A DNA stretch of 64,000 bases from Fidelibacterota bacterium (GTDB taxonomy: Bacteria; Fidelibacterota; UBA2242; JAOZSR01). Location: positions 2,092 to 66,091 of the forward strand of contig JAOZSR010000007.1 of assembly GCA_029939575.1 (NCBI GenBank). The letters are read 5' to 3'. How positions within the stretch are numbered: position 1 is the stretch's first letter; the number at the start of each line of letters is the position of its first letter. Made by a program: the position numbers and the translations under genes. The notes beneath the pieces are model-generated. The model was not told where the DNA came from. It did no database searches and worked only from the letters and a program-made list of their open reading frames with translations. This document shows, one piece after another, positions 1-64,000 of the stretch.

Positions 1-945
1 TTTCTGCTTAATAAGCGGTGCCATATTCCATCGATTTTCATATCCTTTCCACCCATTCTTGAAATCTCCTTTAAGCAAATCCAGGAGCGATTTAGAAAAC
101 TTTGCCTCAATAAAATTTTTATCAAGTCTAAGGGCATTATCAAATTGCTTCTCTGCTTCTTTAAATTTACCCTGTAATTTCAAGATATTGCCTAAACTAT
201 TATATAAGCGTAGGTTTTGCTTATCTTTTTCCAGACCAGTTAAAAATTTATTTTCCGCTTCTTCGTAAAAACCGTTTTTCCGTAATAATAAACCTAGACT
301 GTTATAAACTTCAGAAAATCCGGGATTAATAGCTAATGCTTTATTGTAATATTTAATAGCCTGATGAAAATTATCCATTTTATCATAGGCAATTGCAGTT
401 GCTAATATTGATTCAAAAAAATCCGGTTTTATCTGTAAAGCCAGGTTAAAACATTTGAGAGCCGCTGGAATTTTATTAATCTGGAAAAGTGTTTGCCCGA
501 GATAAAAATACAAATCTTCTTTCCGGGGAAATTGTTTGATAGCATTTTGAAAAACCATAATCGCATCCCTAATCTTCCCGGATTCTTTGAGGGCCAAACC
601 TAAATCCCGATAAAAACCAAAATTTCCCGGATCAATTTTTAAGGCCTCTGAAAAATGTTCAATCGACTCAGATATCCGACCATTATTTTTTAGAAATATT
701 GCATATGAATGGTATAATAAGGATGATTTATTATTTTTAATTGCAAATCCATATAAAATTTCAGCAGAAGCAATATCTTTGTTTTTGATAAACTCATCAC
801 ATTGTTTTATAAAAAATTCATCGTCGATAGATATTTTGATATCTTTCTCTAATAATTTTTGCAGGAATGATTTTCCAATATTATACTTTTTATTGTTTAA
901 AAAATTTATCGCCTTTAGAATATCTTGATTATTAATACCTTGCAT
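1..945 (-). CDS. TPR-repeat protein with OGT/SPY-like C-terminal region (partial; C-terminus runs off window start)
   Basis: Reverse-strand translation from ATG at 943-945 gives MQGINNQDILKAIN followed by repeated TPR-like 34-aa units (AIKYYNKALAINPGFSEVYNSLG...). It ends in GDFKNGWKGYENRWN, which is typical of the TPR-to-glycosyltransferase linker in GT41-like proteins. No stop before position 1. Confidence 0.6.
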   Translation of the reverse strand, partial: MQGINNQDILKAINFLNNKKYNIGKSFLQKLLEKDIKISIDDEFFIKQCDEFIKNKDIASAEILYGFAIKNNKSSLLYHSYAIFLKNNGRISESIEHFSEALKIDPGNFGFYRDLGLALKESGKIRDAIMVFQNAIKQFPRKEDLYFYLGQTLFQINKIPAALKCFNLALQIKPDFFESILATAIAYDKMDNFHQAIKYYNKALAINPGFSEVYNSLGLLLRKNGFYEEAENKFLTGLEKDKQNLRLYNSLGNILKLQGKFKEAEKQFDNALRLDKNFIEAKFSKSLLDLLKGDFKNGWKGYENRWNMAPLIKQK

Positions 946-1250
946 TGTTTTTCCCTTAAAATAGCATTTAAATTATATTAGATAGTTTAAATCAAAATAT
1001 CAATCTAAATTCCTAATTATTTTCAATAAACATGCCTTTTTTTTCATTACTATATTTTATTGAATTTTTCTAAACACCATGGAATATTAACATATTATTG
1101 CGTTCTTCTTTGATTATTACAGTTAATTCAAGGTATATATACAGATATCCCGTTTTATATGTATTGTAATAGATTTCTATCAAGTTTTACGAAAATTTCA
1201 AGAATTTAATTTCACTACTATTGAAAAACTGACCCATATCTCTGTAATAA

Positions 1251-1278
1251 TAAACATTTTTTATTTAATTACCGATAT
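1251..1278 (+). promoter_or_regulatory. putative sigma28 (FliA/SigD-type) promoter for flagellin: TAAA (1251-1254), 16-nt spacer, ACCGATAT (1271-1278)
   Basis: Matches the TAAA-N15-GCCGATAT class III flagellar promoter consensus in 7/8 positions of the -10 box. Lies about 110 nt upstream of the flagellin start. Confidence 0.35.
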
Positions 1279-1390
1279 TCGTGGTGAGAAGTTTTTTGAA
1301 AATGAATTAGGATTATCGGCCGAATCTATATTCAAAGAGTAAATTAAACAAAGGGCGATGGATGCCCAAAAAACACACGGAGGTTTTATT

Positions 1391-2212
1391 ATGAGTAATC
1401 TAACGAGGATTGCTTCCAACACACAAGCTGCTTTCTCATTGCAAGCATTTAGCAAAGTCAATAACAAAATGGCTAAGCATCAATTAAGATTGGCAACCGG
1501 AAAAAAAATCAACTCTACTGAAGATGATCCGGCAGGCTATGCCTTGGCAAAAAGCCTGGAAAGTAGAAAACGTGGTCTTGATGTAGCTCTTCAAAACGTC
1601 AGCAATTCCAAAAATGTATTAAACATTGCTGAAGGTGGATATCAAAATGTTATGGATATTCTCCAAACCGTAAAAGAGAAAGCTACACAAGCCGCAGACT
1701 ATTCGTTAAATACATCTCAAAGATCAGCACTAAATAGTCAGGTTTCTGCATTAATCAATGAAATTGATGATATTGTAAGTGAAACAACATTTAATGGAGA
1801 CCAATTAATCGATGGTGGGTACAGTGGAAGTTTCCATACTGGTGAAGGATCTTCAGATACTTTAGCAGTTTCAATCCAGGATGCTGATTCTGCTGCACTT
1901 TCAATAAATAGTATTAGTTTGGCAAATTCCACAAGTGCTGCATCTGCAATTAGTACTGTTGATACTGCTATCGACAAATTATCGGGGTACATTCAGGATG
2001 TAGGAGAGTACAAAGTAAGATTATCATCCAAAGAACAAACTTTATCTGTCGCTTCAACAAATACTGAAGCTGTTAGGAGTTCTATTGAGGATGCTGATTT
2101 TGCCAAGGAGCAAATGGAAATCATGAAACTACAGATTTTGCAACAGACATCTGTATCATCATTTGCCCAGGCAAATTCGTCACCTCAGGTAGTATTATCT
2201 CTCTTCGGATAA
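1391..2212 (+). CDS. fliC: flagellin (short, 273 aa; conserved N- and C-terminal flagellin domains)
   Basis: N-terminus IASNTQAAFSLQAF...AGYALAKSLESRKRGLDVALQNVSNSKNVLNIAEGG and C-terminus DADFAKEQMEIMKLQILQQTSVSSFAQANSSPQVVLSLFG match the flagellin D0/D1 helices. A GGAGG RBS sits 7 nt upstream of ATG 1391; the ORF track start at 1358 is an upstream in-frame ATG. Confidence 0.9.
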   Translation: MSNLTRIASNTQAAFSLQAFSKVNNKMAKHQLRLATGKKINSTEDDPAGYALAKSLESRKRGLDVALQNVSNSKNVLNIAEGGYQNVMDILQTVKEKATQAADYSLNTSQRSALNSQVSALINEIDDIVSETTFNGDQLIDGGYSGSFHTGEGSSDTLAVSIQDADSAALSINSISLANSTSAASAISTVDTAIDKLSGYIQDVGEYKVRLSSKEQTLSVASTNTEAVRSSIEDADFAKEQMEIMKLQILQQTSVSSFAQANSSPQVVLSLFG

Positions 2213-2229
2213 AACTGGTAATTTTGATT

Positions 2230-2255
2230 AGGAGCGGGAAATTAATTCCGCTCCT
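2230..2255 (+). terminator. rho-independent terminator after flagellin (8-bp stem AGGAGCGG / CCGCTCCT, 10-nt loop)
   Basis: Perfect inverted repeat 2230-2237 / 2248-2255, 18 nt downstream of the flagellin stop. Confidence 0.5.
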
Positions 2256-2356
2256 GGTTAATTGACAAAGGAGTTTTATCATGAAAGGAAAGGGAAAATA
2301 TGAAATTAATTTCCAATGGCATAGTAATTGAAACAAAAGCGATGGAGTAAATAGTA

Positions 2357-2692
2357 ATGTTAATGAGTAATTTTATGCAAAGACAACGATTCGTACAAAA
2401 ACAAAATCCATACTTAGTTCAAAAGGTTCTCAGCGCCAGTCCAGAACAATTGATTATGTATATTTATGACGCAGCAATTGTAGCTTGTGCCAGAAAAGAC
2501 CAGGGAAAAGCAGCACAGGCAATGCAAGAACTCATCAATGCTTTAAATTTTGATGAACGAAAAATTGCCACTACTTTTTATAACATGTATCAATTCATAC
2601 TTTCTCAAATTCATAAAAAAAATTATGAAGATGCAAAAAAAATGATTAAAGAAATTCGGGAAACATGGGCAAAAGCCATGAATCTCACATAA
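2357..2692 (+). CDS. fliS: flagellar export chaperone FliS
   Basis: Motifs QNPYLVQKVLSASPEQLIMYIYDAA and ELINALNFDE fit the FliS family pattern (NPY...TASPeqL..mLYdga...L). GGAG RBS 10 nt upstream. Confidence 0.75.
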   Translation: MLMSNFMQRQRFVQKQNPYLVQKVLSASPEQLIMYIYDAAIVACARKDQGKAAQAMQELINALNFDERKIATTFYNMYQFILSQIHKKNYEDAKKMIKEIRETWAKAMNLT

Positions 2693-2702
2693 GGAAATAA
2701 AA

Positions 2703-4199
2703 ATGTCAATCTCAAGTTCATCGGTTCTTAGCGGCGGTCAATCACAAGTAGACTATTATGTCGAACAGATGATGATTTATGAGAGTCAACCGAAATATGA
2801 GTTACTCGATAAAAAATCATCACTGAATAGTAAAAGGAAAGTTTTATCCAATCTTGATTCAAAACTTTCTGCTTTACAAACTAAATCTGAACGCTTTATT
2901 GACCCAATTACTGACTATTTTTCATACAGAATTGCTTCAAGTAGTGATTCTGAGAAATTTAGTGTTAGTGCGGATTCCGGTGCACCAATTGGTAATCATT
3001 CAATTTCTGTAAACAGATTGGCAGCTTCAGATACTCGTGTTTCAAAAACTTTTACTAATACAAATTCTGATTTTACAGGTATTTCCGAAGATCAAACTTT
3101 TTCTATTGAAGTAGCACACCCAACTGATGATGATGATTCAAACAGAGAATCTATTAGCGTGACAGTCTCTGCTTCTACTTTCTCAGGAACAAATGATGAT
3201 GTGTTAAAAGGAATAGTTGATGCCATAAACAGTGCAATGTCTTCGGCACAAGGCAATGAAACTATTGATAATGATGAAGTAGCCCATGCATCAGTTGTGG
3301 AAGAAGTAGATGGAGAATCAAGAATTATTTTACGTAGTGGTCAATCTGGATATACTTACAGAATGGACTTCACTGACAGTGCCGATACCTTGTTAAATAC
3401 ACTTGAATTAAATTCAACATCCCAGGCAGCCGGAAGTTCAGGTGGGTATATCACTTCTGTTGGAACAAGTGCAAGTAACAGTAGTCTTAATAACCAATTA
3501 ACAGTTGATGGATTAACTTTTTATAGAGACAGTAATACAATAGAAGATATTTTTGATAATATTACAATAGATCTTCTGGATACTTTTTCAACAACAGAAA
3601 ATATGACTATAAGCACTGATGTTGATTCTGTTAAAAATGAGGTTCAGGAATTCTTAACATCATACAACGAAGCAATTTCCTTTCTAAGAGAAAATGCACA
3701 AATAAATACCACTACATACAAAAGTGGTGCTTTATCAAGTGATTTAACTTACAGATCAATTGGAAATGATCTTCGTTCTATCCTCCAGGGTAGTGTTGAT
3801 TCTGTTACAAATTCCAACTATTCAAAACTTTTCAATATTGGAATTGAATTTGATTCTGAAGGGAAATTGTCAATCTCTGATACAAGCAAATTTGAAAATG
3901 CAGTAAAAGCAAATTCAATATATGTATCTGATATTTTTAATAGTGATGAAGGTTTTGCAAACCAAATAAATGACTATCTTGATAATTATGTTAAAACCGG
4001 CGGTACAATAGATTCAAGTAAATCTAATCTCGATGAACAGATATTACAATTAGATAGCAGATTAACTTTAATGGATGATATGTTAGCAAAAAAAGAAACA
4101 CAATTAAGAAGTGAAATGACTGAATTACAAAGAATGATGGTGGAATTAACAAATCAACAGCAATTTTTTTCTAATTTCACTTCCATGTATGGAAATTGA
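2703..4199 (+). CDS. fliD: flagellar filament cap protein FliD
   Basis: 498 aa. The N-terminal coiled-coil segment with LDKKSSLNSKRKVLSNLDSKLSALQT and the C-terminal TELQRMMVELTNQQQFF are typical of FliD. Sits next to flagellin and flaG. Confidence 0.85.
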   Translation: MSISSSSVLSGGQSQVDYYVEQMMIYESQPKYELLDKKSSLNSKRKVLSNLDSKLSALQTKSERFIDPITDYFSYRIASSSDSEKFSVSADSGAPIGNHSISVNRLAASDTRVSKTFTNTNSDFTGISEDQTFSIEVAHPTDDDDSNRESISVTVSASTFSGTNDDVLKGIVDAINSAMSSAQGNETIDNDEVAHASVVEEVDGESRIILRSGQSGYTYRMDFTDSADTLLNTLELNSTSQAAGSSGGYITSVGTSASNSSLNNQLTVDGLTFYRDSNTIEDIFDNITIDLLDTFSTTENMTISTDVDSVKNEVQEFLTSYNEAISFLRENAQINTTTYKSGALSSDLTYRSIGNDLRSILQGSVDSVTNSNYSKLFNIGIEFDSEGKLSISDTSKFENAVKANSIYVSDIFNSDEGFANQINDYLDNYVKTGGTIDSSKSNLDEQILQLDSRLTLMDDMLAKKETQLRSEMTELQRMMVELTNQQQFFSNFTSMYGN

Positions 4200-4214
4200 T
4201 AAAAAATAGGTGAC

Positions 4215-4643
4215 GTGATGGAAAATATTAATTACATAAATGCTGGAAATTCTTTGGAAACAAGCCAAATTTCTCAAGTTCTGAGTAAAGAATCTCAGCA
4301 GCGACAAGTACAGAAAGAAATGTCTGTACAGGAGAATATTTCCATACAGGAAAAAATAATCCAGCGAACAAAAAAAATTGATGAATCAAAAGAGACCGGA
4401 AAAAAATTAAAAGTAGATGAAAATGTTGATATAACAAAATTAATCAGTAAAGTAAATGATTTTGTTCAGTCGGTAAGTACAAAAATTTCTTTTACTTATG
4501 ATGAGGAATCAGACATTCCAATTATCAAGGTTATTGATAAAGAAACTGATAATGTGGTTCGACAAATACCACCAAAAGAAATGATTGAATTATCAAAAAA
4601 AATGGACGAACTAACTGGTATAATCTATAGGGGAACAGCATAA
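4215..4643 (+). CDS. flaG: FlaG-family flagellar protein
   Basis: C-terminal block ISFTYDEESDIPIIKVIDKETDNVVRQIPPKEMIELSKKMDELTGII matches the FlaG signature (vkViD.eT.evIRqIPpee.l.l). Confidence 0.6.
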   Translation: MMENINYINAGNSLETSQISQVLSKESQQRQVQKEMSVQENISIQEKIIQRTKKIDESKETGKKLKVDENVDITKLISKVNDFVQSVSTKISFTYDEESDIPIIKVIDKETDNVVRQIPPKEMIELSKKMDELTGIIYRGTA

Positions 4644-4644
4644 T

Positions 4645-5067
4645 ATGAATGCAAATCAAAACATTTCAAATCAAATTCAAGATATTTTAAACAAAGAACT
4701 GGAGTGTTTTAATAATCTGCTTGATCAATCACAGGAATTAATAGAAAATTCTGAATCAGTATCTCTGGATTCTGTAAGGAACCTTTTAAAAGCCAGAAAA
4801 CATTGGATCGAAATATTACAAAAACTGGAAGGCAAGAAAAAGAATTTTATTATTAATAACAACCAATTTGATAAGGTAATTAAAGAAATTTCCCAAATTG
4901 CCAGAACTTTAGTTGCAATAGATGCAAAAATTTTAGATATTTTGCATATGAAAAGATTAGAACTTGTTAAAGATTTTTCAAATATAACCGATAATAAAAT
5001 CAGAAATAGTAAATTTTGTTCTTTAAATCAAGAGAACGCAAAAATTATTGATATAATACAGGAGTAA
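4645..5067 (+). CDS. hypothetical small helical protein in flagellar operon (possible FliT/FlgN-like chaperone)
   Basis: 140 aa with no recognisable catalytic motif. Called from position only; it is translationally coupled to flaG (the stop overlaps the start region). Confidence 0.3.
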   Translation: MNANQNISNQIQDILNKELECFNNLLDQSQELIENSESVSLDSVRNLLKARKHWIEILQKLEGKKKNFIINNNQFDKVIKEISQIARTLVAIDAKILDILHMKRLELVKDFSNITDNKIRNSKFCSLNQENAKIIDIIQE

Positions 5068-5070
5068 AAA

Positions 5071-5553
5071 ATGTCCATTATAAAGGGCTTATCAGGTTTA
5101 TCAAATGAGTTTCTAAAACTTAATGATGACAAAAAAACAAAAAAAGCAGAAAGCCCTGCAAAGTCGAATATTACTCTGGCAAAAAGTAATAGTTCTTCTA
5201 ACTTGGGCAAAGATAGCGTTAAGATTTCCTCTACAGGAAAAGACATGCTTGAGCAACAAAAGCAGGTTGAAATGTATGAAGAAAACTTAAAGCAAATCCA
5301 AACCCTTGGCAAAAAAGAACTCCTGAATGTTCACAATAAAATTAGTTCAAACTACTATTCTAAACCTGAAGTGTTAGCAAAAATCGTTGAAAATATCATA
5401 CCTCAGAATATTGAAGATTTCGAAGCTGTAGAAGAATCTGCAACGCCAGAAAAATTCAACAAAATCCAGGAAAATATCGCAAATAAGGTGTATGACAGTG
5501 ACGAAGTAATCGACGTTATTGCTGACAAATTACTGAATTCAGAGCCTAGTTAA
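5071..5553 (+). CDS. FlgM-like anti-sigma-28 factor with extended Lys/Ser-rich N-terminus
   Basis: The C-terminus KFNKIQENIANKVYDSDEVIDVIADKLL resembles the FlgM C-terminal sigma28-binding helix pattern (I..AI.nG.Y.vD...IADkLL). The N-terminal 100 aa look low-complexity/disordered, as FlgM is. Confidence 0.4.
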   Translation: MSIIKGLSGLSNEFLKLNDDKKTKKAESPAKSNITLAKSNSSSNLGKDSVKISSTGKDMLEQQKQVEMYEENLKQIQTLGKKELLNVHNKISSNYYSKPEVLAKIVENIIPQNIEDFEAVEESATPEKFNKIQENIANKVYDSDEVIDVIADKLLNSEPS

Positions 5554-5595
5554 ACAACTTTGACATTGAATTGAACTGAACTATTAAAAATAAAT

Positions 5596-5617
5596 ATGCC
5601 GGAATTAACTCCGGCAT
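5596..5617. terminator. bidirectional rho-independent terminator between convergent operons (stem ATGCCGGA / TCCGGCAT, 6-nt loop)
   Basis: Perfect 8-bp inverted repeat between the + strand flgM-like stop (5553) and the - strand GT stop (5665). Confidence 0.5.
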
Positions 5618-5664
5618 ATACCAATAATTAGATTAAATTATAGGAAAACTATTATTCAGAAATC

Positions 5665-7029
5665 CTATAATTTTTTGTACTCTTCAAATAATCTCATTGC
5701 GTTCTCATTATCCCCAATACTACCATATAATCCAATAATTTTCTTTAAAGTATTTTTATCCTTAGGATTTTTCTTCATAATTATTTGAAATACTTTTATA
5801 GCAGTCTTAAACTCTAATTTTTTAATTAATAAAATTCCTAATGAATTTAAAATTTGACATTCAGAATCATCCGGTTTTTCCAAATTTTCAAGATATTGTT
5901 CCAATTGTTGAATGTTGCCTGAATTAGTGTAAATCTTAATAATTTTATTTAGATTTTGATTAGATGATTGTGCATTACCTGGTAAATTCAAACATTTAAG
6001 AGATAAATCATTTTTTCCAAGTTTTTGATAAATACCGCTTAATACTTCTCTTAATTTTTCTTCTTTAATTAAAACATCACTGGAAATTGTTTTTTTAGAT
6101 TTTTGGACAACTTTTGTCATTTCAATCATTTTCTCAAGTTGCCTGGCAGCTTCTGCATAATCTTTTGTTTCATTAGCAATTTTGTATTGCATAAAATATG
6201 CACCGGATTGAACAGGTTTTATCCTGATACTCTCTAAAAAATTATTCCTTGCCTCATCATATTTTTTAACTTTAAATAAACATTCTCCCATTGTATTTAA
6301 TAGGGACGCCAGCATGCTTTTATTAAACTGTTTCTTTAATTTATAAGCAGTTTTATAATGGAATATTGCCTCATCATACTTCTCTAATAATCCAAGATTC
6401 TGGGCTAAAGTATAATGAGCGTATGCATTATTTGGATCTTCATCAACCATTTTTTCCAATAACGGCTGGTTTCGCATATTTTTTTTTCTTGCTGTTTCCG
6501 GATCATATCCATATCCAAGATGTAATAAAAAAACATCAGAGTCACGTTCTTCACCTTTTAGGCGGGCAGCACTATTTGAAATTTGTTCATGCACCCTCCC
6601 ATTAAAATTAATACCTCTGTGATTATTAAAAAGCCGATGTGCATCTGATAACATAAAATGCTGCCCACCGGGTTTTAAATTTTTAATGTGAATATTATAA
6701 ATTACCGGCTTTTTTTCAAATCGTAGTAATTTTTTTAATCGTGGAATTGAACCCGGAATTAATCTTTCATCGGCATCCAGCCAAAAAATCCAATCTTTTT
6801 TTGCGTATTTTATTGATTCATTTCTGGCTGCAGAAAAATCATCAATCCATTTAAAATTATGAATCTCTGCATTAAATTTTTTAGCAATTTCAATAGTATT
6901 ATCGGTAGATCCTGTATCAATTACTATGATTTGATCTGCAATATTTTTAATACTTTCCAAGCATTCTTCAAATACATCCTCTTCATTTTTTACTATTATA
7001 CAGACTGAAAGAGAACCGGGTTTTTTCAT
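5665..7029 (-). CDS. GT2-family glycosyltransferase fused to C-terminal TPR repeats
   Basis: N-terminus SVCIIVKNEEDVFEECLESI...IVIDTGSTDNT...DDFSAARNES...WLDADE is the GT-A (GT2) fold with its DxD motif. The C-terminal half is TPR-like helical repeats. Confidence 0.7.
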   Translation of the reverse strand: MKKPGSLSVCIIVKNEEDVFEECLESIKNIADQIIVIDTGSTDNTIEIAKKFNAEIHNFKWIDDFSAARNESIKYAKKDWIFWLDADERLIPGSIPRLKKLLRFEKKPVIYNIHIKNLKPGGQHFMLSDAHRLFNNHRGINFNGRVHEQISNSAARLKGEERDSDVFLLHLGYGYDPETARKKNMRNQPLLEKMVDEDPNNAYAHYTLAQNLGLLEKYDEAIFHYKTAYKLKKQFNKSMLASLLNTMGECLFKVKKYDEARNNFLESIRIKPVQSGAYFMQYKIANETKDYAEAARQLEKMIEMTKVVQKSKKTISSDVLIKEEKLREVLSGIYQKLGKNDLSLKCLNLPGNAQSSNQNLNKIIKIYTNSGNIQQLEQYLENLEKPDDSECQILNSLGILLIKKLEFKTAIKVFQIIMKKNPKDKNTLKKIIGLYGSIGDNENAMRLFEEYKKL

Positions 7030-7083
7030 CCAATTTTTCCTATTTTTTTATCTGATATTTCTCTGAAATAATTAATGTTCTAA

Positions 7084-8076
7084 TCAATATTTTAACTGTG
7101 GTGCCGCTTGTTCCAGCGCAATTAGTAATTTTTCAATATCTTTCAAATCAATTGCATCTGTTTCTGATTCTAATAATTTTTTGAAAGCATTATATGCAAT
7201 TTCAATTTGGCCTAAATATGTGCATGAAATAGCATATATATATTTTGAGATATCATTATTTTTATTGTAACTAATACTGTTCTGAGCATATTCCAGTGCT
7301 TCTTTATAATTATTTTCGCCTAATCCAATTTGGGCTAATCTCATAAATATTATATCAAGAATATTTACAGGTAACTGTTTCCTTTTATCATTTATGGATA
7401 ATGCTAATAAAAGATGTTTTTTTGAATTATTAATATCGTCAAGAACTTTATAAGTTTCTCCGAGTTTAAAATTTATATAACTATCATCAGGATTTTCTTC
7501 TATGGCTTTTAAAATTATTGGAAGATTTCTTTGTGCTTTTTCAATATTTTTTTCCATGTAACCATAATGATTAATAATAATCTCTGATTTTAGAACGATT
7601 CCCCGGTTTTGTTCAATTGAATTTCCAATTTGTTCATGAATCCGGTTTTGATACCGGAATTCCGGTTTATTTCGGAATAAACGCACTTGCAAATCTTCAG
7701 TATATTTTTCAAAACTCCCTTTTGCAGCAAAATTTCTGACACCAATAAAAAAACCATCAACTTGATTATTCTTTATAATTTCTTTTATACTATTTTTATG
7801 CAATTCGTCGATTTCTTCATCGGCATCCAAATGCAAAATCCAATTGTATTTTGCTTTATCCAAAGCCTCATTACGAGCTGCAGAAAAATCATCAATCCAT
7901 GTAAAATCATATATTTCAGCGCCATATTTGCTGGCGATTGTTTTTGTTTCATCGTCAGAACCACTATCTAAAATTATTATTTCATCTACAATTCCATTTA
8001 CACTTTTTAAACACCTATCCAAAACATTGGCTTCATTTTTTACAATCATGCAAAGAGAAATTTTAAAATTTTCCAT
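7084..8076 (-). CDS. GT2-family glycosyltransferase with TPR repeats (paralog of 5665-7029)
   Basis: SLCMIVKNEANVLDRCLKSV...ILDSGSDDETK...DDFSAARNEA...HLDADEE is almost collinear with the N-terminus of the neighbouring gene. Confidence 0.7.
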   Translation of the reverse strand: MENFKISLCMIVKNEANVLDRCLKSVNGIVDEIIILDSGSDDETKTIASKYGAEIYDFTWIDDFSAARNEALDKAKYNWILHLDADEEIDELHKNSIKEIIKNNQVDGFFIGVRNFAAKGSFEKYTEDLQVRLFRNKPEFRYQNRIHEQIGNSIEQNRGIVLKSEIIINHYGYMEKNIEKAQRNLPIILKAIEENPDDSYINFKLGETYKVLDDINNSKKHLLLALSINDKRKQLPVNILDIIFMRLAQIGLGENNYKEALEYAQNSISYNKNNDISKYIYAISCTYLGQIEIAYNAFKKLLESETDAIDLKDIEKLLIALEQAAPQLKY

Positions 8077-8139
8077 AATTCATTCTAATTCTTTTATTTA
8101 AACGAAGTTATTACCCCAAATAATGATAAATTCCCAATC

Positions 8140-9135
8140 CTAATCCGGAAAAATTCTATTAATATTTTTTTCAATTTCAGTAAAAATATTTTGCTGTTTA
8201 ATGTTCTCTAAAGTTTCCTTTAGTTTTTCATTATCAACCTTAAAAAAAACACCTTCAGACGTGTTCTTTTCTTTTATTATTGATTTTAATTTTATTACGC
8301 GGATTGCTTTTTTATATTCATTTAAAGGTCTTTCAAGGGTTTCCCGACATTTATCTTCAAAATATTCTATTGGAATTTCATTCATTTTACCCTGTTCACC
8401 CATAATAATTGAAATAAGACTTAATACGGCGAGTTCCTGTTTTGACCATGGTTTAAATTTAATCTCATTATTAAATCCCCGTGCTTCCATATATTTGGCT
8501 CGACTATATTCAGCCAGAATGGAAATCGTATCAAATTTATCTGTGATAAACTGCCTGCCTTTTTCATAATTCAACTCACTTTTAGCTAATTTTGAATTTA
8601 TTAAAATTCCTAATAATTTCCTGACAATTTCAGTATCAATGTTCATGATAAAAGTTATTTGCTCAACAATTTTATTCCAGTTTAAGGATTTGTTTCCAAA
8701 TTGATCTTCTTTAGTACCATTTAATAAAATATCCAAAAAATAGAAAACCTGTCTTGCTATATCTGATATTTCCATATTTCGTTGTCTTTTATCTGCTTTT
8801 CTAAGGCGTTCGACCAGAATTAAATAAAAAGAACGCATCCATGGAGGAACATCACCTAATAACTTTTGAAAAATGTTTTCATTTATTTCAAGACAAATAA
8901 CGTTAGTTAAAGCTCTAACTGTTGCTGAGCGTGGTTGACGATCTATTAATGCCATTTCACCAATAATTGCGCCAGATCCTAATTTGGCCAACACTGTCTT
9001 TTGATTCCTTATTTGAGTTGACACTTCAACCTCACCGGACTGTATAATAAACATGGAATTGCCTTTATCATTTTCCATGCATAGAAATTCACCTTTTTTG
9101 AAATTTCGAATTGCTTTTTTTTCAATAAAATCCAT
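8140..9135 (-). CDS. cyclic-nucleotide-binding (cNMP/Crp-like) domain protein with uncharacterised C-terminal domain
   Basis: N-terminal 120 aa FKKGEFLCMENDKGNSMFIIQSGEVEV...LGSGAIIGEMALID...RSATVRAL fit the cNMP-binding beta-barrel pattern. No HTH or known output domain is recognisable in the C-terminal 200 aa. Confidence 0.6.
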   Translation of the reverse strand: MDFIEKKAIRNFKKGEFLCMENDKGNSMFIIQSGEVEVSTQIRNQKTVLAKLGSGAIIGEMALIDRQPRSATVRALTNVICLEINENIFQKLLGDVPPWMRSFYLILVERLRKADKRQRNMEISDIARQVFYFLDILLNGTKEDQFGNKSLNWNKIVEQITFIMNIDTEIVRKLLGILINSKLAKSELNYEKGRQFITDKFDTISILAEYSRAKYMEARGFNNEIKFKPWSKQELAVLSLISIIMGEQGKMNEIPIEYFEDKCRETLERPLNEYKKAIRVIKLKSIIKEKNTSEGVFFKVDNEKLKETLENIKQQNIFTEIEKNINRIFPD

Positions 9136-9162
9136 AATAAATTCTTCTTATCGCCTAATTAA

Positions 9163-10248
9163 TTATTCATATTGAGCTATTAATTTCAATGCTATGTTGG
9201 CAGCATTTTGCCAATTCCACTTCTCTACCATTTGTTGTCTTGCAAATTTTCCTTTTTTAATTGCCTCGTCCCGGTTCTCATAAATGTATCTCATATAAAA
9301 TTTTAACTGCTCCATATCCGGTTGCGCCCATTTACCTGTTCCAAAATCAGTCCAATTAAAATATAAATCCTTTATGTCTTCTAACTGATAATCAAGCAGA
9401 TAGCAATTTTCCTCAGTGATAAATTCCGTCGGACCACTATAATTCGTGGCAACTACCGGTAGACCACAGGCCATAGCCTCAGTTATTGGTAAGCCCCAGC
9501 CTTCTGAACGGCTTGGAAATAAAAAAGCATCACAGGAATTATAAAGTGAGACTATGATATCATTTGATATGCTATTAAGAACTAATATTTTTTCCGGTGA
9601 TTTCAGAGATAATTTGTTAATTTCTTCCGAAACACTAAAATTTTTCATAAAAGTATTGTTAACACTTAAAACTAAATATACATCTTTTTCTGAATGGAAT
9701 TCCTGGTCAAATGCTATTATTAATTCCTTTGTGCATTTGCGTTTTTCCCATTTCCCAATATTTAAGAATTTAAAACCGGGAATTTGGTCTAAAGCCGGTA
9801 TAGAATTTTTATTTGGGTTGAATATTTCTGTATTTACTCCTTCAGGAACAACATCTATCTGTTTTGCTTTAAATCCATTTTCAATTAGTATTTGCTTATT
9901 CCAACCTGTAGTTGTCCAGATTTTGTTAGGAATTTTTAAAGGTTCCAACCATTCTTTGGGAATAATTGTTGATCCAAAAGTAGTATATCCAATATTAAAT
10001 CCAGGTAAATTATTGAAAAAAGTAAAATATCTGCCATAGCTTATCATTATAGTAACATTGTTTTGGCTATTACCATATTTCCCCAGATAATTAAAAAGTT
10101 CCTTCTTTATTGCATCTGTTCCTTTTGAAAGGTCTAATTCGGTTGAATTAAATTGTTTTCCAACAGCTTTATAAAAATTTCTTGTATGAATATTGTAACC
10201 TGTATTACCTGATATATGTCCTACTAAAAGTAGATTTTTATTTTTCAT
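9163..10248 (-). CDS. GT4-family (GT-B fold) glycosyltransferase
   Basis: The C-terminal motif FLFPSRSEGWGLPITEAMACGLPVVATNYSGPTEFI is the canonical GT4 EX7E region. Confidence 0.75.
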   Translation of the reverse strand: MKNKNLLLVGHISGNTGYNIHTRNFYKAVGKQFNSTELDLSKGTDAIKKELFNYLGKYGNSQNNVTIMISYGRYFTFFNNLPGFNIGYTTFGSTIIPKEWLEPLKIPNKIWTTTGWNKQILIENGFKAKQIDVVPEGVNTEIFNPNKNSIPALDQIPGFKFLNIGKWEKRKCTKELIIAFDQEFHSEKDVYLVLSVNNTFMKNFSVSEEINKLSLKSPEKILVLNSISNDIIVSLYNSCDAFLFPSRSEGWGLPITEAMACGLPVVATNYSGPTEFITEENCYLLDYQLEDIKDLYFNWTDFGTGKWAQPDMEQLKFYMRYIYENRDEAIKKGKFARQQMVEKWNWQNAANIALKLIAQYE

Positions 10249-10416
10249 TTTTCTTTCTAAAAATAATATTTAATTAAACTGTATTCAGTTTGGTATCAAT
10301 AATAGTAACATTCCAGTCTTCAAACTCTTTATAATTAAATTTATCAACATGTTTGAAAGCAAGATTTATCGAAAAATCACTATAATATTCATTATATTGG
10401 TAAACATTTCCTGGTT

Positions 10417-13400
10417 TTAAATATTCTCATCAATCATTTCCATCATTTCAAGAGCTGTTTCATCATTCGGTTTTATTTCCAAAATTTTTGTGACAAAAGA
10501 TTTGGCATTAACAAAATTTTCTACTTCCATAAATAATTGTGCTAATCGTGTAAGTGTCAAAACATCATCAGGAAAATTTTCTAATATATGATCAAAAGTA
10601 TGAACACCTTTTTCATATTCACCTTTTGCTATGAACACTTCAGCCAAATTTCTTTGAGCATCCAGGAATTGTGGATCCAATTCAGAGGATTTTTGAAACA
10701 TTGCAATGGCATTATCTAATTCCTGCTGTTCATAAGAAATGATTCCTAATATATTAAAAGCACCGGCATGATTTGGCTCAATCTGGAGTAATGTTTCAAT
10801 CAATTTAATTGTCTCGACATTATCTTCTTTTTCTCTGGAATCTAATATTTTATCAAAAAGTTCATTTTCATTTAACCCTGTACTCTTGACCGCTTCAGAT
10901 TTATTAATATCATTAGTAACACTTTGATTATCAGGCGAATTGGTTAATATCATATTTTCCTTTGATATATTTGCTTCATTGGGAATAAAATTCCATTTTT
11001 CATCAAATCGATTTCCCCAGCGTTTGAAAAACAATTCAAGATTTTCATTGAAATATTTAAATCTATCGTCACTAACAGCTTCATGATGAATTATTACTGA
11101 ATCGGGATTATACAATATTTTATATCCCTTATCCCTTACTTTTAAACAAAGATCAATATCTTCAACACCCATTTGATATTTCTCATCAAATTTACCAACA
11201 TTAAAAAATAATTCAGTTGGTATTAAAAGACATGCACCGGTTACCATATCAAATTCTTTTACCTGGTTTATTGCTGGAGAATTTTCATCAGCATATCTGT
11301 TTGGGTGTTCCATCAAGTAGTCAATTTGTCCATAGTTTTTAATTTGTATTGGCTCATCTAATTTTACAAACTCCACACCTGCATGCTGAACACGTCTATC
11401 AGGATATAATAATTTAGCACCTACAATTCCCGTATTCTCATTTTTTTGAAACACCTGAAATAAACTGGTCAACCAATTTTTTTCAACTTCTGTATCATTA
11501 TTTAAGAATACCAAATATTCACTTGATGCAATTTCTGCACCTCTGTTTGACCCACCGGCAAATTTTTGATTTTCCTCCAAATGAGTAATAATGACATTAT
11601 CATTTTCCTGTTCAAGATACTTTAAATATTCCCATGTAGAATCTTTGGAAGCATCATCAACTAAAACAATTTCATAATTTGGATATTTTGTATTTCTTTT
11701 AATTGATTCAATACATTTTTTGGTAAATCCTAAATTATTATATAATGTTAAAACTATTGATATTTTGGTTTTATTATTCGCAGGTTTTTTTTTTGATTTT
11801 ACACTATCTCGATTCACAAGGAGTTCTTGCATTCTATTTCTGAATTCATTTACATTTTTCACTTTAGTTATAGAATCCCATGGATCAATAAAAATATATT
11901 CAGCAGGGTCTTTCCAATTGGCGTGTTTTTTAGGTCGTACAGATTCAAATACAATTGTTGGAATATTTCCTAAAGCCGAAAAACTTTTACCCCAGGTATC
12001 TGCACCTATCAATACATCAGCTGTAGCGACTATTTGCATTTGCTCAAATATATTATAACTTCTTTTATTAATAACTTTTCCAAAAATAGGATAATCATCC
12101 TCCTCAGTTGGTATTCCAATGATAACAGGGACAATATTTTGACCGTTAAGAAAATTAATTATTCTATGCCAAAATTTCGGATCAATAATATTCTTCTTCC
12201 CTTCCACCATTCCTTTTAAACTACCTTTTGGGTTAATTACTACCTGAAAATCCGTAATTTTTTCAGTCTTAAAATTATTTACCCAATTACATTTTTCAGT
12301 TAATCCATATTTCTTAAATACATTTAAATCTGATGTCCATTCTTCAAGGTAAGTATTTCTTGGTGTAGCACCGAGTCCCTTTACATTTTTGATTTGAGTT
12401 AATATTTGCCTGTATATACCATGAAATTTAAGGTTTACGGGATATGGTAAGAAAAATATTTTCTTCAGTTTTGGAAAACAATTAAAAAATTGTTCCATTA
12501 CATTAATATTGTTAGGAATACATAAAACAATTTGTTCCGGTTCCTGATCATAAAATGACGATAAGAGTAAACAGGCATCTCCAATTCCTCCCATATGCAC
12601 ATAAATATGACCTATGGATTCAAAAATACTGGCTAAATAGTGAACAAAAATATCAGTATATTCTTCAACAAAATCAAAATTATTAGGTTCAATAATTTCT
12701 GACAGAAAGATTGCATTTCCTTTTATTTCTTTTATTAATTTACACTTATCGCTTGTAAAATATTTTGGGTGAAATTTTATTAATGGCTTCAGATTTTGTA
12801 AACTTGCCTGCTCAGGAGATATTTTTGCTATTTGGTTAACTAATTCCAACAATTTACTGCTATCACCTGTTTTTGTTGCAAGTTGAAGCTGTTGTTTAAT
12901 ATCTTCAATAACTGATTTACTATCCTTTGTTTTACTATTCTCTTTTTTATCTATTTCTTCTGAAATCATATTTTCCAAAATATCAATTGCATTTTCTTCA
13001 TTGGCTTTTAAAGGTACCTGTTTTGATGTTTCTATATCATTAATATTATCCGTTTTTTCCAAAATTTCCAGTAACTCTAGCGCATCTTTATTATCAGGCT
13101 CAACTTCAAGCACTTTATTTATAAATTTTATCGCCATATCCTTTTTTCCAACTTCAAAATAGAGTTGCCCCATTCGGTTAAGAACAAGTACATCATTAGG
13201 ATGTTCTCCCAAAATTTCATCAAAAATATTTATTCCTTTTTCATAATCACCTTTGGACAACATTACTTCTGCAAGATTTCGTTTTGCATCCAGTAAATCA
13301 TGATCATTTTCAATAGCCTGGGAAAAAGACTGAATAGCTTTTTCTAAATCACCTTCTTCAAAATTGATGATTCCAACCATATTATATGCAGCAGCATAAT

Positions 13401-16400
13401 CCGGTGCAATATTTAATATATTTTCTAAATATTCTTTACACGCTACAATATCCCCTGACTCTTTGGCTTTAAGAACTTTTTCAAAGAGTATATCCGGCGT
13501 TGAATCAATATTTTTAGTACTTCCGGTGTTACTTATGAAATGTTGTATTAAATTTTGTATTTCAATATTGTCACTATCAACAATAATTGCCTTTTTAAGA
13601 TATAAAAAGGCATCATCAAAACGATCATTTTCAAGTAATAATTCAATGATCATTACAATAGTTGTAATATCATTTGGAAAACTTTTATTCAGTTTTATTA
13701 ATCGATTAAATGCTTCCTCGTATTTATTTTCAACAATATCAATTTCTGCTAATTTCCTACTTATTTTTATACAGGCAGGACTAAATTTTTCAGATTTTTC
13801 TAATAAATTATAAGCTGCTTTATTATCATTATTAAGAAGATGAATATTACTGGCTAAAATTATCGCTTTTGTATAAAAAGGAAAATCTGTAAGCAAATGT
13901 TTAATTTTCTCAAAAGCTTTTTTATATTCACCGGCATCTGTAAACTTCTCACAATCCTGGTATATAGATTCAAAATCCTCAAAATTTGGAAGAATAGTTT
14001 TCCCTGCTAATTTATTTTTTATTTTACTGTAAATCTCAAACATCAATTTTTCTTCTTCAAAATCATTCTCCAAATCATCTATTTTCGGAGTAGTTTTGAT
14101 ATGTTTTTCTTTCCTTGCGTAAAATCTAATCTCTTCGCCAAATCCCTCTTTTTCAATTAATTCTACTATTGAATGAATATCAGTATCATTATTTATATCA
14201 AACATGGCATTAATAGTTTTATTAAGGTTACTGTCACTATAATCACCGGTAATAGTATAAATTTTTTCAATTTTAAAACCATATCGATGCAGTTCTCGTT
14301 TTAAAATATCAATATAAAAATGAACATAATGATATGCAGGATCTAACAAAAACCATTGATCTTTTAAAAATAACGACATAAAAGAACCAAAATTTGGTAC
14401 AGCACCACAAAACATGCCACCAGGTTTAAGAATATTGTTAATCTTTTTAAGCGCTACAAGAGTATATGGTATATGTTCAAAAACATGAGACATTGTAACT
14501 ACATTAAGAGAATTTTCATTAAAATCCTGCTGGTCAAACTGAATATTGGAAACATTTATATTGAGTACATTTTTAGCGTATTCTACATTTTTTCTGGTAA
14601 CTTCAATTCCTTGTACATCAAATCCTTTTTGACGGGCATTATACAGTAATCCGCCCCAACAACAACCAATATCAAGAAATTTGCCTTCGGGCTTTGTGAA
14701 TTCCAATATTTCATTCATAAAATTTTTACGAAATTGTGAGTGTTTAGGTATATCAGCAACAGAATCAGGAGGTTTATGTGAATCTACATCACCATAACTT
14801 TGATAAAGTTTTTCCATTGCCTCGCGGGTAAGCCGGGTTCTTAGATAAATACTATTGCAATCTACACATTGAACGATATCATTACTATTTCTAATAACTT
14901 TTGATTTGCCACTATTACAGAAAGGACATTTTATTTTCTGATAGTTTTCCTGGATTTCATCCAGGCTGTCATATTCAGAAATTAAATTTTCATTTTTCTT
15001 TTCTTGATTATTAAATCTTACTATTGGTTTTTTTGTTAATTGAAGAATACGATTTTGCAAAATAGCAGAGGAATTATCCCAACTAAACTCTTCTTTAGCA
15101 TATTTTGATGCAATTTGTCCTATTTTTTTAATATTTTCAGGATTCTTGTATGCAAAATGCATCTTTTTAGCCAAATCTTCTATACTTGGTTCAAACAGCC
15201 ATGGATTATTTACTAATTCTTCTTCACCAATTTTTGTATCCTTATATTTCACTTTCCTGGCATCTATAAATATTGAGTTTTCATCATTACAAAAATCAAG
15301 ACAAGCCCCACCTCTGGTAACTATAGGTGAAATACCACAACTCATGGCTTCTAAAATAGGCAATCCAAATCCTTCTCCCCTATAAGGATGAACCAGACAA
15401 TTACAGGCTGTATATAGGCCAATAAGTGATGGCTCATCAAGATACTTATCAATATATTCGATTTCCGGTAACGAGTGATCCTGCTGAATTTTTCTAATTT
15501 CTGCTTTATTATTCTTTCCCCGATAAAATGAATCTCCACCCATATCTTTAATCACAAGACAAACATCATCTTTACTGGAGAACTGTTTTTTATAAGATTC
15601 CAGCAGTATATCTATTCCTTTTCTATAGATTGTTCCGCCTAAAAACAGGAATTTAAATTTTTTCTTCGTTTTAAGCTGATATGGTGGCACATTAGGATTA
15701 AATTTTTCATAATCTATTCCATTAGGTATTACAAATACCCGATCAGATGGAACACCACTGTCAAGATAAATTTTCTTAACATAGTTACTTGGCACCCAGA
15801 ATTCATCAACATCTCTGGAAAATACTTTCACCCAATTTTTTGGTAAATAGCCGAACTCCCAAGGTTGAATGATAACCCAATGCCCCTTTTCCGGAGCTGT
15901 TAAGTTGGGTGGCCATTGATGCCGGACATGAACATCAACTTTTGCTAACTTCCTATTTACTCTTTGTTTTATTTTTCTAAATGGGCTTTTCTTTCCTGGT
16001 ATAAACTGATCCTTTTCATAGGGTAAAACAGAAACATTAAATCCACCATTAATAATTCTTAAGGTTTGTTCGCGGTTTACAAGAGCCAGAGAATGATAAA
16101 CAAATTGGGAACCTTCCCAAATAACATTTATATCAGATTTTGATTGCTGCTCGCTTACAGATAGTAATTCTCTCTCAATTTTCGATCTATATTTCAAAAA
16201 ATTATCAAAATATTCATACCAACGTTTAATAAAAATAGTTAAGTTTTTTTCCACATTATCAAACCGACCGTCTGATTTTCCTTCATAATGAATGACAATA
16301 GAATCAGGGGTATAAATTACACGTTTCCCCATTTCTCTTATTTTAAGACAAAGATCAATATCCTCACACCCGTTAATATATATTTCATCAAACCCACCTA

Positions 16401-19400
16401 TTTCATTAAATAGTTTTTTGGAGATCAAAAGACAGGCACCTGTAACCATATCTAAATCACGTTGATATGAAACAGCAGAATCATTCTCAGCAATATTCCT
16501 GTTAGGGTGGTCAGGAACCCACCGAATCTCACCATAGCCTTTTATATTTTTAGGTTTTATTAATTTTAAAAGTTCAATACCGGCATGCTGAATTTTTCGA
16601 TTCTGATAGATTAATTTTGCTCCAATAACTCCTGCATTTTTCTCTCTTTTATGTATTTTCAGAAGATTATGTAGCCATCCTGTTTGAACCTCGGTATCAT
16701 TATTTAAAAATACGAGTACTTCTCCCTTGGATATTTCTACGCCCTGATTATTGGCGGCAGCGAAATATTTGTTTTTTTCATTATGAATTACCTGAATATT
16801 TTCAAAATTGCTGTTTAATTCATCAATATACTCCCTGGTTTCATCATTAGAAGCATTATTAATAAAAATGATTTCATAATTTGGATACAATGTATTATCA
16901 AAAATTGCCTGAACACATTTTTTTGTGTATTCACATTTATTAAATAACGGGATAATAATGGATACCTGAGTATAATAATTATCAATAATATTCTTCAAAT
17001 ATTCTTTTCTATCTAATACTCTGTTATTTTCTACCGATTGTTGTCCATTTTGAATAGATGGTAAAATTTTTAATAATAATTTTTTGAAATTTTCAAAATT
17101 AGTTACTTTTGTTATTGACTTCCAGGGGTCAATAAAAATAGATTCTGCAGGATCTTTCCAATTCTTATATTTTGCAGGACGGAGACTTTCAAATACTATT
17201 GTCGGGATTTCTCCTAAAGCTGAAAAAGATTTTGCCCATGTATCTGCACCAATTACTAAATCTGCAGATGCCACTAATTGCATTTGTTCATAAAGATCAT
17301 AACTCCGCTTGTCAATCATTTCACCGGTTTTATAATAAATATCCCGTTCTTCCGGTATGCCGATTATTATAGGTTTAATATTTTCATCATTCAGAGTTGC
17401 TACAATTTTTTCCCAGTATAATGGATTGATAATATTTTTCTTTCCATTCATCATACCTTTCATGCTACCCTGGGGATTAATTATTACCTGGAAATCGACA
17501 ATTTTTTGGGTTTTAAAGAGATTAATCCATTCACATTTCTGATTAAGATTATATTTTGTAAAGACATCAAATGTGTTTAACCATTCTTCAATATAATTAT
17601 CTTTCGGTGTGGCGCCTAATCCTTTCACATTACTTATCTGATGAAAAATTTGGCGGTAAATATTATGGGAAATATTATTTTTTGGCATTGGTAGAAAAAA
17701 CACATTTTTTAATTTTGGAAAAGACGAAAAAAACTTTTTCATAGTGCTAATAGAATTAGGTATACTCAAGATAACCTGTTCCGGATCTGCATCATAAAAT
17801 GATGATAATAGTAAACACGCATCTCCAATTCCACCCATATGAACATAAATAGGTCCTAATTCTCTAAAAATACTGGCAATATGGTGGGTTACCGGCTTTA
17901 AATATTTTTTAGCTTCTAATAAATTTTTGGGTTCAATATTTCCTGATAGATAAACAAATTTTCCATCTATTTTTTCTATTAATTTTTTTATTGCAATTAC
18001 CGCAACTTCTTTTTCCCATTTCAAATAAAATCTTGAGGCAGCTTCCATATTTAATCGATCTATTTCAGCCTGATTAGGATTTGACTGAGCTTCATGATGG
18101 ATAAGTACACATTTTGGATCATATATAACTTTTTTTCCTGCTGCTTTCACTTTAAAACATAGATCACTATCTTCAAAATACATTCCATAAGCTTCATCCC
18201 AACATCCAATTTGGTTAAAAAAATCAGTTTCCATAAATACACAGGCTCCGGTAACAACAGGAAATTCTTCTACTTTATTAATTTTAGGATTATCGGGAGA
18301 AGTACCTCTTAAACGATGAGCTGGCCAAACTGAATATATTGTGCTGATATTCTGAAATAAATCGAGGCCACAGTGCTGAACTGTCCCATTAGGATAGAGT
18401 AGTTTCGCCCCTACAATGCCAATATTTTCATCACTTTTAAGGCGATTTATTCCTACAGTCATCCAATTTTCTTGAACCTCAGTATCATTATTCAAAAAGC
18501 AAATATATTTATTTTTAGCAAATTTCGCCCCTGCATTGCAACCTCTGGCAAATCTAAGATTATCATCGTTATATACACCACGAATATTTGCATGGGCTTT
18601 TTCCATTTCCTTAACATATTGCCTTGTATTATCTTTTGAGCCATTATCAACGAGAATAATTTCATAATTAGGATATTTTGTGTTTTGAAAAATTGAATTA
18701 ACACATTGGCGGGTAAATTTAACATTGTTATAAAGAGGAATTACAATTGATACTTTTGGAATTCCTGATTCAGATTTTTTGACAGGAAAATTATTCGGTT
18801 TTGCAACAATATTTTTGCTATCTTTTTCTACAAAAAAATTATCTATCCAATTACAAATAGCAATGCACTTTTCTTGGTTCGGACGAAAATCAATACCATT
18901 TTTCTGTTTTTTCTCTTTAATTCTGGATCGCAATTCTGTAATCCTGGAGTTAGTGGAATTGGTTTTCAGGAAGTTAAATAGCTCATCTGCGTCCCTATTA
19001 AAGTTAATTATTCCTTCTCTGGTCAGATGGTTACATTGAGTTATTTTTTCTTTAGAAAACATTTCATATAAATATGGATATGGTACTATAGTACAAGGGA
19101 CACCTGCTATTAATGCCTCCCAGATTATTGATGAAAAATGAGGACTTACCAATAAATCAGTAACAGCAAGTACTTCTGGATTTTTGTCAATGGTAAAAAC
19201 CATGTTTTGATTGATATTATTTTTTGAGGCCAATTTTTTCACGTAATTTTGAATACCAATATAAGTATCTGAAAACTGATCAAAAATTGGATGCATTTTA
19301 AAAATTAACTCTACCTCCGAAATATTTGGCAATTGAAAAATCTTTAATAAAATTTGTTTGTTATGTTCAGCCTGTTCCATAAAATCAAACTGTACTTTTG

Positions 19401-20130
19401 AAGGCAAAATTACTTCACACCATGACCAGCAATATGTTATAACTATTTTATTTTTATTAATTCCTAAAACATCACAGGCTTTTTCACGAGATAAATTCGG
19501 ATCATAGGCAATTGGAATAGGTATTCCTAAAGGTAAAATTTCCTGTGATTTATCTAAAAATTCATTCCAAACATCCTTTTCCATTTGATTATTCATACAA
19601 ATGTAATCAGAATTAAAATTTGGATATGGAAATTTTCCTGGTTTCCAAATTTCTTTATCAGGACGAATATTTGAATCATATCCATGTGATATATTTAAGG
19701 TTGGTATTCCATTCTTTTTTGCTTCCAGAACAAAAGGAGCCCGTTCACCCGAATAGTCAGCACTAGTGATAAATAAATCAATTTTATTCTCTTTAATGTA
19801 TTCTTTAAACATTTCTAATTTTACAAATATTCTAAAAACCGTCTCAGAGATATGTTTAACATCCTGCTTTTCAAGAGGTTCTACAGTTTTTGTTTCCAGA
19901 ATTTTTTGCAAATTATTCTCTGTAAATCTCAATAATCTATAAACATTATCACTGTATTCCGGAAGAATTGTATTGATATTTATATTGACAACATCTTCTA
20001 TAAATGATATTCTGGTATTATTTCCAAAATTTTCATTTTTATAAGTTATAACATTATATCGCTGACATAACTCTGATAATAATTCACTATGTCTAATACC
20101 AAATAATCCAGTAACAAAAATATTTTTCAC
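10417..20130 (-). CDS. giant 3237-aa multidomain protein, N- to C-terminus: unknown domain, GT2, GT9-like, GT2, GT4, Zn-ribbon + class I SAM methyltransferase, TPR block, GT9-like, GT2, TPR block
   Basis: Uninterrupted 9.7 kb ORF in AT-rich DNA. GT2 motifs occur three times: VSIVIPLYNN...DNGSKDNT...FLNNDTE (around nt 18760), VSIIIPLFNK...NNASNDET...FLNNDTE (around 16975) and ISIVLTLYNN...DDASKDST...FLNNDTE (around 11765). The GT9-like motif IYVHMGGIGDACLLLSSFYD occurs twice (around 17855 and 12610). GT4 motif: HPYRGEGFGLPILEAMSCG. The methyltransferase has CPFCNSG...CVDCNS followed by LDIGCCWGG. TPR-like repeats: AAAYNMVGIINFEEGDLEKAIQSF... Confidence 0.8.
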   Translation of the reverse strand: MKNIFVTGLFGIRHSELLSELCQRYNVITYKNENFGNNTRISFIEDVVNININTILPEYSDNVYRLLRFTENNLQKILETKTVEPLEKQDVKHISETVFRIFVKLEMFKEYIKENKIDLFITSADYSGERAPFVLEAKKNGIPTLNISHGYDSNIRPDKEIWKPGKFPYPNFNSDYICMNNQMEKDVWNEFLDKSQEILPLGIPIPIAYDPNLSREKACDVLGINKNKIVITYCWSWCEVILPSKVQFDFMEQAEHNKQILLKIFQLPNISEVELIFKMHPIFDQFSDTYIGIQNYVKKLASKNNINQNMVFTIDKNPEVLAVTDLLVSPHFSSIIWEALIAGVPCTIVPYPYLYEMFSKEKITQCNHLTREGIINFNRDADELFNFLKTNSTNSRITELRSRIKEKKQKNGIDFRPNQEKCIAICNWIDNFFVEKDSKNIVAKPNNFPVKKSESGIPKVSIVIPLYNNVKFTRQCVNSIFQNTKYPNYEIILVDNGSKDNTRQYVKEMEKAHANIRGVYNDDNLRFARGCNAGAKFAKNKYICFLNNDTEVQENWMTVGINRLKSDENIGIVGAKLLYPNGTVQHCGLDLFQNISTIYSVWPAHRLRGTSPDNPKINKVEEFPVVTGACVFMETDFFNQIGCWDEAYGMYFEDSDLCFKVKAAGKKVIYDPKCVLIHHEAQSNPNQAEIDRLNMEAASRFYLKWEKEVAVIAIKKLIEKIDGKFVYLSGNIEPKNLLEAKKYLKPVTHHIASIFRELGPIYVHMGGIGDACLLLSSFYDADPEQVILSIPNSISTMKKFFSSFPKLKNVFFLPMPKNNISHNIYRQIFHQISNVKGLGATPKDNYIEEWLNTFDVFTKYNLNQKCEWINLFKTQKIVDFQVIINPQGSMKGMMNGKKNIINPLYWEKIVATLNDENIKPIIIGIPEERDIYYKTGEMIDKRSYDLYEQMQLVASADLVIGADTWAKSFSALGEIPTIVFESLRPAKYKNWKDPAESIFIDPWKSITKVTNFENFKKLLLKILPSIQNGQQSVENNRVLDRKEYLKNIIDNYYTQVSIIIPLFNKCEYTKKCVQAIFDNTLYPNYEIIFINNASNDETREYIDELNSNFENIQVIHNEKNKYFAAANNQGVEISKGEVLVFLNNDTEVQTGWLHNLLKIHKREKNAGVIGAKLIYQNRKIQHAGIELLKLIKPKNIKGYGEIRWVPDHPNRNIAENDSAVSYQRDLDMVTGACLLISKKLFNEIGGFDEIYINGCEDIDLCLKIREMGKRVIYTPDSIVIHYEGKSDGRFDNVEKNLTIFIKRWYEYFDNFLKYRSKIERELLSVSEQQSKSDINVIWEGSQFVYHSLALVNREQTLRIINGGFNVSVLPYEKDQFIPGKKSPFRKIKQRVNRKLAKVDVHVRHQWPPNLTAPEKGHWVIIQPWEFGYLPKNWVKVFSRDVDEFWVPSNYVKKIYLDSGVPSDRVFVIPNGIDYEKFNPNVPPYQLKTKKKFKFLFLGGTIYRKGIDILLESYKKQFSSKDDVCLVIKDMGGDSFYRGKNNKAEIRKIQQDHSLPEIEYIDKYLDEPSLIGLYTACNCLVHPYRGEGFGLPILEAMSCGISPIVTRGGACLDFCNDENSIFIDARKVKYKDTKIGEEELVNNPWLFEPSIEDLAKKMHFAYKNPENIKKIGQIASKYAKEEFSWDNSSAILQNRILQLTKKPIVRFNNQEKKNENLISEYDSLDEIQENYQKIKCPFCNSGKSKVIRNSNDIVQCVDCNSIYLRTRLTREAMEKLYQSYGDVDSHKPPDSVADIPKHSQFRKNFMNEILEFTKPEGKFLDIGCCWGGLLYNARQKGFDVQGIEVTRKNVEYAKNVLNINVSNIQFDQQDFNENSLNVVTMSHVFEHIPYTLVALKKINNILKPGGMFCGAVPNFGSFMSLFLKDQWFLLDPAYHYVHFYIDILKRELHRYGFKIEKIYTITGDYSDSNLNKTINAMFDINNDTDIHSIVELIEKEGFGEEIRFYARKEKHIKTTPKIDDLENDFEEEKLMFEIYSKIKNKLAGKTILPNFEDFESIYQDCEKFTDAGEYKKAFEKIKHLLTDFPFYTKAIILASNIHLLNNDNKAAYNLLEKSEKFSPACIKISRKLAEIDIVENKYEEAFNRLIKLNKSFPNDITTIVMIIELLLENDRFDDAFLYLKKAIIVDSDNIEIQNLIQHFISNTGSTKNIDSTPDILFEKVLKAKESGDIVACKEYLENILNIAPDYAAAYNMVGIINFEEGDLEKAIQSFSQAIENDHDLLDAKRNLAEVMLSKGDYEKGINIFDEILGEHPNDVLVLNRMGQLYFEVGKKDMAIKFINKVLEVEPDNKDALELLEILEKTDNINDIETSKQVPLKANEENAIDILENMISEEIDKKENSKTKDSKSVIEDIKQQLQLATKTGDSSKLLELVNQIAKISPEQASLQNLKPLIKFHPKYFTSDKCKLIKEIKGNAIFLSEIIEPNNFDFVEEYTDIFVHYLASIFESIGHIYVHMGGIGDACLLLSSFYDQEPEQIVLCIPNNINVMEQFFNCFPKLKKIFFLPYPVNLKFHGIYRQILTQIKNVKGLGATPRNTYLEEWTSDLNVFKKYGLTEKCNWVNNFKTEKITDFQVVINPKGSLKGMVEGKKNIIDPKFWHRIINFLNGQNIVPVIIGIPTEEDDYPIFGKVINKRSYNIFEQMQIVATADVLIGADTWGKSFSALGNIPTIVFESVRPKKHANWKDPAEYIFIDPWDSITKVKNVNEFRNRMQELLVNRDSVKSKKKPANNKTKISIVLTLYNNLGFTKKCIESIKRNTKYPNYEIVLVDDASKDSTWEYLKYLEQENDNVIITHLEENQKFAGGSNRGAEIASSEYLVFLNNDTEVEKNWLTSLFQVFQKNENTGIVGAKLLYPDRRVQHAGVEFVKLDEPIQIKNYGQIDYLMEHPNRYADENSPAINQVKEFDMVTGACLLIPTELFFNVGKFDEKYQMGVEDIDLCLKVRDKGYKILYNPDSVIIHHEAVSDDRFKYFNENLELFFKRWGNRFDEKWNFIPNEANISKENMILTNSPDNQSVTNDINKSEAVKSTGLNENELFDKILDSREKEDNVETIKLIETLLQIEPNHAGAFNILGIISYEQQELDNAIAMFQKSSELDPQFLDAQRNLAEVFIAKGEYEKGVHTFDHILENFPDDVLTLTRLAQLFMEVENFVNAKSFVTKILEIKPNDETALEMMEMIDENI

Positions 20131-20143
20131 AACACCCTCGATG

Positions 20144-20872
20144 TTATAATTTATTCACAATTAGCTGAGAAATAATAAACCGATAATCCTGTTTTAGAAA
20201 ATTGACAAAATACGGAATATCATTGGTATTTTTCTTATCAAGTATATAATCATAGAAAACTTCAACTTTACTATCAATATCTTTCATTTTATCAAATTCA
20301 GTCTGCATTATTTTCTTAAGTTGATCTTTCATAGATTCATAATTAAATGAGATTTTTGCAAGGCAATGTGGACATAATTTTTCTATATCAACAAGATAAT
20401 CCAATTTAATAATCTGATCGAGTTCCTGATCGCAAGCCTTACATGTACATTTTAAATTCATATGTACAACACCATATGGAAGAGAAATTTTTAAATCGGA
20501 TATATTAATACCATATATTTTATCCTGACCTGTAGCATGAAATTTTTTCACCCATTTAGAAATCATTCCTTTTTTATTACCAGATATATTATTTTTTATA
20601 TCTTTGTTGCCAGTCTCAAGAAATACTCTGAGTAAATAACTATTCAATTTTGGGTCATCTTTATCCAAATTACTTTTAATTTTATTATAAAAGTTTATAG
20701 ATTCTGTAATTTTTCCTAATAGAAGCAAACTATAAACAATCTCCTTATGAAAATCTAAATTACTTGTATGATTTTGTATTATTGAATTAGCATATTTTAT
20801 CGCCTCTTCTGATTTTCCGGCAATATTTAATTGTTGCATTTTCTTTACTGGAGATTCAACGTTTTCTTTCAT
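20144..20872 (-). CDS. hypothetical protein with Cys-rich zinc-ribbon-like segment (CTCKAC...CPHC)
   Basis: 242 aa, helical N-terminus, with CxCxxC...CxxC in the middle. Its stop lies 14 nt upstream of the giant gene start, so the two look co-transcribed. Confidence 0.4.
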   Translation of the reverse strand: MKENVESPVKKMQQLNIAGKSEEAIKYANSIIQNHTSNLDFHKEIVYSLLLLGKITESINFYNKIKSNLDKDDPKLNSYLLRVFLETGNKDIKNNISGNKKGMISKWVKKFHATGQDKIYGINISDLKISLPYGVVHMNLKCTCKACDQELDQIIKLDYLVDIEKLCPHCLAKISFNYESMKDQLKKIMQTEFDKMKDIDSKVEVFYDYILDKKNTNDIPYFVNFLKQDYRFIISQLIVNKL

Positions 20873-20984
20873 TATATTGCTTTCTAATATCTGTGAATAA
20901 GATATTTATTATTATTAATTATACTCGTCCTTAAAATGGCATTGACTAGGTAGGTAAACATTTCCTTATACCAATATTAAAATT

Positions 20985-22193
20985 TTATTTACCTACTTTT
21001 GCAGCTATATCTGTTTTGGCAATTATTTCTTTTAAATCTAAATCAGAGGGAGGTTCTTGCTCCCATAATGGATTTTTCAATTTCCAATCTCCATTATCAT
21101 CCAGTTCCCACATATCACCTCTAAAAGAATTTGTGACATCCCAAAATTCTTTTTCGCTGATATCAATATATTCACAAAAGTTTTTAATATATTTATTCCC
21201 ACATTTTCCATCAAAAGTTTTAATAAGTGCTATACCTTCGGCTCTTGATATCAACCCATAACGGATATCATAATTAACATGATCTGTAGCCTGACCAAAA
21301 CCAAATTTTACATGTTTCATCATCTGATTTACTTCTAACAAATCTCCACTACCATCCAATTGTGAATACCTGTTATAAGTACCTAAATTATCAAGATTTC
21401 TATCTTTTGATCTTATTGTAAGTCCATTTTTTAATGAAAAGAGTAAATTATGTTGAAATGAATATTCTTTTACATAATAATTCATCCAGATCCCTCTTAT
21501 ATCCATTTCCCTCAATTTATTAGCATCATAGTGAAATAAAAACATATCATCTTCTTCTACTAATCCTTCTTTAATAAATGGCTCAATTCCTTCTATTAAT
21601 GTATTATGTTTATTAGCAATTAGCGCATCATCACCAGTACCTAACTCAGATTTGCTATCACCAAATGTTAATCCAACATTTTCACCCTGTATGATTAATG
21701 GAATATCAAATTTTTGTGCTATAATATAGGTTACAGCATAAAGAACATATTCAGTGGTTCTACCTGGGTTAAGATTATCATAGAAGTCACGTTTAATTAA
21801 TTTTTTTTGAACTATTGAATTCGCTCGTAAAGCAATAGTATCAAATCCAAGATTTTTTAAGTTCTCAATATTTTTCAAACCAATTTCAGAAATATTTCCA
21901 GGTTCGCAGTTTACAAGTAATGGTCTTAATCCCAGTACATCCCTGGCATAAAGGGCCTGAAAGGTACTATCCTTTCCGCCACTGACACCAATAGCACATT
22001 CATATGGTGTTCCACGTTTTTTAGCTTTTCTTTTAGTTTCAACAACAATTTCATTTAATTCTTTCTGCCGCTGATTCCAATCAATGGTGGTCTCCATTTT
22101 TTCTTTCCATAAACATCCACCGCATACTCCTTCTTCATTAAAATATATATTTGGTCTTGTATCAGGCTGAACACACTTTGTGCAATATTTCAT
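20985..22193 (-). CDS. N-acetyl-sugar amidotransferase (PP-loop ATPase; PseA/WbpG family)
   Basis: N-terminal CTKCVQPDTRPNIYFNEEGVCGGC zinc ribbon followed by the SGGKDS PP-loop. This layout is typical of flagellin-modification PseA and LPS WbpG amidotransferases. Confidence 0.75.
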   Translation of the reverse strand: MKYCTKCVQPDTRPNIYFNEEGVCGGCLWKEKMETTIDWNQRQKELNEIVVETKRKAKKRGTPYECAIGVSGGKDSTFQALYARDVLGLRPLLVNCEPGNISEIGLKNIENLKNLGFDTIALRANSIVQKKLIKRDFYDNLNPGRTTEYVLYAVTYIIAQKFDIPLIIQGENVGLTFGDSKSELGTGDDALIANKHNTLIEGIEPFIKEGLVEEDDMFLFHYDANKLREMDIRGIWMNYYVKEYSFQHNLLFSLKNGLTIRSKDRNLDNLGTYNRYSQLDGSGDLLEVNQMMKHVKFGFGQATDHVNYDIRYGLISRAEGIALIKTFDGKCGNKYIKNFCEYIDISEKEFWDVTNSFRGDMWELDDNGDWKLKNPLWEQEPPSDLDLKEIIAKTDIAAKVGK

Positions 22194-22214
22194 CTATTCC
22201 TTCTCCCTAAAATT

Positions 22215-22781
22215 TTATTTAATTTTTAGAAAATCTTCTTTTAAAAGTCCCATTTGGATTACATCAACATATTCACCATTTCTATAATGATGATTTCTGA
22301 AAACTCCTTCAACTTTCCAACCAAGTCGCTCATGAAGTTCTGGTAAGCCCGGAATTTCTGTACCACCGTATAAACGATTAAGATTTAATTTGTTAAACGC
22401 ATATTTCATTAATATTTTTAGTACTTCAAAATAATGCATAACCCTGTATTCCGGAATTCCAATCATTCCATTTAATGTAGCATTTCGATTAACCCAATCG
22501 ATTTTATCAATGCTAAAATTCCCAAAATGTTTGCCAGTTGTTTTGCAACATGCAGCAAAAACAATATGGTTAGGACTTTTAACATTCTCAAAAAAATTAT
22601 CCAGATCTTTTTCTGTAGTAGGCCAACGTCGGAAATGATCAGAATAAATTGTCAGATCAGGATTATTTAACCAGGATAAATATTCAGGGCGAATATCTTC
22701 TTTTAATAAAGGGCGTAAATAAGTGATTTTCCCTTCGAGAAAAGTATACTGATTTTTTACTTTTTGTTTACTGTCTTCCAT
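22215..22781 (-). CDS. GNAT-family N-acetyltransferase (PseH/LegH-like candidate)
   Basis: 188 aa; sits next to nonulosonate pathway genes; C-terminal segment looks like a GNAT acyl-CoA-binding fold. Called from context plus general shape, so confidence is moderate. Confidence 0.55.
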   Translation of the reverse strand: MEDSKQKVKNQYTFLEGKITYLRPLLKEDIRPEYLSWLNNPDLTIYSDHFRRWPTTEKDLDNFFENVKSPNHIVFAACCKTTGKHFGNFSIDKIDWVNRNATLNGMIGIPEYRVMHYFEVLKILMKYAFNKLNLNRLYGGTEIPGLPELHERLGWKVEGVFRNHHYRNGEYVDVIQMGLLKEDFLKIK

Positions 22782-22810
22782 AATGATTGTTCCAAAAATT
22801 ATTAATTTTA

Positions 22811-23878
22811 TTAAACTTTAAAATTATTGATTGATTGTTTATACTGTTCCCATTGACCGACATCTATCCAAGATTTATCCGATACAGGGAAAACTCCGAC
22901 ATTTATATTATTTTCTTTAATTTTGTTAACTAAACTTACCATATCAAAAGGTTCGTTTTCAGGGATATATTTTAAAACACTCGCATTAATGAGATACATG
23001 CCGGTATTTACTAAAAAATCGAATTCCGGTTTTTCATATATCGTTTTTAATGATCCTTGATTTTCATGAGTACAGACTCCATAGGGTATTGTAAATTGCT
23101 TCATTGAAGTCACAATTGTCAAATCAAAGCCATTATCTTTATGAAAATTATATATTGCATCATAATCGGTTTTCACAATAATATCACAATTTGACATAAA
23201 AAATGGTCCGTTTATGACACCATCAATCAATTTTAATGCACCTGCGCTTCCCAACGGCTTATTTTCTTCAATATATTTTATAGAATAATCAACATCTTCA
23301 TTATCAAAATATGCCTTGATCATTTTATCTTTATAAAAAACAGATAAATAAAAATCTTTCATTCCAAAATTTGCATATTCATCCATTATTATCTCAATAA
23401 TTGGTTTTTCTCCTATTGGGATGAGTGCTTTTGGTAATATTCTGGTAAATGGATCGAGTCTGGTCCCTTTCCCTCCTGCCATAATTACAACCGGTAAATC
23501 AAGATTAGATTCATTTTTTACTTTTTTACCTTTAATAATTTTAATATCATCTTTGTTAATAATATTTATTAATTTGCCATCATCAAGTACCGGAAGTAAT
23601 TCAACACCACTACCTTTATTAAAAAACTTTTCCAGATTAGATTTGGAATAATTCTTACTAATACATTGAAAATGTTTATTAGCAATTTGCATGATGTTTT
23701 GATTTAAAGCAACTCCGGACAACACAGCACGACGAAAATCACCATCAGTTACAATTCCCACAACTTTATGATTATCATCAATGATTACAATAAATCCAAA
23801 TCCGGCATTATCCATTTGCTTGATACCATCACGAATGTTGGAATTCATACTAACCTGAAATTCCCCAATATCTATCAT
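22811..23878 (-). CDS. CBS-domain sugar-phosphate nucleotidyltransferase (PtmE-like)
   Basis: N-terminal tandem CBS-like segments (VVGIVTDGDFRRAV). They are followed by the nucleotidyltransferase motif VVIMAGGKGTRLDPFTRILPKALIPIG. This architecture matches the Campylobacter legionaminic-acid GDP-sugar enzyme PtmE. Confidence 0.7.
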   Translation of the reverse strand: MIDIGEFQVSMNSNIRDGIKQMDNAGFGFIVIIDDNHKVVGIVTDGDFRRAVLSGVALNQNIMQIANKHFQCISKNYSKSNLEKFFNKGSGVELLPVLDDGKLINIINKDDIKIIKGKKVKNESNLDLPVVIMAGGKGTRLDPFTRILPKALIPIGEKPIIEIIMDEYANFGMKDFYLSVFYKDKMIKAYFDNEDVDYSIKYIEENKPLGSAGALKLIDGVINGPFFMSNCDIIVKTDYDAIYNFHKDNGFDLTIVTSMKQFTIPYGVCTHENQGSLKTIYEKPEFDFLVNTGMYLINASVLKYIPENEPFDMVSLVNKIKENNINVGVFPVSDKSWIDVGQWEQYKQSINNFKV

Positions 23879-24963
23879 AATGATTCCTGCAAATTAATTA
23901 CTCTATGAAATAAATCAATAAAATTTGATATTGAATTTAAATTCTGTTTTCTTACTTTCATTTTCCTTTGTTGCTTAATTAGTCTCTTAAGTATAGGTAA
24001 AATATCACTTTCTTTAGTAACAAGAAATATGCCATCTCGTCTGTCGATATTATCAATTCGAATTTTTTTATTAGGTTGAATACTTAATACCTGACTCCCC
24101 AATAACATTGCTTCATATAGCAAAACAGAATACAAACCTACAACTAATCTTGATTGATATACTAATTTCCAGGAGTTTGTATCTGCTTTGGAGATAAATA
24201 TTTCAATTTTATTTTTATAATAATCAATAATTTCATGTATTTTTTTAGAAATAAATCCTCTCGGATGTGGTTTATAAATAATTGAATATTGCTGATTATA
24301 TTCCTTATTTAATTGAATAATATTTTTTATTGTTAATTCAAAAACTTCAATTTCTGTAAATCCCAGGGTTTTCTTTTCATCTTCACCCATTATTGGATTA
24401 AAAGGATCTCCAACAAAAAGTATTTGCCCCTTATTATAATTACTTTGCATATTTCTATTATTATCCAGAAAATTATTTATCTTATCATAAAGCGGGCTAC
24501 CGGTAATCACTATTTTTTCCTGTGGACATCCCTCCTCTATCATACTATCTGCCATTATTTTATCAATAACTGCTACATAATCTGGTAATAAATTATAATG
24601 TTTCCCGGAATCAGGTTTTAATGTAAATCGTTGCCAGTAATTTACCCATGTATCAACAAATCCAATTGATGGGATATTATGCTCTTGAGCCCATTTCCAA
24701 AACAACCCATCATCAGCTACATTATCAGAGGTTCCGGAAAAAACAACTAAGGGATTAATCTCTTCAAGAATATTTACAACATCATAGAAATTAGTGTATT
24801 GAAAAAAATTATACCCCTCTTTTTTCCAATAATCAGCGGCATGGGATGCTGCGAAAAGAAATGGTGAAAATCCGGCCTTAATCAAAGAATCTATTATCGA
24901 CGAAATAAGTCGGGCTGAGCCGATTTGTCTAACAATGATTGCAATTGGTTTATTCATCATCAA
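23875..24963 (-). CDS. hypothetical GT-B-like protein (possible PseG/NeuC/LegG-type hydrolase or TagF-like transferase)
   Basis: 362 aa. The alternating beta-alpha character and the KPHPRG motif suggest a Rossmann-like GT-B or TagF-like fold. No definitive motif seen. Overlaps neighbouring genes by 4 and 14 nt. Confidence 0.3.
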   Translation of the reverse strand: MMMNKPIAIIVRQIGSARLISSIIDSLIKAGFSPFLFAASHAADYWKKEGYNFFQYTNFYDVVNILEEINPLVVFSGTSDNVADDGLFWKWAQEHNIPSIGFVDTWVNYWQRFTLKPDSGKHYNLLPDYVAVIDKIMADSMIEEGCPQEKIVITGSPLYDKINNFLDNNRNMQSNYNKGQILFVGDPFNPIMGEDEKKTLGFTEIEVFELTIKNIIQLNKEYNQQYSIIYKPHPRGFISKKIHEIIDYYKNKIEIFISKADTNSWKLVYQSRLVVGLYSVLLYEAMLLGSQVLSIQPNKKIRIDNIDRRDGIFLVTKESDILPILKRLIKQQRKMKVRKQNLNSISNFIDLFHRVINLQESL

Positions 24964-26317
24964 TAATATTGTCTATAGCTTGAGCAGGATCCATAAATCC
25001 GGTTTCAGAATCACCTCCTAATTTTTCCTGTATTTGTGTGCTATTTTCAATTACTTTTATTATTGCATTGACAAAATCCTGCATATCATTAATAGTCAAA
25101 GGTTCTCTGACTAAAGGTGATATAATCATTTCTTCTTCATAAAGTTTTTCTACTACCGGGCAGAGACCTTTTTCATACTTATAATCAATATCATTGTAGG
25201 TAAAAGGAAATCCTTTTTTACCAATAGCAATTTGTTGTTGATATATTTTTTCCAGATACAATGGTTTTACATAAGCTTCAGCCAGAGGTGTTGTTTCCCA
25301 TATCCTAGGTTTAGGTAATTCAGCTGCAACCGATCTAACAAATAAATTTCGGGATAAACCAATTATTTCAGCATTGTATCTAATTGGAAACATATAATAA
25401 GCATGAGTCATATCATTTTTTAATTTCTGAACAGTAAGCCCATCTATATTCTCTAATCTTTCTGTAACATATTTTGCTAACTTTTGGCGATGTTTTAAAA
25501 TTTTATCAAGTTTTTGAAATTGTACTGTTGCGATGGTAGCGAGTAATTCTGTAAATCTAAAATTTCCACCAATAACATTTGCAAGGGTATCAAGTTCATA
25601 CATATCTACGGCATTTTCACCATGATTACGAATTAATTGGCAACGATGAGCTAAATCATCATTTTCGGTAACAAGTAATCCTCCTTCGCCTGTGTGAATA
25701 TGTTTATGATAGTTTAGGCTGAATCCTCCAATATCACCGATTGTTCCAACAGGTTTTCCTTTATAAAAAACACCTGGTGCCTGAGCAGCATCCTCTATTA
25801 CTTTTATTCCCAAAGGTTTGGTGATCTTTAATATTTCATCCATATCCGCCGGATGACCAAAAAGATGAACAACAACAACTGCTTTAGTACGTTCTGTAAT
25901 TCTTTCCTTTATAGATTTTGGGTCAATGCAGTAATTTTCAGGATCAATATCTGCAAATATTGGTATTCCACCATAAAACATTGCCGCAGTTGCGGATGCA
26001 GACATCGTATAGGGTGGACAAATCACCTCATCACCAGGCTCTATTCCGACAGCGCCAAAAGCAACCTGTAAACCGGCAGTCCATGAACTCACTGAAATCG
26101 CATGTTTAAAACCATATTTCTCTGCCCATGTATTTTCAAACTTACGAACTTCCGGACCACCTAGGAATAATTTGCCTGCTGCACCAAGAAAACCGGACAA
26201 ATTTCCCGTTTTTATAACTTTGGTTGCTGCATCAATTTCCGCCTGCCCCATAGTAATTCGATCAGGAAATTCTTCAGTTCTTAATGGATTGCCACCTAAT
26301 ATTGCAGGTAAACTCAT
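24950..26317 (-). CDS. DegT/DnrJ/EryC1-family PLP-dependent sugar aminotransferase (long form)
   Basis: FENTWAEKYGFKHAISVSSWTAGLQVAF...IEDAAQAPG...GDIGGFSLNYHKHI (the PLP lysine region) is typical of PseC/LegC-type aminotransferases. Confidence 0.75.
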   Translation of the reverse strand: MSLPAILGGNPLRTEEFPDRITMGQAEIDAATKVIKTGNLSGFLGAAGKLFLGGPEVRKFENTWAEKYGFKHAISVSSWTAGLQVAFGAVGIEPGDEVICPPYTMSASATAAMFYGGIPIFADIDPENYCIDPKSIKERITERTKAVVVVHLFGHPADMDEILKITKPLGIKVIEDAAQAPGVFYKGKPVGTIGDIGGFSLNYHKHIHTGEGGLLVTENDDLAHRCQLIRNHGENAVDMYELDTLANVIGGNFRFTELLATIATVQFQKLDKILKHRQKLAKYVTERLENIDGLTVQKLKNDMTHAYYMFPIRYNAEIIGLSRNLFVRSVAAELPKPRIWETTPLAEAYVKPLYLEKIYQQQIAIGKKGFPFTYNDIDYKYEKGLCPVVEKLYEEEMIISPLVREPLTINDMQDFVNAIIKVIENSTQIQEKLGGDSETGFMDPAQAIDNIIDDE

Positions 26318-26376
26318 AACTGCTCCTTTATAATTTCAATTTTTTTTACTTTACCGTACTTAAATAATTTTCGGAT

Positions 26377-27348
26377 TTATATTTTTGCTTTGGATTGAAT
26401 TTTATTCGTTATATTATTACATACTTCTAAAGTTTTTAAATCATCAGTAATTGGGCAAATAATTTTTTCTTTTCCCTTTAAAAAATTATAAACATGATCG
26501 GCTGTATGGTATAGGGAATTAGTTAATTGTGTACGAATTTCAGTCGTTTTTTTCAAAGAATGATAGTCTGTAAATATTTTATCACGAATCGATTGCTGAA
26601 ATTCTATAAAGAATCCCGATTCTGTAATCCGAACACGGCCTTTTTCAAAAAAGAAGTCAATTTCAAAAATTCCATAAACTTTACAATCTATATGATTTAA
26701 GTAAAATAAAGTCCCATTCTGAAATTTCAATATTCCTGATACTGATGGATCATCCTGAAAAAAATCATATTTAAAGTCAGTAATTTCTATATTGTTAATT
26801 TCACCGATATAATATCTTAATAAATCAATCATATGAGAGCCATTATGCAAAATACCTTTTCCGTAATAGCCGGTTCCAGCGAGATAATTTCCGAGTTCAT
26901 TGTTAATTTTATTCTTCAGTTCGATATATTCCGGAACGAATCTTCTTCGATAATTGACTAAAGCAGGAATATTTTTATCATAATAATGTTTTATAACTTC
27001 CTTGGATTTTGCAAAACTTTGGGTCAGAGGTTTTTCCGCAATTACAAATTTAATCGGTAATTCTGCAATCTTCATAAGAATATCATAATGATATTCCGTA
27101 GATGCTGCTACAACCACAACATCAATTTTATGATTTGAAAACGCTGTTTCAAAACAAGTAAAATATTGTGTTTGCCAGCGTTCTGCTGCCTTTCTGGCTT
27201 GCTTTTCATTGGTATCTACAAAACCTATAAGATTAAAATGAGCATGTTTACAAAAAGCATGGGCGTGAGTAATAACATGTTCGTCTTCAGGATGGTCATA
27301 AAAAGCACCGATATTTCCGGCACCTATGATTAAAACATTATATTTCAA
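26377..27348 (-). CDS. Gfo/Idh/MocA-family NAD(P)-dependent oxidoreductase
   Basis: N-terminal Rossmann VLIIGAGNIGAFY followed by EKPL, characteristic of Gfo/Idh/MocA sugar dehydrogenases. Confidence 0.7.
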   Translation of the reverse strand: MKYNVLIIGAGNIGAFYDHPEDEHVITHAHAFCKHAHFNLIGFVDTNEKQARKAAERWQTQYFTCFETAFSNHKIDVVVVAASTEYHYDILMKIAELPIKFVIAEKPLTQSFAKSKEVIKHYYDKNIPALVNYRRRFVPEYIELKNKINNELGNYLAGTGYYGKGILHNGSHMIDLLRYYIGEINNIEITDFKYDFFQDDPSVSGILKFQNGTLFYLNHIDCKVYGIFEIDFFFEKGRVRITESGFFIEFQQSIRDKIFTDYHSLKKTTEIRTQLTNSLYHTADHVYNFLKGKEKIICPITDDLKTLEVCNNITNKIQSKAKI

Positions 27349-27359
27349 TATGTTGCGCC

Positions 27360-28067
27360 TTATTTTTCGTTTTGTTTCATTAAAAATACTGCTTTGGCAA
27401 ATTTCAAATCATCATAATCATCGATATCAACAGCAGATTCCCATGGAATTGGAAAAAATTTATGTTTTGGGCCATAAAAGCTACCGGCCTTTTTTAGTTG
27501 ATCAACCTTTGCAATCCAAATTGCACCTGTTGGACAATAAAGGTCTTCCAAATCCTGAGATCTTGTAAAAACTCCTCCAGGAAAAATAAAATCAGGCTGA
27601 TTATCTTTTTTCAACTTAGCAGCCCACCATGGATTCATCCACCCAAACTTGAAACAGGAAAGTTGAAAATCATTATGTCGATTTTTAAAATTATCTAAGG
27701 CTGCTAAAATATCTGACGTTCCTCTGATTGGTGTATTTGCCATTAACTGGACAACAATGTCGTAGCTTTCATGCCAATAATTTTCTGCTTGTGAAACACA
27801 ATGGATTGTGGCAGCACTAACCGGAGTAATGTCATCATTGTATTTATCACGTAGAAAAGGAGTATCATTATTGAATTTTTTAGCCGTATTAATTATTTTC
27901 TGATTATCAGTACTGACAACAATCCGATCAAAAACATTTGCATCCTGAGCTGCTTGTATCGTCCAGGCAATCATAGGTTTGCCCATAAAATCAATTATAT
28001 TTTTATAGGGTATACGTTTAGAACCGCCTCTTGCTGGAATAACAGCAATAATTTTTGGTTTATTCAT
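27360..28067 (-). CDS. acylneuraminate cytidylyltransferase family (CMP-nonulosonate synthetase; NeuA/PseF/LegF-like)
   Basis: N-terminal AVIPARGGSKRIPYKNI is the signature of CMP-NeuAc-synthetase-family enzymes. Confidence 0.85.
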   Translation of the reverse strand: MNKPKIIAVIPARGGSKRIPYKNIIDFMGKPMIAWTIQAAQDANVFDRIVVSTDNQKIINTAKKFNNDTPFLRDKYNDDITPVSAATIHCVSQAENYWHESYDIVVQLMANTPIRGTSDILAALDNFKNRHNDFQLSCFKFGWMNPWWAAKLKKDNQPDFIFPGGVFTRSQDLEDLYCPTGAIWIAKVDQLKKAGSFYGPKHKFFPIPWESAVDIDDYDDLKFAKAVFLMKQNEK

Positions 28068-28079
28068 GTAAACACCCAG

Positions 28080-29153
28080 TTATTTTATATCTTCCCACAT
28101 TATCAATTCGTCATCCTGTATATCATGATTTACTGTTCGTCCAATTAAGTATTCTACTTCATTTGGCTGCACTCCTCGCCCAGGTCTTTTAAAATCCAAA
28201 TCTTCCCTTCTCAGGATTGTTCCTTTTTTTATTTGCCCATTAGCAACGACACTCCTTCTAAATGCTTTTCTTTGCTCCATTTCTTCCTCAGAAACCCTGC
28301 GTTGATAAGATCCTTTTGCTGCTATAATACGGCGGCCTTCATTAATAATAACATTCATATCAGATTCATCAGCAGATACAGCATGATCCCAACCTGCCAT
28401 TTTTTTATCAAGAGTGAAATGTTTTTCAATAACAACTGCTCCCATAGCAATTGCAGCGAGAGGAATTGAATATCCAATTGAATGATCTGAAAAGCCAACC
28501 GGTACATCAAAAGTATCGTTTAAAGTAATCATATTATTTAAATTTATCATCTCATCCTTAGGTGGATAAATTGATACACAGTGCAATAAAATTACTTCTT
28601 CATTACCATTTTTATATATTGTATTTAATGCACGGTCAATTTCTGCCAGTGTTCCCATTCCCGTAGACAATATTATAGTTCGATTCTTTTTTGCAACGTA
28701 GGCCAAAAGATCGGGATTATTTAAATCCATTGATGCAATTTTAAAAAATGGTACATCCAACTTTTCCAGCATATCAACTTCTTCATAAGAAAAGACAGAC
28801 GAACAAAAAGAAATACTATTTTCATCACAATGATTTTTTAATTCTATATGGTCAGATTCTGAAAGAGAAAATTTTTCTACCATCTGTTCCAGTGTTCCGA
28901 ATTGTTTATCGACAAACTGACTTTTTTCTTTATAAAAATGTTTATTAAATAGTGTATTTTTTGTCCATGACTGAAATTTGGCCGCATCACAATTTAGTCC
29001 TGACAAAGATTCAATCATTTTTTTTGCTAACTCCATATTACCATTATGATTAGCGCCAATATCAGCTATTACATAGGGATAATCATTTTCCATAAACTTA
29101 TTAAAAAAATCAGTCGACATATTTCCTCCATTCCGAATAGGGTAAGATTTCAC
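28080..29153 (-). CDS. nonulosonic acid synthase (NeuB/PseI/LegI family) with C-terminal SAF domain
   Basis: YVIADIGANHNGNMELAKKMIE..., FSDHSIGYSIPLAAIAMGAVVIEKHFTLDK and the C-terminal SAF-like tail are typical of NeuB-family PEP-condensing synthases. Confidence 0.85.
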   Translation of the reverse strand: MKSYPIRNGGNMSTDFFNKFMENDYPYVIADIGANHNGNMELAKKMIESLSGLNCDAAKFQSWTKNTLFNKHFYKEKSQFVDKQFGTLEQMVEKFSLSESDHIELKNHCDENSISFCSSVFSYEEVDMLEKLDVPFFKIASMDLNNPDLLAYVAKKNRTIILSTGMGTLAEIDRALNTIYKNGNEEVILLHCVSIYPPKDEMINLNNMITLNDTFDVPVGFSDHSIGYSIPLAAIAMGAVVIEKHFTLDKKMAGWDHAVSADESDMNVIINEGRRIIAAKGSYQRRVSEEEMEQRKAFRRSVVANGQIKKGTILRREDLDFKRPGRGVQPNEVEYLIGRTVNHDIQDDELIMWEDIK

Positions 29154-30012
29154 TCCACCATCCTTTATATATTTTTTGAAAATTATTATTGATTATTTGT
29201 TTATATTTCATCAAAAAATTTGAATCTTTACAACGATCATCTAAATCAATAATTTCATTGAATTTTTTAGTATATAATAATTGCATCTCTTTTTGCGTAC
29301 AATTTTTCACTAAATATGAAAAATGTAAAAGTTTTGTCTTTATTCCCATTTTTAATTTGTCATTACTTAAATTCTGACTTATACCTACAGTGTTATCTCC
29401 AGTCTGTCTATAGTATGTTTTGCCATCACATTTCTGACCCACTGCACCAGTTGCTAGCAGTTGGGTAAATATCCACCAATCAATAGCAATAACGTCAGAA
29501 GGAATTTTAATATTGCGTAATTTTTCAACATTTACAGCAGTATTACTCAATCCAAACAAATTGTAGTCCGTAATATCCATAACTGAACTATATTTTTTTT
29601 CATAATTTATAGATAAAGAGGAGTCAATCTCATTACCGCCTTTATCAACAGGAACTAAATCGTTATATACAAAATCGGATTGTTGTAATAAATTTATACT
29701 ATTAATAATCCTATCTTTTGAAAAAAAATCATCTGCATCAGAAAAAACCAGTTTCTCAAATTTATGTTTAATAGCAAAATCTAAAATATCCTGTCGTAAT
29801 TCTGCTTTACTGTGATTCTGCTGGTTTTTTAAAATATGAATATTAAAATAATCTTTAGGCAATTTTAAATCATCGATCCCATCATAGATTACCAGGAGAT
29901 CAAATTTGTTTTCAGTTTGATGTATTAATGAATCAAAATAATCTCTTAAGAAAGGAATGACCTTGGGAAAGACAACTACTGAAATTAGCGTATTATGCCT
30001 TTTTATTTCCAA
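29110..30012 (-). CDS. hypothetical protein (possible GT-A-like fold)
   Basis: 300 aa with no clear motif. Within the operon its 3' end overlaps the NeuB-like start by 44 nt, so the true start or stop may differ. Confidence 0.3.
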   Translation of the reverse strand: MEIKRHNTLISVVVFPKVIPFLRDYFDSLIHQTENKFDLLVIYDGIDDLKLPKDYFNIHILKNQQNHSKAELRQDILDFAIKHKFEKLVFSDADDFFSKDRIINSINLLQQSDFVYNDLVPVDKGGNEIDSSLSINYEKKYSSVMDITDYNLFGLSNTAVNVEKLRNIKIPSDVIAIDWWIFTQLLATGAVGQKCDGKTYYRQTGDNTVGISQNLSNDKLKMGIKTKLLHFSYLVKNCTQKEMQLLYTKKFNEIIDLDDRCKDSNFLMKYKQIINNNFQKIYKGWWSEILPYSEWRKYVD

Positions 30013-30014
30013 AT

Positions 30015-30692
30015 TTACTGACCTTTATTGTTTGAATAAATAAAAACATGATTCCCTTTACGAATAAAAGCTCCGGGTTTCCCCGGATAAGTTACAGCTC
30101 TGATACGTCGATTTATTTCATTTTCATCCATCCTACAAGTGATTTCACAAAGACTATTTAATTCATTTCGGGTATAGGGACGCCTTTGCCATTTTTCTCC
30201 ACAAAAATGTAAATTTTGTCCTGAAAAAATTTTATCAACTATTATTTTAAAAGAGTCAAATATTTTGTCATAACATTTTTGAGTTACAGAATATACAGAA
30301 TCATATTTATCTATTTTGAACCTTATTACATCGATAATTCGCCCGGTATCCACTTTATCTTCCATTATATGAGATGTAATTCCGTATATAGGTTCTTCGT
30401 TATATAATGCAAAATTTACACAACCGATTCCCGGATATTCAGGGGGACCGGTATGAAAATTAATTGCCCAATCACGAGTATTATTTAGTAGTTTAGCAGG
30501 AATAATCCATGGTGACAGATATGAAATAAGTAAATCACATTTATATTTAACATCTAAAACAGGAAATGGATCTTTTGTATCACCAATGAACACATCAATA
30601 TTATCAGTATATTTTTTTAAATAATCTATTGCTTCCGTGAGATGCGGGCGTTCTTTGGCAAATAGAGCAACTTTTTTTTTATTTCTGACCAT
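30015..30692 (-). CDS. formyltransferase-domain protein (sugar N-formyltransferase candidate)
   Basis: WAINFHTGPPEYPGIGCVNFALYNEE resembles the Fmt/PurN formyl-transferase catalytic core (HxSLLPkyrG). The tetrahydrofolate-binding fold is typical of sugar N-formyltransferases. Confidence 0.65.
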   Translation of the reverse strand: MVRNKKKVALFAKERPHLTEAIDYLKKYTDNIDVFIGDTKDPFPVLDVKYKCDLLISYLSPWIIPAKLLNNTRDWAINFHTGPPEYPGIGCVNFALYNEEPIYGITSHIMEDKVDTGRIIDVIRFKIDKYDSVYSVTQKCYDKIFDSFKIIVDKIFSGQNLHFCGEKWQRRPYTRNELNSLCEITCRMDENEINRRIRAVTYPGKPGAFIRKGNHVFIYSNNKGQ

Positions 30693-31845
30693 TTTTCAAA
30701 ACTCCAATGACATATTCTTGCTGCTCCTGACTTAAATTTACACTTGCTGGAATATTCAAAGTCCTTTCAACCAATTGATAACACCTCTCCAGTTTATATG
30801 TTTGATAATTATTATAAGGTTTCTGCAAATGATTGAGAAACCAAATAGGTCTGCTCTGAATTTTTTCACTTTCTAAATAAGACATAAGTTCATCTCGGTC
30901 TTTCCCGTAAACTTTTGCATCAATTTGTAAACAATACATCCAATAATTGGATTCTGCATATTCAGGAGTATCACTTAGTTTTACTCCTCTTGTTAATTTT
31001 ATAGCCTGTTTATATTTCAGATAATTAGTTTTTTTTATTTTCAAATACTCCGGTAATTTCTCCAGTTGGCCAACTCCCATAGCAGCCTGGATATTTGTAA
31101 GACGGTAATTATATCCAATTTCATGGTGAATATATTTTACAGGATCATCTTTGGCCTGAGTTGTTAAATAACGCACCTTATTTGCATATTTCTGATTATC
31201 AGTCAGGATCATACCACCACCACCACAGGTGATAATTTTATTCCCGTTAAAAGAAAGACATCCTAAATCTCCAAGAGTTCCAGTGTGTTTTCCTTTATAT
31301 TTGCCATCGGTATAAGATGTACCCAAACTTTCACTGGCATCTTCAATAATTTTAATATTCCGCTTTTTACACAAGTCGATCAGATCATCTAAATAACAGG
31401 CATTACCAAAAATATGAACCGGAATAATTGCAGAAATTCTTTTATTTGTTTTTTTATTATAAGTAAAACCATTTTTAAAAATAGTTGCTTCTCTGATGAA
31501 CTCAATTGTCTTTTCTACATCAATATTATAATAATCATCTGCATCCATAAATATAGGATCTGCATTGCAATATTTAACTACATTAATTGGTGATATAAAA
31601 GTAATTGTCGGAACAATAACCTCATCATCAGGTTTTACTCCGGCTACAATTAAAGCAATATGCAAAGCAGCTGTACCATTTACAACAGCAATAGCATATT
31701 TTGCACCAGTATATTCTGCTATTTTTTCTTCAAATAAATCAACATATTTTCCGGCTGAAGAGACCCACTCTGTGTCAAGACACTCATTAATATATTTCTT
31801 TTCATTTCCTTGAATACTCGGTACTGACAAAGGAATAAATTCCAT
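30679..31845 (-). CDS. DegT/DnrJ/EryC1-family PLP-dependent sugar aminotransferase (second copy)
   Basis: EKIAEYTGAKYAIAVVNGTAALHIAL...IIEDASESLG...GDLGCLSFNGNKIIT is the classic aminotransferase layout with its lysine region. Confidence 0.75.
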   Translation of the reverse strand: MEFIPLSVPSIQGNEKKYINECLDTEWVSSAGKYVDLFEEKIAEYTGAKYAIAVVNGTAALHIALIVAGVKPDDEVIVPTITFISPINVVKYCNADPIFMDADDYYNIDVEKTIEFIREATIFKNGFTYNKKTNKRISAIIPVHIFGNACYLDDLIDLCKKRNIKIIEDASESLGTSYTDGKYKGKHTGTLGDLGCLSFNGNKIITCGGGGMILTDNQKYANKVRYLTTQAKDDPVKYIHHEIGYNYRLTNIQAAMGVGQLEKLPEYLKIKKTNYLKYKQAIKLTRGVKLSDTPEYAESNYWMYCLQIDAKVYGKDRDELMSYLESEKIQSRPIWFLNHLQKPYNNYQTYKLERCYQLVERTLNIPASVNLSQEQQEYVIGVLKNGQK

Positions 31846-31857
31846 TAAATTTCCTCA

Positions 31858-32850
31858 TTAAAGTGTTTGATAAAGTTGTAGAATTTTATCTGCAATTTGT
31901 GGAGATGTTAATCCATACTTTTCTAACAAATCGTTGTATTCTCCTGATTTTCCATAAAGATCCGGATGTCCCAGGATTAGCTGCGGAGGTGAATTTTTCA
32001 ATGTAGATTTGTATTCTGCTATTGCGCTTCCCAAACCACCGATAATATTATGTTCTTCTATAGATACAATCAGATTAGTTCCTTCACAGGCGTTTTTAAT
32101 TGCCATCGTATCCAAAGGTTTAATTGTATGCATATTTACAACACAAGCAGATATTCCCTTTTCCAATAATAAATTAGAAGTTTGTAGGGCTTCATAAACC
32201 ATAGTTCCACAAGCGAATATTGTGATATCTTTTCCATTTTTCAGGATATTTGCTTTTCCAATTTCAAAATCATAATCATCTTCATAAACCATTGGATTTG
32301 GAGTTCCACCAGTTAATCGAATATAGATAGGTCCTTTATGTTTCATAGATGCAATAGTAGCTTTTACAGTTTCCCCACTATCGGCAGGAGAAATTACCGT
32401 CATACCGGGAATTGCCCGCATTATGGCAATATCTTCAATACTGCAATGAGTATATCCAAGTGTGCCAAGTACAATACCGGCAGATAAACCAACCATACAA
32501 ACATCATTGTTCATATACCCAAGATTTACCTTGATTTGTTCACAACAGCGCATGGTTTGAAAAGGTGCAAAAGTCGAAGTTATTACCTTATGCCCCTCAC
32601 TTGCCAGACCTGCTGCTATCCCCATCATATTTTGTTCTGCAATACCAACATCCAGATATTTTTCAGGATGGGTTTTACGAAACCTATCCAACCCTGCAGA
32701 AGTGGAAACATCAGCTGTCAAAATCATGAGGTTTTCCATTGTTTTACCTAATTCAACTGCAGTTAATCCAAATGCAGCTCTGGAGCCTATTCTTGACCAA
32801 ATTTTCATTGTCGCTTTATTTATTTTCATGATTTTTATTCCTAATCCCAA
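31858..32850 (-). CDS. transketolase, C-terminal (pyrimidine-binding) subunit of a split transketolase
   Basis: IAEQNMMGIAAGLASEGHKVITSTFAPF and the C-terminal domain are typical of TktB-type small subunits. Confidence 0.8.
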   Translation of the reverse strand: MGLGIKIMKINKATMKIWSRIGSRAAFGLTAVELGKTMENLMILTADVSTSAGLDRFRKTHPEKYLDVGIAEQNMMGIAAGLASEGHKVITSTFAPFQTMRCCEQIKVNLGYMNNDVCMVGLSAGIVLGTLGYTHCSIEDIAIMRAIPGMTVISPADSGETVKATIASMKHKGPIYIRLTGGTPNPMVYEDDYDFEIGKANILKNGKDITIFACGTMVYEALQTSNLLLEKGISACVVNMHTIKPLDTMAIKNACEGTNLIVSIEEHNIIGGLGSAIAEYKSTLKNSPPQLILGHPDLYGKSGEYNDLLEKYGLTSPQIADKILQLYQTL

Positions 32851-33689
32851 TTTAATTCATCAAGAGCAATTTTATATTGTGATTTTGTCAAAATCGCATG
32901 GTGCCAGTCATTATTATTCTCAGCAAATTGAAAACCTTTTCCTTTGATAGTATGTGCGATAATAGCCACAGGTTTACCAGATTTCTTTTTTAATTTAAAT
33001 AAATCGTACATTTCTTTAATATTATGTCCATCGGTTTCATAAGTATCCCAACCAAAACTAGACCACTTTTCCTTTAAATTGCTAACATCCATTACTTCAG
33101 AGTTAGACCCACCTAACTGGAATTTATTATAATCAATAATAGTTGTCAGATTATCTAATTTGAATTGTGCTCCTGCCATAGCGGCCTCCCAAATTGCTCC
33201 TTCATTACATTCACCATCACCAATCAAAACAAATACTTTGAAATCTTTTTGTCTTTTTTTACCTGAAAAGGCAACTCCAACTCCAAGTGATAATCCCATT
33301 CCCAGGCTTCCATTGGAAAACTCTATTCCTTTTTTCCGGTTCATTACAGGATGTCCTACCAGATCGCTATCAGTTTTTTCAAAAGTTAACAAATTTTCAT
33401 CTGACATTAAACCAATTTCGGCTAATGCAGAATAATATCCAAGTACACCATGTCCTTTACTCAAAATAAACCTATCACGTTCAGGATTCTCAGGATTTGA
33501 AATATCATATTTCATAATACCACCATAAAGTGTAGCTGTAATATCAACTATTGATAATCCACCACCAAAATGAGAGCTTAACTTCCCGGCTTCCAATGAC
33601 ATATCAATAATTTTTTTTCGCATATTTTTTGCCATTTTTGTGATTTTTGTAATGATTTTATCATTGTTATCCATTTTACAAACCTCCAT
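32841..33689 (-). CDS. transketolase, N-terminal (thiamine-diphosphate-binding) subunit
   Basis: GHGVLGYYSALAEIG...VLIGDGECNEGAIWEAAMAGAQFKLDNL is the TPP-binding GDG...N motif of transketolase N-terminal subunits. Overlaps the downstream subunit by 10 nt. Confidence 0.8.
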   Translation of the reverse strand: MEVCKMDNNDKIITKITKMAKNMRKKIIDMSLEAGKLSSHFGGGLSIVDITATLYGGIMKYDISNPENPERDRFILSKGHGVLGYYSALAEIGLMSDENLLTFEKTDSDLVGHPVMNRKKGIEFSNGSLGMGLSLGVGVAFSGKKRQKDFKVFVLIGDGECNEGAIWEAAMAGAQFKLDNLTTIIDYNKFQLGGSNSEVMDVSNLKEKWSSFGWDTYETDGHNIKEMYDLFKLKKKSGKPVAIIAHTIKGKGFQFAENNNDWHHAILTKSQYKIALDELNWD

Positions 33690-34455
33690 CTACCCGTAGA
33701 ACCTGCCCCGTAATAAAAGAAGACATTTCTGAGGCCAGAAATAAAGCGGTATTTGCAATTTCTTTCGGTTGACCAACACGCCGTAACGAAGTACGCTGCA
33801 CAACGTTTTCCAAAACTTCTTTTGGTGTATTTAATTCCATCATATCGGTTTGTGTTAATCCCGGAGCAATTCCGTTGACTCTAATATTAGATAACCCCAA
33901 TTCCCGAGACATGACAACACTCGATGTAATTACCGCTGATTTTGTAGCTGCGTATGCCATTCTGCCTTCATTACATTCATAAGCTGCGCTTGATGCAATG
34001 TTTATCACACTACCCTTTTTTTCTTTTATCATTAATTTAATAATATATTGGCTAAATTTAATTTGTGAGAAAAAATTAATATCAAATAATTCTTTCATTT
34101 TATCTACAGAAGTCATTTGGAATAAAGCTGTAAAAATTGCACCGGCATTATTAACCAATATATCAACTGGTTGTTTTGCTGATCTAATTGATTTGATAGC
34201 ATCTTTCATTTGTTTTTCATCTATAAGATCAAAATAGAGAGGATTTATTTGTACATTATTATCTTTAGCAAGTTGTTCTGTAAATTCTATAAAATCAGGG
34301 CTAGATTTCCTCGCACACGCCCAAACGTTGGCACCATTAATTGCAAAGATTTCAGTAATTGCTTTACCAATCCCCCTATTACTCCCTGTTACAATTGCAG
34401 TTTTCCCTGATAATAACACATTCTCTCCTTCAATTTTCTTTTTTGATATAATCAT
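33676..34455 (-). CDS. SDR-family oxidoreductase (FabG/PtmA-like)
   Basis: TAIVTGSNRGIGKAI (TGxxxGxG) and YAATKSAV (YxxxK) are the SDR signatures. Start chosen at the internal Met (MIISKK); the ORF track extends to 34506. Confidence 0.75.
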   Translation of the reverse strand: MIISKKKIEGENVLLSGKTAIVTGSNRGIGKAITEIFAINGANVWACARKSSPDFIEFTEQLAKDNNVQINPLYFDLIDEKQMKDAIKSIRSAKQPVDILVNNAGAIFTALFQMTSVDKMKELFDINFFSQIKFSQYIIKLMIKEKKGSVINIASSAAYECNEGRMAYAATKSAVITSSVVMSRELGLSNIRVNGIAPGLTQTDMMELNTPKEVLENVVQRTSLRRVGQPKEIANTALFLASEMSSFITGQVLRVDGGL

Positions 34456-35488
34456 CTTTGGTAAAAATCTCTCTTGCATCCAATGGATTAAACACAGACA
34501 TTCCATCCCGTTGCATAAATTTTTTTACAAAATCGACATCTTCACCTGCAAGACAGAGTTTGCTATAATTATGAAAATATTTAATACTAAACCCGTATTC
34601 CGATATATCTTTTAAACTCTGCTCAAACACATTCCCAATTTTAATATGCAAATATGGACAAACCAGTACATCACCAATTGGAGTTATATATAAGCGATTA
34701 ACAGTATTACATCCAATTATTTTTTCATATTGCTTATCAAAAGGATTCCAGAGGTCACGAAGTATATTTTGATATTTTTTTCTTAAATATATTAAATATT
34801 TTAAGTCATCTTCATTTAACATTACATCAGTATGATCCTGCCAGCAACCAGATGGAACTGCGGCATTAATTAATGTTGTATAACCATGTTTTTTAGAATA
34901 TTCACACAACTTTTCAATATCCGGTGATTTAATGTTGTAATGTCCTACAGTAATATTTAAATAAGGTGTCATCCCTGTTTTTTGAACAAATTTCAAAGCC
35001 TCAATAGCTTTTTTCCAGGCACCGCTTTTACCACGGAATTTATCATGAATTTCCGGATCGGCACTATCAATACTGACAGAGACACGGCTGACTCCTGCCT
35101 CAGCTAATTGTTTTGCTATAGATTCATCAAGGAGAAAGCCATTGGTTGTAAGATATAAATAAAATCTTTCCGGTTTGATAGCAGTTAATACATCAAATAA
35201 TTTTTGTGGACGGATTAATAACTCACCACCCTGTAAATCAAATTCAAAAATTCCAAGTTCATCAGCCTGGTTAGCAATATCGCCCATTTTTTCTACTGGC
35301 AATTCCTCTTTAATATGATCTCCCTGAGAAGATCTAGTAAAACAATGCTCACAATGAAAATTACAGGCATTATTATAATTTACGTCAATGCCTCGCTGTT
35401 TTACACCTATTTCACCATTATTTTTTCGAAGAGCAGTATGAAAGCTTCTAAATTTCTCAAATACTCTGGGTTTGTCAATAATTGACAT
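34430..35488 (-). CDS. radical SAM enzyme
   Basis: CNFHCEHC (CxxxCxxC) near the N-terminus followed by the GGE motif (DLQGGELL). No obvious cobalamin-binding N-terminal domain. Confidence 0.7.
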   Translation of the reverse strand: MSIIDKPRVFEKFRSFHTALRKNNGEIGVKQRGIDVNYNNACNFHCEHCFTRSSQGDHIKEELPVEKMGDIANQADELGIFEFDLQGGELLIRPQKLFDVLTAIKPERFYLYLTTNGFLLDESIAKQLAEAGVSRVSVSIDSADPEIHDKFRGKSGAWKKAIEALKFVQKTGMTPYLNITVGHYNIKSPDIEKLCEYSKKHGYTTLINAAVPSGCWQDHTDVMLNEDDLKYLIYLRKKYQNILRDLWNPFDKQYEKIIGCNTVNRLYITPIGDVLVCPYLHIKIGNVFEQSLKDISEYGFSIKYFHNYSKLCLAGEDVDFVKKFMQRDGMSVFNPLDAREIFTKDDYIKKEN

Positions 35489-35522
35489 TATTAATAACTC
35501 CTAATAATTTATTTGTATTATA

Positions 35523-35999
35523 TTACATTTTTTTCGTTACTCGAAATTGTTTTAAAATATCTGGCATTACTATCTGAAAATCAGCCTGACATGAAATTTC
35601 ACCATTAACTGAGCCTGTACCTGTACAATTTCCGATTCCACGTTTCCATGATAATAATTTAGTATCCAAATAAAGACGATCTCCTGGTAAAACTTTTCGC
35701 TTTAGTTTAATATTGTTCGCTGATAATAAATACACTACTTTCCCTTTATTTCCATTTAAAGTTAAAACAGTCAGAGCGCACATTTGAACTAATGCTTCAA
35801 TTTGCAACATCCCGGGCATATTTGGATCGCCGGGAAAATGGACAGGAAAAAACCATTCATCTTCATTTAACAATTTATATCCCTTTGCACTGATTCCGGG
35901 AATAACCTCTTCTGCAAAATCAATCATGCGATATGGTGGTCTGTTTTGTTCATATTCATGAATTTCATTCACATTTAATTTTAATGGCATTAAAGGCAT
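35523..35999 (-). CDS. FabZ/FabA-like hot-dog-fold (3R)-hydroxyacyl-ACP dehydratase
   Basis: HFPGDPNMPGMLQIEALVQ matches the FabZ active-site motif (HFPgxPvmPGvL..Ea.aQ). Confidence 0.7.
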   Translation of the reverse strand: MPLMPLKLNVNEIHEYEQNRPPYRMIDFAEEVIPGISAKGYKLLNEDEWFFPVHFPGDPNMPGMLQIEALVQMCALTVLTLNGNKGKVVYLLSANNIKLKRKVLPGDRLYLDTKLLSWKRGIGNCTGTGSVNGEISCQADFQIVMPDILKQFRVTKKM

Positions 36000-36013
36000 A
36001 ATAAATCCATTTT

Positions 36014-37213
36014 CTATTGAATATTAATTATTCTTGATAAATTTCCTATAACATCATATCCATCCCAGATAGGTCCTATATCAAGAGCCTTCCCTACTGG
36101 TACTACTCTATCAATTCCCTTCAACCTATTATGAAAAATAAAATCTAAAAAAATCTTTTTTTCAAAACCAAAATAGGTTAATGTTTGAAAAGAACTGTCA
36201 ACTAAATGGCTTATCGAATTTATATCACTTGTTTCAAATTCATAAAAATATCCAAACTTTCCAATTAGTTGTTCCTTATTTTCAGGAAGTGCCTCAAGAC
36301 TAATCCGATATAAATTAACTCCATTACTCTTAAATGAAATATTCGATTCCATGTCAATAGCATTCCGGCATAATTGCATATATTTATCAACAGTTTGGAT
36401 ATATTCCATATGATATTTTTTTTCAACAATTCGACTGACAGCCTGCCAAAAAACCTCTTTACCCTTTTTATCACTTTTCCCTAACCATATTACTAATCGG
36501 GGAGACGAACAAGCATTTTGGTCCATCAAATATGTATCATTATAAAATTGCGTTGCAAGTTTTTCCAGATTATTTTCATCTAACTGAATAATTTTTTGAG
36601 CATTAAGCACACAGATAGAATAGCGATCAGAAAAAGCAATTTCAATACATCGGGCAGGAACCATTATTTTTCTGATATTGAATATTGTACTATTTCCTCC
36701 CCAAATAACCCGGGCATCACAGTGTTTAGAAAATTCACCGGTTATTTCATCGTTTTTTTTATAACGAACCACTACAGTATTTTCTTTAAAATTATGATAT
36801 TTTTTTTCTGATAATAACATGTTTAAATCATTACAAATAATATCTATTTGGGGAAATTTTTTTGAAGGAGTTCTGACAATATTGGCATTTCCCGCTAACA
36901 TACTAAAAACCAGGGAAAAGGCAAAATTTATAGGAACATTTGATGGAGTAATATGAAAAGCAAGGCCTCTACCAATTCTATTCTTATTATCATGAAATTC
37001 TGATTTCATTTTTTGGACATTGGCTTTTCGACACCAAAATGAAAAAGTTGCAATATCCGGATATTTTGCAACGTTCCTGTTTTTCCTTAAGATTGATGAA
37101 AATTCATTAAGAAATTCACAAACTAAATCATTATACGGAACCATTGGTCTGACGTCAATTTCAGATTGTCCAACTAAATATTCGATATGCGAATTCTCAG
37201 GCAATTGTATCAC
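36014..37213 (-). CDS. LuxC-family acyl-CoA/acyl-protein reductase-like protein
   Basis: 399 aa; reads as a divergent aldehyde-forming acyl-reductase of the LuxC family. No individual motif was checked. Its neighbour is LuxE-like, which supports the pairing. Overlaps that LuxE-like gene by 17 nt. Confidence 0.5.
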   Translation of the reverse strand: MIQLPENSHIEYLVGQSEIDVRPMVPYNDLVCEFLNEFSSILRKNRNVAKYPDIATFSFWCRKANVQKMKSEFHDNKNRIGRGLAFHITPSNVPINFAFSLVFSMLAGNANIVRTPSKKFPQIDIICNDLNMLLSEKKYHNFKENTVVVRYKKNDEITGEFSKHCDARVIWGGNSTIFNIRKIMVPARCIEIAFSDRYSICVLNAQKIIQLDENNLEKLATQFYNDTYLMDQNACSSPRLVIWLGKSDKKGKEVFWQAVSRIVEKKYHMEYIQTVDKYMQLCRNAIDMESNISFKSNGVNLYRISLEALPENKEQLIGKFGYFYEFETSDINSISHLVDSSFQTLTYFGFEKKIFLDFIFHNRLKGIDRVVPVGKALDIGPIWDGYDVIGNLSRIINIQ

Positions 37214-38279
37214 TGCATCCCCGTATTTCCGCTGAAGTTACTCTTCCATTAATTTTAAAATATTTCCCTTTTCTGCCACAAGAGCAATCATCCTCACCAA
37301 GAATTTGCCCGATATCCTCTGTTAAAATATTATGACCCGGATAACTTTTTGGTAAAAGTGAAATTAATTGTACTAATCCGGATTCTCCGACTTTACAAAG
37401 AGATAAATCAGCCCGTCTAATTAAAATATCTGAATAAATAGATGTATGCAGATGCCCTTCTTCACATTCAATAAAAACTGAACCGGTTTGCTCGACCATA
37501 CCATAATAATTATGAACCCTATTAAGTCCACAACTTTTGTTCAAAGCCTTTTTGTAAGAATCATTATCAACAGATTCCTCGGTTAATTTTTTCCATCCTC
37601 CACCATGAAATAGAATTGCATTTTCTAAAGGCAATCGAATTCCTAAGTCAAGTAATTTTTGATGAAAATATTTCCAAACAACAAAAGTAAATCCAAAAAG
37701 CAATATTTTATCATTTTTGTATTTTTCACAAAATATCTGCACATTTTCAATATCCAGTTCCATATTTTCATCTAAAGCATATTGATGATTTCTACCAAAT
37801 GTTGAAAACCCCAGTATTCCGGCACCACGTGCTGAAAAAAGAGTCCTGTCTTTTAACACAGATGGCGTATCTATAATCAGCATAGGCAGACGTTTTTTGC
37901 CAATAAAATTTGTAACAATTTTAGATAGTACTTTGATTTGATTTTTTGCTGCAGTTTTATCGAGAAAAATTTTTGAAACCCGGTTTCCACCAGTTCCTGA
38001 AGAAGTCATGGTTTTGAATATTTCAGATCTTTTAATACTAAACAAATCATACTCCTTAAATAACCTGACAGGAATGAATGGAATCTCACTTAACTTGTGG
38101 GTTTGTGTGGGATCATAATTTAGTAAATTCAGGATATTACGATAATGATCAGAATTTTGATAATGATGTAAAGTCATTTCATTGACAACCTGTAAAAATA
38201 GTTTATTTTTCTCTTCTTTATTTAATCCATAAGGACAATTTTCAATTATTTGATCAATATTAAACAATCTGATTCTCAT
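37197..38279 (-). CDS. LuxE-family acyl-protein synthetase-like (adenylate-forming)
   Basis: The TSSGTGG motif (phosphate-binding loop of LuxE/PaaK-type adenylating enzymes) and a length of 360 aa fit the LuxE family. Confidence 0.55.
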   Translation of the reverse strand: MRIRLFNIDQIIENCPYGLNKEEKNKLFLQVVNEMTLHHYQNSDHYRNILNLLNYDPTQTHKLSEIPFIPVRLFKEYDLFSIKRSEIFKTMTSSGTGGNRVSKIFLDKTAAKNQIKVLSKIVTNFIGKKRLPMLIIDTPSVLKDRTLFSARGAGILGFSTFGRNHQYALDENMELDIENVQIFCEKYKNDKILLFGFTFVVWKYFHQKLLDLGIRLPLENAILFHGGGWKKLTEESVDNDSYKKALNKSCGLNRVHNYYGMVEQTGSVFIECEEGHLHTSIYSDILIRRADLSLCKVGESGLVQLISLLPKSYPGHNILTEDIGQILGEDDCSCGRKGKYFKINGRVTSAEIRGCSDTIA

Positions 38280-39685
38280 TAATTTAATTCAGAGTATAAT
38301 ACTTTCCCGGAATCATTTCTGGGAATATTATCAATAAATTTCATTTTAAAACCAGCTAAGTTGATACCTATTTTAGTTGAAATATATTTTAATACCTTTG
38401 TTTTATCAACATTCCCAGTAAAATAAATTACAAGATTATCATCTGTTCCGGCACAGGCACAGTTATAACCTTTGGTTTTTAACAATTGCTCAACTTCATC
38501 AAGATTAACCCGTTTACCATACATTTTCAAAAATCGTTTCATTCGACCTGTAATATAGAAAAATCCATCGTCATCCCGTTTTGCCATGTCACCTGTATGT
38601 AATATTCCTTTATTTTCATCACCTTTGGAAAGATCAGCAATACATTGAGCATATCCCAGAGTTACATTTTTTCCCTTATATACTAATTCACCGGAAACAT
38701 TATTTTGCTCAATCTTTTGATTATTCAGGTCTTCCAGCCAAAATTGCCCGCCCGGAATTGCAATTCCCATACTGCCCAGTTTTTTTTCTGCAAATTCCCA
38801 GGGTAAATATGACATTCTTGCTGTTGCTTCTGTCTGACCATACATTACAATAAATTTCATATTTTTAGATCTACAAATTTGATTGAATTCAGCAATTATT
38901 TCCTTATTTAGTTTTCCTCCGGCCTGAGTTAATACACGTAAATCCGGTAAATCCATTCTTTCAAAACGTAATTTCTTTAACATTTCATAAATATATGGCA
39001 CTCCACCAAAAGTAGTTGCTTTATACTTTTTTATTTGAGTCCAAAACTTTTTCTCCATCAAAGTTGAATCAGTCATAATAATTGAAGCACCACATAAAAA
39101 ATGGCTGTTTATAATTGATAACATAAAAGTATAACTCATTGGCATTGTAGCAATGGGACGGTCTTTTGGACTAATCTCCAAATATTGGGCAATTGATTCT
39201 GCATTACTATTTATATTTTCATAAGATTGGCGGACAAATTTTTGACTACCTGTACTACCGGATGTTGTCAGCAATAGCGCCAGGTTCGAATCTATCTTAT
39301 GATGTTTATTAAATTGAGTTTTCACTAAAGAATATGCAGAATCTGAAAAAGTCACATCACCATCAATTTTCAGAGGTTTTGATGAATTGGGACGAAAAAT
39401 AAAATTGGGTTGATACTGATTTACCAAGGTTATGAGTAAATCCTGGTCAATTGTGTTATGAATAAGACAAATAACTGCTTTTGCTCGTAAGGCTCCAATA
39501 TATCCGGCAACTGATTCAAAACTATTTTGACAGATAGCAAAAACCAGATCACGGTTTTCCAAAAATTTACCAATCTCATCAGCTTTCTGTATTAATTTCT
39601 GATAAGTTATTTTTTTTCCGCTACTGGTAATAATAGCCAGTTTGTCCTTGTATTTATCAATATCATCATAATAATTCATATTCAC
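38279..39685 (-). CDS. AMP-dependent synthetase/ligase (acyl-ACP/CoA ligase)
   Basis: LLTTSGSTGSQKFV (AMP-binding motif I), YGQTEA (motif II), GDMAKRDDDGFFYITGRMKRFLK (motif III and hinge). Confidence 0.75.
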   Translation of the reverse strand: MNMNYYDDIDKYKDKLAIITSSGKKITYQKLIQKADEIGKFLENRDLVFAICQNSFESVAGYIGALRAKAVICLIHNTIDQDLLITLVNQYQPNFIFRPNSSKPLKIDGDVTFSDSAYSLVKTQFNKHHKIDSNLALLLTTSGSTGSQKFVRQSYENINSNAESIAQYLEISPKDRPIATMPMSYTFMLSIINSHFLCGASIIMTDSTLMEKKFWTQIKKYKATTFGGVPYIYEMLKKLRFERMDLPDLRVLTQAGGKLNKEIIAEFNQICRSKNMKFIVMYGQTEATARMSYLPWEFAEKKLGSMGIAIPGGQFWLEDLNNQKIEQNNVSGELVYKGKNVTLGYAQCIADLSKGDENKGILHTGDMAKRDDDGFFYITGRMKRFLKMYGKRVNLDEVEQLLKTKGYNCACAGTDDNLVIYFTGNVDKTKVLKYISTKIGINLAGFKMKFIDNIPRNDSGKVLYSELN

Positions 39686-39727
39686 TCCATTTGGTTAAAT
39701 CTTCAAAATTTTAATTATTTCATGGAG

Positions 39728-39967
39728 TCACATTTCAATTTTATATTTTTTCAAAATTTCTTTTCCTTTATTATATGAACTAAAATCAATAACATCATCA
39801 GTTTCAAGCATAATTTCAAATGCTTCTTCTAAGGATGCGATTAAAGACATATGCCCTACTGAATCCCATTCCGGAATTGTATTATATTCAAGTTCAGCGT
39901 TTAATTTACTTGCCTCAATTGAAAAGTTTTCCATAAATGCCTGATTATATTTTTCCTGGTTATTCAT
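39728..39967 (-). CDS. acyl carrier protein-like (phosphopantetheine attachment)
   Basis: 79 aa, acidic, with WDSVGHMSLIASLEEAF containing the DS(x) phosphopantetheinylation motif. Confidence 0.6.
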   Translation of the reverse strand: MNNQEKYNQAFMENFSIEASKLNAELEYNTIPEWDSVGHMSLIASLEEAFEIMLETDDVIDFSSYNKGKEILKKYKIEM

Positions 39968-39988
39968 ATCTAATTTCCTTTTTTTTAA

Positions 39989-40966
39989 TTATTTAAGGTT
40001 CTGATAATTTTTTGAATAGGGATTTTTAAGTATCCCATCCTTTAATAATTTATAAATTTCCCAGATTCCATCAGAAACTCTTTTATTTATTTCATATCCT
40101 AAACAATCTTTAATTTTTGAAAATTCAACCCTATAATCACGAGGATCTTCATCTTTTTTCACATAAGATATTTTAGCATTAGGGATCATTTCCGACATTA
40201 TTTCAGCCAGCATTTTTTTCTGATAATTTTCCTGAGTATCACCAACACCAAAAACCTGTTGATTTACTTTTTCTTTTGGACTTTCGAGTACCAGAATACA
40301 TGCTTTTGCTAAATCTTCAACATGACAATAAGGACGCCAGAACTGTTCTCCAAAAATCACTAATTCTTTACCCAAAGTTAATTCTCTGGCAAATTCATTT
40401 ACTGTCAAATCAAAACGCATACGAGGTGAGATTCCATAAACAGTGGAAAAACGTAATGCAGTGGGAGATAAACTTTTTATTGATTCACTTTCGAGTATAT
40501 ATTTTTCGAACTTTACTTTTAATTTCGCATAAAGAGAAACCGGATTAAGAGGTGATTTTTCATTAACATACCCTGTTCCTTCCATTTTTCCATAATTGCT
40601 ACAAGTTGATGCAAAAATAAATCGTTGAATTGTTTTACTTTCATTGCATTTATCAAATAATAGTTTTGATCCTTCCCAATTAGTTTGAGTTGCAATCTGC
40701 GGATCTTTGGCACATGCCGGATCGCCGACTATTGCTGCAAGATGTACGACACTATCAATATTTTCAAGACTTTTTTCAATATCTTCTTTCTTCCTTATAT
40801 CACCTCTGAAAAATTCAAAATTTGGATGAGAATATATACTTAACAATGATTCTCCTCCAAAATTCAAAATATCCATCCCTCTGACAAAATATCCTTTAGA
40901 TAAAAGTTTTCGGGTTAAAATAGAGCCAATATAACCTGCGCAGCCTGTAACTAAAACACGCCTCAT
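39989..40966 (-). CDS. NAD-dependent epimerase/dehydratase (extended SDR)
   Basis: N-terminal VLVTGCAGYIGSIL Rossmann motif and a length of 325 aa, typical of nucleotide-sugar epimerases/dehydratases. Confidence 0.75.
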   Translation of the reverse strand: MRRVLVTGCAGYIGSILTRKLLSKGYFVRGMDILNFGGESLLSIYSHPNFEFFRGDIRKKEDIEKSLENIDSVVHLAAIVGDPACAKDPQIATQTNWEGSKLLFDKCNESKTIQRFIFASTCSNYGKMEGTGYVNEKSPLNPVSLYAKLKVKFEKYILESESIKSLSPTALRFSTVYGISPRMRFDLTVNEFARELTLGKELVIFGEQFWRPYCHVEDLAKACILVLESPKEKVNQQVFGVGDTQENYQKKMLAEIMSEMIPNAKISYVKKDEDPRDYRVEFSKIKDCLGYEINKRVSDGIWEIYKLLKDGILKNPYSKNYQNLK

Positions 40967-40968
40967 GA

Positions 40969-42267
40969 TTATTTTCCTCCGGGAATTAGAGTTAATATTT
41001 CTTTAATCGGCATACAGTATTTATCCGCTTCAAGAGCTCGTTCATTCTCTAAAATACTTTTTGCAGTATTTAACATAGCCGGATATGCGCTTCTTAATAA
41101 TTGATTAGCATAAATAACAACAGAAATTCCAGAATCAATCAATTCTTTTTCTGTAATCTTACAATAGGTTGAAGGCACAACTACTACAGGAACGCGTTTT
41201 TTAAAATTATTATAGGATTGACAAAATTCTAATATTTCATCGGGACTTTTTTCTTTGCTATGTATCATAATAGCATCTGCTCCTGCACGAATATAAGCAT
41301 TAGCACGAATCAGGGCATCGTCAATACCCTTTTTCAAAATCAGGCTCTCGATTCTGGCAATAATCATAAAATCATTTGTCACCTGGGCTTCTTTACCTTG
41401 TTTAATTTTATCACAAAAATGCTCAATATCATCCTGTTTTTGTTTAACATCAGTTCCAAAAAGCGAATTTTTCTTTAAACCAATTTTATCTTCGATAATT
41501 ATTGCTGAAATACCAAGTCGCTCAAGGCTTCGGACTGTAAAAACAAACCGTTCTGAAATACTCCCGGTATCACCATCAACAATTATTGGTTTTGTTGTTA
41601 CTTCCAGAATGTTATTTATAGTTGACATGCGGGAGGTGAAATCTACTAATTCAATATCAGGTTTGCCTTTGGCTGTGGAATCAGTAAGACTACTAATCCA
41701 AATCCCATCAAATTCATTAATTTTTTCTTTCTTCTGAACCTGTACATTTTCGGCGATAAGCCCAGTTAATCCATTATGAGCCTCAATAACTCTTACAATG
41801 GGTTTTGCTTCAATTAATCTCCGGAGTTTTGCTCTTCTGATTTCTGAAGTTGTGCCTACTTCTTTAATACGTGCATTGAGATATGTAGATGAAACACCTT
41901 CGGTATATGGTACTTCTATTAATTTTCCACCCCATTTTTTTAATGTATCAATTACCCGTTTCCTGGTTTCGTGCTGCACACCGGTTTTCCAATCATCTCC
42001 ATGTACAACAAAATCCGGTTTGTACTTTTCTAAATTTGGAACATAATCAAGAGTTTCCTGAGGAAAAACCTGGCTCACTCCTTTAATATTTCGAATAATT
42101 TCTTCACGTTGTTTATAATTCATATATGGCAAACGTTTATAACTTGCTATTGCCTGATCTGTAAGTAATCCAACAATAACTTCCCCATATTCCCTGGCTT
42201 TTTTAATAACGTTTAAATGTCCGGGATGTATCAGATCAGCACTCATTCCTATATATACTTTTTCCAT
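40969..42267 (-). CDS. bifunctional cytidylyltransferase / phosphoenolpyruvate phosphomutase (Fom1-like Ppm-CyTase fusion)
   Basis: N-terminus: [15 protein letters not shown] (HxGH nucleotidyltransferase motif). C-terminus: VDGDTGSI and [15 protein letters not shown], which match the PEP mutase/isocitrate-lyase-superfamily catalytic motifs (vDaDtGfG; EDK..PKrcgH region). Confidence 0.8.
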
Positions 42268-42295
42268 AATTTCACCTATATCAATTAATTATAAC

Positions 42296-43624
42296 TTATA
42301 TATTTACTTTATCTTTAAAATCTTTCGGTAATCCCGGATAATTGTATGGAGGATGAACATTTTCTCCCGGAGGTGGCAATTTCCCACCATACCAGGCGGA
42401 TGTATCTTTATGAATATCACATATAAATCTGCTAACCAGAGCTAACTGTTCATAATAACTGAGATTAGAAATTTTTTCTACGGATTTGATTTTTTCGGGG
42501 TTTAGTTTTTGTATAATTTCAGTTAAATTTGTTACCCAAATATCGCACATTCTTTTCCTGAACATCTTAGTCTTATTTTCTAAATATTCTGATTTATATG
42601 AAGGTTCATCAAAAACTTTTATGTCTTCCAACGTCCAATCATATCTTAATGGATGACGAGCAAAATCATTTAATAAATTTCGATTTTCACCTGGGTCAGA
42701 TAAGAGATCATAAAGTTCTTCCTGAGAGCCGGTTATGGCGGTATGAGGACTATAATGAGCAATATATTTCCATTGATCTTTAAGAATAGAGGTTACCCGG
42801 TGAGGTTGCATTTTATACATTGTATCAGAAATAATTTCTTCTGCTACTTCAATCACATTATCAGTAATCAGCGGATTTAATTGCATTAAATGATGATTTT
42901 CATTAATAATACGCGGTTTATCTGCTGTAATAAAACAAGGTACCCTAATTATTGTCTCATATAAAAAGAAAGCATGACCAATTAAATTATTATGTTCTTT
43001 TGACATATCTCCATGATCAGAATAAAAAATCAAGGTTGTATCATCCAAATTAATTTGATCATATAAAATTCCGAGAGCCTGATCATCTTCTCTGATAATT
43101 CTTTTTAACATTTGAGGATCATCAGGATTTTCCGGAGTTACAGGCGGAACTGCAGAACATGAATGATAAAACAAAAAATATGGATCGTCAACATCTTTAA
43201 TTGTATCTAATATATTTTGAATTGTTTTTTTTGTTGTGCCTTGTTCAATAATAACTCTTTCTGCATCATCTCCCATATAAATACCATCAGCATAATCCTG
43301 AATATATTTTTCAGTAAATAAAATAAAATTTTTTCTACCGGTATCTTTCATTTTCTTAAAAATATTATCTGCATAAAATTGTGGTTTATCCTCAGGATAA
43401 GTAAATCTATCAAACTGATAAGGTAATCTATTATTTATAATTGCACTGAGCGTCATTACTGTAGAAGCAGAATTAGAATACATTTTTTTAAATACAATAC
43501 TTTTTTGTGCTATTCTATCCATGTTAGGTGTTGGAAATCTTCCACCAAAAGTCGAATATAAATTTTGACTTCTACTATCAATCGAAAACATTATAATATT
43601 TTTCTTAGGTTTAAAATTCACCAT
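42296..43624 (-). CDS. sulfatase / alkaline-phosphatase-superfamily protein (no obvious TM anchor)
   Basis: N-terminal IIMFSIDSRSQ and mid-protein IFYSDHGDM resemble the metal-binding motifs of sulfatase/phosphoethanolamine-transferase catalytic domains. Confidence 0.55.
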   Translation of the reverse strand: MVNFKPKKNIIMFSIDSRSQNLYSTFGGRFPTPNMDRIAQKSIVFKKMYSNSASTVMTLSAIINNRLPYQFDRFTYPEDKPQFYADNIFKKMKDTGRKNFILFTEKYIQDYADGIYMGDDAERVIIEQGTTKKTIQNILDTIKDVDDPYFLFYHSCSAVPPVTPENPDDPQMLKRIIREDDQALGILYDQINLDDTTLIFYSDHGDMSKEHNNLIGHAFFLYETIIRVPCFITADKPRIINENHHLMQLNPLITDNVIEVAEEIISDTMYKMQPHRVTSILKDQWKYIAHYSPHTAITGSQEELYDLLSDPGENRNLLNDFARHPLRYDWTLEDIKVFDEPSYKSEYLENKTKMFRKRMCDIWVTNLTEIIQKLNPEKIKSVEKISNLSYYEQLALVSRFICDIHKDTSAWYGGKLPPPGENVHPPYNYPGLPKDFKDKVNI

Positions 43625-43635
43625 AATTTTCCTTA

Positions 43636-44745
43636 CTAATAAATTTCTTTTAAAATATTTACAATCTTATCTGGAGTTAAATCAACAATATTGTTCTCAA
43701 TACGTCCCTTTGCCATACTTTGCTTTGAAAGAAAATTTAACTCTTCCTCTTTCACTCCATAATGAGATAATTTAAAACCAATTTTTTCATTTATACTTAA
43801 TAGGATATCATGCCAAAAAATTTCTATATTTTTAGAGCCTGTTAATGCTAAAATTTGCTTGATTTCTGTTTTGATTTTTGGATAATTTATTTTTAATAAA
43901 GAATAAAGTGACATTGAACATGCAATACCATGAGGAATATTATAATATAATGTTAATGGATAACTAATAGAATGAGCAGCTCCTGTTTTAGTATTTGAAA
44001 AGGCTAATCCTGCATACATAGAAGCTAAAATTAATTCTTTCCGCATTTCCTTTGATATTGCTTTCTCTATTTTTGTTATACAATTATAAATTATTACAAT
44101 TGCAGAAATTGCTAATCTTGTAGAAACAGGATTCCTGTTTTTATTCCAGATAGCTTCAAAAGCATGAGATAGAGCATCTAAGGTAGAAATAATAGAATTT
44201 TCCAAGGATAAGGTCGATAATAAGTCAACATTATAAATTGCAAAATCCGGATAGTTTCCCACATCAGAAACAGATATTTTCTTTTTATTTTTTTTATCCC
44301 ACACTGTTGCCCACATTGTTAATTCACTTCCGGTACCATGGGTTGATGGAGCAACAATAAAAATAGGTTTTTTGAATTTTTCAGGATTTAATTTCAATAA
44401 ATTGTTAATATTTTTTTCATGGGTATATAATGACATTCGTACAGTTTTTGCCGTATCAATTACCGAACCACCACCGATTGCAATAATTAAATCCGGTTTT
44501 ATTTTCCAGGCATAATCAATAGAACTTTGGCAACTTTTTAACGACGGATTCAATTCATATTCCGAAAAAACATTTAAATTTGGTTTTGCCTGAGATAATT
44601 TTTTAAAATATTCGGTTTCAATAAAATGTTTATAGCAAAACAGAATAATTTTGTTCTGATCAAAATTATCTATTTGACTTATTAAAGTATCAACCAAATC
44701 ATCTGAATGAAATATTGTAACCGGATTATAGTATTGCCAATTCAT
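43636..44745 (-). CDS. iron-containing alcohol dehydrogenase (phosphonoacetaldehyde reductase candidate, FomC/PhpC-like)
   Basis: GGGSVIDTAK and the downstream His-rich metal-binding region are typical of group III Fe-ADH. Adjacent to ppd and ppm. Confidence 0.7.
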   Translation of the reverse strand: MNWQYYNPVTIFHSDDLVDTLISQIDNFDQNKIILFCYKHFIETEYFKKLSQAKPNLNVFSEYELNPSLKSCQSSIDYAWKIKPDLIIAIGGGSVIDTAKTVRMSLYTHEKNINNLLKLNPEKFKKPIFIVAPSTHGTGSELTMWATVWDKKNKKKISVSDVGNYPDFAIYNVDLLSTLSLENSIISTLDALSHAFEAIWNKNRNPVSTRLAISAIVIIYNCITKIEKAISKEMRKELILASMYAGLAFSNTKTGAAHSISYPLTLYYNIPHGIACSMSLYSLLKINYPKIKTEIKQILALTGSKNIEIFWHDILLSINEKIGFKLSHYGVKEEELNFLSKQSMAKGRIENNIVDLTPDKIVNILKEIY

Positions 44746-45845
44746 TTTTTTAAGGAATCCATAAATTTTAATTTCATTTCTACTGGTGTAATATTTGGTC
44801 TCTTCAGATCTTTAATAGTTCCTTGTTTAATAGGAATATGCAGAAAAACCGGGCCGGAAGTTTTTGAGAATTTTAGCAAATATTTTTTAAATTCATCGGG
44901 ATTATTAATCGTTAAACTTTCATTATAGCCACATTCTTTCGCAATTTTTGGGAAATTACATTTTGAAGAAGTTGTTTTTTGACCACCTGTTGATTCATAA
45001 ACCTGATTATCAAAACATATATGCACAAAATTTTCAGGTTTATAAAATCCAACAGTTGACAGAGTTCCCATTTTCATCAATAAAGCTCCATCACCATCTA
45101 AGACAAAAATTCTTCTATCAGGAAATGATTTGGCAATTCCAAGACCAATTGATGCTAAACATCCCATAGAGCCCATCATATAAAATTTCCCTGCAATATC
45201 TGATGTCTGGTAAAGTTCTCTTCCGGAAAACCCGGTCGCTCCCAGGAGAATATCATCTTTTTGTGAAACCTCTGATAATTTTTCCAGATAATCTAACCTG
45301 GAATACAAAGCTAATTTTTCTTTACATCCTTCGTTAAATTTTTCAAAATATCCTTTTTCGATTATAAATGCATAAGGAGTAGATTGTTTATTAAAATGAT
45401 TAAATGCGGTTTTAATTTGCTTATTTAAATCTTCCGGGGAATCATTCTCTTTAAGTAAAAGACTGTAAGGAATGCTAAAAACTGACAATAATTCCCGAAT
45501 TGTATCTCCCATAATTTTATGCTGCGGTGCATCATTCATGCCTGGCTTAGCTCTCCATGAAATAAGTAACAAGGCTGGTAATTTATACATTAATTGCAGA
45601 GATGATAATGGATTAATTGCATTACCATATCCATCATTTTGCATATAAACTACCGGGACATTATCTGAAAGGGCGATGCCAGCTGCAATTCCCATTGCTT
45701 CTCCCTCTGAAGAGCAGGTATAATTATTCACTTTTTCATGAAATTCAATGTAATTAATCAGATCTTTAAAAACAGAACAGGGAACGCCGGAAAAATTTAG
45801 TAATTTATTGTTAATTAACGAATTTATAAAAGTTTGTGGTTTCAT
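44742..45845 (-). CDS. ppd: phosphonopyruvate decarboxylase-like TPP enzyme
   Basis: 367 aa. TPP-binding motif VLDGDGALLMKMGTLSTVG. The length and architecture fit the Ppd/sulfopyruvate-decarboxylase family. It is the first gene of the long operon and overlaps the Fe-ADH by 4 nt. Confidence 0.7.
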   Translation of the reverse strand: MKPQTFINSLINNKLLNFSGVPCSVFKDLINYIEFHEKVNNYTCSSEGEAMGIAAGIALSDNVPVVYMQNDGYGNAINPLSSLQLMYKLPALLLISWRAKPGMNDAPQHKIMGDTIRELLSVFSIPYSLLLKENDSPEDLNKQIKTAFNHFNKQSTPYAFIIEKGYFEKFNEGCKEKLALYSRLDYLEKLSEVSQKDDILLGATGFSGRELYQTSDIAGKFYMMGSMGCLASIGLGIAKSFPDRRIFVLDGDGALLMKMGTLSTVGFYKPENFVHICFDNQVYESTGGQKTTSSKCNFPKIAKECGYNESLTINNPDEFKKYLLKFSKTSGPVFLHIPIKQGTIKDLKRPNITPVEMKLKFMDSLKK

Positions 45846-45942
45846 TATTTTACTATTTCCTCAAATAATTATTCTTTAGTCAAACACGGCTCCGCCCTGT
45901 TAGTCACATTTTATAATAATTATATGACAAACCGGGCATAAA

Positions 45943-45964
45943 TATATGTTAACCTGGTAAGTTT
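45943..45964. terminator. hairpin (CCTGGTAA / TTACCAGG, 6-nt loop) between csrA and the ppd operon start; possible csrA terminator
   Basis: Perfect 8-bp inverted repeat in the 380-nt AT-rich intergenic region. Confidence 0.3.
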
Positions 45965-46227
45965 ATTTACCAGGCTATAAAAAATATAAAATGGCTAGAT
46001 TAATTCTAAATTTCATTAACTTCATGTTAGTCTTTTTTCAATTTTACTCTTTACTTATTTTATTAGATGTTAATGATTATATCTATATTTTATCTTTAGT
46101 AAAAATAAGATGATTTATACAATATTTTATTTTTTCCAAAAATATCCCTATATAATAACTAACTACTAATCCAATTATGTTACGTGCTTTTATTATCCTA
46201 CCTTTTGGTGTAATCCAACGATGCATA

Positions 46228-46461
46228 TTATTTAGTTCCTATAAACAATTGTTTAAGCATATGCGGTTTGAGATTTTTGGTTACTAAGGAGGCCTTGTTT
46301 TCCTCTTGAATTTTTTCGTAAATCTCTTCACGATGGACTGGAATTTCAATAGGAGCGTCTATTCCGATTTTTGCATGACCGCTGGTTGTTTCTAATAATT
46401 TTATAACGACATTGCTTCCTATCCGAATACTTTGATTACATTTCCTTGTAAGAACTAGCAT
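46228..46461 (-). CDS. csrA: carbon storage regulator CsrA
   Basis: MLVLTRKCNQSIRIGSNVVIKLLETTSGHAKIGIDAPIEIPVHREEIYEKI is near-consensus CsrA. Confidence 0.85.
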   Translation of the reverse strand: MLVLTRKCNQSIRIGSNVVIKLLETTSGHAKIGIDAPIEIPVHREEIYEKIQEENKASLVTKNLKPHMLKQLFIGTK

Positions 46462-46545
46462 TCTCCCTCCCTGGAGATTTAATATTTAATAAATTGACTA
46501 TAATTACAGAAATTCTCATGGGAATTTTCCTTATCTTATTAAAAA

Positions 46546-46977
46546 TTATAAAAGAGTATCTAAACGATTTTGTGATGATAATTGATTAGAATCCAAAATT
46601 ACCTGGTTACCTCTCATATTTGAAAGATTAATTATTATTGGTGCTTTAGTATTTGCAGTAAATTGCTGTTCCTCCTGATTTGCTCTCAGTATCACATACA
46701 TTTCCACATTGTTAGGATCTTTAATATCCAATTTGCGCAATTCAGCGGATGGAATTTTCATATACTCATAACTACTTAATAATTGTGCATTTATCACAAT
46801 CATTGCGATATCTTCATATTCTTTTGCCTGAAACATTTTAAATGGAGGATATTCCTCGATATCTTCGAGATAAAACTCTTTCACGTCTTCAAATCCTGGA
46901 ATTCCATATTTAAAGACAACTACCTGCTGCTCAGCAACATCAGGGAGTTCTTTCGTAGCTAACATTTCTTTTTGCAC
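46546..46977 (-). CDS. fliW: flagellar assembly factor FliW
   Basis: VVVFKYGIPGFEDVKEFYLEDIEEYPPFKMFQAKEYEDIAMIVINAQLL fits the FliW pattern. Paired with csrA as in other flagellated bacteria. Confidence 0.8.
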   Translation of the reverse strand: MQKEMLATKELPDVAEQQVVVFKYGIPGFEDVKEFYLEDIEEYPPFKMFQAKEYEDIAMIVINAQLLSSYEYMKIPSAELRKLDIKDPNNVEMYVILRANQEEQQFTANTKAPIIINLSNMRGNQVILDSNQLSSQNRLDTLL

Positions 46978-47001
46978 GTTTCTTGGTAACCTTTCCTTTT
47001 T

Positions 47002-47883
47002 TTACCTTAGAAAATTCAATATATTCAAGTGTATTGCATCTGAAGTTGTTTGAAGAGCTGCCTTATAAGCCATTTCTTCCGCATTATATTGAGTAATAGC
47101 ATCAACAAAATCAGTATCTTCTGTTTTGGATAAATATGATTTTAAATTCAAGTTGCTGTTTTCTAACCTTTTGCCTGTCATTTCTATTTGAATTGACAAG
47201 GAACCCATTCCCGCGGACAAAGCTAAAACATTATCGGAAACTTCATCTAATTTGGACAGAGAGTTATCAATTGCAGTTTCATCACCGGCACGTAAATTAT
47301 CTCTTAATTCTGTGAGTGAAGAAAATAATTCCTTATCAATAAGCTGAGTACCATCTAAATTAATTTCAACATTATAATTTTCAGCGATTCGACGATTAAT
47401 TTTTTTTGAATTTCCATTATATGTAATTGATGTGCCATCAAATTCAAAAGGTTTGTCGCCTTTTATTTTGTTGCCTCCGAACAAATATTTTCCGGAAAAG
47501 GAAGAATTAGCCAAAGTTATTACTTCTTCTAAAATATCTTCAATCTGGTCACTAATTGTATTTTTTACAGATTGATCGGCACTATTCCCAGCTCCCTGTA
47601 TAGTTAAATCTTTTGCTTTGATCAGGTCAGTATTTATTCTATCAAGAATACTTATTGTATCATCAACCCAACCCTGAGCATCTGCAACGTTTGCCAGATA
47701 TTGTTCATTTATGACTATTTCGTTTCTAAATCTGGTAGCCCGAGTAAAGGCCACAGGGTCATCTGATGCTCTTTGAAACTGTTTTCCTGTTGCAATATCG
47801 GTCTGATGTCCATTCATTGTATTTCGGCTTGTATTCAGACTTTTTATTAGATTCCGTGTAATCATTGATTCTGTTACACGCAT
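47002..47883 (-). CDS. flgL: flagellar hook-associated protein 3 (FlgL)
   Basis: N-terminal MRVTESMITRNLIKSLNTSRNTMNGHQTDIATGKQFQRASDDP and a flagellin-like C-terminus. Sits next to flgK. Confidence 0.8.
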   Translation of the reverse strand: MRVTESMITRNLIKSLNTSRNTMNGHQTDIATGKQFQRASDDPVAFTRATRFRNEIVINEQYLANVADAQGWVDDTISILDRINTDLIKAKDLTIQGAGNSADQSVKNTISDQIEDILEEVITLANSSFSGKYLFGGNKIKGDKPFEFDGTSITYNGNSKKINRRIAENYNVEINLDGTQLIDKELFSSLTELRDNLRAGDETAIDNSLSKLDEVSDNVLALSAGMGSLSIQIEMTGKRLENSNLNLKSYLSKTEDTDFVDAITQYNAEEMAYKAALQTTSDAIHLNILNFLR

Positions 47884-47917
47884 ATCAAACTCCTTTCCTC
47901 ATCTCTTTCAATTTCCC

Positions 47918-49276
47918 TTAAATTAAATTCAGTACAGTTCTAGACATTTCATCTACAGTATTAATTATTTTCGCGGCTGCCTGGTATGCCTGTTCATACT
48001 GTGTTAATTGTATTAATTCTTCATCAAGTGATACGCCGGAAACAGAATCCTGTTGATTCTTTAGGCTTTGCACTACCATTCCCTGGCTTTCATTTAAAAA
48101 ACTAGATTCCTGTACTTTACTTCCTACCTGTCCAATTAAAGAATTATAATATTCAGATATTGTGTTCCCTTCTAAATTATTTCTAAACTGAATATCATAA
48201 ATAGCCTGGGCTATAGTCCCGTTTCCTGCTTCATCAAGATTCGCTGATGCAGCTATTAAAGATGGATCTTCTTTAATATTTTCATTTAACTGTAAATCAC
48301 CGGCACCCGTTGGATTACTATTAAAAAAATTAATTCCGGTAATCCCACTCAGGTTATATCCCCTTGCATGAATAGTATTAATTTGTTTAGCCATATTTAC
48401 AGCCAAATTATCCAGTTGATTTATATAATCAGGAATATAGGTATTGTTAATCTGTAACAAACTTCCCATTTCACCAGATTGAATATTTAGGGTTCTGTTA
48501 TTATCAATTGTTTTTATTGAAACTTTTACTGTGCCGTTTATTATTTTTGATTCTGTGGTTAATAAATTCGTTTTATCACCCGATACCAGAATATTCCCGG
48601 CTGAAGATAATGTTAATTGTCCATTGTCATTTTCACGGGCATCTATATCAAGTACTTTTGATAATTCTGATACAATTATATCCCGTTGATCTAATAAATC
48701 ATTTGATGGATTAACATTTATCTGCTTATTAATAATTTTTATCTGATTGAGTTTCTGATTTACTTCATTAACTTTACCATTTAACTCAGAACTAATTTCT
48801 GATTGTAAGTTTGTCAAATTCTTACTGACTCTGTTAAACGTCTGAGTAAGGCTAATACTTTTATCTCTTACAATTGTCCTTGTATACTGTTTATCCGGTT
48901 CATTGGCTAAATCGCTCCAGGCATTCCAAAATTCAGAAATTACATTTGATAAACCTGATTCATAAGGTTCACCAAAAACATCTTCAATTTGGGTAAATAT
49001 CTTTTCGTCCATTTCAAATTTGCCATTATTCTGGTATTCAAGATTTAATTGATTATCAACAAATTTATTCCTGATTCTTGACAGAGATTCAGACGAAACA
49101 CCACTACCAAGCTTAGAAAAACGAATATGATTTTCACGAAGTTCCTCAAATTGTGCTTTTCTCCTTGTATATCCATCAGTATTAATATTGGCAATATTAC
49201 GTGAAACTGTATTTATTGCGTTTCTATGAGTCATTAAGGATCTTTTTGAAATATCTAATATACTTGATAAGGACAT
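47918..49276 (-). CDS. flgK: flagellar hook-associated protein 1 (FlgK)
   Basis: MSLSSILDISKRSLMTHRNAINTVSRNIANINTDGYTRRKAQFEE is the FlgK N-terminus; 452 aa. Confidence 0.85.
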   Translation of the reverse strand: MSLSSILDISKRSLMTHRNAINTVSRNIANINTDGYTRRKAQFEELRENHIRFSKLGSGVSSESLSRIRNKFVDNQLNLEYQNNGKFEMDEKIFTQIEDVFGEPYESGLSNVISEFWNAWSDLANEPDKQYTRTIVRDKSISLTQTFNRVSKNLTNLQSEISSELNGKVNEVNQKLNQIKIINKQINVNPSNDLLDQRDIIVSELSKVLDIDARENDNGQLTLSSAGNILVSGDKTNLLTTESKIINGTVKVSIKTIDNNRTLNIQSGEMGSLLQINNTYIPDYINQLDNLAVNMAKQINTIHARGYNLSGITGINFFNSNPTGAGDLQLNENIKEDPSLIAASANLDEAGNGTIAQAIYDIQFRNNLEGNTISEYYNSLIGQVGSKVQESSFLNESQGMVVQSLKNQQDSVSGVSLDEELIQLTQYEQAYQAAAKIINTVDEMSRTVLNLI

Positions 49277-49283
49277 AATTCCC

Positions 49284-49820
49284 TCAAATCTGATAATTTA
49301 GCATCTTATTATTAATAGCTTCAGTGCTATTCATATATCCATTAATATTGTATGTCTCAGAAGTTTTATCCCTGGTATAAAGATAGAGATTAATCAATTC
49401 TTTAACATGACAAAGAGAAATATTTAATAAATAAGAATTTTCGCCATTTAATTTAGTAACATTATTTAAACTTCTTTTTAATTTATATCTAAGTGTTGTC
49501 AATTTTACAGAATTTTCCGGAGCTGCAAAATTAATAATTTCTTTTAATGTCATAAGGATATTTTTAGAAGAATAAACACGAGCCAATTTTTTTACTATCT
49601 CTATTCTTTCTTCCTCAATTTCTTTACATATTTTTGTTTGACGCGCTTCTTCTGAAATTGTAGATTGTAATAATTCAACATCTCCCTGAACAATTAATTT
49701 TTGTTTAGTCTTTAATATATTAACAAGTTTATCATAATCCTGATTCTCAATCTTTAAGATTTCAATTAATTTTGTAAACAATATAGGCGATTTTTCTTTT
49801 TTCATCTTATTCATCCTCAT
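49284..49820 (-). CDS. FlgN-like flagellar chaperone (putative)
   Basis: 178 aa helical protein immediately upstream of flgK and flgL. Called from position and composition. Confidence 0.4.
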   Translation of the reverse strand: MRMNKMKKEKSPILFTKLIEILKIENQDYDKLVNILKTKQKLIVQGDVELLQSTISEEARQTKICKEIEEERIEIVKKLARVYSSKNILMTLKEIINFAAPENSVKLTTLRYKLKRSLNNVTKLNGENSYLLNISLCHVKELINLYLYTRDKTSETYNINGYMNSTEAINNKMLNYQI

Positions 49821-50196
49821 TAAAACCTAAGGGATTCATTAATGCGGGGTTTTGTAAATAATTATTTTTTAATTCTGACAACTGGGAGATATCACCTTTT
49901 CCTTTTAAAGAATTAAAAATCATATCAGATAATCCGATTCCACCATTATGGGCAACTGCTTTACCCATAACCGAACTGAACATCATGGTGGATAAATTCT
50001 GTTTATCCCCTGAATCTGTTTTGGGGATTGTTTTTTCCATAGCTTTAAAAATCTGAGTGATAAAAATAGCTTCCAGATCATTTGCTTTTTCTCTTAATAA
50101 AATATCGCGCCCATTTTGTTTGTCTGATAATTTTTTATTCTGATTAACAGATTTCTTCAGAATTTCGTTCATATTATTATTTATATTTATCTTCAT
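49807..50196 (-). CDS. flagellar rod-binding protein (FlgJ N-terminal-domain-like)
   Basis: DLEAIFITQIFKAMEKTIP matches the Rod-binding domain motif (LEavFl.qmLKsMr). Confidence 0.55.
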   Translation of the reverse strand: MKININNNMNEILKKSVNQNKKLSDKQNGRDILLREKANDLEAIFITQIFKAMEKTIPKTDSGDKQNLSTMMFSSVMGKAVAHNGGIGLSDMIFNSLKGKGDISQLSELKNNYLQNPALMNPLGFNEDE

Positions 50197-50206
50197 TTTT
50201 TCACTC

Positions 50207-51343
50207 TTATATAATAACTAATTTTGCATTTAATGCGCCTGCTTCTTTAATAGACTGAAAAATTGCGATTATATCCCTTGGTTTCAGGCTCAATTCGTTC
50301 ATTGCCGCAGCCAGATCACGAACACTTGTAGTTGGTTTTATTACTGCAGCTTTTGCTTCCTGTTCCTGTACCTGTGTTTGAGTAACATATTCTACAATTG
50401 TTTGTCCTGTACTTGTAAAAGGAGCAGAAGGTTGTGAAATAATAGGCGTTCTTTTAATTTGAATTGTTAATGAACCATGTGATATCATCACTTCATTAAT
50501 TTTCACATTGCCACCTGCAACAACAGTTCCGGTTCTTTCGTTAATTACTACCCTGGCTTCAATATCAGGTACAACTTGTAAGGTTTCTATACTTGCAATA
50601 AAAAATATAGCATCCTCCTGGGTTTGGATATTGGCTGGCATATTGATTTCAACAACACCGGCATTTACAGGTTTTGCCAAAGGAATTCCGGAAACAGAAA
50701 CATTATTGATAGATTCACTAATTCTCGATACTGTCACAAAATCAGCATTATTCAACAATAATCTAATTGGCTGGGAAGGATCAAATTTTTCAGTTTCAGA
50801 TATTTTCATTAAAGAACCACCGTTAGGAACACGTCCAACAAGAGCATGATTCTTTTTTACTTTTTCACCGGCTGTTGTCTCTATATTATATCCACCAATT
50901 GAAATAGGTCCCTGTGCATTTCCATAGTATACTCCATCATTACCCACCAGAGGCGTCATCAATAAAACACCACCTTCGAGACTTGTAGCATCACCAAGAG
51001 AAGATACAAGAACATCAAATTTTGACCCAATTCTTCCGAAAGCCGGTTTCATGGCCGTTACCATTACAGCTGCAACATTTCTGGTTCTTAAATGCGCTTT
51101 ATCGACGGTAATTCCAAATCGTTCCAGCATATTGCTAATAGATTGAACAGTAAAGACAGCACCAAAACTCCGACTGGCACGATCACCTGTACCATCAAGA
51201 CCTGTTACTAATCCATATCCAACGACAGATTCCTGATTGGCATTTTCAAAAGTTACAATATCCTTAATTCTTACCTGCGAAAAAGCTATTTGCAAAAGCA
51301 GAAAACTAATTATACTTAGTTTATATAATTGATTAATCTTCAT
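50207..51343 (-). CDS. flgI: flagellar P-ring protein FlgI
   Basis: RIKDIVTFENANQESVVGYGLVTGLDGTGD is the FlgI signature. N-terminal signal peptide present. Confidence 0.9.
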   Translation of the reverse strand: MKINQLYKLSIISFLLLQIAFSQVRIKDIVTFENANQESVVGYGLVTGLDGTGDRASRSFGAVFTVQSISNMLERFGITVDKAHLRTRNVAAVMVTAMKPAFGRIGSKFDVLVSSLGDATSLEGGVLLMTPLVGNDGVYYGNAQGPISIGGYNIETTAGEKVKKNHALVGRVPNGGSLMKISETEKFDPSQPIRLLLNNADFVTVSRISESINNVSVSGIPLAKPVNAGVVEINMPANIQTQEDAIFFIASIETLQVVPDIEARVVINERTGTVVAGGNVKINEVMISHGSLTIQIKRTPIISQPSAPFTSTGQTIVEYVTQTQVQEQEAKAAVIKPTTSVRDLAAAMNELSLKPRDIIAIFQSIKEAGALNAKLVII

Positions 51344-51975
51344 TATATTGATATCCCCATAATCGCAATGGCAAGCAAACCGACGCCTATAACCCAGGTG
51401 CCGACTTTTTGAAGAGTACCTGGTTTAACCAGTTTATTAGTAATACCACTTTTTTTATAATTAATTTTTGCATTGGCAATATTATAAGAATACACAGTAT
51501 TATCGGTCATTATATCTCTTTGCCTGACAAGTCCTTCTAACTGCATTAGATTTTTCTCACCATTTATTTCAACCGTCCGTTCACCTTGTATTTTTAGTAT
51601 ACCATTTTCGTTTTGTTCAACAATGATTGCCGAAATTTTGCCTGTTAATCTTTCTGACTGCGAAGATTCAGCATCACCATCATGACTATTAGCTATCGAA
51701 CTTGAAGCACCGAACATTGGCAAAAATTCTGTCAACTTTCCAAGATTTCCCGAAGTTGAACCGTTGGCAGAAAAATCTGATTGTTTGGAACTTGAAGATT
51801 CTGATTCGCTTTTGGCATCGGCAGTTTCAATTATCAATACAGTAATAACATCACCAACATTATTTGCTTTAATATCAGAAAACATGGAATGTTTAACACC
51901 GTTATAAAGTTGCCCAAATAGTAAATTGGTCAAAACAAACCAGAAAATTATTGATATATATTGTAATTTATTCAT
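51343..51975 (-). CDS. flgH: flagellar L-ring protein FlgH
   Basis: Signal peptide followed by KANNVGDVITVLIIETADAKSESES, matching the FlgH core (A.rvGDiiTV.i.E...A). Confidence 0.8.
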   Translation of the reverse strand: MNKLQYISIIFWFVLTNLLFGQLYNGVKHSMFSDIKANNVGDVITVLIIETADAKSESESSSSKQSDFSANGSTSGNLGKLTEFLPMFGASSSIANSHDGDAESSQSERLTGKISAIIVEQNENGILKIQGERTVEINGEKNLMQLEGLVRQRDIMTDNTVYSYNIANAKINYKKSGITNKLVKPGTLQKVGTWVIGVGLLAIAIMGISI

Positions 51976-51979
51976 TTTC

Positions 51980-52684
51980 TCACTTTATATTTACAACAAC
52001 AACATTAGGCGTTAATATAGTGCCTTTAACAAATTTTCGTGAAGTTTCACACATTACCCTGATTTTATCACCAATAACACCGCTTTCTTTGGCTTTTCCA
52101 TCAGCTTCTATTAAAATATGATTTCGAACAAATTGTAATGTAATATTTTCACCCCGTTCTATGTCCGGTTTTACATATAACATATCTCTTTTTATTTGAT
52201 CGCCAGCCCGAATCACCTGCTTTGTAACAAGTCCTTTGACCTGCTCTATAGATTTGACAATGTTAAGATTATTATTTGTAATTAATACTGTCTTAATTTC
52301 CAGTTTATTCTCATCTAACCATTCATTTCTTTTCAAATCTGTTTTAGCAACCAGTATTTTCATTTTGGCAGAAACAGTGACAGTAATACGGTAATTCTCA
52401 ATAGTACCATTTTTAAGAAAAACTTTTAATTTTAAGGTTTGATGTCCTAATCCAGGTACGGCGTTCCGTGATTCAACTAATATTTTTGAATTTGCTGAAA
52501 TTTTTAAATTATCCGGGTAATGTAATAGTTTCATAAAAATATCAGATTCATCAACTCCAATTTTTTGAGCAAAATAGCCTGTAATATTTTCCAATACTAT
52601 TTCTTTCGATGATTGACTTCCTAAGGACAGGCTTGTCAATATTGTTATCAAAATAATTAATATTACAGGTTTTTTACTTAACAT
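51980..52684 (-). CDS. flgA: flagellar P-ring assembly chaperone FlgA (SAF domain)
   Basis: Signal peptide; the C-terminal segment IRAGDQIKRDMLYVKPDIERGENITLQF matches the FlgA/SAF pattern. Confidence 0.7.
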   Translation of the reverse strand: MLSKKPVILIILITILTSLSLGSQSSKEIVLENITGYFAQKIGVDESDIFMKLLHYPDNLKISANSKILVESRNAVPGLGHQTLKLKVFLKNGTIENYRITVTVSAKMKILVAKTDLKRNEWLDENKLEIKTVLITNNNLNIVKSIEQVKGLVTKQVIRAGDQIKRDMLYVKPDIERGENITLQFVRNHILIEADGKAKESGVIGDKIRVMCETSRKFVKGTILTPNVVVVNIK

Positions 52685-52694
52685 ATTTCTATCT

Positions 52695-53483
52695 CTATCG
52701 TTTCAAATTATTTGTCATTGCCAGGAGTTCGTCAGCGGTTTTTACGGTTTTTGAATTTATTTCATAAGTACGTTGAGCAACGATCAGATCGACCATTTCA
52801 CGAACAACATCTACATTAGATTTTTCAAGATAACCCTGGTACAATGTTCCAAAACCTTCTTCTCCCGGTAGTCCAAAATTTGGTCGTCCCGATGCTTCGG
52901 TTTCAACATAGAGATTACCACCTATTGCAGATAAACCGGCAGGATTCATAAAATTAGATAATTCAACCTGTCCTATTTCTTCCGATTCACTTTGTCCGTC
53001 ATAAAGAACTGATAAAACTCCATCTTCACTAATATTTAAACTTGAAACTCCTGATGGAATTGAAATTTCCGGATACATAAACAATCCCGATGATGTTACA
53101 ATATTGCCGGATCCATTAACTCTAAAAGAACCATCTCTTGTATAAGCAAAGGAGCCGTCACTTTTTTGTACCTGAAAAAAACCTCTGCCTTTGATAGCCA
53201 TATCAAGTGGATTTTCCGTTTCCTCAATTGTTCCTTGTGAAAATGAACGAAAAGTAGATATTGGTTTGTTTCCATGACCAATTTGAATTTCACCCGGTTT
53301 TTCTTTTCCATCTCTTCTATCTGAAGCTCCTGATTGAATTGTCTGATACAGTAAATCCTGAAATTCCAGAGAATTCTTTTTAAACCCTGTTGTATTTACA
53401 TTTGCTAAATTATTTGCAATTGTATCAACATGTAATTGTTGGGCTTCCATACCAAGAGCTGCTGTTCTTAATGAGCGAATCAT
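52695..53483 (-). CDS. flgG: flagellar distal rod protein FlgG
   Basis: MIRSLRTAALGMEAQQLHVDTIANNLANVNTTGFKK and C-terminal DLIVAQRTYEINSK are near-consensus FlgG. Confidence 0.9.
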   Translation of the reverse strand: MIRSLRTAALGMEAQQLHVDTIANNLANVNTTGFKKNSLEFQDLLYQTIQSGASDRRDGKEKPGEIQIGHGNKPISTFRSFSQGTIEETENPLDMAIKGRGFFQVQKSDGSFAYTRDGSFRVNGSGNIVTSSGLFMYPEISIPSGVSSLNISEDGVLSVLYDGQSESEEIGQVELSNFMNPAGLSAIGGNLYVETEASGRPNFGLPGEEGFGTLYQGYLEKSNVDVVREMVDLIVAQRTYEINSKTVKTADELLAMTNNLKR

Positions 53484-53499
53484 TATATTCTCCCTTTAT

Positions 53500-54210
53500 T
53501 TAATATCTACTTAGTTTTGATGAAGCATCACCCAAAACTCTGTCGAGTGCTTTAATAGTTCTTTGGGCAGATTCAAAATTTCTTTTTAATTCAATTAATT
53601 GAACCATTTCCTTAACAGGATTTATATTTGAACCTTCAAGTTTTCCCTGTACAATATTTGGTTCATCCACTATTTCCGGGTAATTTCTCCCTGAATATGT
53701 GAAAAAATTTCCTCTTCCTTTATTAATTTTCCCGTCTTCCGGCAAACGTGAGATTAATAATTTTCCAATTAAGTTTGAGTCTGCAAAAATTTCTCCCGAT
53801 GAATTAATATTCAATTCCGATTTTTTCTGTCCGTCAATAGAAACATTTATCAAACCACTATGTCCTAATACTCCATAACCTTCTTTAGTTACTAAAAAAC
53901 CTTCACTATCAACTGTAAAATGTCCATCACGAGTATATTTGGTATCACCGTCAGTATCTATTGTAAAAAAACCTTCTCCGGTAATTGCCATATCCAAAGG
54001 ATTTCCGGTATCTTTTAATGCTCCCTGGGAATAATCCCGATAAGAATTCATTTTCATTCTCGAAGATTCTTTATTTTTAAGAAGTTCAAAAAATGGAATA
54101 TCCTTTTTAAAGCCTGTAGTATTGGCATTAGCCAAATTATTTGCCACCAGATTATTCTTATTGTTTTGAATAACCATATTATTTTTTAATTCACTTAATC
54201 TAAAATCCAT
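53500..54210 (-). CDS. flgF: flagellar proximal rod protein FlgF (FlgG paralog)
   Basis: LVANNLANANTTGFKK plus the C-terminal rod motif. Start chosen at the internal Met with a GGAG RBS 10 nt upstream; the ORF track extends to 54267. Confidence 0.7.
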   Translation of the reverse strand: MDFRLSELKNNMVIQNNKNNLVANNLANANTTGFKKDIPFFELLKNKESSRMKMNSYRDYSQGALKDTGNPLDMAITGEGFFTIDTDGDTKYTRDGHFTVDSEGFLVTKEGYGVLGHSGLINVSIDGQKKSELNINSSGEIFADSNLIGKLLISRLPEDGKINKGRGNFFTYSGRNYPEIVDEPNIVQGKLEGSNINPVKEMVQLIELKRNFESAQRTIKALDRVLGDASSKLSRY

Positions 54211-54242
54211 TGTCAATTGCTCCTTTTCTGATATCTTAAAAG

Positions 54243-54257
54243 GCAACAATATTGCCA
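54243..54257 (-). promoter_or_regulatory. sigma54 (RpoN) -24/-12 promoter for the rod/ring operon: TGGCAA-tattg-TTGC on the - strand
   Basis: Reverse complement of 54242-54257 is TGGCAATATTGTTGCC. GG and GC are spaced 12 nt apart, as in the consensus TGGCAC-N5-TTGCW. About 33 nt upstream of the flgF start at 54210. Confidence 0.5.
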
Positions 54258-54544
54258 TTAGAAACAATTAACAAAAATGCTGAATTTTTCCTAATTTTTA
54301 TTATTCTACTTAAAAATTGATATTTATAGAATTACAAGGTTATAACAAGTAAAAATTCAACTTTTTTCAAACAATAATTCCTATAATCACTTCTAATCAA
54401 ATAATCGGAATTTCTTATCGTCAAAAGGAATATTTTTCCTCTTCAAATATTTTCTAACACATAAATATCTACATATTATTTATTGTTTTTATAGAAGTTA
54501 TAAAAATAGTTAAAAAATGAATATTTTTATTTTTTTTAATTTAA

Positions 54545-54680
54545 TGATGGTTTCGTAAAAAGAATCGAAGCTGTCTTTCCGTCGAAAGCCGGACATAGTC
54601 TGAGGCAGCGTAGCAACGAAGAATCTCGTTGACAATCGACTGGGATTCTTCGTTTGAAACTCTTTCAGATTGACATGATT
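54545..54680. ncRNA. GC-rich (about 45%) structured island in an AT-rich intergenic region; candidate small RNA or regulatory element
   Basis: Local inverted repeats CGAAGAATC / GATTCTTCG (18-nt loop) and CTTTC / GAAAG; no ORF longer than 28 aa. Strand unknown. Confidence 0.25.
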
Positions 54681-55028
54681 TCCACTTTTTACAAACCCGT
54701 TAATTTAATGATTATAAATGATGTTGACGAAATGATTAATTATATCTAAGGATTTTCTCTTTGGTCATTCAAATTCAATCCCATTATGATTGTAACTTAA
54801 TATTTTTATTCAAAGATGAATATTGAATATCTACTAAAAAATTATTAAACTATTAACAAATTATTAATAATTACTAAAAATTATGGATAAACTTAATGAA
54901 ATTTACAAAAAAGGTTGAACAAGCAATTGAACCTGGCAAAAAAACAGTTTATTTCATAAAATAGGAATTAAATAACTTATTGTTTTTGAATCAGTTCTTA
55001 ATAAAGAAAATATCATAAAGTAGATAAT

Positions 55029-55340
55029 ATGGCATATATTCGAGGAACATTTCAAATTCTAAAAAAACTTACTCCAATGTTGCTTAAAACTGCAACGATT
55101 AGTTCTGATGTGAAAAATTTATTATCCGGTGAAAAAAATTCTAATAACATTGCATCCAGAGTTGAGTCTATTGAAGCGAGTCTCAAAAAACAAGCAGAAT
55201 TAAATGAGCAAATTAATTCTCAGACAGAACTTTTACTCAAATTAATTGCGAAACACCAGCACTTTACAATTATTTTAAGTCTGTTACTCTTTTTATCACT
55301 TGGAATTGGAACTATTCTGTTAATTTTACATTTTAACTAA
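55029..55340 (+). CDS. small hypothetical membrane-anchored protein (C-terminal TM helix)
   Basis: 103 aa; C-terminal FTIILSLLLFLSLGIGTILLIL is hydrophobic. Confidence 0.3.
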   Translation: MAYIRGTFQILKKLTPMLLKTATISSDVKNLLSGEKNSNNIASRVESIEASLKKQAELNEQINSQTELLLKLIAKHQHFTIILSLLLFLSLGIGTILLILHFN

Positions 55341-55383
55341 CAACTTTTTAATACCTTAATAAACAGCCAGATAGGAGATTATT

Positions 55384-57345
55384 ATGAAAACCAGATCATT
55401 ATTATTTTCAATAATTATTCTGTTATTTCTCTTCAATTTTTTAATTTCTCAGGAAAATCCACAAATTTTTAAAATGATAGAATCTGCCGGAGAAAGCAGT
55501 GACCATGCGCTGGCAGATAAAATTATGATTTTTGATAGTACAAAAGTTGACGTAATGGAGTCCGGTTTAAGTTATGTTTATATTCATAAGTTAATTAAAG
55601 TACTCACACTCCAGGGAGCAAAAAATCTTAGAACTATCCATTTTGATTACGACACTTTATCAGCTTTTATTGAAATTAAAGAAGCCACAATTTTTAAGAA
55701 AGATGGCAGAGTAATAAAAATTGCCAAAGATCATATTTATGATTATCCGGCACCTGCCCGTGCCATTTACTGGGGCATGAGAAACAAAATGATTGCTTAT
55801 GGCAGGCTTGAGGTTGGTGATGCTGTTTCATATAAATTAATGCGAAAAGGCTTTACCTATGCCCTGCTTATGGACTCGGAAGATGAACGCTATATTCCAC
55901 CGATGAAAGGTCATTTTTATGATATTGTTCCTTTCTGGTCTTCATATCCGATTCTTGAAAAATACTATGAAGTTTCTATCCCTTTAACAAAAAATATCCA
56001 GTATGAGATTTATAATGGCGAATTACAAGCTTCAAAATTTATTCACCAGGATAAAACAGTTTATTCCTGGAAAAAAGTTGATATTAAACCTTTTAAAAAT
56101 GAATCAAATATGATAGCGATTTCTGATGTTGCTCCCAAACTACTACTTTCCACTTCACCCGATTGGGAAGCCAAATCTACCTGGTTTTATGGTGTAAATG
56201 AAGATTATGGTAGTTTTGAATTTACAGAAGAGATCAAAAATAAAACATTGGAGATAATTCAAGGAGCTAAAACAGATCTCGAAAAAATCACCAGACTTAC
56301 ACACTGGGTTGCTGAAGAAATTCGTTATTCCGGTTTATCAATGGGACCTGGCGAAGGTTTTACACTCCATAAAGGTGAAATGACATTTAGAGACCGTTGT
56401 GGAGTTTGCAAAGACAAAGCCGGAATGCTCATTACAATGCTCCGGGCAGCTGGATTTGAATCCTACGCTGCTATGACAATGGCAAGATCCAGAATCGATA
56501 AAATTCCAGCAGACCAGTTCAATCATTCGGTAACTATTGTCAAACTGGACGGCAAATATAAACTTCTTGATCCGACCTGGGTTCCAGGTGTAAGAGAACT
56601 ATGGTCAAGTGCTGAGCAACAGCAAGAATACTTAATGGGAATTCCGGAAGGCGCAGGTCTTATGTCAACACCTATTTCGCCGCCCTCAGAACATTATTAC
56701 CGGGTCAAAGGGAAATCTGCTCTTCAGGTTGATGGTACAATTATGGGTGAATTCACTATAGAAGTGGAAAAACAATCTGATGCCCGTTTTCGCCGTATTT
56801 TTCGAGGCAATTATATAAATACCTGGCAGGATTTCTTTGAAAAAATGATGTATCATATTTCCCCTGCAACAAAGATCAATAATCTTGAATATACAGACCC
56901 TTACGATCTTTCGAAACCAATGAGAATTACAATAAGTTATGAAATCCCAAAATATGCTTTATTAACAGAAAAAGAGATCATTTTTACACCGGTTGTAGCT
57001 ACTTATATTTTTTGGGATCGCCGATTAAATCATCATCTTTTTATGAATTTGGATGAAGATAAAAAATTTGGCTTTCGTACAAGTTGTTCCAGATTAGTTG
57101 AATTTGACGAAACAATTCAACTACCTTCAGGAACTAAAATTGGATATTTACCCGAATTTGAGAAATTCGATGGTTCCGGTGCTTCTTTCAGCTCAAATTA
57201 CAAAGAAAATGGTAACAAATTAGTTTTCCATCAAAAATTAGTTCTGAAAAAACGTAGATATGAGAAAGAAGACTGGAAGAGTTTTCAAAATTCGGTAAAA
57301 GCCAGTAAAGACGTTGCTAATACTGCGATAATTCTGAAAAGATAA
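55384..57345 (+). CDS. secreted DUF3857 / transglutaminase-like / DUF3858 protein
   Basis: Signal peptide (LLFSIIILLFLFNFLISQ). Central RDRCGVCKDKAGMLITMLRAAG is the transglutaminase-like Cys core. Confidence 0.65.
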   Translation: MKTRSLLFSIIILLFLFNFLISQENPQIFKMIESAGESSDHALADKIMIFDSTKVDVMESGLSYVYIHKLIKVLTLQGAKNLRTIHFDYDTLSAFIEIKEATIFKKDGRVIKIAKDHIYDYPAPARAIYWGMRNKMIAYGRLEVGDAVSYKLMRKGFTYALLMDSEDERYIPPMKGHFYDIVPFWSSYPILEKYYEVSIPLTKNIQYEIYNGELQASKFIHQDKTVYSWKKVDIKPFKNESNMIAISDVAPKLLLSTSPDWEAKSTWFYGVNEDYGSFEFTEEIKNKTLEIIQGAKTDLEKITRLTHWVAEEIRYSGLSMGPGEGFTLHKGEMTFRDRCGVCKDKAGMLITMLRAAGFESYAAMTMARSRIDKIPADQFNHSVTIVKLDGKYKLLDPTWVPGVRELWSSAEQQQEYLMGIPEGAGLMSTPISPPSEHYYRVKGKSALQVDGTIMGEFTIEVEKQSDARFRRIFRGNYINTWQDFFEKMMYHISPATKINNLEYTDPYDLSKPMRITISYEIPKYALLTEKEIIFTPVVATYIFWDRRLNHHLFMNLDEDKKFGFRTSCSRLVEFDETIQLPSGTKIGYLPEFEKFDGSGASFSSNYKENGNKLVFHQKLVLKKRRYEKEDWKSFQNSVKASKDVANTAIILKR

Positions 57346-57350
57346 GGAGA

Positions 57351-59201
57351 ATGATGATGCTTTCTAAAAGAAATCAATTTAATACACTAATAATCTTTTT
57401 ATTCCTGTTAAATTTTATTTTTGCCAATACAAAATATGATGCTGAATTTCTTGAAATTACTAAAGAATATCAACTTCACAGCAATGGTGAGATAAGTTAT
57501 ACTTATCATCATAAAGTTAAAATAAATAGTTATCTCGCAACGAATAGACTTTTTGGTGAAGATTTTATTATTTATAATCCAAAATATCAATCACTGGATA
57601 TCATTAAGTCATTGACTATTATGAAAGATAGCAGCGAAGTAATATCTCCTCCAAATGCCTTTAATGAGGTTCTTCCACGAGGAGCCTCCAATGCTCCTCT
57701 TTATAATCATCTTCGTGAAATGGTTGTTACTCATCCTGGAATAGAACGGGGGTGTATCGTTGATTTTTCATATAAAATTACTAACCGAAAAGATTTCCAG
57801 CCGGGATTAATGGGCGAAGAAATATTTAGCGCTCTATATCCAATTAAATCAATGATTGTAAAAATTATAGTACCGGAAAATACTGAACTCAAATTTGACT
57901 TTATGAATTGTGATATCGACTCAACTCCAGAGGTAAATATCACTGATAACGGAGAAAAAACATACAAATGGCATCATGAAAATATTAAAGCCGTAAAAAA
58001 AGAGAATAATCAATTATCTATGGGAGAATATAAACCAAGATTAGTCTTTTCAACAATTGATTCCTGGGATTTTATTTATGATTATCTTAATCCTTCAAAA
58101 AATGGTTTATTGAATCTTAGTGCTAAAGTTGAAACAAAAATTGACAATTTAATTGACGGAATTATAGTTCCACAGGAAAAACTTACAAGGCTACAAAAAG
58201 CAATCGCTACTGAAACCGGACATGTGAAAATTTCTCCGGAATTGACAGGTTTTAAACCTTTGGCAGCAGAAATCACTTTTTTTCAAAACACAGGAACAAA
58301 CTATGATAAAGCTTTTTTACTATCCTCATTATTAAAATATTGTGGTGCGTCTTCCTATCCAATATTAGTATCCCGTTATAATCAATTTTCAGAAGTTGTA
58401 CCGTCTTTACTTCAATTTGACGATATCATTGTTAAAGCTGCATTCACAGGACAAGATGCGCACTATTTTCATCCATCAAAAGATCTTAAGATTGATATTC
58501 GCAGCACACTTTCTCAAAAAACTTTATTTTATTTAAATAATTCAAAAAATAATCTTCATAAAAGTAAAAACTACGACAGAAAAGATAATAAATTATGTAT
58601 CAATACGAACCTGGTTATTAACGATGATTTATCCTATTCCGGAAATAATAATCTAAATTTATCAGGTAAATATAATTCTTATTATGAAATTAGCAACTCC
58701 AATAAAGCAATTGAAAATCTAATCTCCAGGGCCTATAAGTCTATTTCAATAAAAAATAGTAACCTGACCTTTCTTTCAAAGGAAGGATGTAGTGCTAATA
58801 TCAATTTTACTTCCAAAGAAAAATTAAAAACTGAGCATGGATATTTCCGATTTACAATCCCTGATTTTAAGAATAGTTTTAATAGTGATCATATATCCTT
58901 AGCCATTAGAAACCGCAAAACACCAATAAATATTAACTATCCATTTTTTGAATCTTATACATATTCTATTGAACTTCCTGAAAATTATAATCTTATAACA
59001 CCAGAAATTTCTCAAAAACTAAAAAACAAAATCGGACAAATCGAAATTAGCCTTAATAAGACAGCTGGCAAAATAATTTTAACCAGAATGTTATCAATTA
59101 ACAATGCCATTATTTTTCCTGAAGAATATCGGGATTTACGAAATCTAATCGTTAAATGGCAGGAAAATCATTATCGTAACTTGATATTTAAGAAGAAATA
59201 A
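57351..59201 (+). CDS. secreted DUF3857-like protein, paralog/partner of 55384-57345
   Basis: Signal peptide (LIIFLFLLNFIFA) and the same overall architecture, without an obvious catalytic Cys. Starts 6 nt after the upstream gene. Confidence 0.45.
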   Translation: MMMLSKRNQFNTLIIFLFLLNFIFANTKYDAEFLEITKEYQLHSNGEISYTYHHKVKINSYLATNRLFGEDFIIYNPKYQSLDIIKSLTIMKDSSEVISPPNAFNEVLPRGASNAPLYNHLREMVVTHPGIERGCIVDFSYKITNRKDFQPGLMGEEIFSALYPIKSMIVKIIVPENTELKFDFMNCDIDSTPEVNITDNGEKTYKWHHENIKAVKKENNQLSMGEYKPRLVFSTIDSWDFIYDYLNPSKNGLLNLSAKVETKIDNLIDGIIVPQEKLTRLQKAIATETGHVKISPELTGFKPLAAEITFFQNTGTNYDKAFLLSSLLKYCGASSYPILVSRYNQFSEVVPSLLQFDDIIVKAAFTGQDAHYFHPSKDLKIDIRSTLSQKTLFYLNNSKNNLHKSKNYDRKDNKLCINTNLVINDDLSYSGNNNLNLSGKYNSYYEISNSNKAIENLISRAYKSISIKNSNLTFLSKEGCSANINFTSKEKLKTEHGYFRFTIPDFKNSFNSDHISLAIRNRKTPININYPFFESYTYSIELPENYNLITPEISQKLKNKIGQIEISLNKTAGKIILTRMLSINNAIIFPEEYRDLRNLIVKWQENHYRNLIFKKK

Positions 59202-60162
59202 TCTGCTTTTCTAAATTCTCGATGATTTCAAGTGTGTTTGATATAGATTCAGATTTAACTAATTGCTCTCTAAATTGAGATGCGCCTGGAAAGCCTTTGA
59301 AATAGGAACTATAAAATTTTCGCATAATTGGATACCAGTTTCCCCATCCTCTATATTCTATTTCCAGGTTAATCAGATTTTTACATAGTTGTATTTTGTC
59401 TATTAATGGTCTTTCAACAGGAGTATCCCCAGTAGCAAGATATTTTTTAATATCATTAAAAAGCCAGGGATTACCAATGGCGGCACGCCCGATCATGATT
59501 CCATCACAACCGGTTCTGTCTAACATCTGTTTAGCATCGAAAGGTGTGATTATATTCCCGTTACCAATAACCGGAATATCCACAGCACGTTTAATTTCGG
59601 TTATAATATTCCAGTCCGGTTTACTTGAAAAAACATCAGAGGCTGTGCGAGGATGAATAGTCAAAGTTGTAATTCCCTGGTCTTCTAAAATTTGAGCAAC
59701 TTCAACCGCAACAATATTTTTATGGTTCCATCCACTTCTAATTTTGGCAGTCACAGGAGTTTTTACAGCTTTTACTACTTTTCCTGCTATTTTAGACAGG
59801 AGATTTAAATCATTCAATAATGCAGCTCCTGCGTTTTTCGCCACAACTTTTTTAACCGAACACCCCATATTGATATCAATCACATCCGGCTGGAATTTTT
59901 CTTCAATCATTTTAGCAGAATTCGCCATAGCAACAGGATCATGCCCAAATATCTGGATTCCAAGTGGACGTTCAATGTCATCGTAATCGAGATATGATTC
60001 CGTTTTTTCAGAACCTCTGACAATTCCTTCAGAACTTACAAATTCTGTAAAAACAAGATCAGCGCCTAATCTTTTACAAATAGTTCTGAAAGCTCGGTCA
60101 GAATAACCAGCCATTGGTGCAAATATAACAGGAGTTTCTATTTCGTAATTACCTATTTTCAT
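59188..60162 (-). CDS. dusB: tRNA-dihydrouridine synthase (DusB-like)
   Basis: VIFAPMAGYSDRAFR, DINMGC and IHPRT are the Dus TIM-barrel motifs. Start chosen at MKIGNYE. Confidence 0.8.
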   Translation of the reverse strand: MKIGNYEIETPVIFAPMAGYSDRAFRTICKRLGADLVFTEFVSSEGIVRGSEKTESYLDYDDIERPLGIQIFGHDPVAMANSAKMIEEKFQPDVIDINMGCSVKKVVAKNAGAALLNDLNLLSKIAGKVVKAVKTPVTAKIRSGWNHKNIVAVEVAQILEDQGITTLTIHPRTASDVFSSKPDWNIITEIKRAVDIPVIGNGNIITPFDAKQMLDRTGCDGIMIGRAAIGNPWLFNDIKKYLATGDTPVERPLIDKIQLCKNLINLEIEYRGWGNWYPIMRKFYSSYFKGFPGASQFREQLVKSESISNTLEIIENLEKQIISS

Positions 60163-60394
60163 ACCGCAAATATATAAAATTATCAATACTCAAACAATTT
60201 AAAACTTACATACAGCCTATTTCAAAAGAAATATCCGAAAGCAACTATTCAAATTGTTGTATAAAGTATAAAATACAGAACCTCTATTTTATAAATCATT
60301 ATAATAGATAACTTTATATATTATTGATAATACGTATCAAGTCATCTATAAACCTGAAATATGTGGATATAAAATTACCTGATTAAAATTGGGA

Positions 60395-60844
60395 TTAATT
60401 AATATATTTTGTTTGAACTTCTTTTTGTAAACCGGTCCAGAGTAAAAATGTACAAGATAGCAACAATAAAAAATCTTCAAAAATTCGCATCCAGCCAACT
60501 TTTGACGCAACCGGATCCAGTGAAAAACATCCGCACTCAATATCTAATCCTCTGGCAATCGCACTATATATAAGTCCGATAAAAAGGATATTAAAACAAC
60601 ATAATACAAAAGCAGCTGAATTCACCCAAATATTCAATAAAAGCATAATTCCTAAGCCAGCTTCAATCCAGGGTACAAAAACAGCAACAAGGTTTAAAAA
60701 TTCAATAGGTAAAACTTTATAATGGTAAACTACCTCTGCAAATCTAGCTGGAAAAATTATTTTATCCATAGAGGCATAAAGGAAAATAAATCCCAATACA
60801 ATTCTTACAATTTCCCGAATGATATAATATTTTTCATTTTTCAT
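60395..60844 (-). CDS. MauE/DoxX-family membrane protein
   Basis: Four hydrophobic helices and a CGCF motif, as in MauE-like thiol-oxidoreductase membrane proteins. Confidence 0.5.
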   Translation of the reverse strand: MKNEKYYIIREIVRIVLGFIFLYASMDKIIFPARFAEVVYHYKVLPIEFLNLVAVFVPWIEAGLGIMLLLNIWVNSAAFVLCCFNILFIGLIYSAIARGLDIECGCFSLDPVASKVGWMRIFEDFLLLLSCTFLLWTGLQKEVQTKYIN

Positions 60845-61401
60845 AGGTTTTCTCCTACTGAAACCTGGTAATTAGACTCTAGCCATTCCAGCCAACCACC
60901 CAGAAAAAAATGTACATTGCCAAAACCCATAGCCTCTAATTGCATAGCAAGATCAAGACTGAGTGTGCAATCAAAAGAATCGCAATAAATAATTATTTTT
61001 TTCATAACATCAAGACTATTTATTTCTATTTCTGAAATGCTGATTTCTTCTATTGGAATATTAATCGCCCCAGGTATGTGTCCTTTGATATATTCTTCAT
61101 GAGCCCGCGCATCAATAAACAATGTCCCACCCTCCCCAAAACATTTTAAAGTTTGCTCAAGGTTAATTTCCCGGGCCGGACTAAATTCTTCGTATAATTT
61201 AGCAGTCTCTTCTGCAGAATTTTTTGATTCTTTCATGAATATTGGGATTTTTAAAGAATTTCCCTTTACTATAACTTCATTATACCTAGTTATTAGATTA
61301 ACACCATTTGGGGAAATCCAGTTAAAAATGAGAGCGAATAAACAAAAAATGACACAAACGAAAATTGATCTTATAAAAATTTGTTTCATTTTAGCGTTCA
61401 C
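60841..61401 (-). CDS. membrane-anchored rhodanese-domain sulfurtransferase
   Basis: N-terminal TM helix; LFIDARAHEEYIKGHIPGAINIP and the active-site loop YCDSFDC. Confidence 0.65.
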   Translation of the reverse strand: MNAKMKQIFIRSIFVCVIFCLFALIFNWISPNGVNLITRYNEVIVKGNSLKIPIFMKESKNSAEETAKLYEEFSPAREINLEQTLKCFGEGGTLFIDARAHEEYIKGHIPGAINIPIEEISISEIEINSLDVMKKIIIYCDSFDCTLSLDLAMQLEAMGFGNVHFFLGGWLEWLESNYQVSVGENL

Positions 61402-61559
61402 AATAAAACACCTCCAGCATTTATTAATATTGGAAATTATGTAATATTTTTGAGCTTTGCACTAATTTTTTTAGATATGCACAATTAAGTAAAAAATAAA
61501 ACCTGATTTATGGGAAATCCATGGCTTTGGATTAGTCAAATTTGAATTTGTAAACAAAA

Positions 61560-62771
61560 TTAACAGTTAAGTAATCTTGCCATAACCTTTCGACTATTTG
61601 AGTAATCCAGGGCTGTATCTCGTGAAATAATTTCCTTTTTGTAAAGCATTAATAAATCCTGCTCCATTGTTGCCATTCCTGCTTTTTTCCCTTGCATGAT
61701 CATTTGGTAAATTTCACTTATATTTTTATTTCTAATTGCTGCTTTTACAGAGGAAGTAACATTCAAAATTTCTTTAGCCAATGTTAATTTTCCCTGAGTA
61801 TCAGGAATCAATTTCTGTGAAATTACCAGGCTCAGGCAATCTGCCAATCGCATCCTGACCCGATCCTGTTCTTCACTGGGAAACTCACCAATTATTCGAT
61901 GCAGGCTTTCAATGGCAGAACTTGTATGAAGTGTTGTAAAAACCTTATGTCCACTGTCAGTTACTTCAAGAACAGTTGCTATAGTTTTTGAATCCCTCAT
62001 CTCTCCAACAACAATAACATCAGGATCCTGGCGCAATGCCTGAATTGCTCCATCTTTGAATCCTAATACATCTCCTCCAACTTCTCTATGCCGAATAATA
62101 GAATTATGGGATTTATGAATATATTCAATAGGATTTCCTATTATTACAATATGTCCCTGGTAACTTTTATTATTCATATCAACTATAGAATCTAATGAGC
62201 AACTTTTTCCGGCACCTGTAATCCCGGTAATTAAAATTAATCCTGACTTTTCATGCTTAACATTTAATTTTTTTACAATTGCAGGTGGAAATCCTAAACT
62301 CTCCATAGGAAAAAGATATTGATTAATTCGCCTAAAATTTGCTACAAGATTATTGTTTTCAAAGTAAACATCTCCACGAAAACGTGAACTATTTTTATCT
62401 CCATCAAATAATAGCCCAAGGGAAAAATCTACATTCTTTTGCTTAAATAAGACTACTTTCTGTTCATCTGAAAGAATACTTAATAATATAGCGGTTATTT
62501 CATCTTCACTATATGTGGGCACATCATCACGAGGACCTTTGTTGCCAAAAATTCTAAACCAAACTTTTCCCTGCGCTCCCTCTCCCCCAATATCCATGTC
62601 AGAAGCATCAAATTCTTTCATTTTAGCAAGGATAATTCTTAATTGGTCGTAGGCCTCTTCCCGCCATTTTTTATTAAAATTTATTAATTTATTAATGTTC
62701 TTAAATCGTTCTGTACCATATAAATATTCAGGTAAGGTAACCTGCATTTCCGGTGTAAAACTTAATCCCAT
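61560..62771 (-). CDS. pilT: PilT/PilU-family type IV pilus retraction ATPase (N-terminally extended)
   Basis: ASDMDIGGEGAQGKVWFRIFG (PilT N-terminus), GITGAGKS Walker A, GEMRD, TLHTSSA His-box. Confidence 0.75.
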   Translation of the reverse strand: MGLSFTPEMQVTLPEYLYGTERFKNINKLINFNKKWREEAYDQLRIILAKMKEFDASDMDIGGEGAQGKVWFRIFGNKGPRDDVPTYSEDEITAILLSILSDEQKVVLFKQKNVDFSLGLLFDGDKNSSRFRGDVYFENNNLVANFRRINQYLFPMESLGFPPAIVKKLNVKHEKSGLILITGITGAGKSCSLDSIVDMNNKSYQGHIVIIGNPIEYIHKSHNSIIRHREVGGDVLGFKDGAIQALRQDPDVIVVGEMRDSKTIATVLEVTDSGHKVFTTLHTSSAIESLHRIIGEFPSEEQDRVRMRLADCLSLVISQKLIPDTQGKLTLAKEILNVTSSVKAAIRNKNISEIYQMIMQGKKAGMATMEQDLLMLYKKEIISRDTALDYSNSRKVMARLLNC

Positions 62772-62792
62772 ATTATCCCCCGATAGCTCCGG

Positions 62793-63659
62793 TTATCTTT
62801 CACCAGTTACAAGTTTTAGCATCACAATTCTTTGTGCCGATTTTCGCCATTTTAAATAGTTACAATTAACCAGGTTAATTATAAAGCGTCTTAACAATTT
62901 TTCATCTTGCCCTGCAAAATGATTTAGAATTACCTTTCTGTCAAAATATTTAATATTAACATCGGTTTCAGCCCTAAGTTTTGTTTCAGAAACTGATGAT
63001 ACTATGAAGCTTTCTTCTCTCCATGAATCCCATTTTTGTAAATAATCTATTGTTGTATTACTGAGCCATACTGATACTTCACCACTTTCAACAAGAATAA
63101 TAGAATCTTTACAGTCATCTGAATCAAGGATAATATTGTCACCCTCCTGAAACGAGATAACATTTCCTATATCAAGAAAGGCAATTTTTTCTTCCGGAGT
63201 AAAACCTCTTAATATAGTTGGCTCTCCTTTAACAGAAATCGCAGCACTTTCTTCACCCGGGTCAAAAACTTTTAAAAGCGGGCCATATAAGTCTTGTGAA
63301 TATTGAAGCCCATCATCTACGGCTTTTAATAATTCATCAGCATTTATTGGTTTTGATAGATATTGGTATGCTCCGGCATGAACAGCTTTAATAGCACCCT
63401 CAATACTTGAAAAGCCGGTCAATACTATTATCACAGCTAAAGGATGACTCTTCTTGATTAATTTCATTAATTCAAAACCATCAATTTTTGGCATGGCCAT
63501 ATCAATCAAATAAAGATCGAAATCATCATTATCCATTTTTTCAAGAGCATCCTGACCATCAACTGCGAGAGTAATTCGGTATCCTTCTTCCTCCAGGAAA
63601 TCTTTACATATCTCTCTTACACCTTGCTCATCATCTACAACCAAAATATGTTTTTTCAT
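62793..63659 (-). CDS. response-regulator receiver domain fused to a cNMP-binding-like domain
   Basis: ILVVDDEQGVREI...DLYLIDMAMPKIDGFEL (REC Asp pocket). C-terminal FQEGDNIILDSDDCKDSIILVESGEVSV is cNMP-binding-like. The ATG at 63659 is preferred over the upstream TTG at 63689. Confidence 0.65.
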   Translation of the reverse strand: MKKHILVVDDEQGVREICKDFLEEEGYRITLAVDGQDALEKMDNDDFDLYLIDMAMPKIDGFELMKLIKKSHPLAVIIVLTGFSSIEGAIKAVHAGAYQYLSKPINADELLKAVDDGLQYSQDLYGPLLKVFDPGEESAAISVKGEPTILRGFTPEEKIAFLDIGNVISFQEGDNIILDSDDCKDSIILVESGEVSVWLSNTTIDYLQKWDSWREESFIVSSVSETKLRAETDVNIKYFDRKVILNHFAGQDEKLLRRFIINLVNCNYLKWRKSAQRIVMLKLVTGER

Positions 63660-63710
63660 ATTTTCAAGTCCTTGTTTATTTCTTTCCAATATCCAGTAAC
63701 AAAAATATAA

Positions 63711-64000
63711 CTATTCAGTTTCAGAAGTTTCTCTAAATTCCTGTACTATCTTCAAATGCTTTAAATCTTCAATTTTAAGCAAATGTTTTTTTATCGCTTC
63801 AACACCATCATAAATCTGATCACTCGTTTTTTTAAGTTTTTCATCATTATATTTTTCTGAAGCATTCTTTATCCGCCTTCCGGATAAAGAAAATATTGTT
63901 AACGGATTATTGATATCATGATCCAAATGAGAAATTTGAGCTGCCAATTTTAATGCTTCAACATAATCATTATTTTTACGTTTTAGTAAAAAAAACTGCT
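63711..64000 (-). CDS. partial signal-transduction protein with HisKA-like H-box (N-terminus beyond window end)
   Basis: Reading frame open to position 64000. LKLAAQISHLDHDINNPLTIFS resembles a histidine-kinase phospho-acceptor H-box. Only about 60 aa follow it, so no HATPase domain is present. Confidence 0.4.
   Translation of the reverse strand, partial: QFFLLKRKNNDYVEALKLAAQISHLDHDINNPLTIFSLSGRRIKNASEKYNDEKLKKTSDQIYDGVEAIKKHLLKIEDLKHLKIVQEFRETSETE

Follow-up and report, generated by a model that had tools for sequence, protein, structure and literature searches.

The cassette and its conserved residues

The window, by which we mean the whole 64 kb stretch of DNA analysed, contains five consecutive genes, all on the minus strand. 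A first-pass annotation had assigned them to the families given here, and these assignments hold, with the catalytic residues intact.

35523-35999, minus strand: FabZ/FabA-type hot-dog dehydratase (PF07977, 2.9e-19; NCBIfam FabZ matches under cut-off)
36014-37213, minus strand: LuxC-type acyl-thioester reductase, aldehyde-forming (PF05893, 2.3e-26; catalytic Cys235)
37197-38279, minus strand: LuxE-type acyl-protein synthetase (PF04443, 5.3e-56, full length; Cys355)
38279-39685, minus strand: ANL-superfamily adenylate-forming ligase, a candidate loader of the acyl carrier protein (ACP) (PF00501, 6.2e-48)
39728-39967, minus strand: free-standing ACP of 79 aa (Ser36 phosphopantetheine site in W-D-S-V-G-H)

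The HMM matches thus place 36014-37213 and 37197-38279 in the LuxC and LuxE families, and not in unrelated ones. The cassette had also been described as translationally coupled. This is so for the ligase and LuxE, which share TAATG (a 1-nt overlap), and for LuxE and LuxC, which overlap by 17 nt given a GTG start, but not for LuxC and FabZ, which are 14 nt apart, nor for the ACP and the ligase (probable ATG start at 39679), where the spacer is about 42-48 nt.

The ACP gave no match in the Pfam search; it has an NCBIfam ACP subfamily match (5e-5), and the only matches of its family profile to the PDB are ACPs (best 2lml, 9.8e-7). Its AlphaFold model has a pLDDT of 94.5, and in a fold search of the PDB the 50 matches listed are all acyl-carrier-protein entries, free or complexed, with TM-scores of 0.69-0.85. 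In homologues from the related loci described below, the motif W-D-S36-x-G-H of the ACP is kept in 59/59, Q-x-A-C235 of LuxC in 73/73, K230 and R-G-C355-S-D of LuxE in 67/67, and H54 and E68 of FabZ in 26/27 and 27/27, respectively.

The LuxE-like and LuxC-like proteins share with LuxCDE of luminous bacteria (7xc6; PMC9157457) their folds, the Lys and both of the cysteines that accept the acyl group. The LuxE-like protein aligns over its full length with 7xc6_E, including the K and T..RGCS, so that Cys355 is at the acylated Cys position; similarly, DQNACSS in the LuxC-like protein aligns with DQQACFS of Photobacterium LuxC (7xc6_A), with Cys235 at the acylated Cys position. Given this conservation the same ATP- and NAD(P)H-dependent conversion of acid to aldehyde is expected, and the LuxE-like protein is predicted to activate a carboxylate with ATP and to acylate itself on its C-terminal Cys355. 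The LuxC-like protein is however shorter than its counterpart (399 aa against 477 in the 7xc6 chain), and its PF05893 match covers residues 77-267 only.

Membership of the LuxC and LuxE Pfam families is all that favours ordinary bioluminescence, in which the cassette would make fatty aldehyde for luciferase, and we give this reading practically no weight. With the NCBIfam equivalog models LuxC scores 31.7, where the cut-off is 750, and LuxE 71.3, where it is 550; the genes sit in a glycan operon, and the hosts of the related loci are largely metagenome-assembled genomes (MAGs) from gut, rumen and the environment. In contrast to the luminous bacteria, the 64 kb yielded no luciferase-like gene and no luxA, luxB or luxD when its large ORFs were scanned (all but six of those of at least 110 aa), which agrees with the first-pass annotation as regards luxAB and refutes bioluminescence for the window.

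The ligase has the core motifs TSGSTGSQK and NDSGK, as read from its sequence. Its closest solved relatives are firefly luciferases first, then oxalate-CoA ligase, malonyl-CoA synthetase and FadD13, and its NCBIfam matches include the 2-oxoglutaryl-ACP ligase AmcH. They also include amino-acid adenylation (8e-40) and DltA (2e-28), which would suit a DltA/DltC-like pair of ligase and ACP that loads Ala, Glu or a similar amino acid with which the nonulosonate is N-aminoacylated, LuxE and LuxC functioning separately; N-alanyl and N-glutamyl nonulosonates exist. However, the matches to acyl-CoA ligases are stronger (1.5e-52 and 1.6e-44), the ligase is tied to LuxE/LuxC in nearly all loci, and inspection of the sequence gives MPMSYTF, without the Asp of the FDxS motif, which in amino-acid A-domains binds the alpha-amino group. 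We therefore consider an aminoacyl carrier very improbable.

The nine-gene block and the glycosylation island

The conserved unit is larger than the five genes first described. It comprises nine genes (31858-39967), continuing downstream of FabZ through a radical-SAM enzyme, a FabG-type short-chain dehydrogenase/reductase (SDR) and a split transketolase that ends at 31858, and the nine-gene block is found again in other phyla. These genes, and those of the surrounding island, are as follows.

34430-35488, minus strand: radical-SAM enzyme with a partial SPASM/twitch C-terminal domain (PF04055, 8.4e-26; SPASM, 1.6e-5; cluster motif CNFHCEHC)
33676-34506, minus strand: FabG-type SDR (PF13561, 7.8e-53; start probably 34452-34479)
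32841-33689, minus strand: transketolase N-terminal (ThDP-binding) subunit (PF00456, 4.1e-37; NCBIfam transketolase, 3.4e-80)
31858-32850, minus strand: transketolase C-terminal (pyrimidine-binding and C-terminal domain) subunit (PF02779 and PF02780; NCBIfam transketolase, 1.3e-72)
39989-40966, minus strand: LegB-like NAD-dependent sugar-nucleotide dehydratase/epimerase (PF01370, 3.9e-43; TIGR04180 LegB, 1.6e-23, under cut-off)
30679-31845, minus strand: LegC-family aminotransferase (TIGR04181)
30015-30692, minus strand: formyltransferase-fold protein (PF00551, 7.5e-10; NCBIfam sugar N-formyltransferase, about 1e-13; all under cut-off)
22215-22781, minus strand: GNAT (Acetyltransf_3, PseH-like) N-acyltransferase candidate (PF13302, 1.1e-8; PseH TIGR03585, 8e-9, under cut-off)

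The closest solved structures to the radical-SAM enzyme are MoaA, BlsE and SkfB, and the SDR motifs TGxxxGIG, NNAG and YxxxK can be read from the sequence. The LegB-like gene lies directly upstream of the ACP gene and the LegC gene directly downstream of the transketolase, so that the cassette is flanked by both within a flagellin glycosylation island of an Ignavibacteriota MAG; the island context had been correctly recognised. It had further been suggested that the product might be handed to the adjacent transketolase and aminotransferase to build an unusual aglycone. The link to the transketolase holds, since it is co-conserved with the cassette, but the aminotransferase is an ordinary LegC (479.9 bits against a cut-off of 420) and not a builder of aglycones.

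The formyltransferase-fold protein has a divergent motif, INFHTGPPEYPG, and occupies the slot of the Leg-pathway N-acyltransferase, making it a candidate acyl or formyl transferase. The C-terminal 63 residues of the GNAT are 46% identical (8e-12) to a GNAT cluster found beside the cassette in 10 loci. The island also has a phosphonate branch, and the Fe-alcohol dehydrogenase there goes with the phosphonate genes.

Distribution across related loci

We established directly which genes are present and in what order, that their active sites are intact and that they are conserved together, the last by comparison with 81 related loci (counts are out of 82). The 82 loci span Proteobacteria, Campylobacterota, Bacillota, Bacteroidota, Spirochaetota, Synergistota and others, the hosts of the related loci being mostly MAGs. 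The ACP (70/82), ligase (76/82), LuxE (82/82) and LuxC (80/82) form a core, usually within amino-sugar or nonulosonate loci, while the accessory enzymes vary. The ligase gene is usually directly upstream of LuxE, and LuxC is immediately 3' of LuxE nearly wherever both were detected, the exceptions being L084 and truncated contigs. Recognisable sugar genes are present in 38 of the 55 long loci; about 30 loci have DegT, and 21 have NeuB, within 10 kb of the cassette.

FabZ is found in 25/82 loci, and the radical-SAM gene in 11/82, nearly always alongside FabZ. The transketolase N-terminal and C-terminal subunits are present in 30/82 and 31/82; the SDR is in 54/82, including 28 of the 31 transketolase-bearing loci, and the order SDR, N-terminal and C-terminal subunit is contiguous in about 20. 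Counting an ALS-like enzyme (10 loci) with the split transketolase (30-31), around half of the loci have a ThDP carboligase. ThDP carboligases require an aldehyde acceptor, and their co-occurrence with the cassette would fit an aldehyde-consuming logic.

Several other genes recur at fixed positions. Thirteen loci have an LDH/MDH-family gene after LuxC, in every case with Arg at the position of Gln102; this position is said, from work by Wilks and colleagues in 1988, to be Gln in LDH and Arg in MDH. A PglD-type LbH N-acyltransferase immediately precedes the (SDR-)ACP genes in 13 related loci, and on a Rhizobium plasmid an LpxA-like acyl-ACP acyltransferase fills this slot. In 19 loci the gene that separates the ligase from LuxE is a type II thioesterase (PF00975). 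The window itself has no MDH-like gene, thioesterase or LbH transferase, and for several supporting features the relatives are thus the only source.

The proposed pathway and its precedents

We propose that the nine genes form a carrier-protein-dependent pathway in a legionaminic-acid-type island, by which a short, oxygenated, non-acetyl acyl group would replace an N-acetyl group on the nonulosonic acid, and we judge this proposal about equally liable to be right or wrong. A short oxygenated acyl group on an amino sugar had been suggested before, and it is the best-supported reading of the comparative evidence, namely the Leg flanks, the LbH neighbours and the Aeromonas masses discussed below.

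As to the substrates, the sequence of reactions, the transferring enzyme and the structure of the product, we infer the following. LuxE would activate a carboxylate with ATP and hold it as a thioester on its own Cys355; LuxC would move the acyl group to Cys235 and reduce it with NAD(P)H to the aldehyde. The pair would be a carboxylate reductase for a small hydroxy-(di)acid, malate being favoured, and not for a fatty acid. The aldehyde would be reduced to the alcohol by the SDR, or would be the acceptor for the split transketolase, which would add a C2 ketol from a ketose phosphate, the SDR reducing the new ketone; in the window variant this route would give a C6 polyhydroxy acid. The ANL ligase would then adenylate the remaining carboxyl and load it onto Ser36 of the ACP, FabZ (by dehydration) and the radical-SAM enzyme (by a radical step) would tailor the tethered chain, and an N-acyltransferase would shift it to the 4-amino sugar from LegB/LegC. 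The candidate transferases in the window are the formyltransferase-fold protein and the GNAT; elsewhere it may be the PglD/LpxA-type LbH enzyme. The LDH/MDH Arg, the relationship of the ligase to oxalate- and malonyl-CoA ligases and the AmcH match hint that the substrates are small dicarboxylates or hydroxy acids. Similarly, the company of an ACP, an ANL ligase, a transketolase and an MDH-like enzyme points to small polar substrates, unlike those of LuxCDE.

Against this, FabZ requires a 3-hydroxyacyl thioester, and the simplest scheme, with C1 of malate on the ACP, supplies none. In addition, the thioesterase between ligase and LuxE suits equally well a lux-like order, in which the ligase would load a starter acid on the ACP, the SDR, FabZ and radical-SAM enzyme would tailor it, and a thioesterase or hydrolase would release it for conversion by LuxE/LuxC to an aldehyde serving as a building block and not as an N-acyl group. 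The aldehyde could be extended to a ketose-like skeleton via the transketolase, a NeuB-type synthase could condense it with PEP, or it could be transaminated. This is the canonical sequence in bioluminescence (acyl-ACP, LuxD, LuxE, LuxC), and it would also accommodate the MBL-fold hydrolase in 9 related loci and the triad of FabZ, ALS-like enzyme and NeuB beside the ACP in about 10, of which L011 and L080 have a second NeuB beside a CMP-synthetase gene. However, the window has no thioesterase, type II thioesterases commonly act as editing enzymes, and loading of the ACP, hydrolysis and then re-adenylation would be wasteful. The LbH acyl-ACP-type transferase upstream of the ACP (13 loci and Rhizobium) points instead to the ACP thioester as the transfer donor, and the V. 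cholerae precedent yields an N-acyl group. We regard the lux-like order as possible but rather unlikely.

In V. cholerae O1, 2,4-dihydroxybutanoate (tetronate) is placed on perosamine via RfbK (ACP), RfbL (adenylate-forming ligase, which loads the hydroxy acid onto the ACP) and RfbN (LuxE domain) (1995, Gene 166:19), a pathway that is itself a sequence-based proposal. Compared by description, the two systems have in common an ACP, a ligase and a LuxE-domain protein for an amino-sugar N-acyl group. They differ in that the V. cholerae sugar is perosamine of the O-antigen and that of the window a nonulosonate on flagellin, and V. cholerae is without transketolase, FabZ and radical-SAM enzyme. We take RfbN to have a LuxC-like half as well, RfbM to be an Fe-alcohol dehydrogenase and RfbO an LbH acetyltransferase, whereas the window encodes LuxE and LuxC as two proteins and has an SDR as its reductase.

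Transketolase-dependent formation of glycolyl-ACP in tetrahydroisoquinoline antibiotic pathways (QncN/QncL/QncM, NapB/NapD) was reportedly described by Peng and colleagues in 2012. There too, a split transketolase and a free-standing ACP channel a ketose-phosphate C2 unit into a secondary pathway. That system requires a lipoyl-E2-type partner, which oxidises the C2 unit and hands it on to the ACP. A gene of this kind was seen neither in the window nor among the clusters that recur in the related loci; the constant partner here is instead the aldehyde-forming LuxE/LuxC pair.

The cassette has been reported earlier, as "fatty-acid-synthesis-like genes", from flagellin islands of Aeromonas and Enterobacteriaceae. 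By the papers' descriptions, these islands have the five protein types between nonulosonate genes beside flagellar genes, but with a Pse pathway and no transketolase or radical-SAM gene; the window has a Leg-type pathway with FabZ, radical-SAM enzyme, split transketolase and phosphonate branch. The published reading is of a 'liposugar', with fatty-acid synthesis and reduction genes putting a long acyl or alkyl chain on the flagellin glycan. It can appeal to the use of myristate by LuxC/LuxE in luminous bacteria, to the FabG- and FabZ-type enzymes and to KAS III in 9 related loci. We find it improbable: among the ORFs scanned in the window there is neither a ketosynthase nor an enoyl reductase nor a malonyl transferase, lipid chemistry would have no use for transketolase, ALS-like and MDH-like partners, and a lipid would hardly be expected on the exposed flagellar filament. 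Moreover, the non-standard Pse derivatives of Aeromonas strains with the reported cassette, at 376 and 422 Da, exceed Pse5Ac7Ac by only 60 and 106 Da, which is far too little for a fatty chain.

By arithmetic, the 376.14 Da derivative of Aeromonas AH-3 is Pse5Ac7Ac (316.127) plus C2H4O2 (60.021), which is not a unique composition but fits replacement of an acetyl by a dihydroxybutanoyl group. It is worth adding that the flagellin nonulosonate of Treponema denticola bears a 2-methoxy-4,5,6-trihydroxyhexanoyl group, with the acyl skeleton that would be predicted for malate semialdehyde, a transketolase C2 unit and ketoreduction; it could alternatively come from 2-keto-3-deoxygluconate. The homologue search gave no T. 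denticola match, and a rumen Treponema MAG (L036) carries the cassette with transketolase.

In view of the LuxE homologues, which number at least 8000, the reports from Aeromonas and Enterobacteriaceae and the kinship to V. cholerae, the cassette is less singular than the first-pass annotation implied. It is already in the literature and is not new, and the family to which it belongs is widespread in bacterial glycan loci.

Gene families and active sites of the cassette

The first-pass annotation had read the stretch 35523-39967 as an acyl activation and reduction cassette, and the five genes are present as it described, as minus-strand ORFs in succession. Pfam gives families to four of them, and the fifth is supported as an acyl carrier protein (ACP) by a profile search, a structural model and NCBIfam.

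Genes of the cassette and the evidence for each family
35523-35999, minus: hot-dog dehydratase of the FabA/FabZ type (Pfam, 2.9e-19)
36014-37213, minus: LuxC-like protein (PF05893, 2.3e-26, residues 77-267 matched)
37197-38279, minus: LuxE-like protein (PF04443, 5.3e-56, full length)
38279-39685, minus: AMP-binding ligase (Pfam, 6.2e-48)
39728-39967, minus: ACP of 79 residues (Pfam blank; NCBIfam ACP subfamily, 5e-5)

The 79-residue ORF encodes an acyl carrier protein. When a profile of 43 homologues was compared with the PDB, it matched ACPs alone, the top match being 2lml (9.8e-7). The AlphaFold model from the single sequence was weak (pLDDT 63.5), and a model built from the alignment was used instead (pLDDT 94.5). 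All 50 of the 50 PDB fold matches listed for this model are acyl-carrier-protein entries, free or complexed, with TM-scores of 0.69-0.85.

The ORFs at 36014-37213 and 37197-38279 belong to PF05893 and PF04443, the LuxC and LuxE families proposed for them, and no assignment to unrelated families was seen. At the catalytic cysteine the LuxC-like protein lines up with LuxC of Photobacterium (7xc6_A; DQNACSS against DQQACFS), and this cysteine, Cys235, is invariant in 73 of 73 homologues. The LuxE-like protein aligns end to end with LuxE (7xc6_E), including the lysine of GGGWK and the C-terminal motif T..RGCS, which in LuxE holds the acylated Cys364 (PMC9157457). Its K230 and Cys355 are invariant in homologues from 81 related loci, across which the ACP serine and the His/Glu pair of FabZ are also intact. 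In the lux system, the C-terminal cysteine of LuxE is acylated at the expense of ATP, and the acyl group passes to the cysteine of LuxC and is reduced by NAD(P)H to the aldehyde (PMC9157457). Since every catalytic residue is conserved, we argue that the window proteins would catalyse the same acid-to-aldehyde reaction. Against the NCBIfam equivalog models, the LuxC-like protein scores 31.7 (cut-off 750) and the LuxE-like protein 71.3 (cut-off 550).

The ligase and LuxE genes meet at a common TAATG, the overlap of LuxE with LuxC is 17 nt, given a GTG start, and the remaining spacers in the cassette are 14-48 nt. A scan for sigma-70 promoters and terminators gave counts no better than chance, and operon boundaries were not drawn from it.

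Nearby luxAB genes would have indicated ordinary bioluminescence. Their reported absence is borne out among the scanned ORFs of the 64 kb: neither luciferase-like nor LuxD-like families occur among the 48 Pfam-scanned ORFs of the window (out of 54 that are non-nested and at least 110 aa long), which rules out a bioluminescence reading. The cassette works like LuxC/LuxE, yet it is not a bioluminescence system, and indirect evidence points to short polar acids as its substrates, as against the long-chain C14 fatty acid of LuxCDE. As for fatty-acid synthesis of type II, the scanned ORFs contain no ketosynthase, malonyl-CoA:ACP transacylase or enoyl reductase; KAS III is missing from the window and confined to 9 related loci.

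A conserved nine-gene unit and its relatives

Homologues of the LuxE-like protein number at least 8000 at about 60% identity, in genomes and metagenomes of many phyla. A contig of another, unrelated sample (L002), where Wzz, SLBB and NusG-like genes mark a capsule-type locus, contains a matching block of nine genes in the order ACP, ligase, LuxE, LuxC, FabZ, radical-SAM enzyme, short-chain dehydrogenase (SDR), transketolase-N and transketolase-C, after which come a CMP-nonulosonate synthetase and NeuB; the proteins of the block are 53-70% identical to those of the window. A further 80 loci were taken, one genome per species, and the window proteins were mapped onto them, so that the counts below cover 82 loci, the window's own contig among them. 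The hosts include Beta- and Alphaproteobacteria, SAR324, Arcobacter, Helicobacter, Lachnospiraceae, Oscillospiraceae, Selenomonas, Clostridium, Synergistaceae, Bacteroides/Prevotella and Treponema.

Occurrence of the genes among 82 loci
LuxE: 82
LuxC: 80
ligase: 76
ACP: 70
SDR: 54
split transketolase: 30-31
DegT: about 30
FabZ: 25
NeuB within 10 kb: 21
radical-SAM enzyme: 11

Gaps in the core genes lie mostly at contig ends. The full set of nine is found in seven loci besides the window, and because it recurs in this way, in L002 and elsewhere, the conserved unit is larger than five genes and extends over 31858-39967. Only 3 of the related loci adjoin a flagellin gene. The cassette is a general glycan-tailoring module, not one specific to flagella.

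All ORFs of the related loci were clustered without bias and representatives annotated by Pfam, which reveals a series of accessory genes. A type II thioesterase lies between ligase and LuxE in 19 loci, an N-acyltransferase of the PglD-type LbH fold directly before the (SDR-)ACP genes in 13, and a dehydrogenase of the LDH/MDH family directly after LuxC in 13 (L011, L019, L033, L039, L048, L050, L058, L060, L061, L065, L073, L076 and L078); all three are missing from the window. At the position equivalent to Gln102 of lactate dehydrogenases, 13 of 13 copies of this MDH-like partner have arginine, which we take to be the signature of malate as opposed to lactate dehydrogenases, and which hints at a 2-oxo- or 2-hydroxy-dicarboxylate precursor. 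A GNAT of the Acetyltransf_3 type occurs in 10 loci, its representative matching the C-terminal 63 residues of the window GNAT with 46% identity. An MBL-fold hydrolase, also missing from the window, occurs in 9. In about ten loci (L006, L011, L014, L060, L062, L063, L065, L071, L078 and L080) the ACP adjoins a triad in which FabZ and NeuB are joined by a ThDP enzyme of ALS-like type, an arrangement that the window lacks. The triad NeuB is an extra copy in L011 and L080, where the other lies near the CMP-synthetase, and this raises the possibility that the synthase of the triad condenses PEP with a non-sugar aldehyde.

It is worth adding that the cassette is also plasmid-borne. On the Rhizobium anhuiense plasmid pRA_T24_2 (185517-199000) the order is transketolase-N, transketolase-C, an LpxA-like acyl-ACP acyltransferase, ACP, ligase, a glycosyltransferase and DegT, and then LuxE, LuxC, SDR, a GMC oxidoreductase, FabZ and a SAM methyltransferase, with no NeuB within the 25-kb stretch examined. 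In PLSDB, ten Rhizobium plasmids have the cassette.

The flagellin glycosylation island

The window has a GC content of about 31%. One of its proteins falls into a 90% cluster with RKY90159.1 from an Ignavibacteriota MAG, and on this basis the window is assigned to that phylum. Two groups of flagellar genes bracket an unbroken minus-strand run of glycan genes:

1358-4643: flagellin, FliD and FlaG
46228-51975: FlgH, FlgI, FlgN, FlgK, FlgL, FliW and CsrA

In order of transcription, the run starts with a phosphonate branch, followed by a LegB-like dehydratase, the cassette and LegC (479.9 bits, cut-off 420). After LegC there are a formyltransferase-fold protein, a GT2 glycosyltransferase, NeuB and a PseF-like CMP-synthetase; further downstream a GFO/IDH/MocA oxidoreductase, a second DegT, an Epimerase_2 protein and a CBS-nucleotidyltransferase; next a GNAT and an amidotransferase of the WbuX/PseA type; and last, very large proteins that combine TPR and glycosyltransferase domains. 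The region is a flagellin glycosylation island centred on a nonulosonate of the legionaminic-acid (Leg) type. A glycosylation island was also the setting first proposed. The cassette stands between the LegB-like gene and LegC, with NeuB and the CMP-synthetase downstream and flagellar genes on either side.

Several members of the island deserve a separate comment. The formyltransferase-fold protein (30015-30692, minus) lies directly after LegC, in the usual slot of the Leg N-acetyltransferase, and has the motif INFHTGPPEYPG where HxSLLPxxRG is canonical; its activity may be N-formyl transfer or an unconventional N-acyl transfer. The N-acetyl sugar amidotransferase (20985-22193, minus) has no Pfam match and scores 311.9 bits with TIGR03573 (cut-off 203.2), which implies that the nonulosonate bears an acetamidino group. 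A single ORF of 3237 aa (10417-20130, minus) contains three GT2 domains, one GT4, a methyltransferase domain and several TPR blocks, and two smaller TPR-GT2 proteins lie close by (5665-7029 and 7084-8076); these may be flagellin glycosyltransferases of FlmG-like architecture. A protein with a cyclic-nucleotide-binding domain (8140-9135, minus) sits amid the glycosyltransferase genes. A 242-aa ORF inside the operon (20144-20872, minus) matches nothing in Pfam or NCBIfam, and is not a member of the recurrent Pfam-less 244-aa cluster of the related loci, to which it has no similarity.

The phosphonate branch is complete (40969-45845, minus). It consists of a phosphonopyruvate decarboxylase (TIGR03297, above the NCBIfam cut-off), a phosphonate-type iron-containing alcohol dehydrogenase (Fe-ADH), a soluble protein of the sulfatase/alkaline-phosphatase family and a Fom1-like fusion of cytidylyltransferase and PEP mutase (CyT-PepM), which suggests that the flagellin glycan is decorated with CMP-activated 2-hydroxyethylphosphonate. 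A Ruminococcus MAG (L070) also has a CyT-PepM fusion and an Fe-ADH near its own cassette. As an RfbM-like reductase of the cassette, the Fe-ADH of the window (43636-44745) is ruled out: its top match is the phosphonate-associated PsrA model, it lies between the decarboxylase and the mutase, and in L070 it accompanies PepM. The cassette as a whole is likewise ruled out as part of the phosphonate pathway, PepM being found in just 2 of the 82 loci.

Published systems and proposed chemistry

Cassettes of this kind have been reported before. A study of Aeromonas in 2021 described an ACP, a 3-oxoacyl-ACP reductase, an AMP-dependent synthetase, luxE and luxC between pse genes, a set conserved in 98 strains whose flagellin glycosylation islands belong to Group II, and its authors read them as fatty-acid genes, possibly for a "liposugar". 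A survey of Enterobacteriaceae in 2016 found, in about 70-80 strains, flagellin glycosylation islands with Acp, LuxE, LuxC, CaiC, FabG and FabZ. All five types of the Aeromonas Group II and enterobacterial cassette, FabG-type reductase included, lie within 33676-39967 of the window, likewise between nonulosonate genes and beside flagellar genes. Orthology with these genes, which we compare by their published composition, is likely because members of the LuxE family from different phyla share 52-60% identity.

A further parallel is Vibrio cholerae O1, where a 2,4-dihydroxybutanoyl (tetronate) group is N-linked to perosamine. In the pathway proposed from the sequence in 1995, which involves RfbK, RfbL and RfbN, RfbK is the carrier protein and RfbL the ligase that loads the acid; RfbN has a LuxE domain (PMC4772473). 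Compared with the genes RfbK-O, the window has an ACP and a ligase that may load it, and the LuxE(/LuxC)-domain reductase component is present. It differs in having an SDR rather than a dedicated alcohol dehydrogenase, the Fe-ADH being the phosphonate-type PsrA, and in having no LbH transferase, which 13 related loci do have. A comparison with the transketolase/E2 system for glycolyl-ACP shows one clear difference, namely that a lipoyl-bearing E2-type partner is absent from the window and from the recurrent clusters of the 82 loci.

No biochemical characterisation of the Aeromonas, enterobacterial or V. cholerae systems was found in the literature searched, and the papers on Tannerella Pse5Am7Gra and Clostridium pseudaminic acid (Pse) do not mention the cassette. 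The kind of cassette is already known and biochemically uncharacterised, and the window is a further instance of the nine-gene variant. That variant, with its split transketolase and radical-SAM enzyme, and the spread across phyla with modular accessories, are not described in the literature searched. The window's instance adds the phosphonate branch and the predicted acetamidino-forming amidotransferase in the same island.

The composition of the loci provides clues to the chemistry. About half have a ThDP-dependent carboligase, either the split transketolase or the ALS-like enzyme, and these suggest two solutions to a single aldehyde-acceptor step. The SDR is present in 28 of 31 transketolase loci, typically as a contiguous SDR-TKN-TKC (the last two being the transketolase subunits), and in loci with neither carboligase it usually stands beside ACP, as in Aeromonas. 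The solved relatives of the ligase are headed by firefly luciferase, with oxalate- and malonyl-CoA ligases among those that follow, and it has no amino-binding Asp of the kind found in amino-acid adenylation domains.

We propose that a short hydroxy-diacid such as malate would be half-reduced by LuxE/LuxC to the semialdehyde, which could be reduced to dihydroxybutanoate. Alternatively, transketolase would add a C2 ketol to the semialdehyde, and reduction of the new ketone would give a tetrahydroxyhexanoate skeleton. The thioester made by ligase and ACP would then be the donor for an N-acyltransferase acting on the 4-amino sugar from LegB/LegC. Such a scheme accounts for the two adenylating enzymes. 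Candidates for the transferase in the window are the formyltransferase-fold protein adjoining LegC, with its divergent motif, and the GNAT; there is no LbH protein.

The first-pass annotation had suggested that the set makes a short acyl or aldehyde unit for an amino sugar, or supplies the adjacent transketolase and aminotransferase in building an aglycone. The observation behind this is confirmed and the interpretation supported in part: judged from the gene content, the balance tips slightly towards an ACP-dependent, oxygenated acyl substituent other than acetyl on the amino sugar. The specific malate/transketolase chemistry is a good deal less probable. We would be equally tentative about an undescribed C2-elongating assembly line for polyol acids, formed by LuxE/LuxC together with the split transketolase and the SDR, which would start from malate, a hydroxy-diacid of the TCA cycle, and yield a 3-deoxy-aldonic-acid-like C6 chain; a dedicated ACP would bear this chain before its amide linkage to the nonulosonic acid. 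The thioesterase of 19 loci also fits a lux-like order of steps, with an aldehyde in place of an acyl-ACP as the end product. Two enzymes sit uneasily with the acyl-ACP scheme. FabZ needs a 3-hydroxyacyl thioester, which the simplest version does not supply, and the radical-SAM enzyme, whose closest solved relatives are MoaA, BlsE and SkfB, is not accounted for.

Sugar masses can be compared with the acyl-ACP scheme. The same logic without transketolase would produce the dihydroxybutanoyl groups of V. cholerae tetronate and of the Pse derivative of Aeromonas, whose mass of 376.14 Da agrees with it (Pse5Ac7Ac, 316.127 + 60.021 = 376.148, by our own arithmetic). With transketolase, the 2-methoxy-4,5,6-trihydroxyhexanoyl group on the flagellin of Treponema denticola would be explained: for that nonulosonate we calculate 316.127 + 120.042 + 14.016 = 450.185, and the scheme fits the carbon skeleton. 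A rumen Treponema MAG (L036) has a cassette of the transketolase type. Neither a homology search seeded with a rumen Treponema LuxE nor a cluster look-up yielded an entry from T. denticola, and LuxC/LuxE of that species gave no hit in a literature search; 2-keto-3-deoxygluconate would be an equally good source of the acyl group there.

The nonulosonic acids of flagella, capsules and O-antigens matter to immunity, and it is largely the N-acyl groups on them that set antigenic and phage-receptor specificity. For N-acyl groups other than acetyl and acetimidoyl, the genes responsible are mostly unknown. The taxa that have the cassette include gut, rumen and pathogen-related bacteria, and its genes have been mislabelled as belonging to fatty-acid synthesis or bioluminescence. 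A correct assignment of function would make glycan side chains predictable from genomes, could provide an explanation for orphan masses, among them those of the 376 and 422 Da Pse derivatives of Aeromonas and the 450 Da sugar of T. denticola, and would bring to biocatalysis a carboxylate-reductase/transketolase route to polyhydroxy acids. The window is one more instance in an uncultured lineage, not a unique system, and its value lies in a testable hypothesis on a widespread cassette. If the assembly-line reading is true, an entire class of N-acyl groups on the surface sugars of bacteria, as yet unexplained, would trace back to this one cassette.

Follow-up and report, generated by a model that had tools for sequence, protein, structure and literature searches.

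Four genes with the look of a phosphonate pathway stand among glycan and flagellar genes in the window, i.e. the complete stretch of 64,000 nucleotides analysed here. What do these genes produce, how may the product be transferred, and to which acceptor?

Layout of the cassette and its island

Four tightly packed ORFs were found on the minus strand at 40969-45845. Their coordinates agreed exactly with those in an earlier note on this DNA, and all three peptides quoted there from the fusion protein were present in its translation. The distances between ppd, the Fe-ADH gene, the sulfatase-fold gene, the fusion gene and the following epimerase gene are -4 (the ppd and Fe-ADH ORFs overlap), 11, 28 and 2 nt, which suggests co-transcription. 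The proposed position at the head of an operon was supported: the cassette is the first unit past a terminator-like hairpin 3' of csrA. This hairpin divides the flagellar operon from the glycan island, and a second one lies nearby (Table 1). The leader (45846-45990) has a folding energy of -38.3 kcal/mol (z = -4.4); an Rfam search of this region gave zero matches. The source organism, a marine-type bacterium, is uncultured and known from metagenomes only.

Table 1. Positions of the cassette, the remaining island and its flanks in the window
Feature	Position	Strand	Evidence
Flagellin (284 aa), FliS, FliD, FlaG; one island flank	1358..4643	+	Pfam
Glycosyltransferase block: two GT2-TPR proteins, cNMP-binding protein, GT4, 3237-aa protein	5665..20130	-	Pfam
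Nonulosonic acid (legionaminic-type) block	20985..31845	-	Pfam + NCBIfam matches
Acyl/ketol side-chain block	31858..39967	-	Pfam + NCBIfam matches
NAD-dependent sugar epimerase/dehydratase	39989..40966	-	Pfam Epimerase 148 bits
Fom1-type fusion, 432 aa: cytidylyltransferase (residues 9-130) + PEP mutase (residues 148-430)	40969..42267	-	
Alkaline-phosphatase (AP)/sulfatase-fold protein, 442 aa, soluble, without formylglycine motif	42296..43624	-	Pfam Sulfatase 56 bits
Iron-type alcohol dehydrogenase (Fe-ADH), 369 aa, predicted phosphonoacetaldehyde reductase yielding 2-HEP	43636..44745	-	Pfam Fe-ADH + ADH_Fe_C
Phosphonopyruvate decarboxylase (Ppd) of 367 aa; its gene leads the island	44742..45845	-	TIGR03297, TPP_enzyme_C/N
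Second hairpin	45894-45937		terminator scan
Terminator-like hairpin, csrA-ppd gap	45950..45977	-	terminator scan
csrA, fliW, flgL, flgK, flgN, flgJ-like, flgI, flgH, flgA, flgG, flgF; other flank	46228..54267	-	Pfam

The cassette stands first in an island of 40 kb whose enzymes are all soluble. The epimerase behind the fusion matched GalE, RmlB and LegB weakly, each under cutoff. The side-chain block comprises ACP-like, AMP-ligase, LuxE-like, LuxC-like, FabZ-like, radical SAM/SPASM and SDR proteins and a split transketolase; the ACP-like ORF (39728-39967) is called in public contigs too, as is csrA, which was read from the sequence. The nonulosonic acid block contains a LegC-family aminotransferase, a formyltransferase-like and a GT2-like protein, NeuB, a CMP-NulO synthetase, a GFO oxidoreductase, a second DegT protein, Epimerase_2-like, CBS-nucleotidyltransferase and GNAT proteins and a WbuX amidotransferase. 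Here the LegC family (TIGR04181, 480 > 420 bits) and WbuX (TIGR03573, 312 > 203 bits) exceeded their cutoffs; NeuB (343 bits) and a PseF-like match (167 bits) remained below. In the glycosyltransferase block the 3237-aa protein has an unknown N-terminus followed by GT2-GT2-GT4-methyltransferase-TPR-GT2-TPR, and TM-like segments are absent from the block. The central region of the flagellin has 29% Ser+Thr. The gene order from csrA to flgF was matched in two Marinimicrobia relatives. The NeuB, CMP-sugar synthetase and flagellar neighbours named in the earlier note were all recovered by profile matches.

Cassette enzymes and predicted product

The gene identities of the cassette are close to certain. 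The fusion protein scored 408.6 bits with TIGR02320 (PEP mutase; cutoff 319.55), compared to 152 bits for PnPy hydrolase and 104 bits for methylisocitrate lyase. Accordingly, a C-terminus from a non-mutase isocitrate-lyase family was rejected and the proposed PEP mutase was confirmed. DGDTG is present at residues 231-235 and EDKxxxxxNS as [10 protein letters not shown] at residues 259-268; the latter motif is Ppm-specific and serves as a criterion in PMC6697681. The HxGH nucleotidyltransferase N-terminus, also named earlier, was verified by PF01467 (Pfam, 63 bits, residues 9-130) and by HPGH at 14-17; in addition, TEGVSST at 122-128 resembles RTxGISTT. Ppd reached 383.9 bits with TIGR03297 (NCBIfam trusted cutoff 312.5), as expected from the earlier assignment, and carries the TPP motif GDG..DN at residues 251-280. 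Sulfopyruvate decarboxylase beta scored 162 bits, under its cutoff of 221.5, and an acetolactate-synthase-type enzyme was rejected because the best such match had about 22-26 bits. For the Fe-ADH the assignment stood in part. TIGR03405 (Phn_Fe-ADH/PsrA) was its top NCBIfam family (247.1 bits; runner-up 163.5 bits) and both Pfam domains were found, yet the trusted cutoff of 423.7 bits was not reached. NAD and metal motifs are present (GGGSVID, D190/H194, H258/H272).

Sixty-six relatives of the fusion (49-72% identity) were compared. ppd comes next in nearly all; an Fe-ADH gene adjoins ppd in 16 of the 19 most similar loci (63-72% identity) and in 8 of the remaining 47.

From these domains a pathway can be proposed, each step of which we infer. 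The Ppm domain would isomerise PEP to phosphonopyruvate. Ppd would convert this to phosphonoacetaldehyde and so draw the unfavourable mutase equilibrium forward. The Fe-ADH would reduce the aldehyde to 2-hydroxyethylphosphonate (HEP), and the N-terminal domain of the fusion would form CMP-HEP from HEP and CTP. The same route had been predicted in the earlier note. It fits the domain content and two precedents: Fom1 yields CMP-HEP and has the sole PF01467 CyTase domain reported as assayed (PMC6697681), and PhpC sets the precedent for the HEP route (PMC8942020). HEP and CMP-HEP are the best-supported chemistry and probably the products of the cassette. A class V (PhnW-type) aminotransferase is absent from the cassette. 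Together with the Fe-ADH in 16 of the 19 nearest loci and the CMP-HEP made by Fom1 this favours HEP over AEP.

Could the end phosphonate nevertheless be another compound? An aminotransferase of the island might turn phosphonoacetaldehyde into 2-AEP. Alternatively, the acyl-ACP machinery, the SDR or the radical SAM/SPASM enzyme might tailor HEP before or after its cytidylylation. Two DegT aminotransferases and the radical SAM enzyme are indeed located downstream of the cassette; however, the DegT proteins have their matches among sugar aminotransferase families, with one of them over the LegC-family cutoff, and the PhnW-type enzyme is lacking, unlike in the Helicobacter AEP-type locus. The score of the Fe-ADH below the TIGR03405 cutoff would suit a different product, but the gene beside ppd is conserved in all relatives of the cassette. 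At the related locus P0003 the Fe-ADH gene is directly followed by one for a class III aminotransferase, and AEP is the phosphonate actually observed on a flagellin glycan (PMC8861647). An MpnS/HepD-like gene was not seen here. We consider an end product other than HEP rather improbable.

The closest architectural parallel is Fom1 of Streptomyces wedmorensis (fosfomycin), which according to PMC6697681 shares PF01467 joined to PEP mutase, HxGH and EDKxxxxxNS and likewise has Ppd and Fe-ADH as partners giving HEP. Unlike the Fom1 system, the cassette has no Fom3, Fom4 or FomD, which makes a transient cytidylylation unlikely, and it is located in a glycan context instead of an antibiotic cluster.

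The soluble alkaline-phosphatase-fold protein

How would the phosphonate leave CMP? The third gene had been termed sulfatase-like. As to the fold this was right: the protein has the N-terminal acidic ligand and the D-H pair of sulfatases and alkaline phosphatases (D16, D203, H204) besides its Pfam match. The gene had been passed over as a bystander, but it stands out most in the cassette: its product is rare and no formylglycine sulfatase, and it is nearly always ppm-linked. The formylglycine motif C/S-x-P/A-x-R is absent from all 442 residues; the aligned residues are S54-T55-V-M-T-L with T55 at the formylglycine position, and S54, T55 and L59 are invariant in 11 of 11 family members. Therefore, an S1 sulfatase or a phosphonate monoester hydrolase (PMH) was rejected. 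Residue 9 already opens the first beta-strand, and neither a signal peptide nor a TM-like segment was found in the protein. The 1.84 billion representatives searched contained just 9 full-length clusters of this very rare family. By sequence it is nearest to S1 sulfatases and PMHs, both hydrolases; by fold LtaS, LtaP, BcsG and EptC are equally near. Solved structures share 12-22% identity with the protein.

The genomic company of the family was informative. Phosphonate biosynthesis genes adjoin six of the seven closest relatives (at least 40% identity), and the CyTase-Ppm fusion adjoins five. P0002, P0003 and P0007 have CyTase-Ppm/Ppd/Fe-ADH as neighbours, P0004 adjoins a CyTase-Ppm gene truncated by the contig end and P0006 follows an Fe-ADH fragment; the loci L077 and L078 carry the full phosphonate gene set. 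ppm was absent from the accessible DNA around the close relative P0005 (L074) and the distant P0008-P0010. Remoter relatives adjoin a flagellin, FapA or NeuB genes.

Other phosphonate systems have a different protein at this point. According to Rice et al. (2019, PMC6697681) the Pnt pathway employs PntC (LicC-like) and LicD-type transferases for attaching AEP to cell-surface glycans. The logic is the same, from Ppm via Ppd, a small phosphonate and a CMP-phosphonate to a glycan, with the nucleotidyl activation fused to Ppm. The cassette differs by a nucleotidyltransferase of PF01467 instead of PF12804, by predicted HEP instead of AEP and by an AP-superfamily protein where a LicD, CDP-alcohol or TagF-like transferase would stand. 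Such transferases do occur at CyTase-Ppm loci: LicD and a CDP-alcohol transferase at L019, a TagF-like transferase with a LicC-like NTP transferase and a class V aminotransferase at L056. None of the three types was found among the island proteins with Pfam and NCBIfam. LicC-like PF12804 and LicD near ppm, the Pnt hallmark, were not found as main matches in the island, where PF12804 appeared as a secondary match only, on sugar-nucleotidyltransferases.

We tentatively propose, at slightly less than even chances, that the AP-fold protein is the phosphonyl (HEP) transferase. Thr55 (or Ser54) with the metal site D16/D203/H204 would attack the phosphonyl phosphorus of CMP-HEP, free CMP and hand HEP to a sugar hydroxyl, either of a legionaminic-type nonulosonic acid or of another residue. 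Superfamily members that transfer phosphoryl groups likewise have Thr/Ser instead of formylglycine, which counts toward this role. The characterised transferases of the superfamily (LtaS/LtaP, EptA/EptC/MCR-1, BcsG) are all anchored in the membrane, with lipids as donors and an extracytoplasmic site of action, whereas the protein examined here has no anchor. We know of no precedent for a soluble AP-fold transferase with a CMP-phosphonate donor.

A hydrolase is the less probable assignment, and we regard it as unlikely. It might act on CMP-phosphonates as a phosphodiesterase similar to FomD, or as a PMH by which the modification is edited or recycled. Transfer would then fall to another protein, for instance to the unannotated N-terminal 450 residues of the 3237-aa protein or to an unknown protein of 242 aa. 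The nearest families by sequence would agree with hydrolysis, but PMHs and sulfatases work with the formylglycine which is missing. Undoing the CyTase step would be useful only if an enzyme such as Fom3 had tailored the intermediate in between, and a cobalamin-type radical SAM enzyme is absent from the island. Moreover, the AP-fold gene is the most constant partner of the cassette within its family, and other phosphotransferase families were undetectable in the island. Taken with the transferase proposal, the gene content makes us lean slightly toward a self-contained cassette which would pass the activated phosphonate to a glycan made by the rest of the island.

Flagellin as the probable destination

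The island is situated between fliC-fliS-fliD-flaG and csrA-fliW-flgL-flgK. In two related Marinimicrobia genomes (L080, L081) the same slot after csrA is occupied by different, variable GT/TPR islands without phosphonate genes. Glycan genes at a variable position between flagellin/cap and hook-junction genes correspond to a flagellin glycosylation island. A membrane protein, flippase, polymerase or oligosaccharyltransferase is not encoded in the island. Because all its proteins are soluble and flagellin and hook-filament junction genes flank it, the glycan is most likely on flagellin. A Maf-type flagellin nonulosonic-acid transferase was not detected in the island by Pfam or NCBIfam; the architecture of the two GT2-TPR proteins and of the TPR-GT modules in the 3237-aa protein would suit a flagellin glycosyltransferase. 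GT2-TPR is the architecture of known flagellin glycosyltransferases (GmaR). Such enzymes would place the acceptor glycan on flagellin in the cytoplasm, prior to export. The legionaminic-type NulO genes of the island and the flagellin, FapA or NeuB neighbours of the remoter AP-fold relatives point the same way. From this context we consider a flagellin glycan the fairly probable destination of the phosphonate.

The same chemistry might serve a glycan elsewhere, and the site between flagellar operons would then merely be a recombination hot spot. The phosphonate might be carried by a different protein glycosylated in the cytoplasm or by a glycoconjugate that is secreted or lies at the surface, or it might be part of a soluble metabolite derived from a nucleotide-sugar. 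The locus of the closest AP-fold relative (L070, Ca. Aureabacteria) has many GTs and no flagellar gene within +/-10 kb, and at the 66 other CyTase-Ppm loci flagellar or NeuB genes were absent throughout (0/66), so that the flagellar link is supported by few genomes. Marine phosphonates have been proposed on membrane glycoproteins (PMC8931226). However, an exporter, a flippase, a priming transferase and an O-oligosaccharyltransferase are all missing from the island; unless they are encoded elsewhere, this excludes the customary routes (capsule, LPS, PglL). The undetected Maf homologue speaks for another destination, the GT2-TPR architecture known from GmaR for flagellin. Both sides of the slot are flagellar, with GT/TPR genes varying in related genomes. 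A destination other than flagellin appears unlikely to us.

The earlier note held that a phosphonate had never been described on flagellin. This was mistaken. In Clostridioides difficile 630, MS revealed 2-AEP linked to GlcNAc in the type A glycan of flagellin as a minor glycoform; the organism lacks pepM (Claushuis et al. 2022, PMC8861647). It is the sole published C-P compound on a flagellin O-glycan which we found. In C. difficile AEP is seen and pepM is lacking, whereas here a complete cassette is predicted from the genes of a flagellar island. A phosphonate biosynthetic cassette encoded within a flagellar glycosylation island was not found in the literature searched.

Among known phosphonoglycans, PMC8942020 covers the HEP-exopolysaccharide of Stackebrandtia nassauensis and the methylphosphonate of Nitrosopumilus maritimus, and puts PhpC-type loci at ~8.5% of ppm neighbourhoods, with products known for few. 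They share the core of Ppm, Ppd and a PhpC-type ADH, and HEP is esterified to carbohydrate. The cassette differs in that its predicted acceptor is a protein glycan assembled in the cytoplasm and not an exported polysaccharide, that MpnS is absent, and that the host belongs to another phylum, probably the Marinimicrobia. The flagellin islands of Campylobacter, Aeromonas, Clostridium and Geobacillus, with their legionaminic/pseudaminic acid genes, are also hypervariable glycan islands among late flagellar genes. Common to them and the island studied here are NeuB and a CMP-NulO synthetase, an aminotransferase of the LegC family, a PtmE-like CBS-nucleotidyltransferase and a WbuX/PseA-like amidotransferase. 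The island departs from them by the undetected Maf, by GT2-TPR proteins and the 3237-aa multi-GT protein, and by the phosphonate cassette at its head.

The phosphonate cassette and its predicted product

The four consecutive minus-strand ORFs of the cassette lie exactly at the coordinates of the earlier note, and all peptides quoted in it were recovered from the translation. The spacing of the genes is -4, 11, 28 and 2 nt, and the first gene after the cassette encodes an NAD-dependent sugar epimerase/dehydratase. The C-terminal domain of the cytidylyltransferase-PEP mutase (CyTase-Ppm) fusion scored 408.6 bits with the mutase model TIGR02320 (cutoff 319.6), compared to 104 bits for methylisocitrate lyase and 152 bits for phosphonopyruvate hydrolase, and it carries the Ppm-specific EDKxxxxxNS motif at residues 259-268. 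Further motifs are HPGH at 14-17 and TEGVSST at 122-128. These NCBIfam scores ruled out that the C-terminus is a non-mutase member of the isocitrate lyase family. Similarly, the TPP enzyme, which has the GDG..DN motif, scored 383.9 bits with the phosphonopyruvate decarboxylase (Ppd) model TIGR03297 (cutoff 312.5) and about 20-26 bits only with models of the acetolactate synthase type, which were thus ruled out. On both points on which the earlier note might have failed the NCBIfam scores came out for the phosphonate reading. The iron-type alcohol dehydrogenase (Fe-ADH) has its NAD and metal ligands in place; its best match gave 247 bits, which is under the cutoff of 423.7 bits, and the next family gave 163 bits. 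Judged by family models and motifs, the cassette genes are real and their identities correct.

Features of the window: cassette, island and flanking blocks
Feature	Position	Strand	Remarks
Flagellin (284 aa, 1358-2212), FliS, FliD, FlaG	1358-4643	+	
ORFs of 140 and 160 aa	4645-5553	+	
Island	5665-45845	-	
331-aa protein	8140-9135	-	cyclic-nucleotide-binding domain
3237-aa protein	10417-20130	-	single ORF; GT2-GT2-GT4-methyltransferase-TPR-GT2-TPR after an unannotated 450-residue N-terminus
242-aa ORF	20144-20872	-	
ACP-like, AMP-ligase, LuxE-like, LuxC-like, FabZ-like, radical SAM/SPASM, SDR, split transketolase	31858-39967	-	
Cassette	40969-45845	-	
CyTase-Ppm fusion	40969-42267	-	N-terminal PF01467 cytidylyltransferase + PEP mutase
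AP-fold protein	42296-43624	-	Pfam Sulfatase, weak, 56 bits
Fe-ADH	43636-44745	-	best NCBIfam match phosphonate-associated TIGR03405
Ppd	44742-45845	-	
Leader	45846-45990	-	
Terminator-like hairpin	45977-45950	-	
Second hairpin	45937-45894	-	
CsrA, FliW, FlgL, FlgK, FlgN, FlgJ-like, FlgI, FlgH, FlgA, FlgG, FlgF	46228-54267	-	
Two large DUF3857 proteins	55384-59201	+	

Of all Ppm proteins, 23.6% are CyTase(PF01467)-Ppm fusions, and the product of the assayed fusion Fom1 is CMP-HEP, the cytidylylated form of 2-hydroxyethylphosphonate (HEP) (PMC6697681). For comparison, 66 loci with related fusions were taken from GTDB genomes. The ppd gene adjoined the fusion gene in nearly all of them. An Fe-ADH gene was present in 16 of the 19 most similar loci (63-72% identity) and in 8 of the other 47. 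In the window no PhnW-type class V aminotransferase was found, in contrast to the Helicobacter locus L056, which is of the 2-aminoethylphosphonate (AEP) type, and no MpnS/HepD-like gene was seen. Because of the Fe-ADH in similar loci and the lack of these genes, HEP activated as CMP-HEP is the best supported outcome; we consider it the likely product, with the caveat that the Fe-ADH scores under its family cutoff. Family membership and conserved gene association lend good support to the proposed route to CMP-HEP. HEP may be tailored further at a later step. A Fom3-like methylation of CMP-HEP was rejected since the island is without a cobalamin-binding radical SAM protein by Pfam.

The proteins closest to the fusion share up to 72% identity with it and are scattered over many phyla, archaea and CPR bacteria among them. 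This distribution suggests that the fusion has spread horizontally. In none of the 66 loci did we find the AP-fold gene, NeuB or flagellar genes.

A glycosylation island in a flagellar slot

The window has a G+C content of 28-36%. Between the two flagellar blocks runs an uninterrupted series of about 30 same-strand genes, of which the cassette is the first unit. The block from the ACP-like to the split transketolase genes sits between the cassette and the nonulosonic acid (NulO) genes, and its product may be an unusual acyl or ketol substituent. The NulO block includes a LegC-family aminotransferase (480 bits, above the cutoff of 420), NeuB, a CMP-NulO synthetase, a CBS-nucleotidyltransferase and an Epimerase_2-like protein, and it also contains a WbuX/PseA-type amidotransferase (312 bits, above 203). 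The last block is made up of glycosyltransferases, including two GT2-TPR proteins. By its predicted domains (three GT2, one GT4, a SAM methyltransferase, two TPR blocks and no membrane segment) the 3237-aa protein would seem to be a glycosyltransferase that builds a methylated oligosaccharide in assembly-line fashion. Sections of it are similar, at up to 40% identity, to an 887-aa GT2-GT2 protein which adjoins the AP-fold gene in Ca. Aureabacteria (locus L070, 11410-14073). The 331-aa protein is encoded well inside the glycosyltransferase block, which may point to regulation by cNMP, either of glycosylation or of an enzyme encoded nearby.

A hydropathy scan detected no membrane-spanning segment in any island protein. 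The island therefore lacks a flippase, a polymerase, an ABC exporter, a priming transferase and an oligosaccharyltransferase. Such a gene set is in keeping with protein glycosylation in the cytoplasm, as with flagellin, and speaks against a capsule, LPS or PglL-type route. From the gene context, a flagellar destination of the phosphonate is plausible.

The contig was also present in the JGI metagenome 3300005264 and in two SRA assemblies (SRR6301447, SRR21545386). The best named relatives of its FlgI, with 65-69% identity, belong to Candidatus Marinimicrobia / Fidelibacterota MAGs. In two related Marinimicrobia genomes (loci L080, 15117-21173, and L081, 15110-21164) the order flgF-G-A-H-I-J-N-K-L-fliW-csrA is kept and a glycan island begins directly after csrA. 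The island of L080 contains a TPR-GT2 protein, an asparagine synthase and GT4s, that of L081 a TPR protein, an epimerase, a nucleotidyltransferase, a GHMP kinase and a split transketolase (18496-20308); phosphonate genes were absent from both. The same flagellar position with differing content marks a hypervariable glycosylation slot in this phylum, in which the cassette is an accessory module.

The AP-fold protein as a candidate phosphonyl transferase

The third gene of the cassette encodes a 442-aa protein of the sulfatase/alkaline-phosphatase fold, as predicted confidently by AlphaFold (pLDDT 81, pTM 0.84), with neither a signal peptide nor a membrane anchor. In an alignment of family members (A1) Ser54-Thr55 is invariant, and the strand-1 acidic residue D16 and the metal pair D203-H204 are conserved. 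In HMMER alignments to sulfatases Thr55 falls at the formylglycine position, and Met57 and Leu59 stand where Pro and Arg of the C/S-x-P-x-R maturation motif would be. A Thr/Ser nucleophile characterises the superfamily's phosphoryl-transfer branch rather than sulfatases. We rejected the reading of a true sulfatase with anSME-like maturation by the radical SAM/SPASM protein of the island: the AP-fold protein has no C/S-x-P/A-x-R target motif at any position, and the best 25 of 60 NCBIfam matches of the radical SAM/SPASM protein included no anaerobic sulfatase maturase family. The tail of the AP-fold family (residues ~409-442) is of low confidence (pLDDT < 50), and in A1 a motif x-P-G/x-L-P-x-x-F is conserved there, with L432, P433 and F436 nearly invariant. 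Given the many TPR-glycosyltransferases in the island, this conserved disordered tail could, as pure speculation, serve for docking.

The family is small. A word-indexed search of 5.8 billion clusters returned 11 relatives, and an exhaustive profile search of 1.84 billion representatives only nine full-length clusters with more than 440 bits. Below these the scores fall to at most 178 bits; these hits constitute a separate sister family of about 400 aa (P0143-P0161), which aligns with 120-178 bits over the first ~330 profile positions and is clearly set apart. A metagenome scan for further relatives yielded three loci, two with one and the same arrangement.

Phosphonate genes directly adjoin six of the seven closest relatives (at least 40% identity). 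CyTase-Ppm, Ppd and Fe-ADH genes are the neighbours of P0002 (Ca. Aureabacteria), P0003 and P0007; P0004 is next to a CyTase-Ppm gene that is truncated where its contig stops, P0006 is preceded by an Fe-ADH fragment, and loci L077/L078 have the complete set together with NeuB and a CMP-NulO synthetase. P0005, the remaining one of the seven, neighbours a legionaminic-type cluster, and the DNA available upstream of it is only 1.4 kb long. Distant relatives (33-35% identity) adjoin a GT2-GT2 protein and NeuB, a 618-aa flagellin, or FapA. This flagellin (locus L073, 13874-15730), 2.5 kb from the AP-fold relative, has FG-GAP repeats that separate its N-terminal from its C-terminal helical domain; the flagellin gene and the AP-fold gene are separated by IS66-type transposase genes, and integrase genes lie upstream. 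Sulfatase-like genes may also accompany the methylphosphonate cluster of N. maritimus.

Which protein could transfer the phosphonate? Among other CyTase-Ppm loci one has LicD and a CDP-alcohol transferase, and another a TagF-like transferase; none of these families was among the Pfam/NCBIfam matches in the island. The Thr/Ser site, the phosphonate-linked relatives and the lack of another transferase family in the island led us to propose the AP-fold protein for the transferase slot, to which we give somewhat less than an even chance. In this scheme the phosphonyl P of CMP-HEP is attacked by Thr55 with loss of CMP, after which a sugar hydroxyl would receive the HEP group. The main rival is a hydrolase, either FomD-like or phosphonate-monoesterase-like. 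To our knowledge, all characterised transferases of the AP fold are membrane-bound and use a lipid donor, so a soluble transferase using CMP-HEP is without direct precedent. What is truly new in the locus is this candidate transferase. That it represents a hitherto undescribed class of phosphonyl transferases, soluble and cytoplasmic, with CMP-HEP as a donor and a Thr/Ser-metal site, which place a C-P group onto NulO-containing flagellin glycans, is a bolder and rather unlikely extension.

Precedents, implications and minor features

Earlier work has established phosphonoglycans, the activation of phosphonates by nucleotidyl transfer and fusions of the Fom1 type (PMC6697681, PMC8942020). Marinimicrobia are counted among the ocean phosphonate producers (PMC9381506), and marine cell-surface glycoproteins have been postulated to bear phosphonates (PMC8931226). 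The claim of the earlier note that phosphonate on flagellin is without precedent was too strong: in C. difficile 630, an organism without pepM, 2-AEP is attached to GlcNAc of the type A flagellin glycan (PMC8861647). The locus joins two known things, phosphonoglycan tailoring and a flagellin glycosylation island. In the full-text literature, with most subscription journals outside coverage, we found neither a report of a flagellar glycosylation island that harbours a cassette for phosphonate biosynthesis nor a description of the AP-fold family.

Surface phosphonate decoration is common, yet hardly any product, acceptor or transferase is known for clusters of the HEP type; PMC8942020 lists just two products that have been isolated. 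Here, the acceptor can be narrowed to a cytoplasmic, flagellum-linked glycan, and the candidate transferase belongs to an enzyme family that is small and clearly bounded. If the bolder extension is true, no earlier route to a phosphonylated flagellum would have been defined genetically, and the cassette would hint at where HEP esters, a part of marine high-molecular-weight dissolved organic phosphorus, come from. The cassette would offer a genetic parallel for the 2-AEP of C. difficile flagellin, which is unexplained (PMC8861647), and add a concrete cellular structure to the idea of marine phosphonates on glycoproteins (PMC8931226). Speculatively, an anionic, hydrolysis-resistant C-P flagellar surface could matter for resistance to phages, grazers or enzymes.

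The 242-, 140- and 160-aa ORFs had no Pfam match; the latter two also had no NCBIfam match (E <= 1e-4), and for the first the NCBIfam scan covered E <= 1e-10. Paired Cys motifs (CTCKAC...CPHC) occur in the 242-aa ORF, whose neighbours are the amidotransferase on one side and the 3237-aa glycosyltransferase on the other. Just past the flagellar rod genes, on the opposite strand, are two adjacent large proteins with DUF3857 and a transglutaminase-like core or DUF3858. A sigma-70 promoter scan gave 51 matches with 41 expected, which is uninformative in AT-rich DNA, and the 380-nt leader had no Rfam match to a riboswitch or known RNA. The terminator-like hairpin parts the cassette from csrA. In the leader of ppd at 45846-45990 two stable hairpins are predicted (MFE -38.3 kcal/mol, z = -4.4 compared to shuffles), the second of which could be regulatory.
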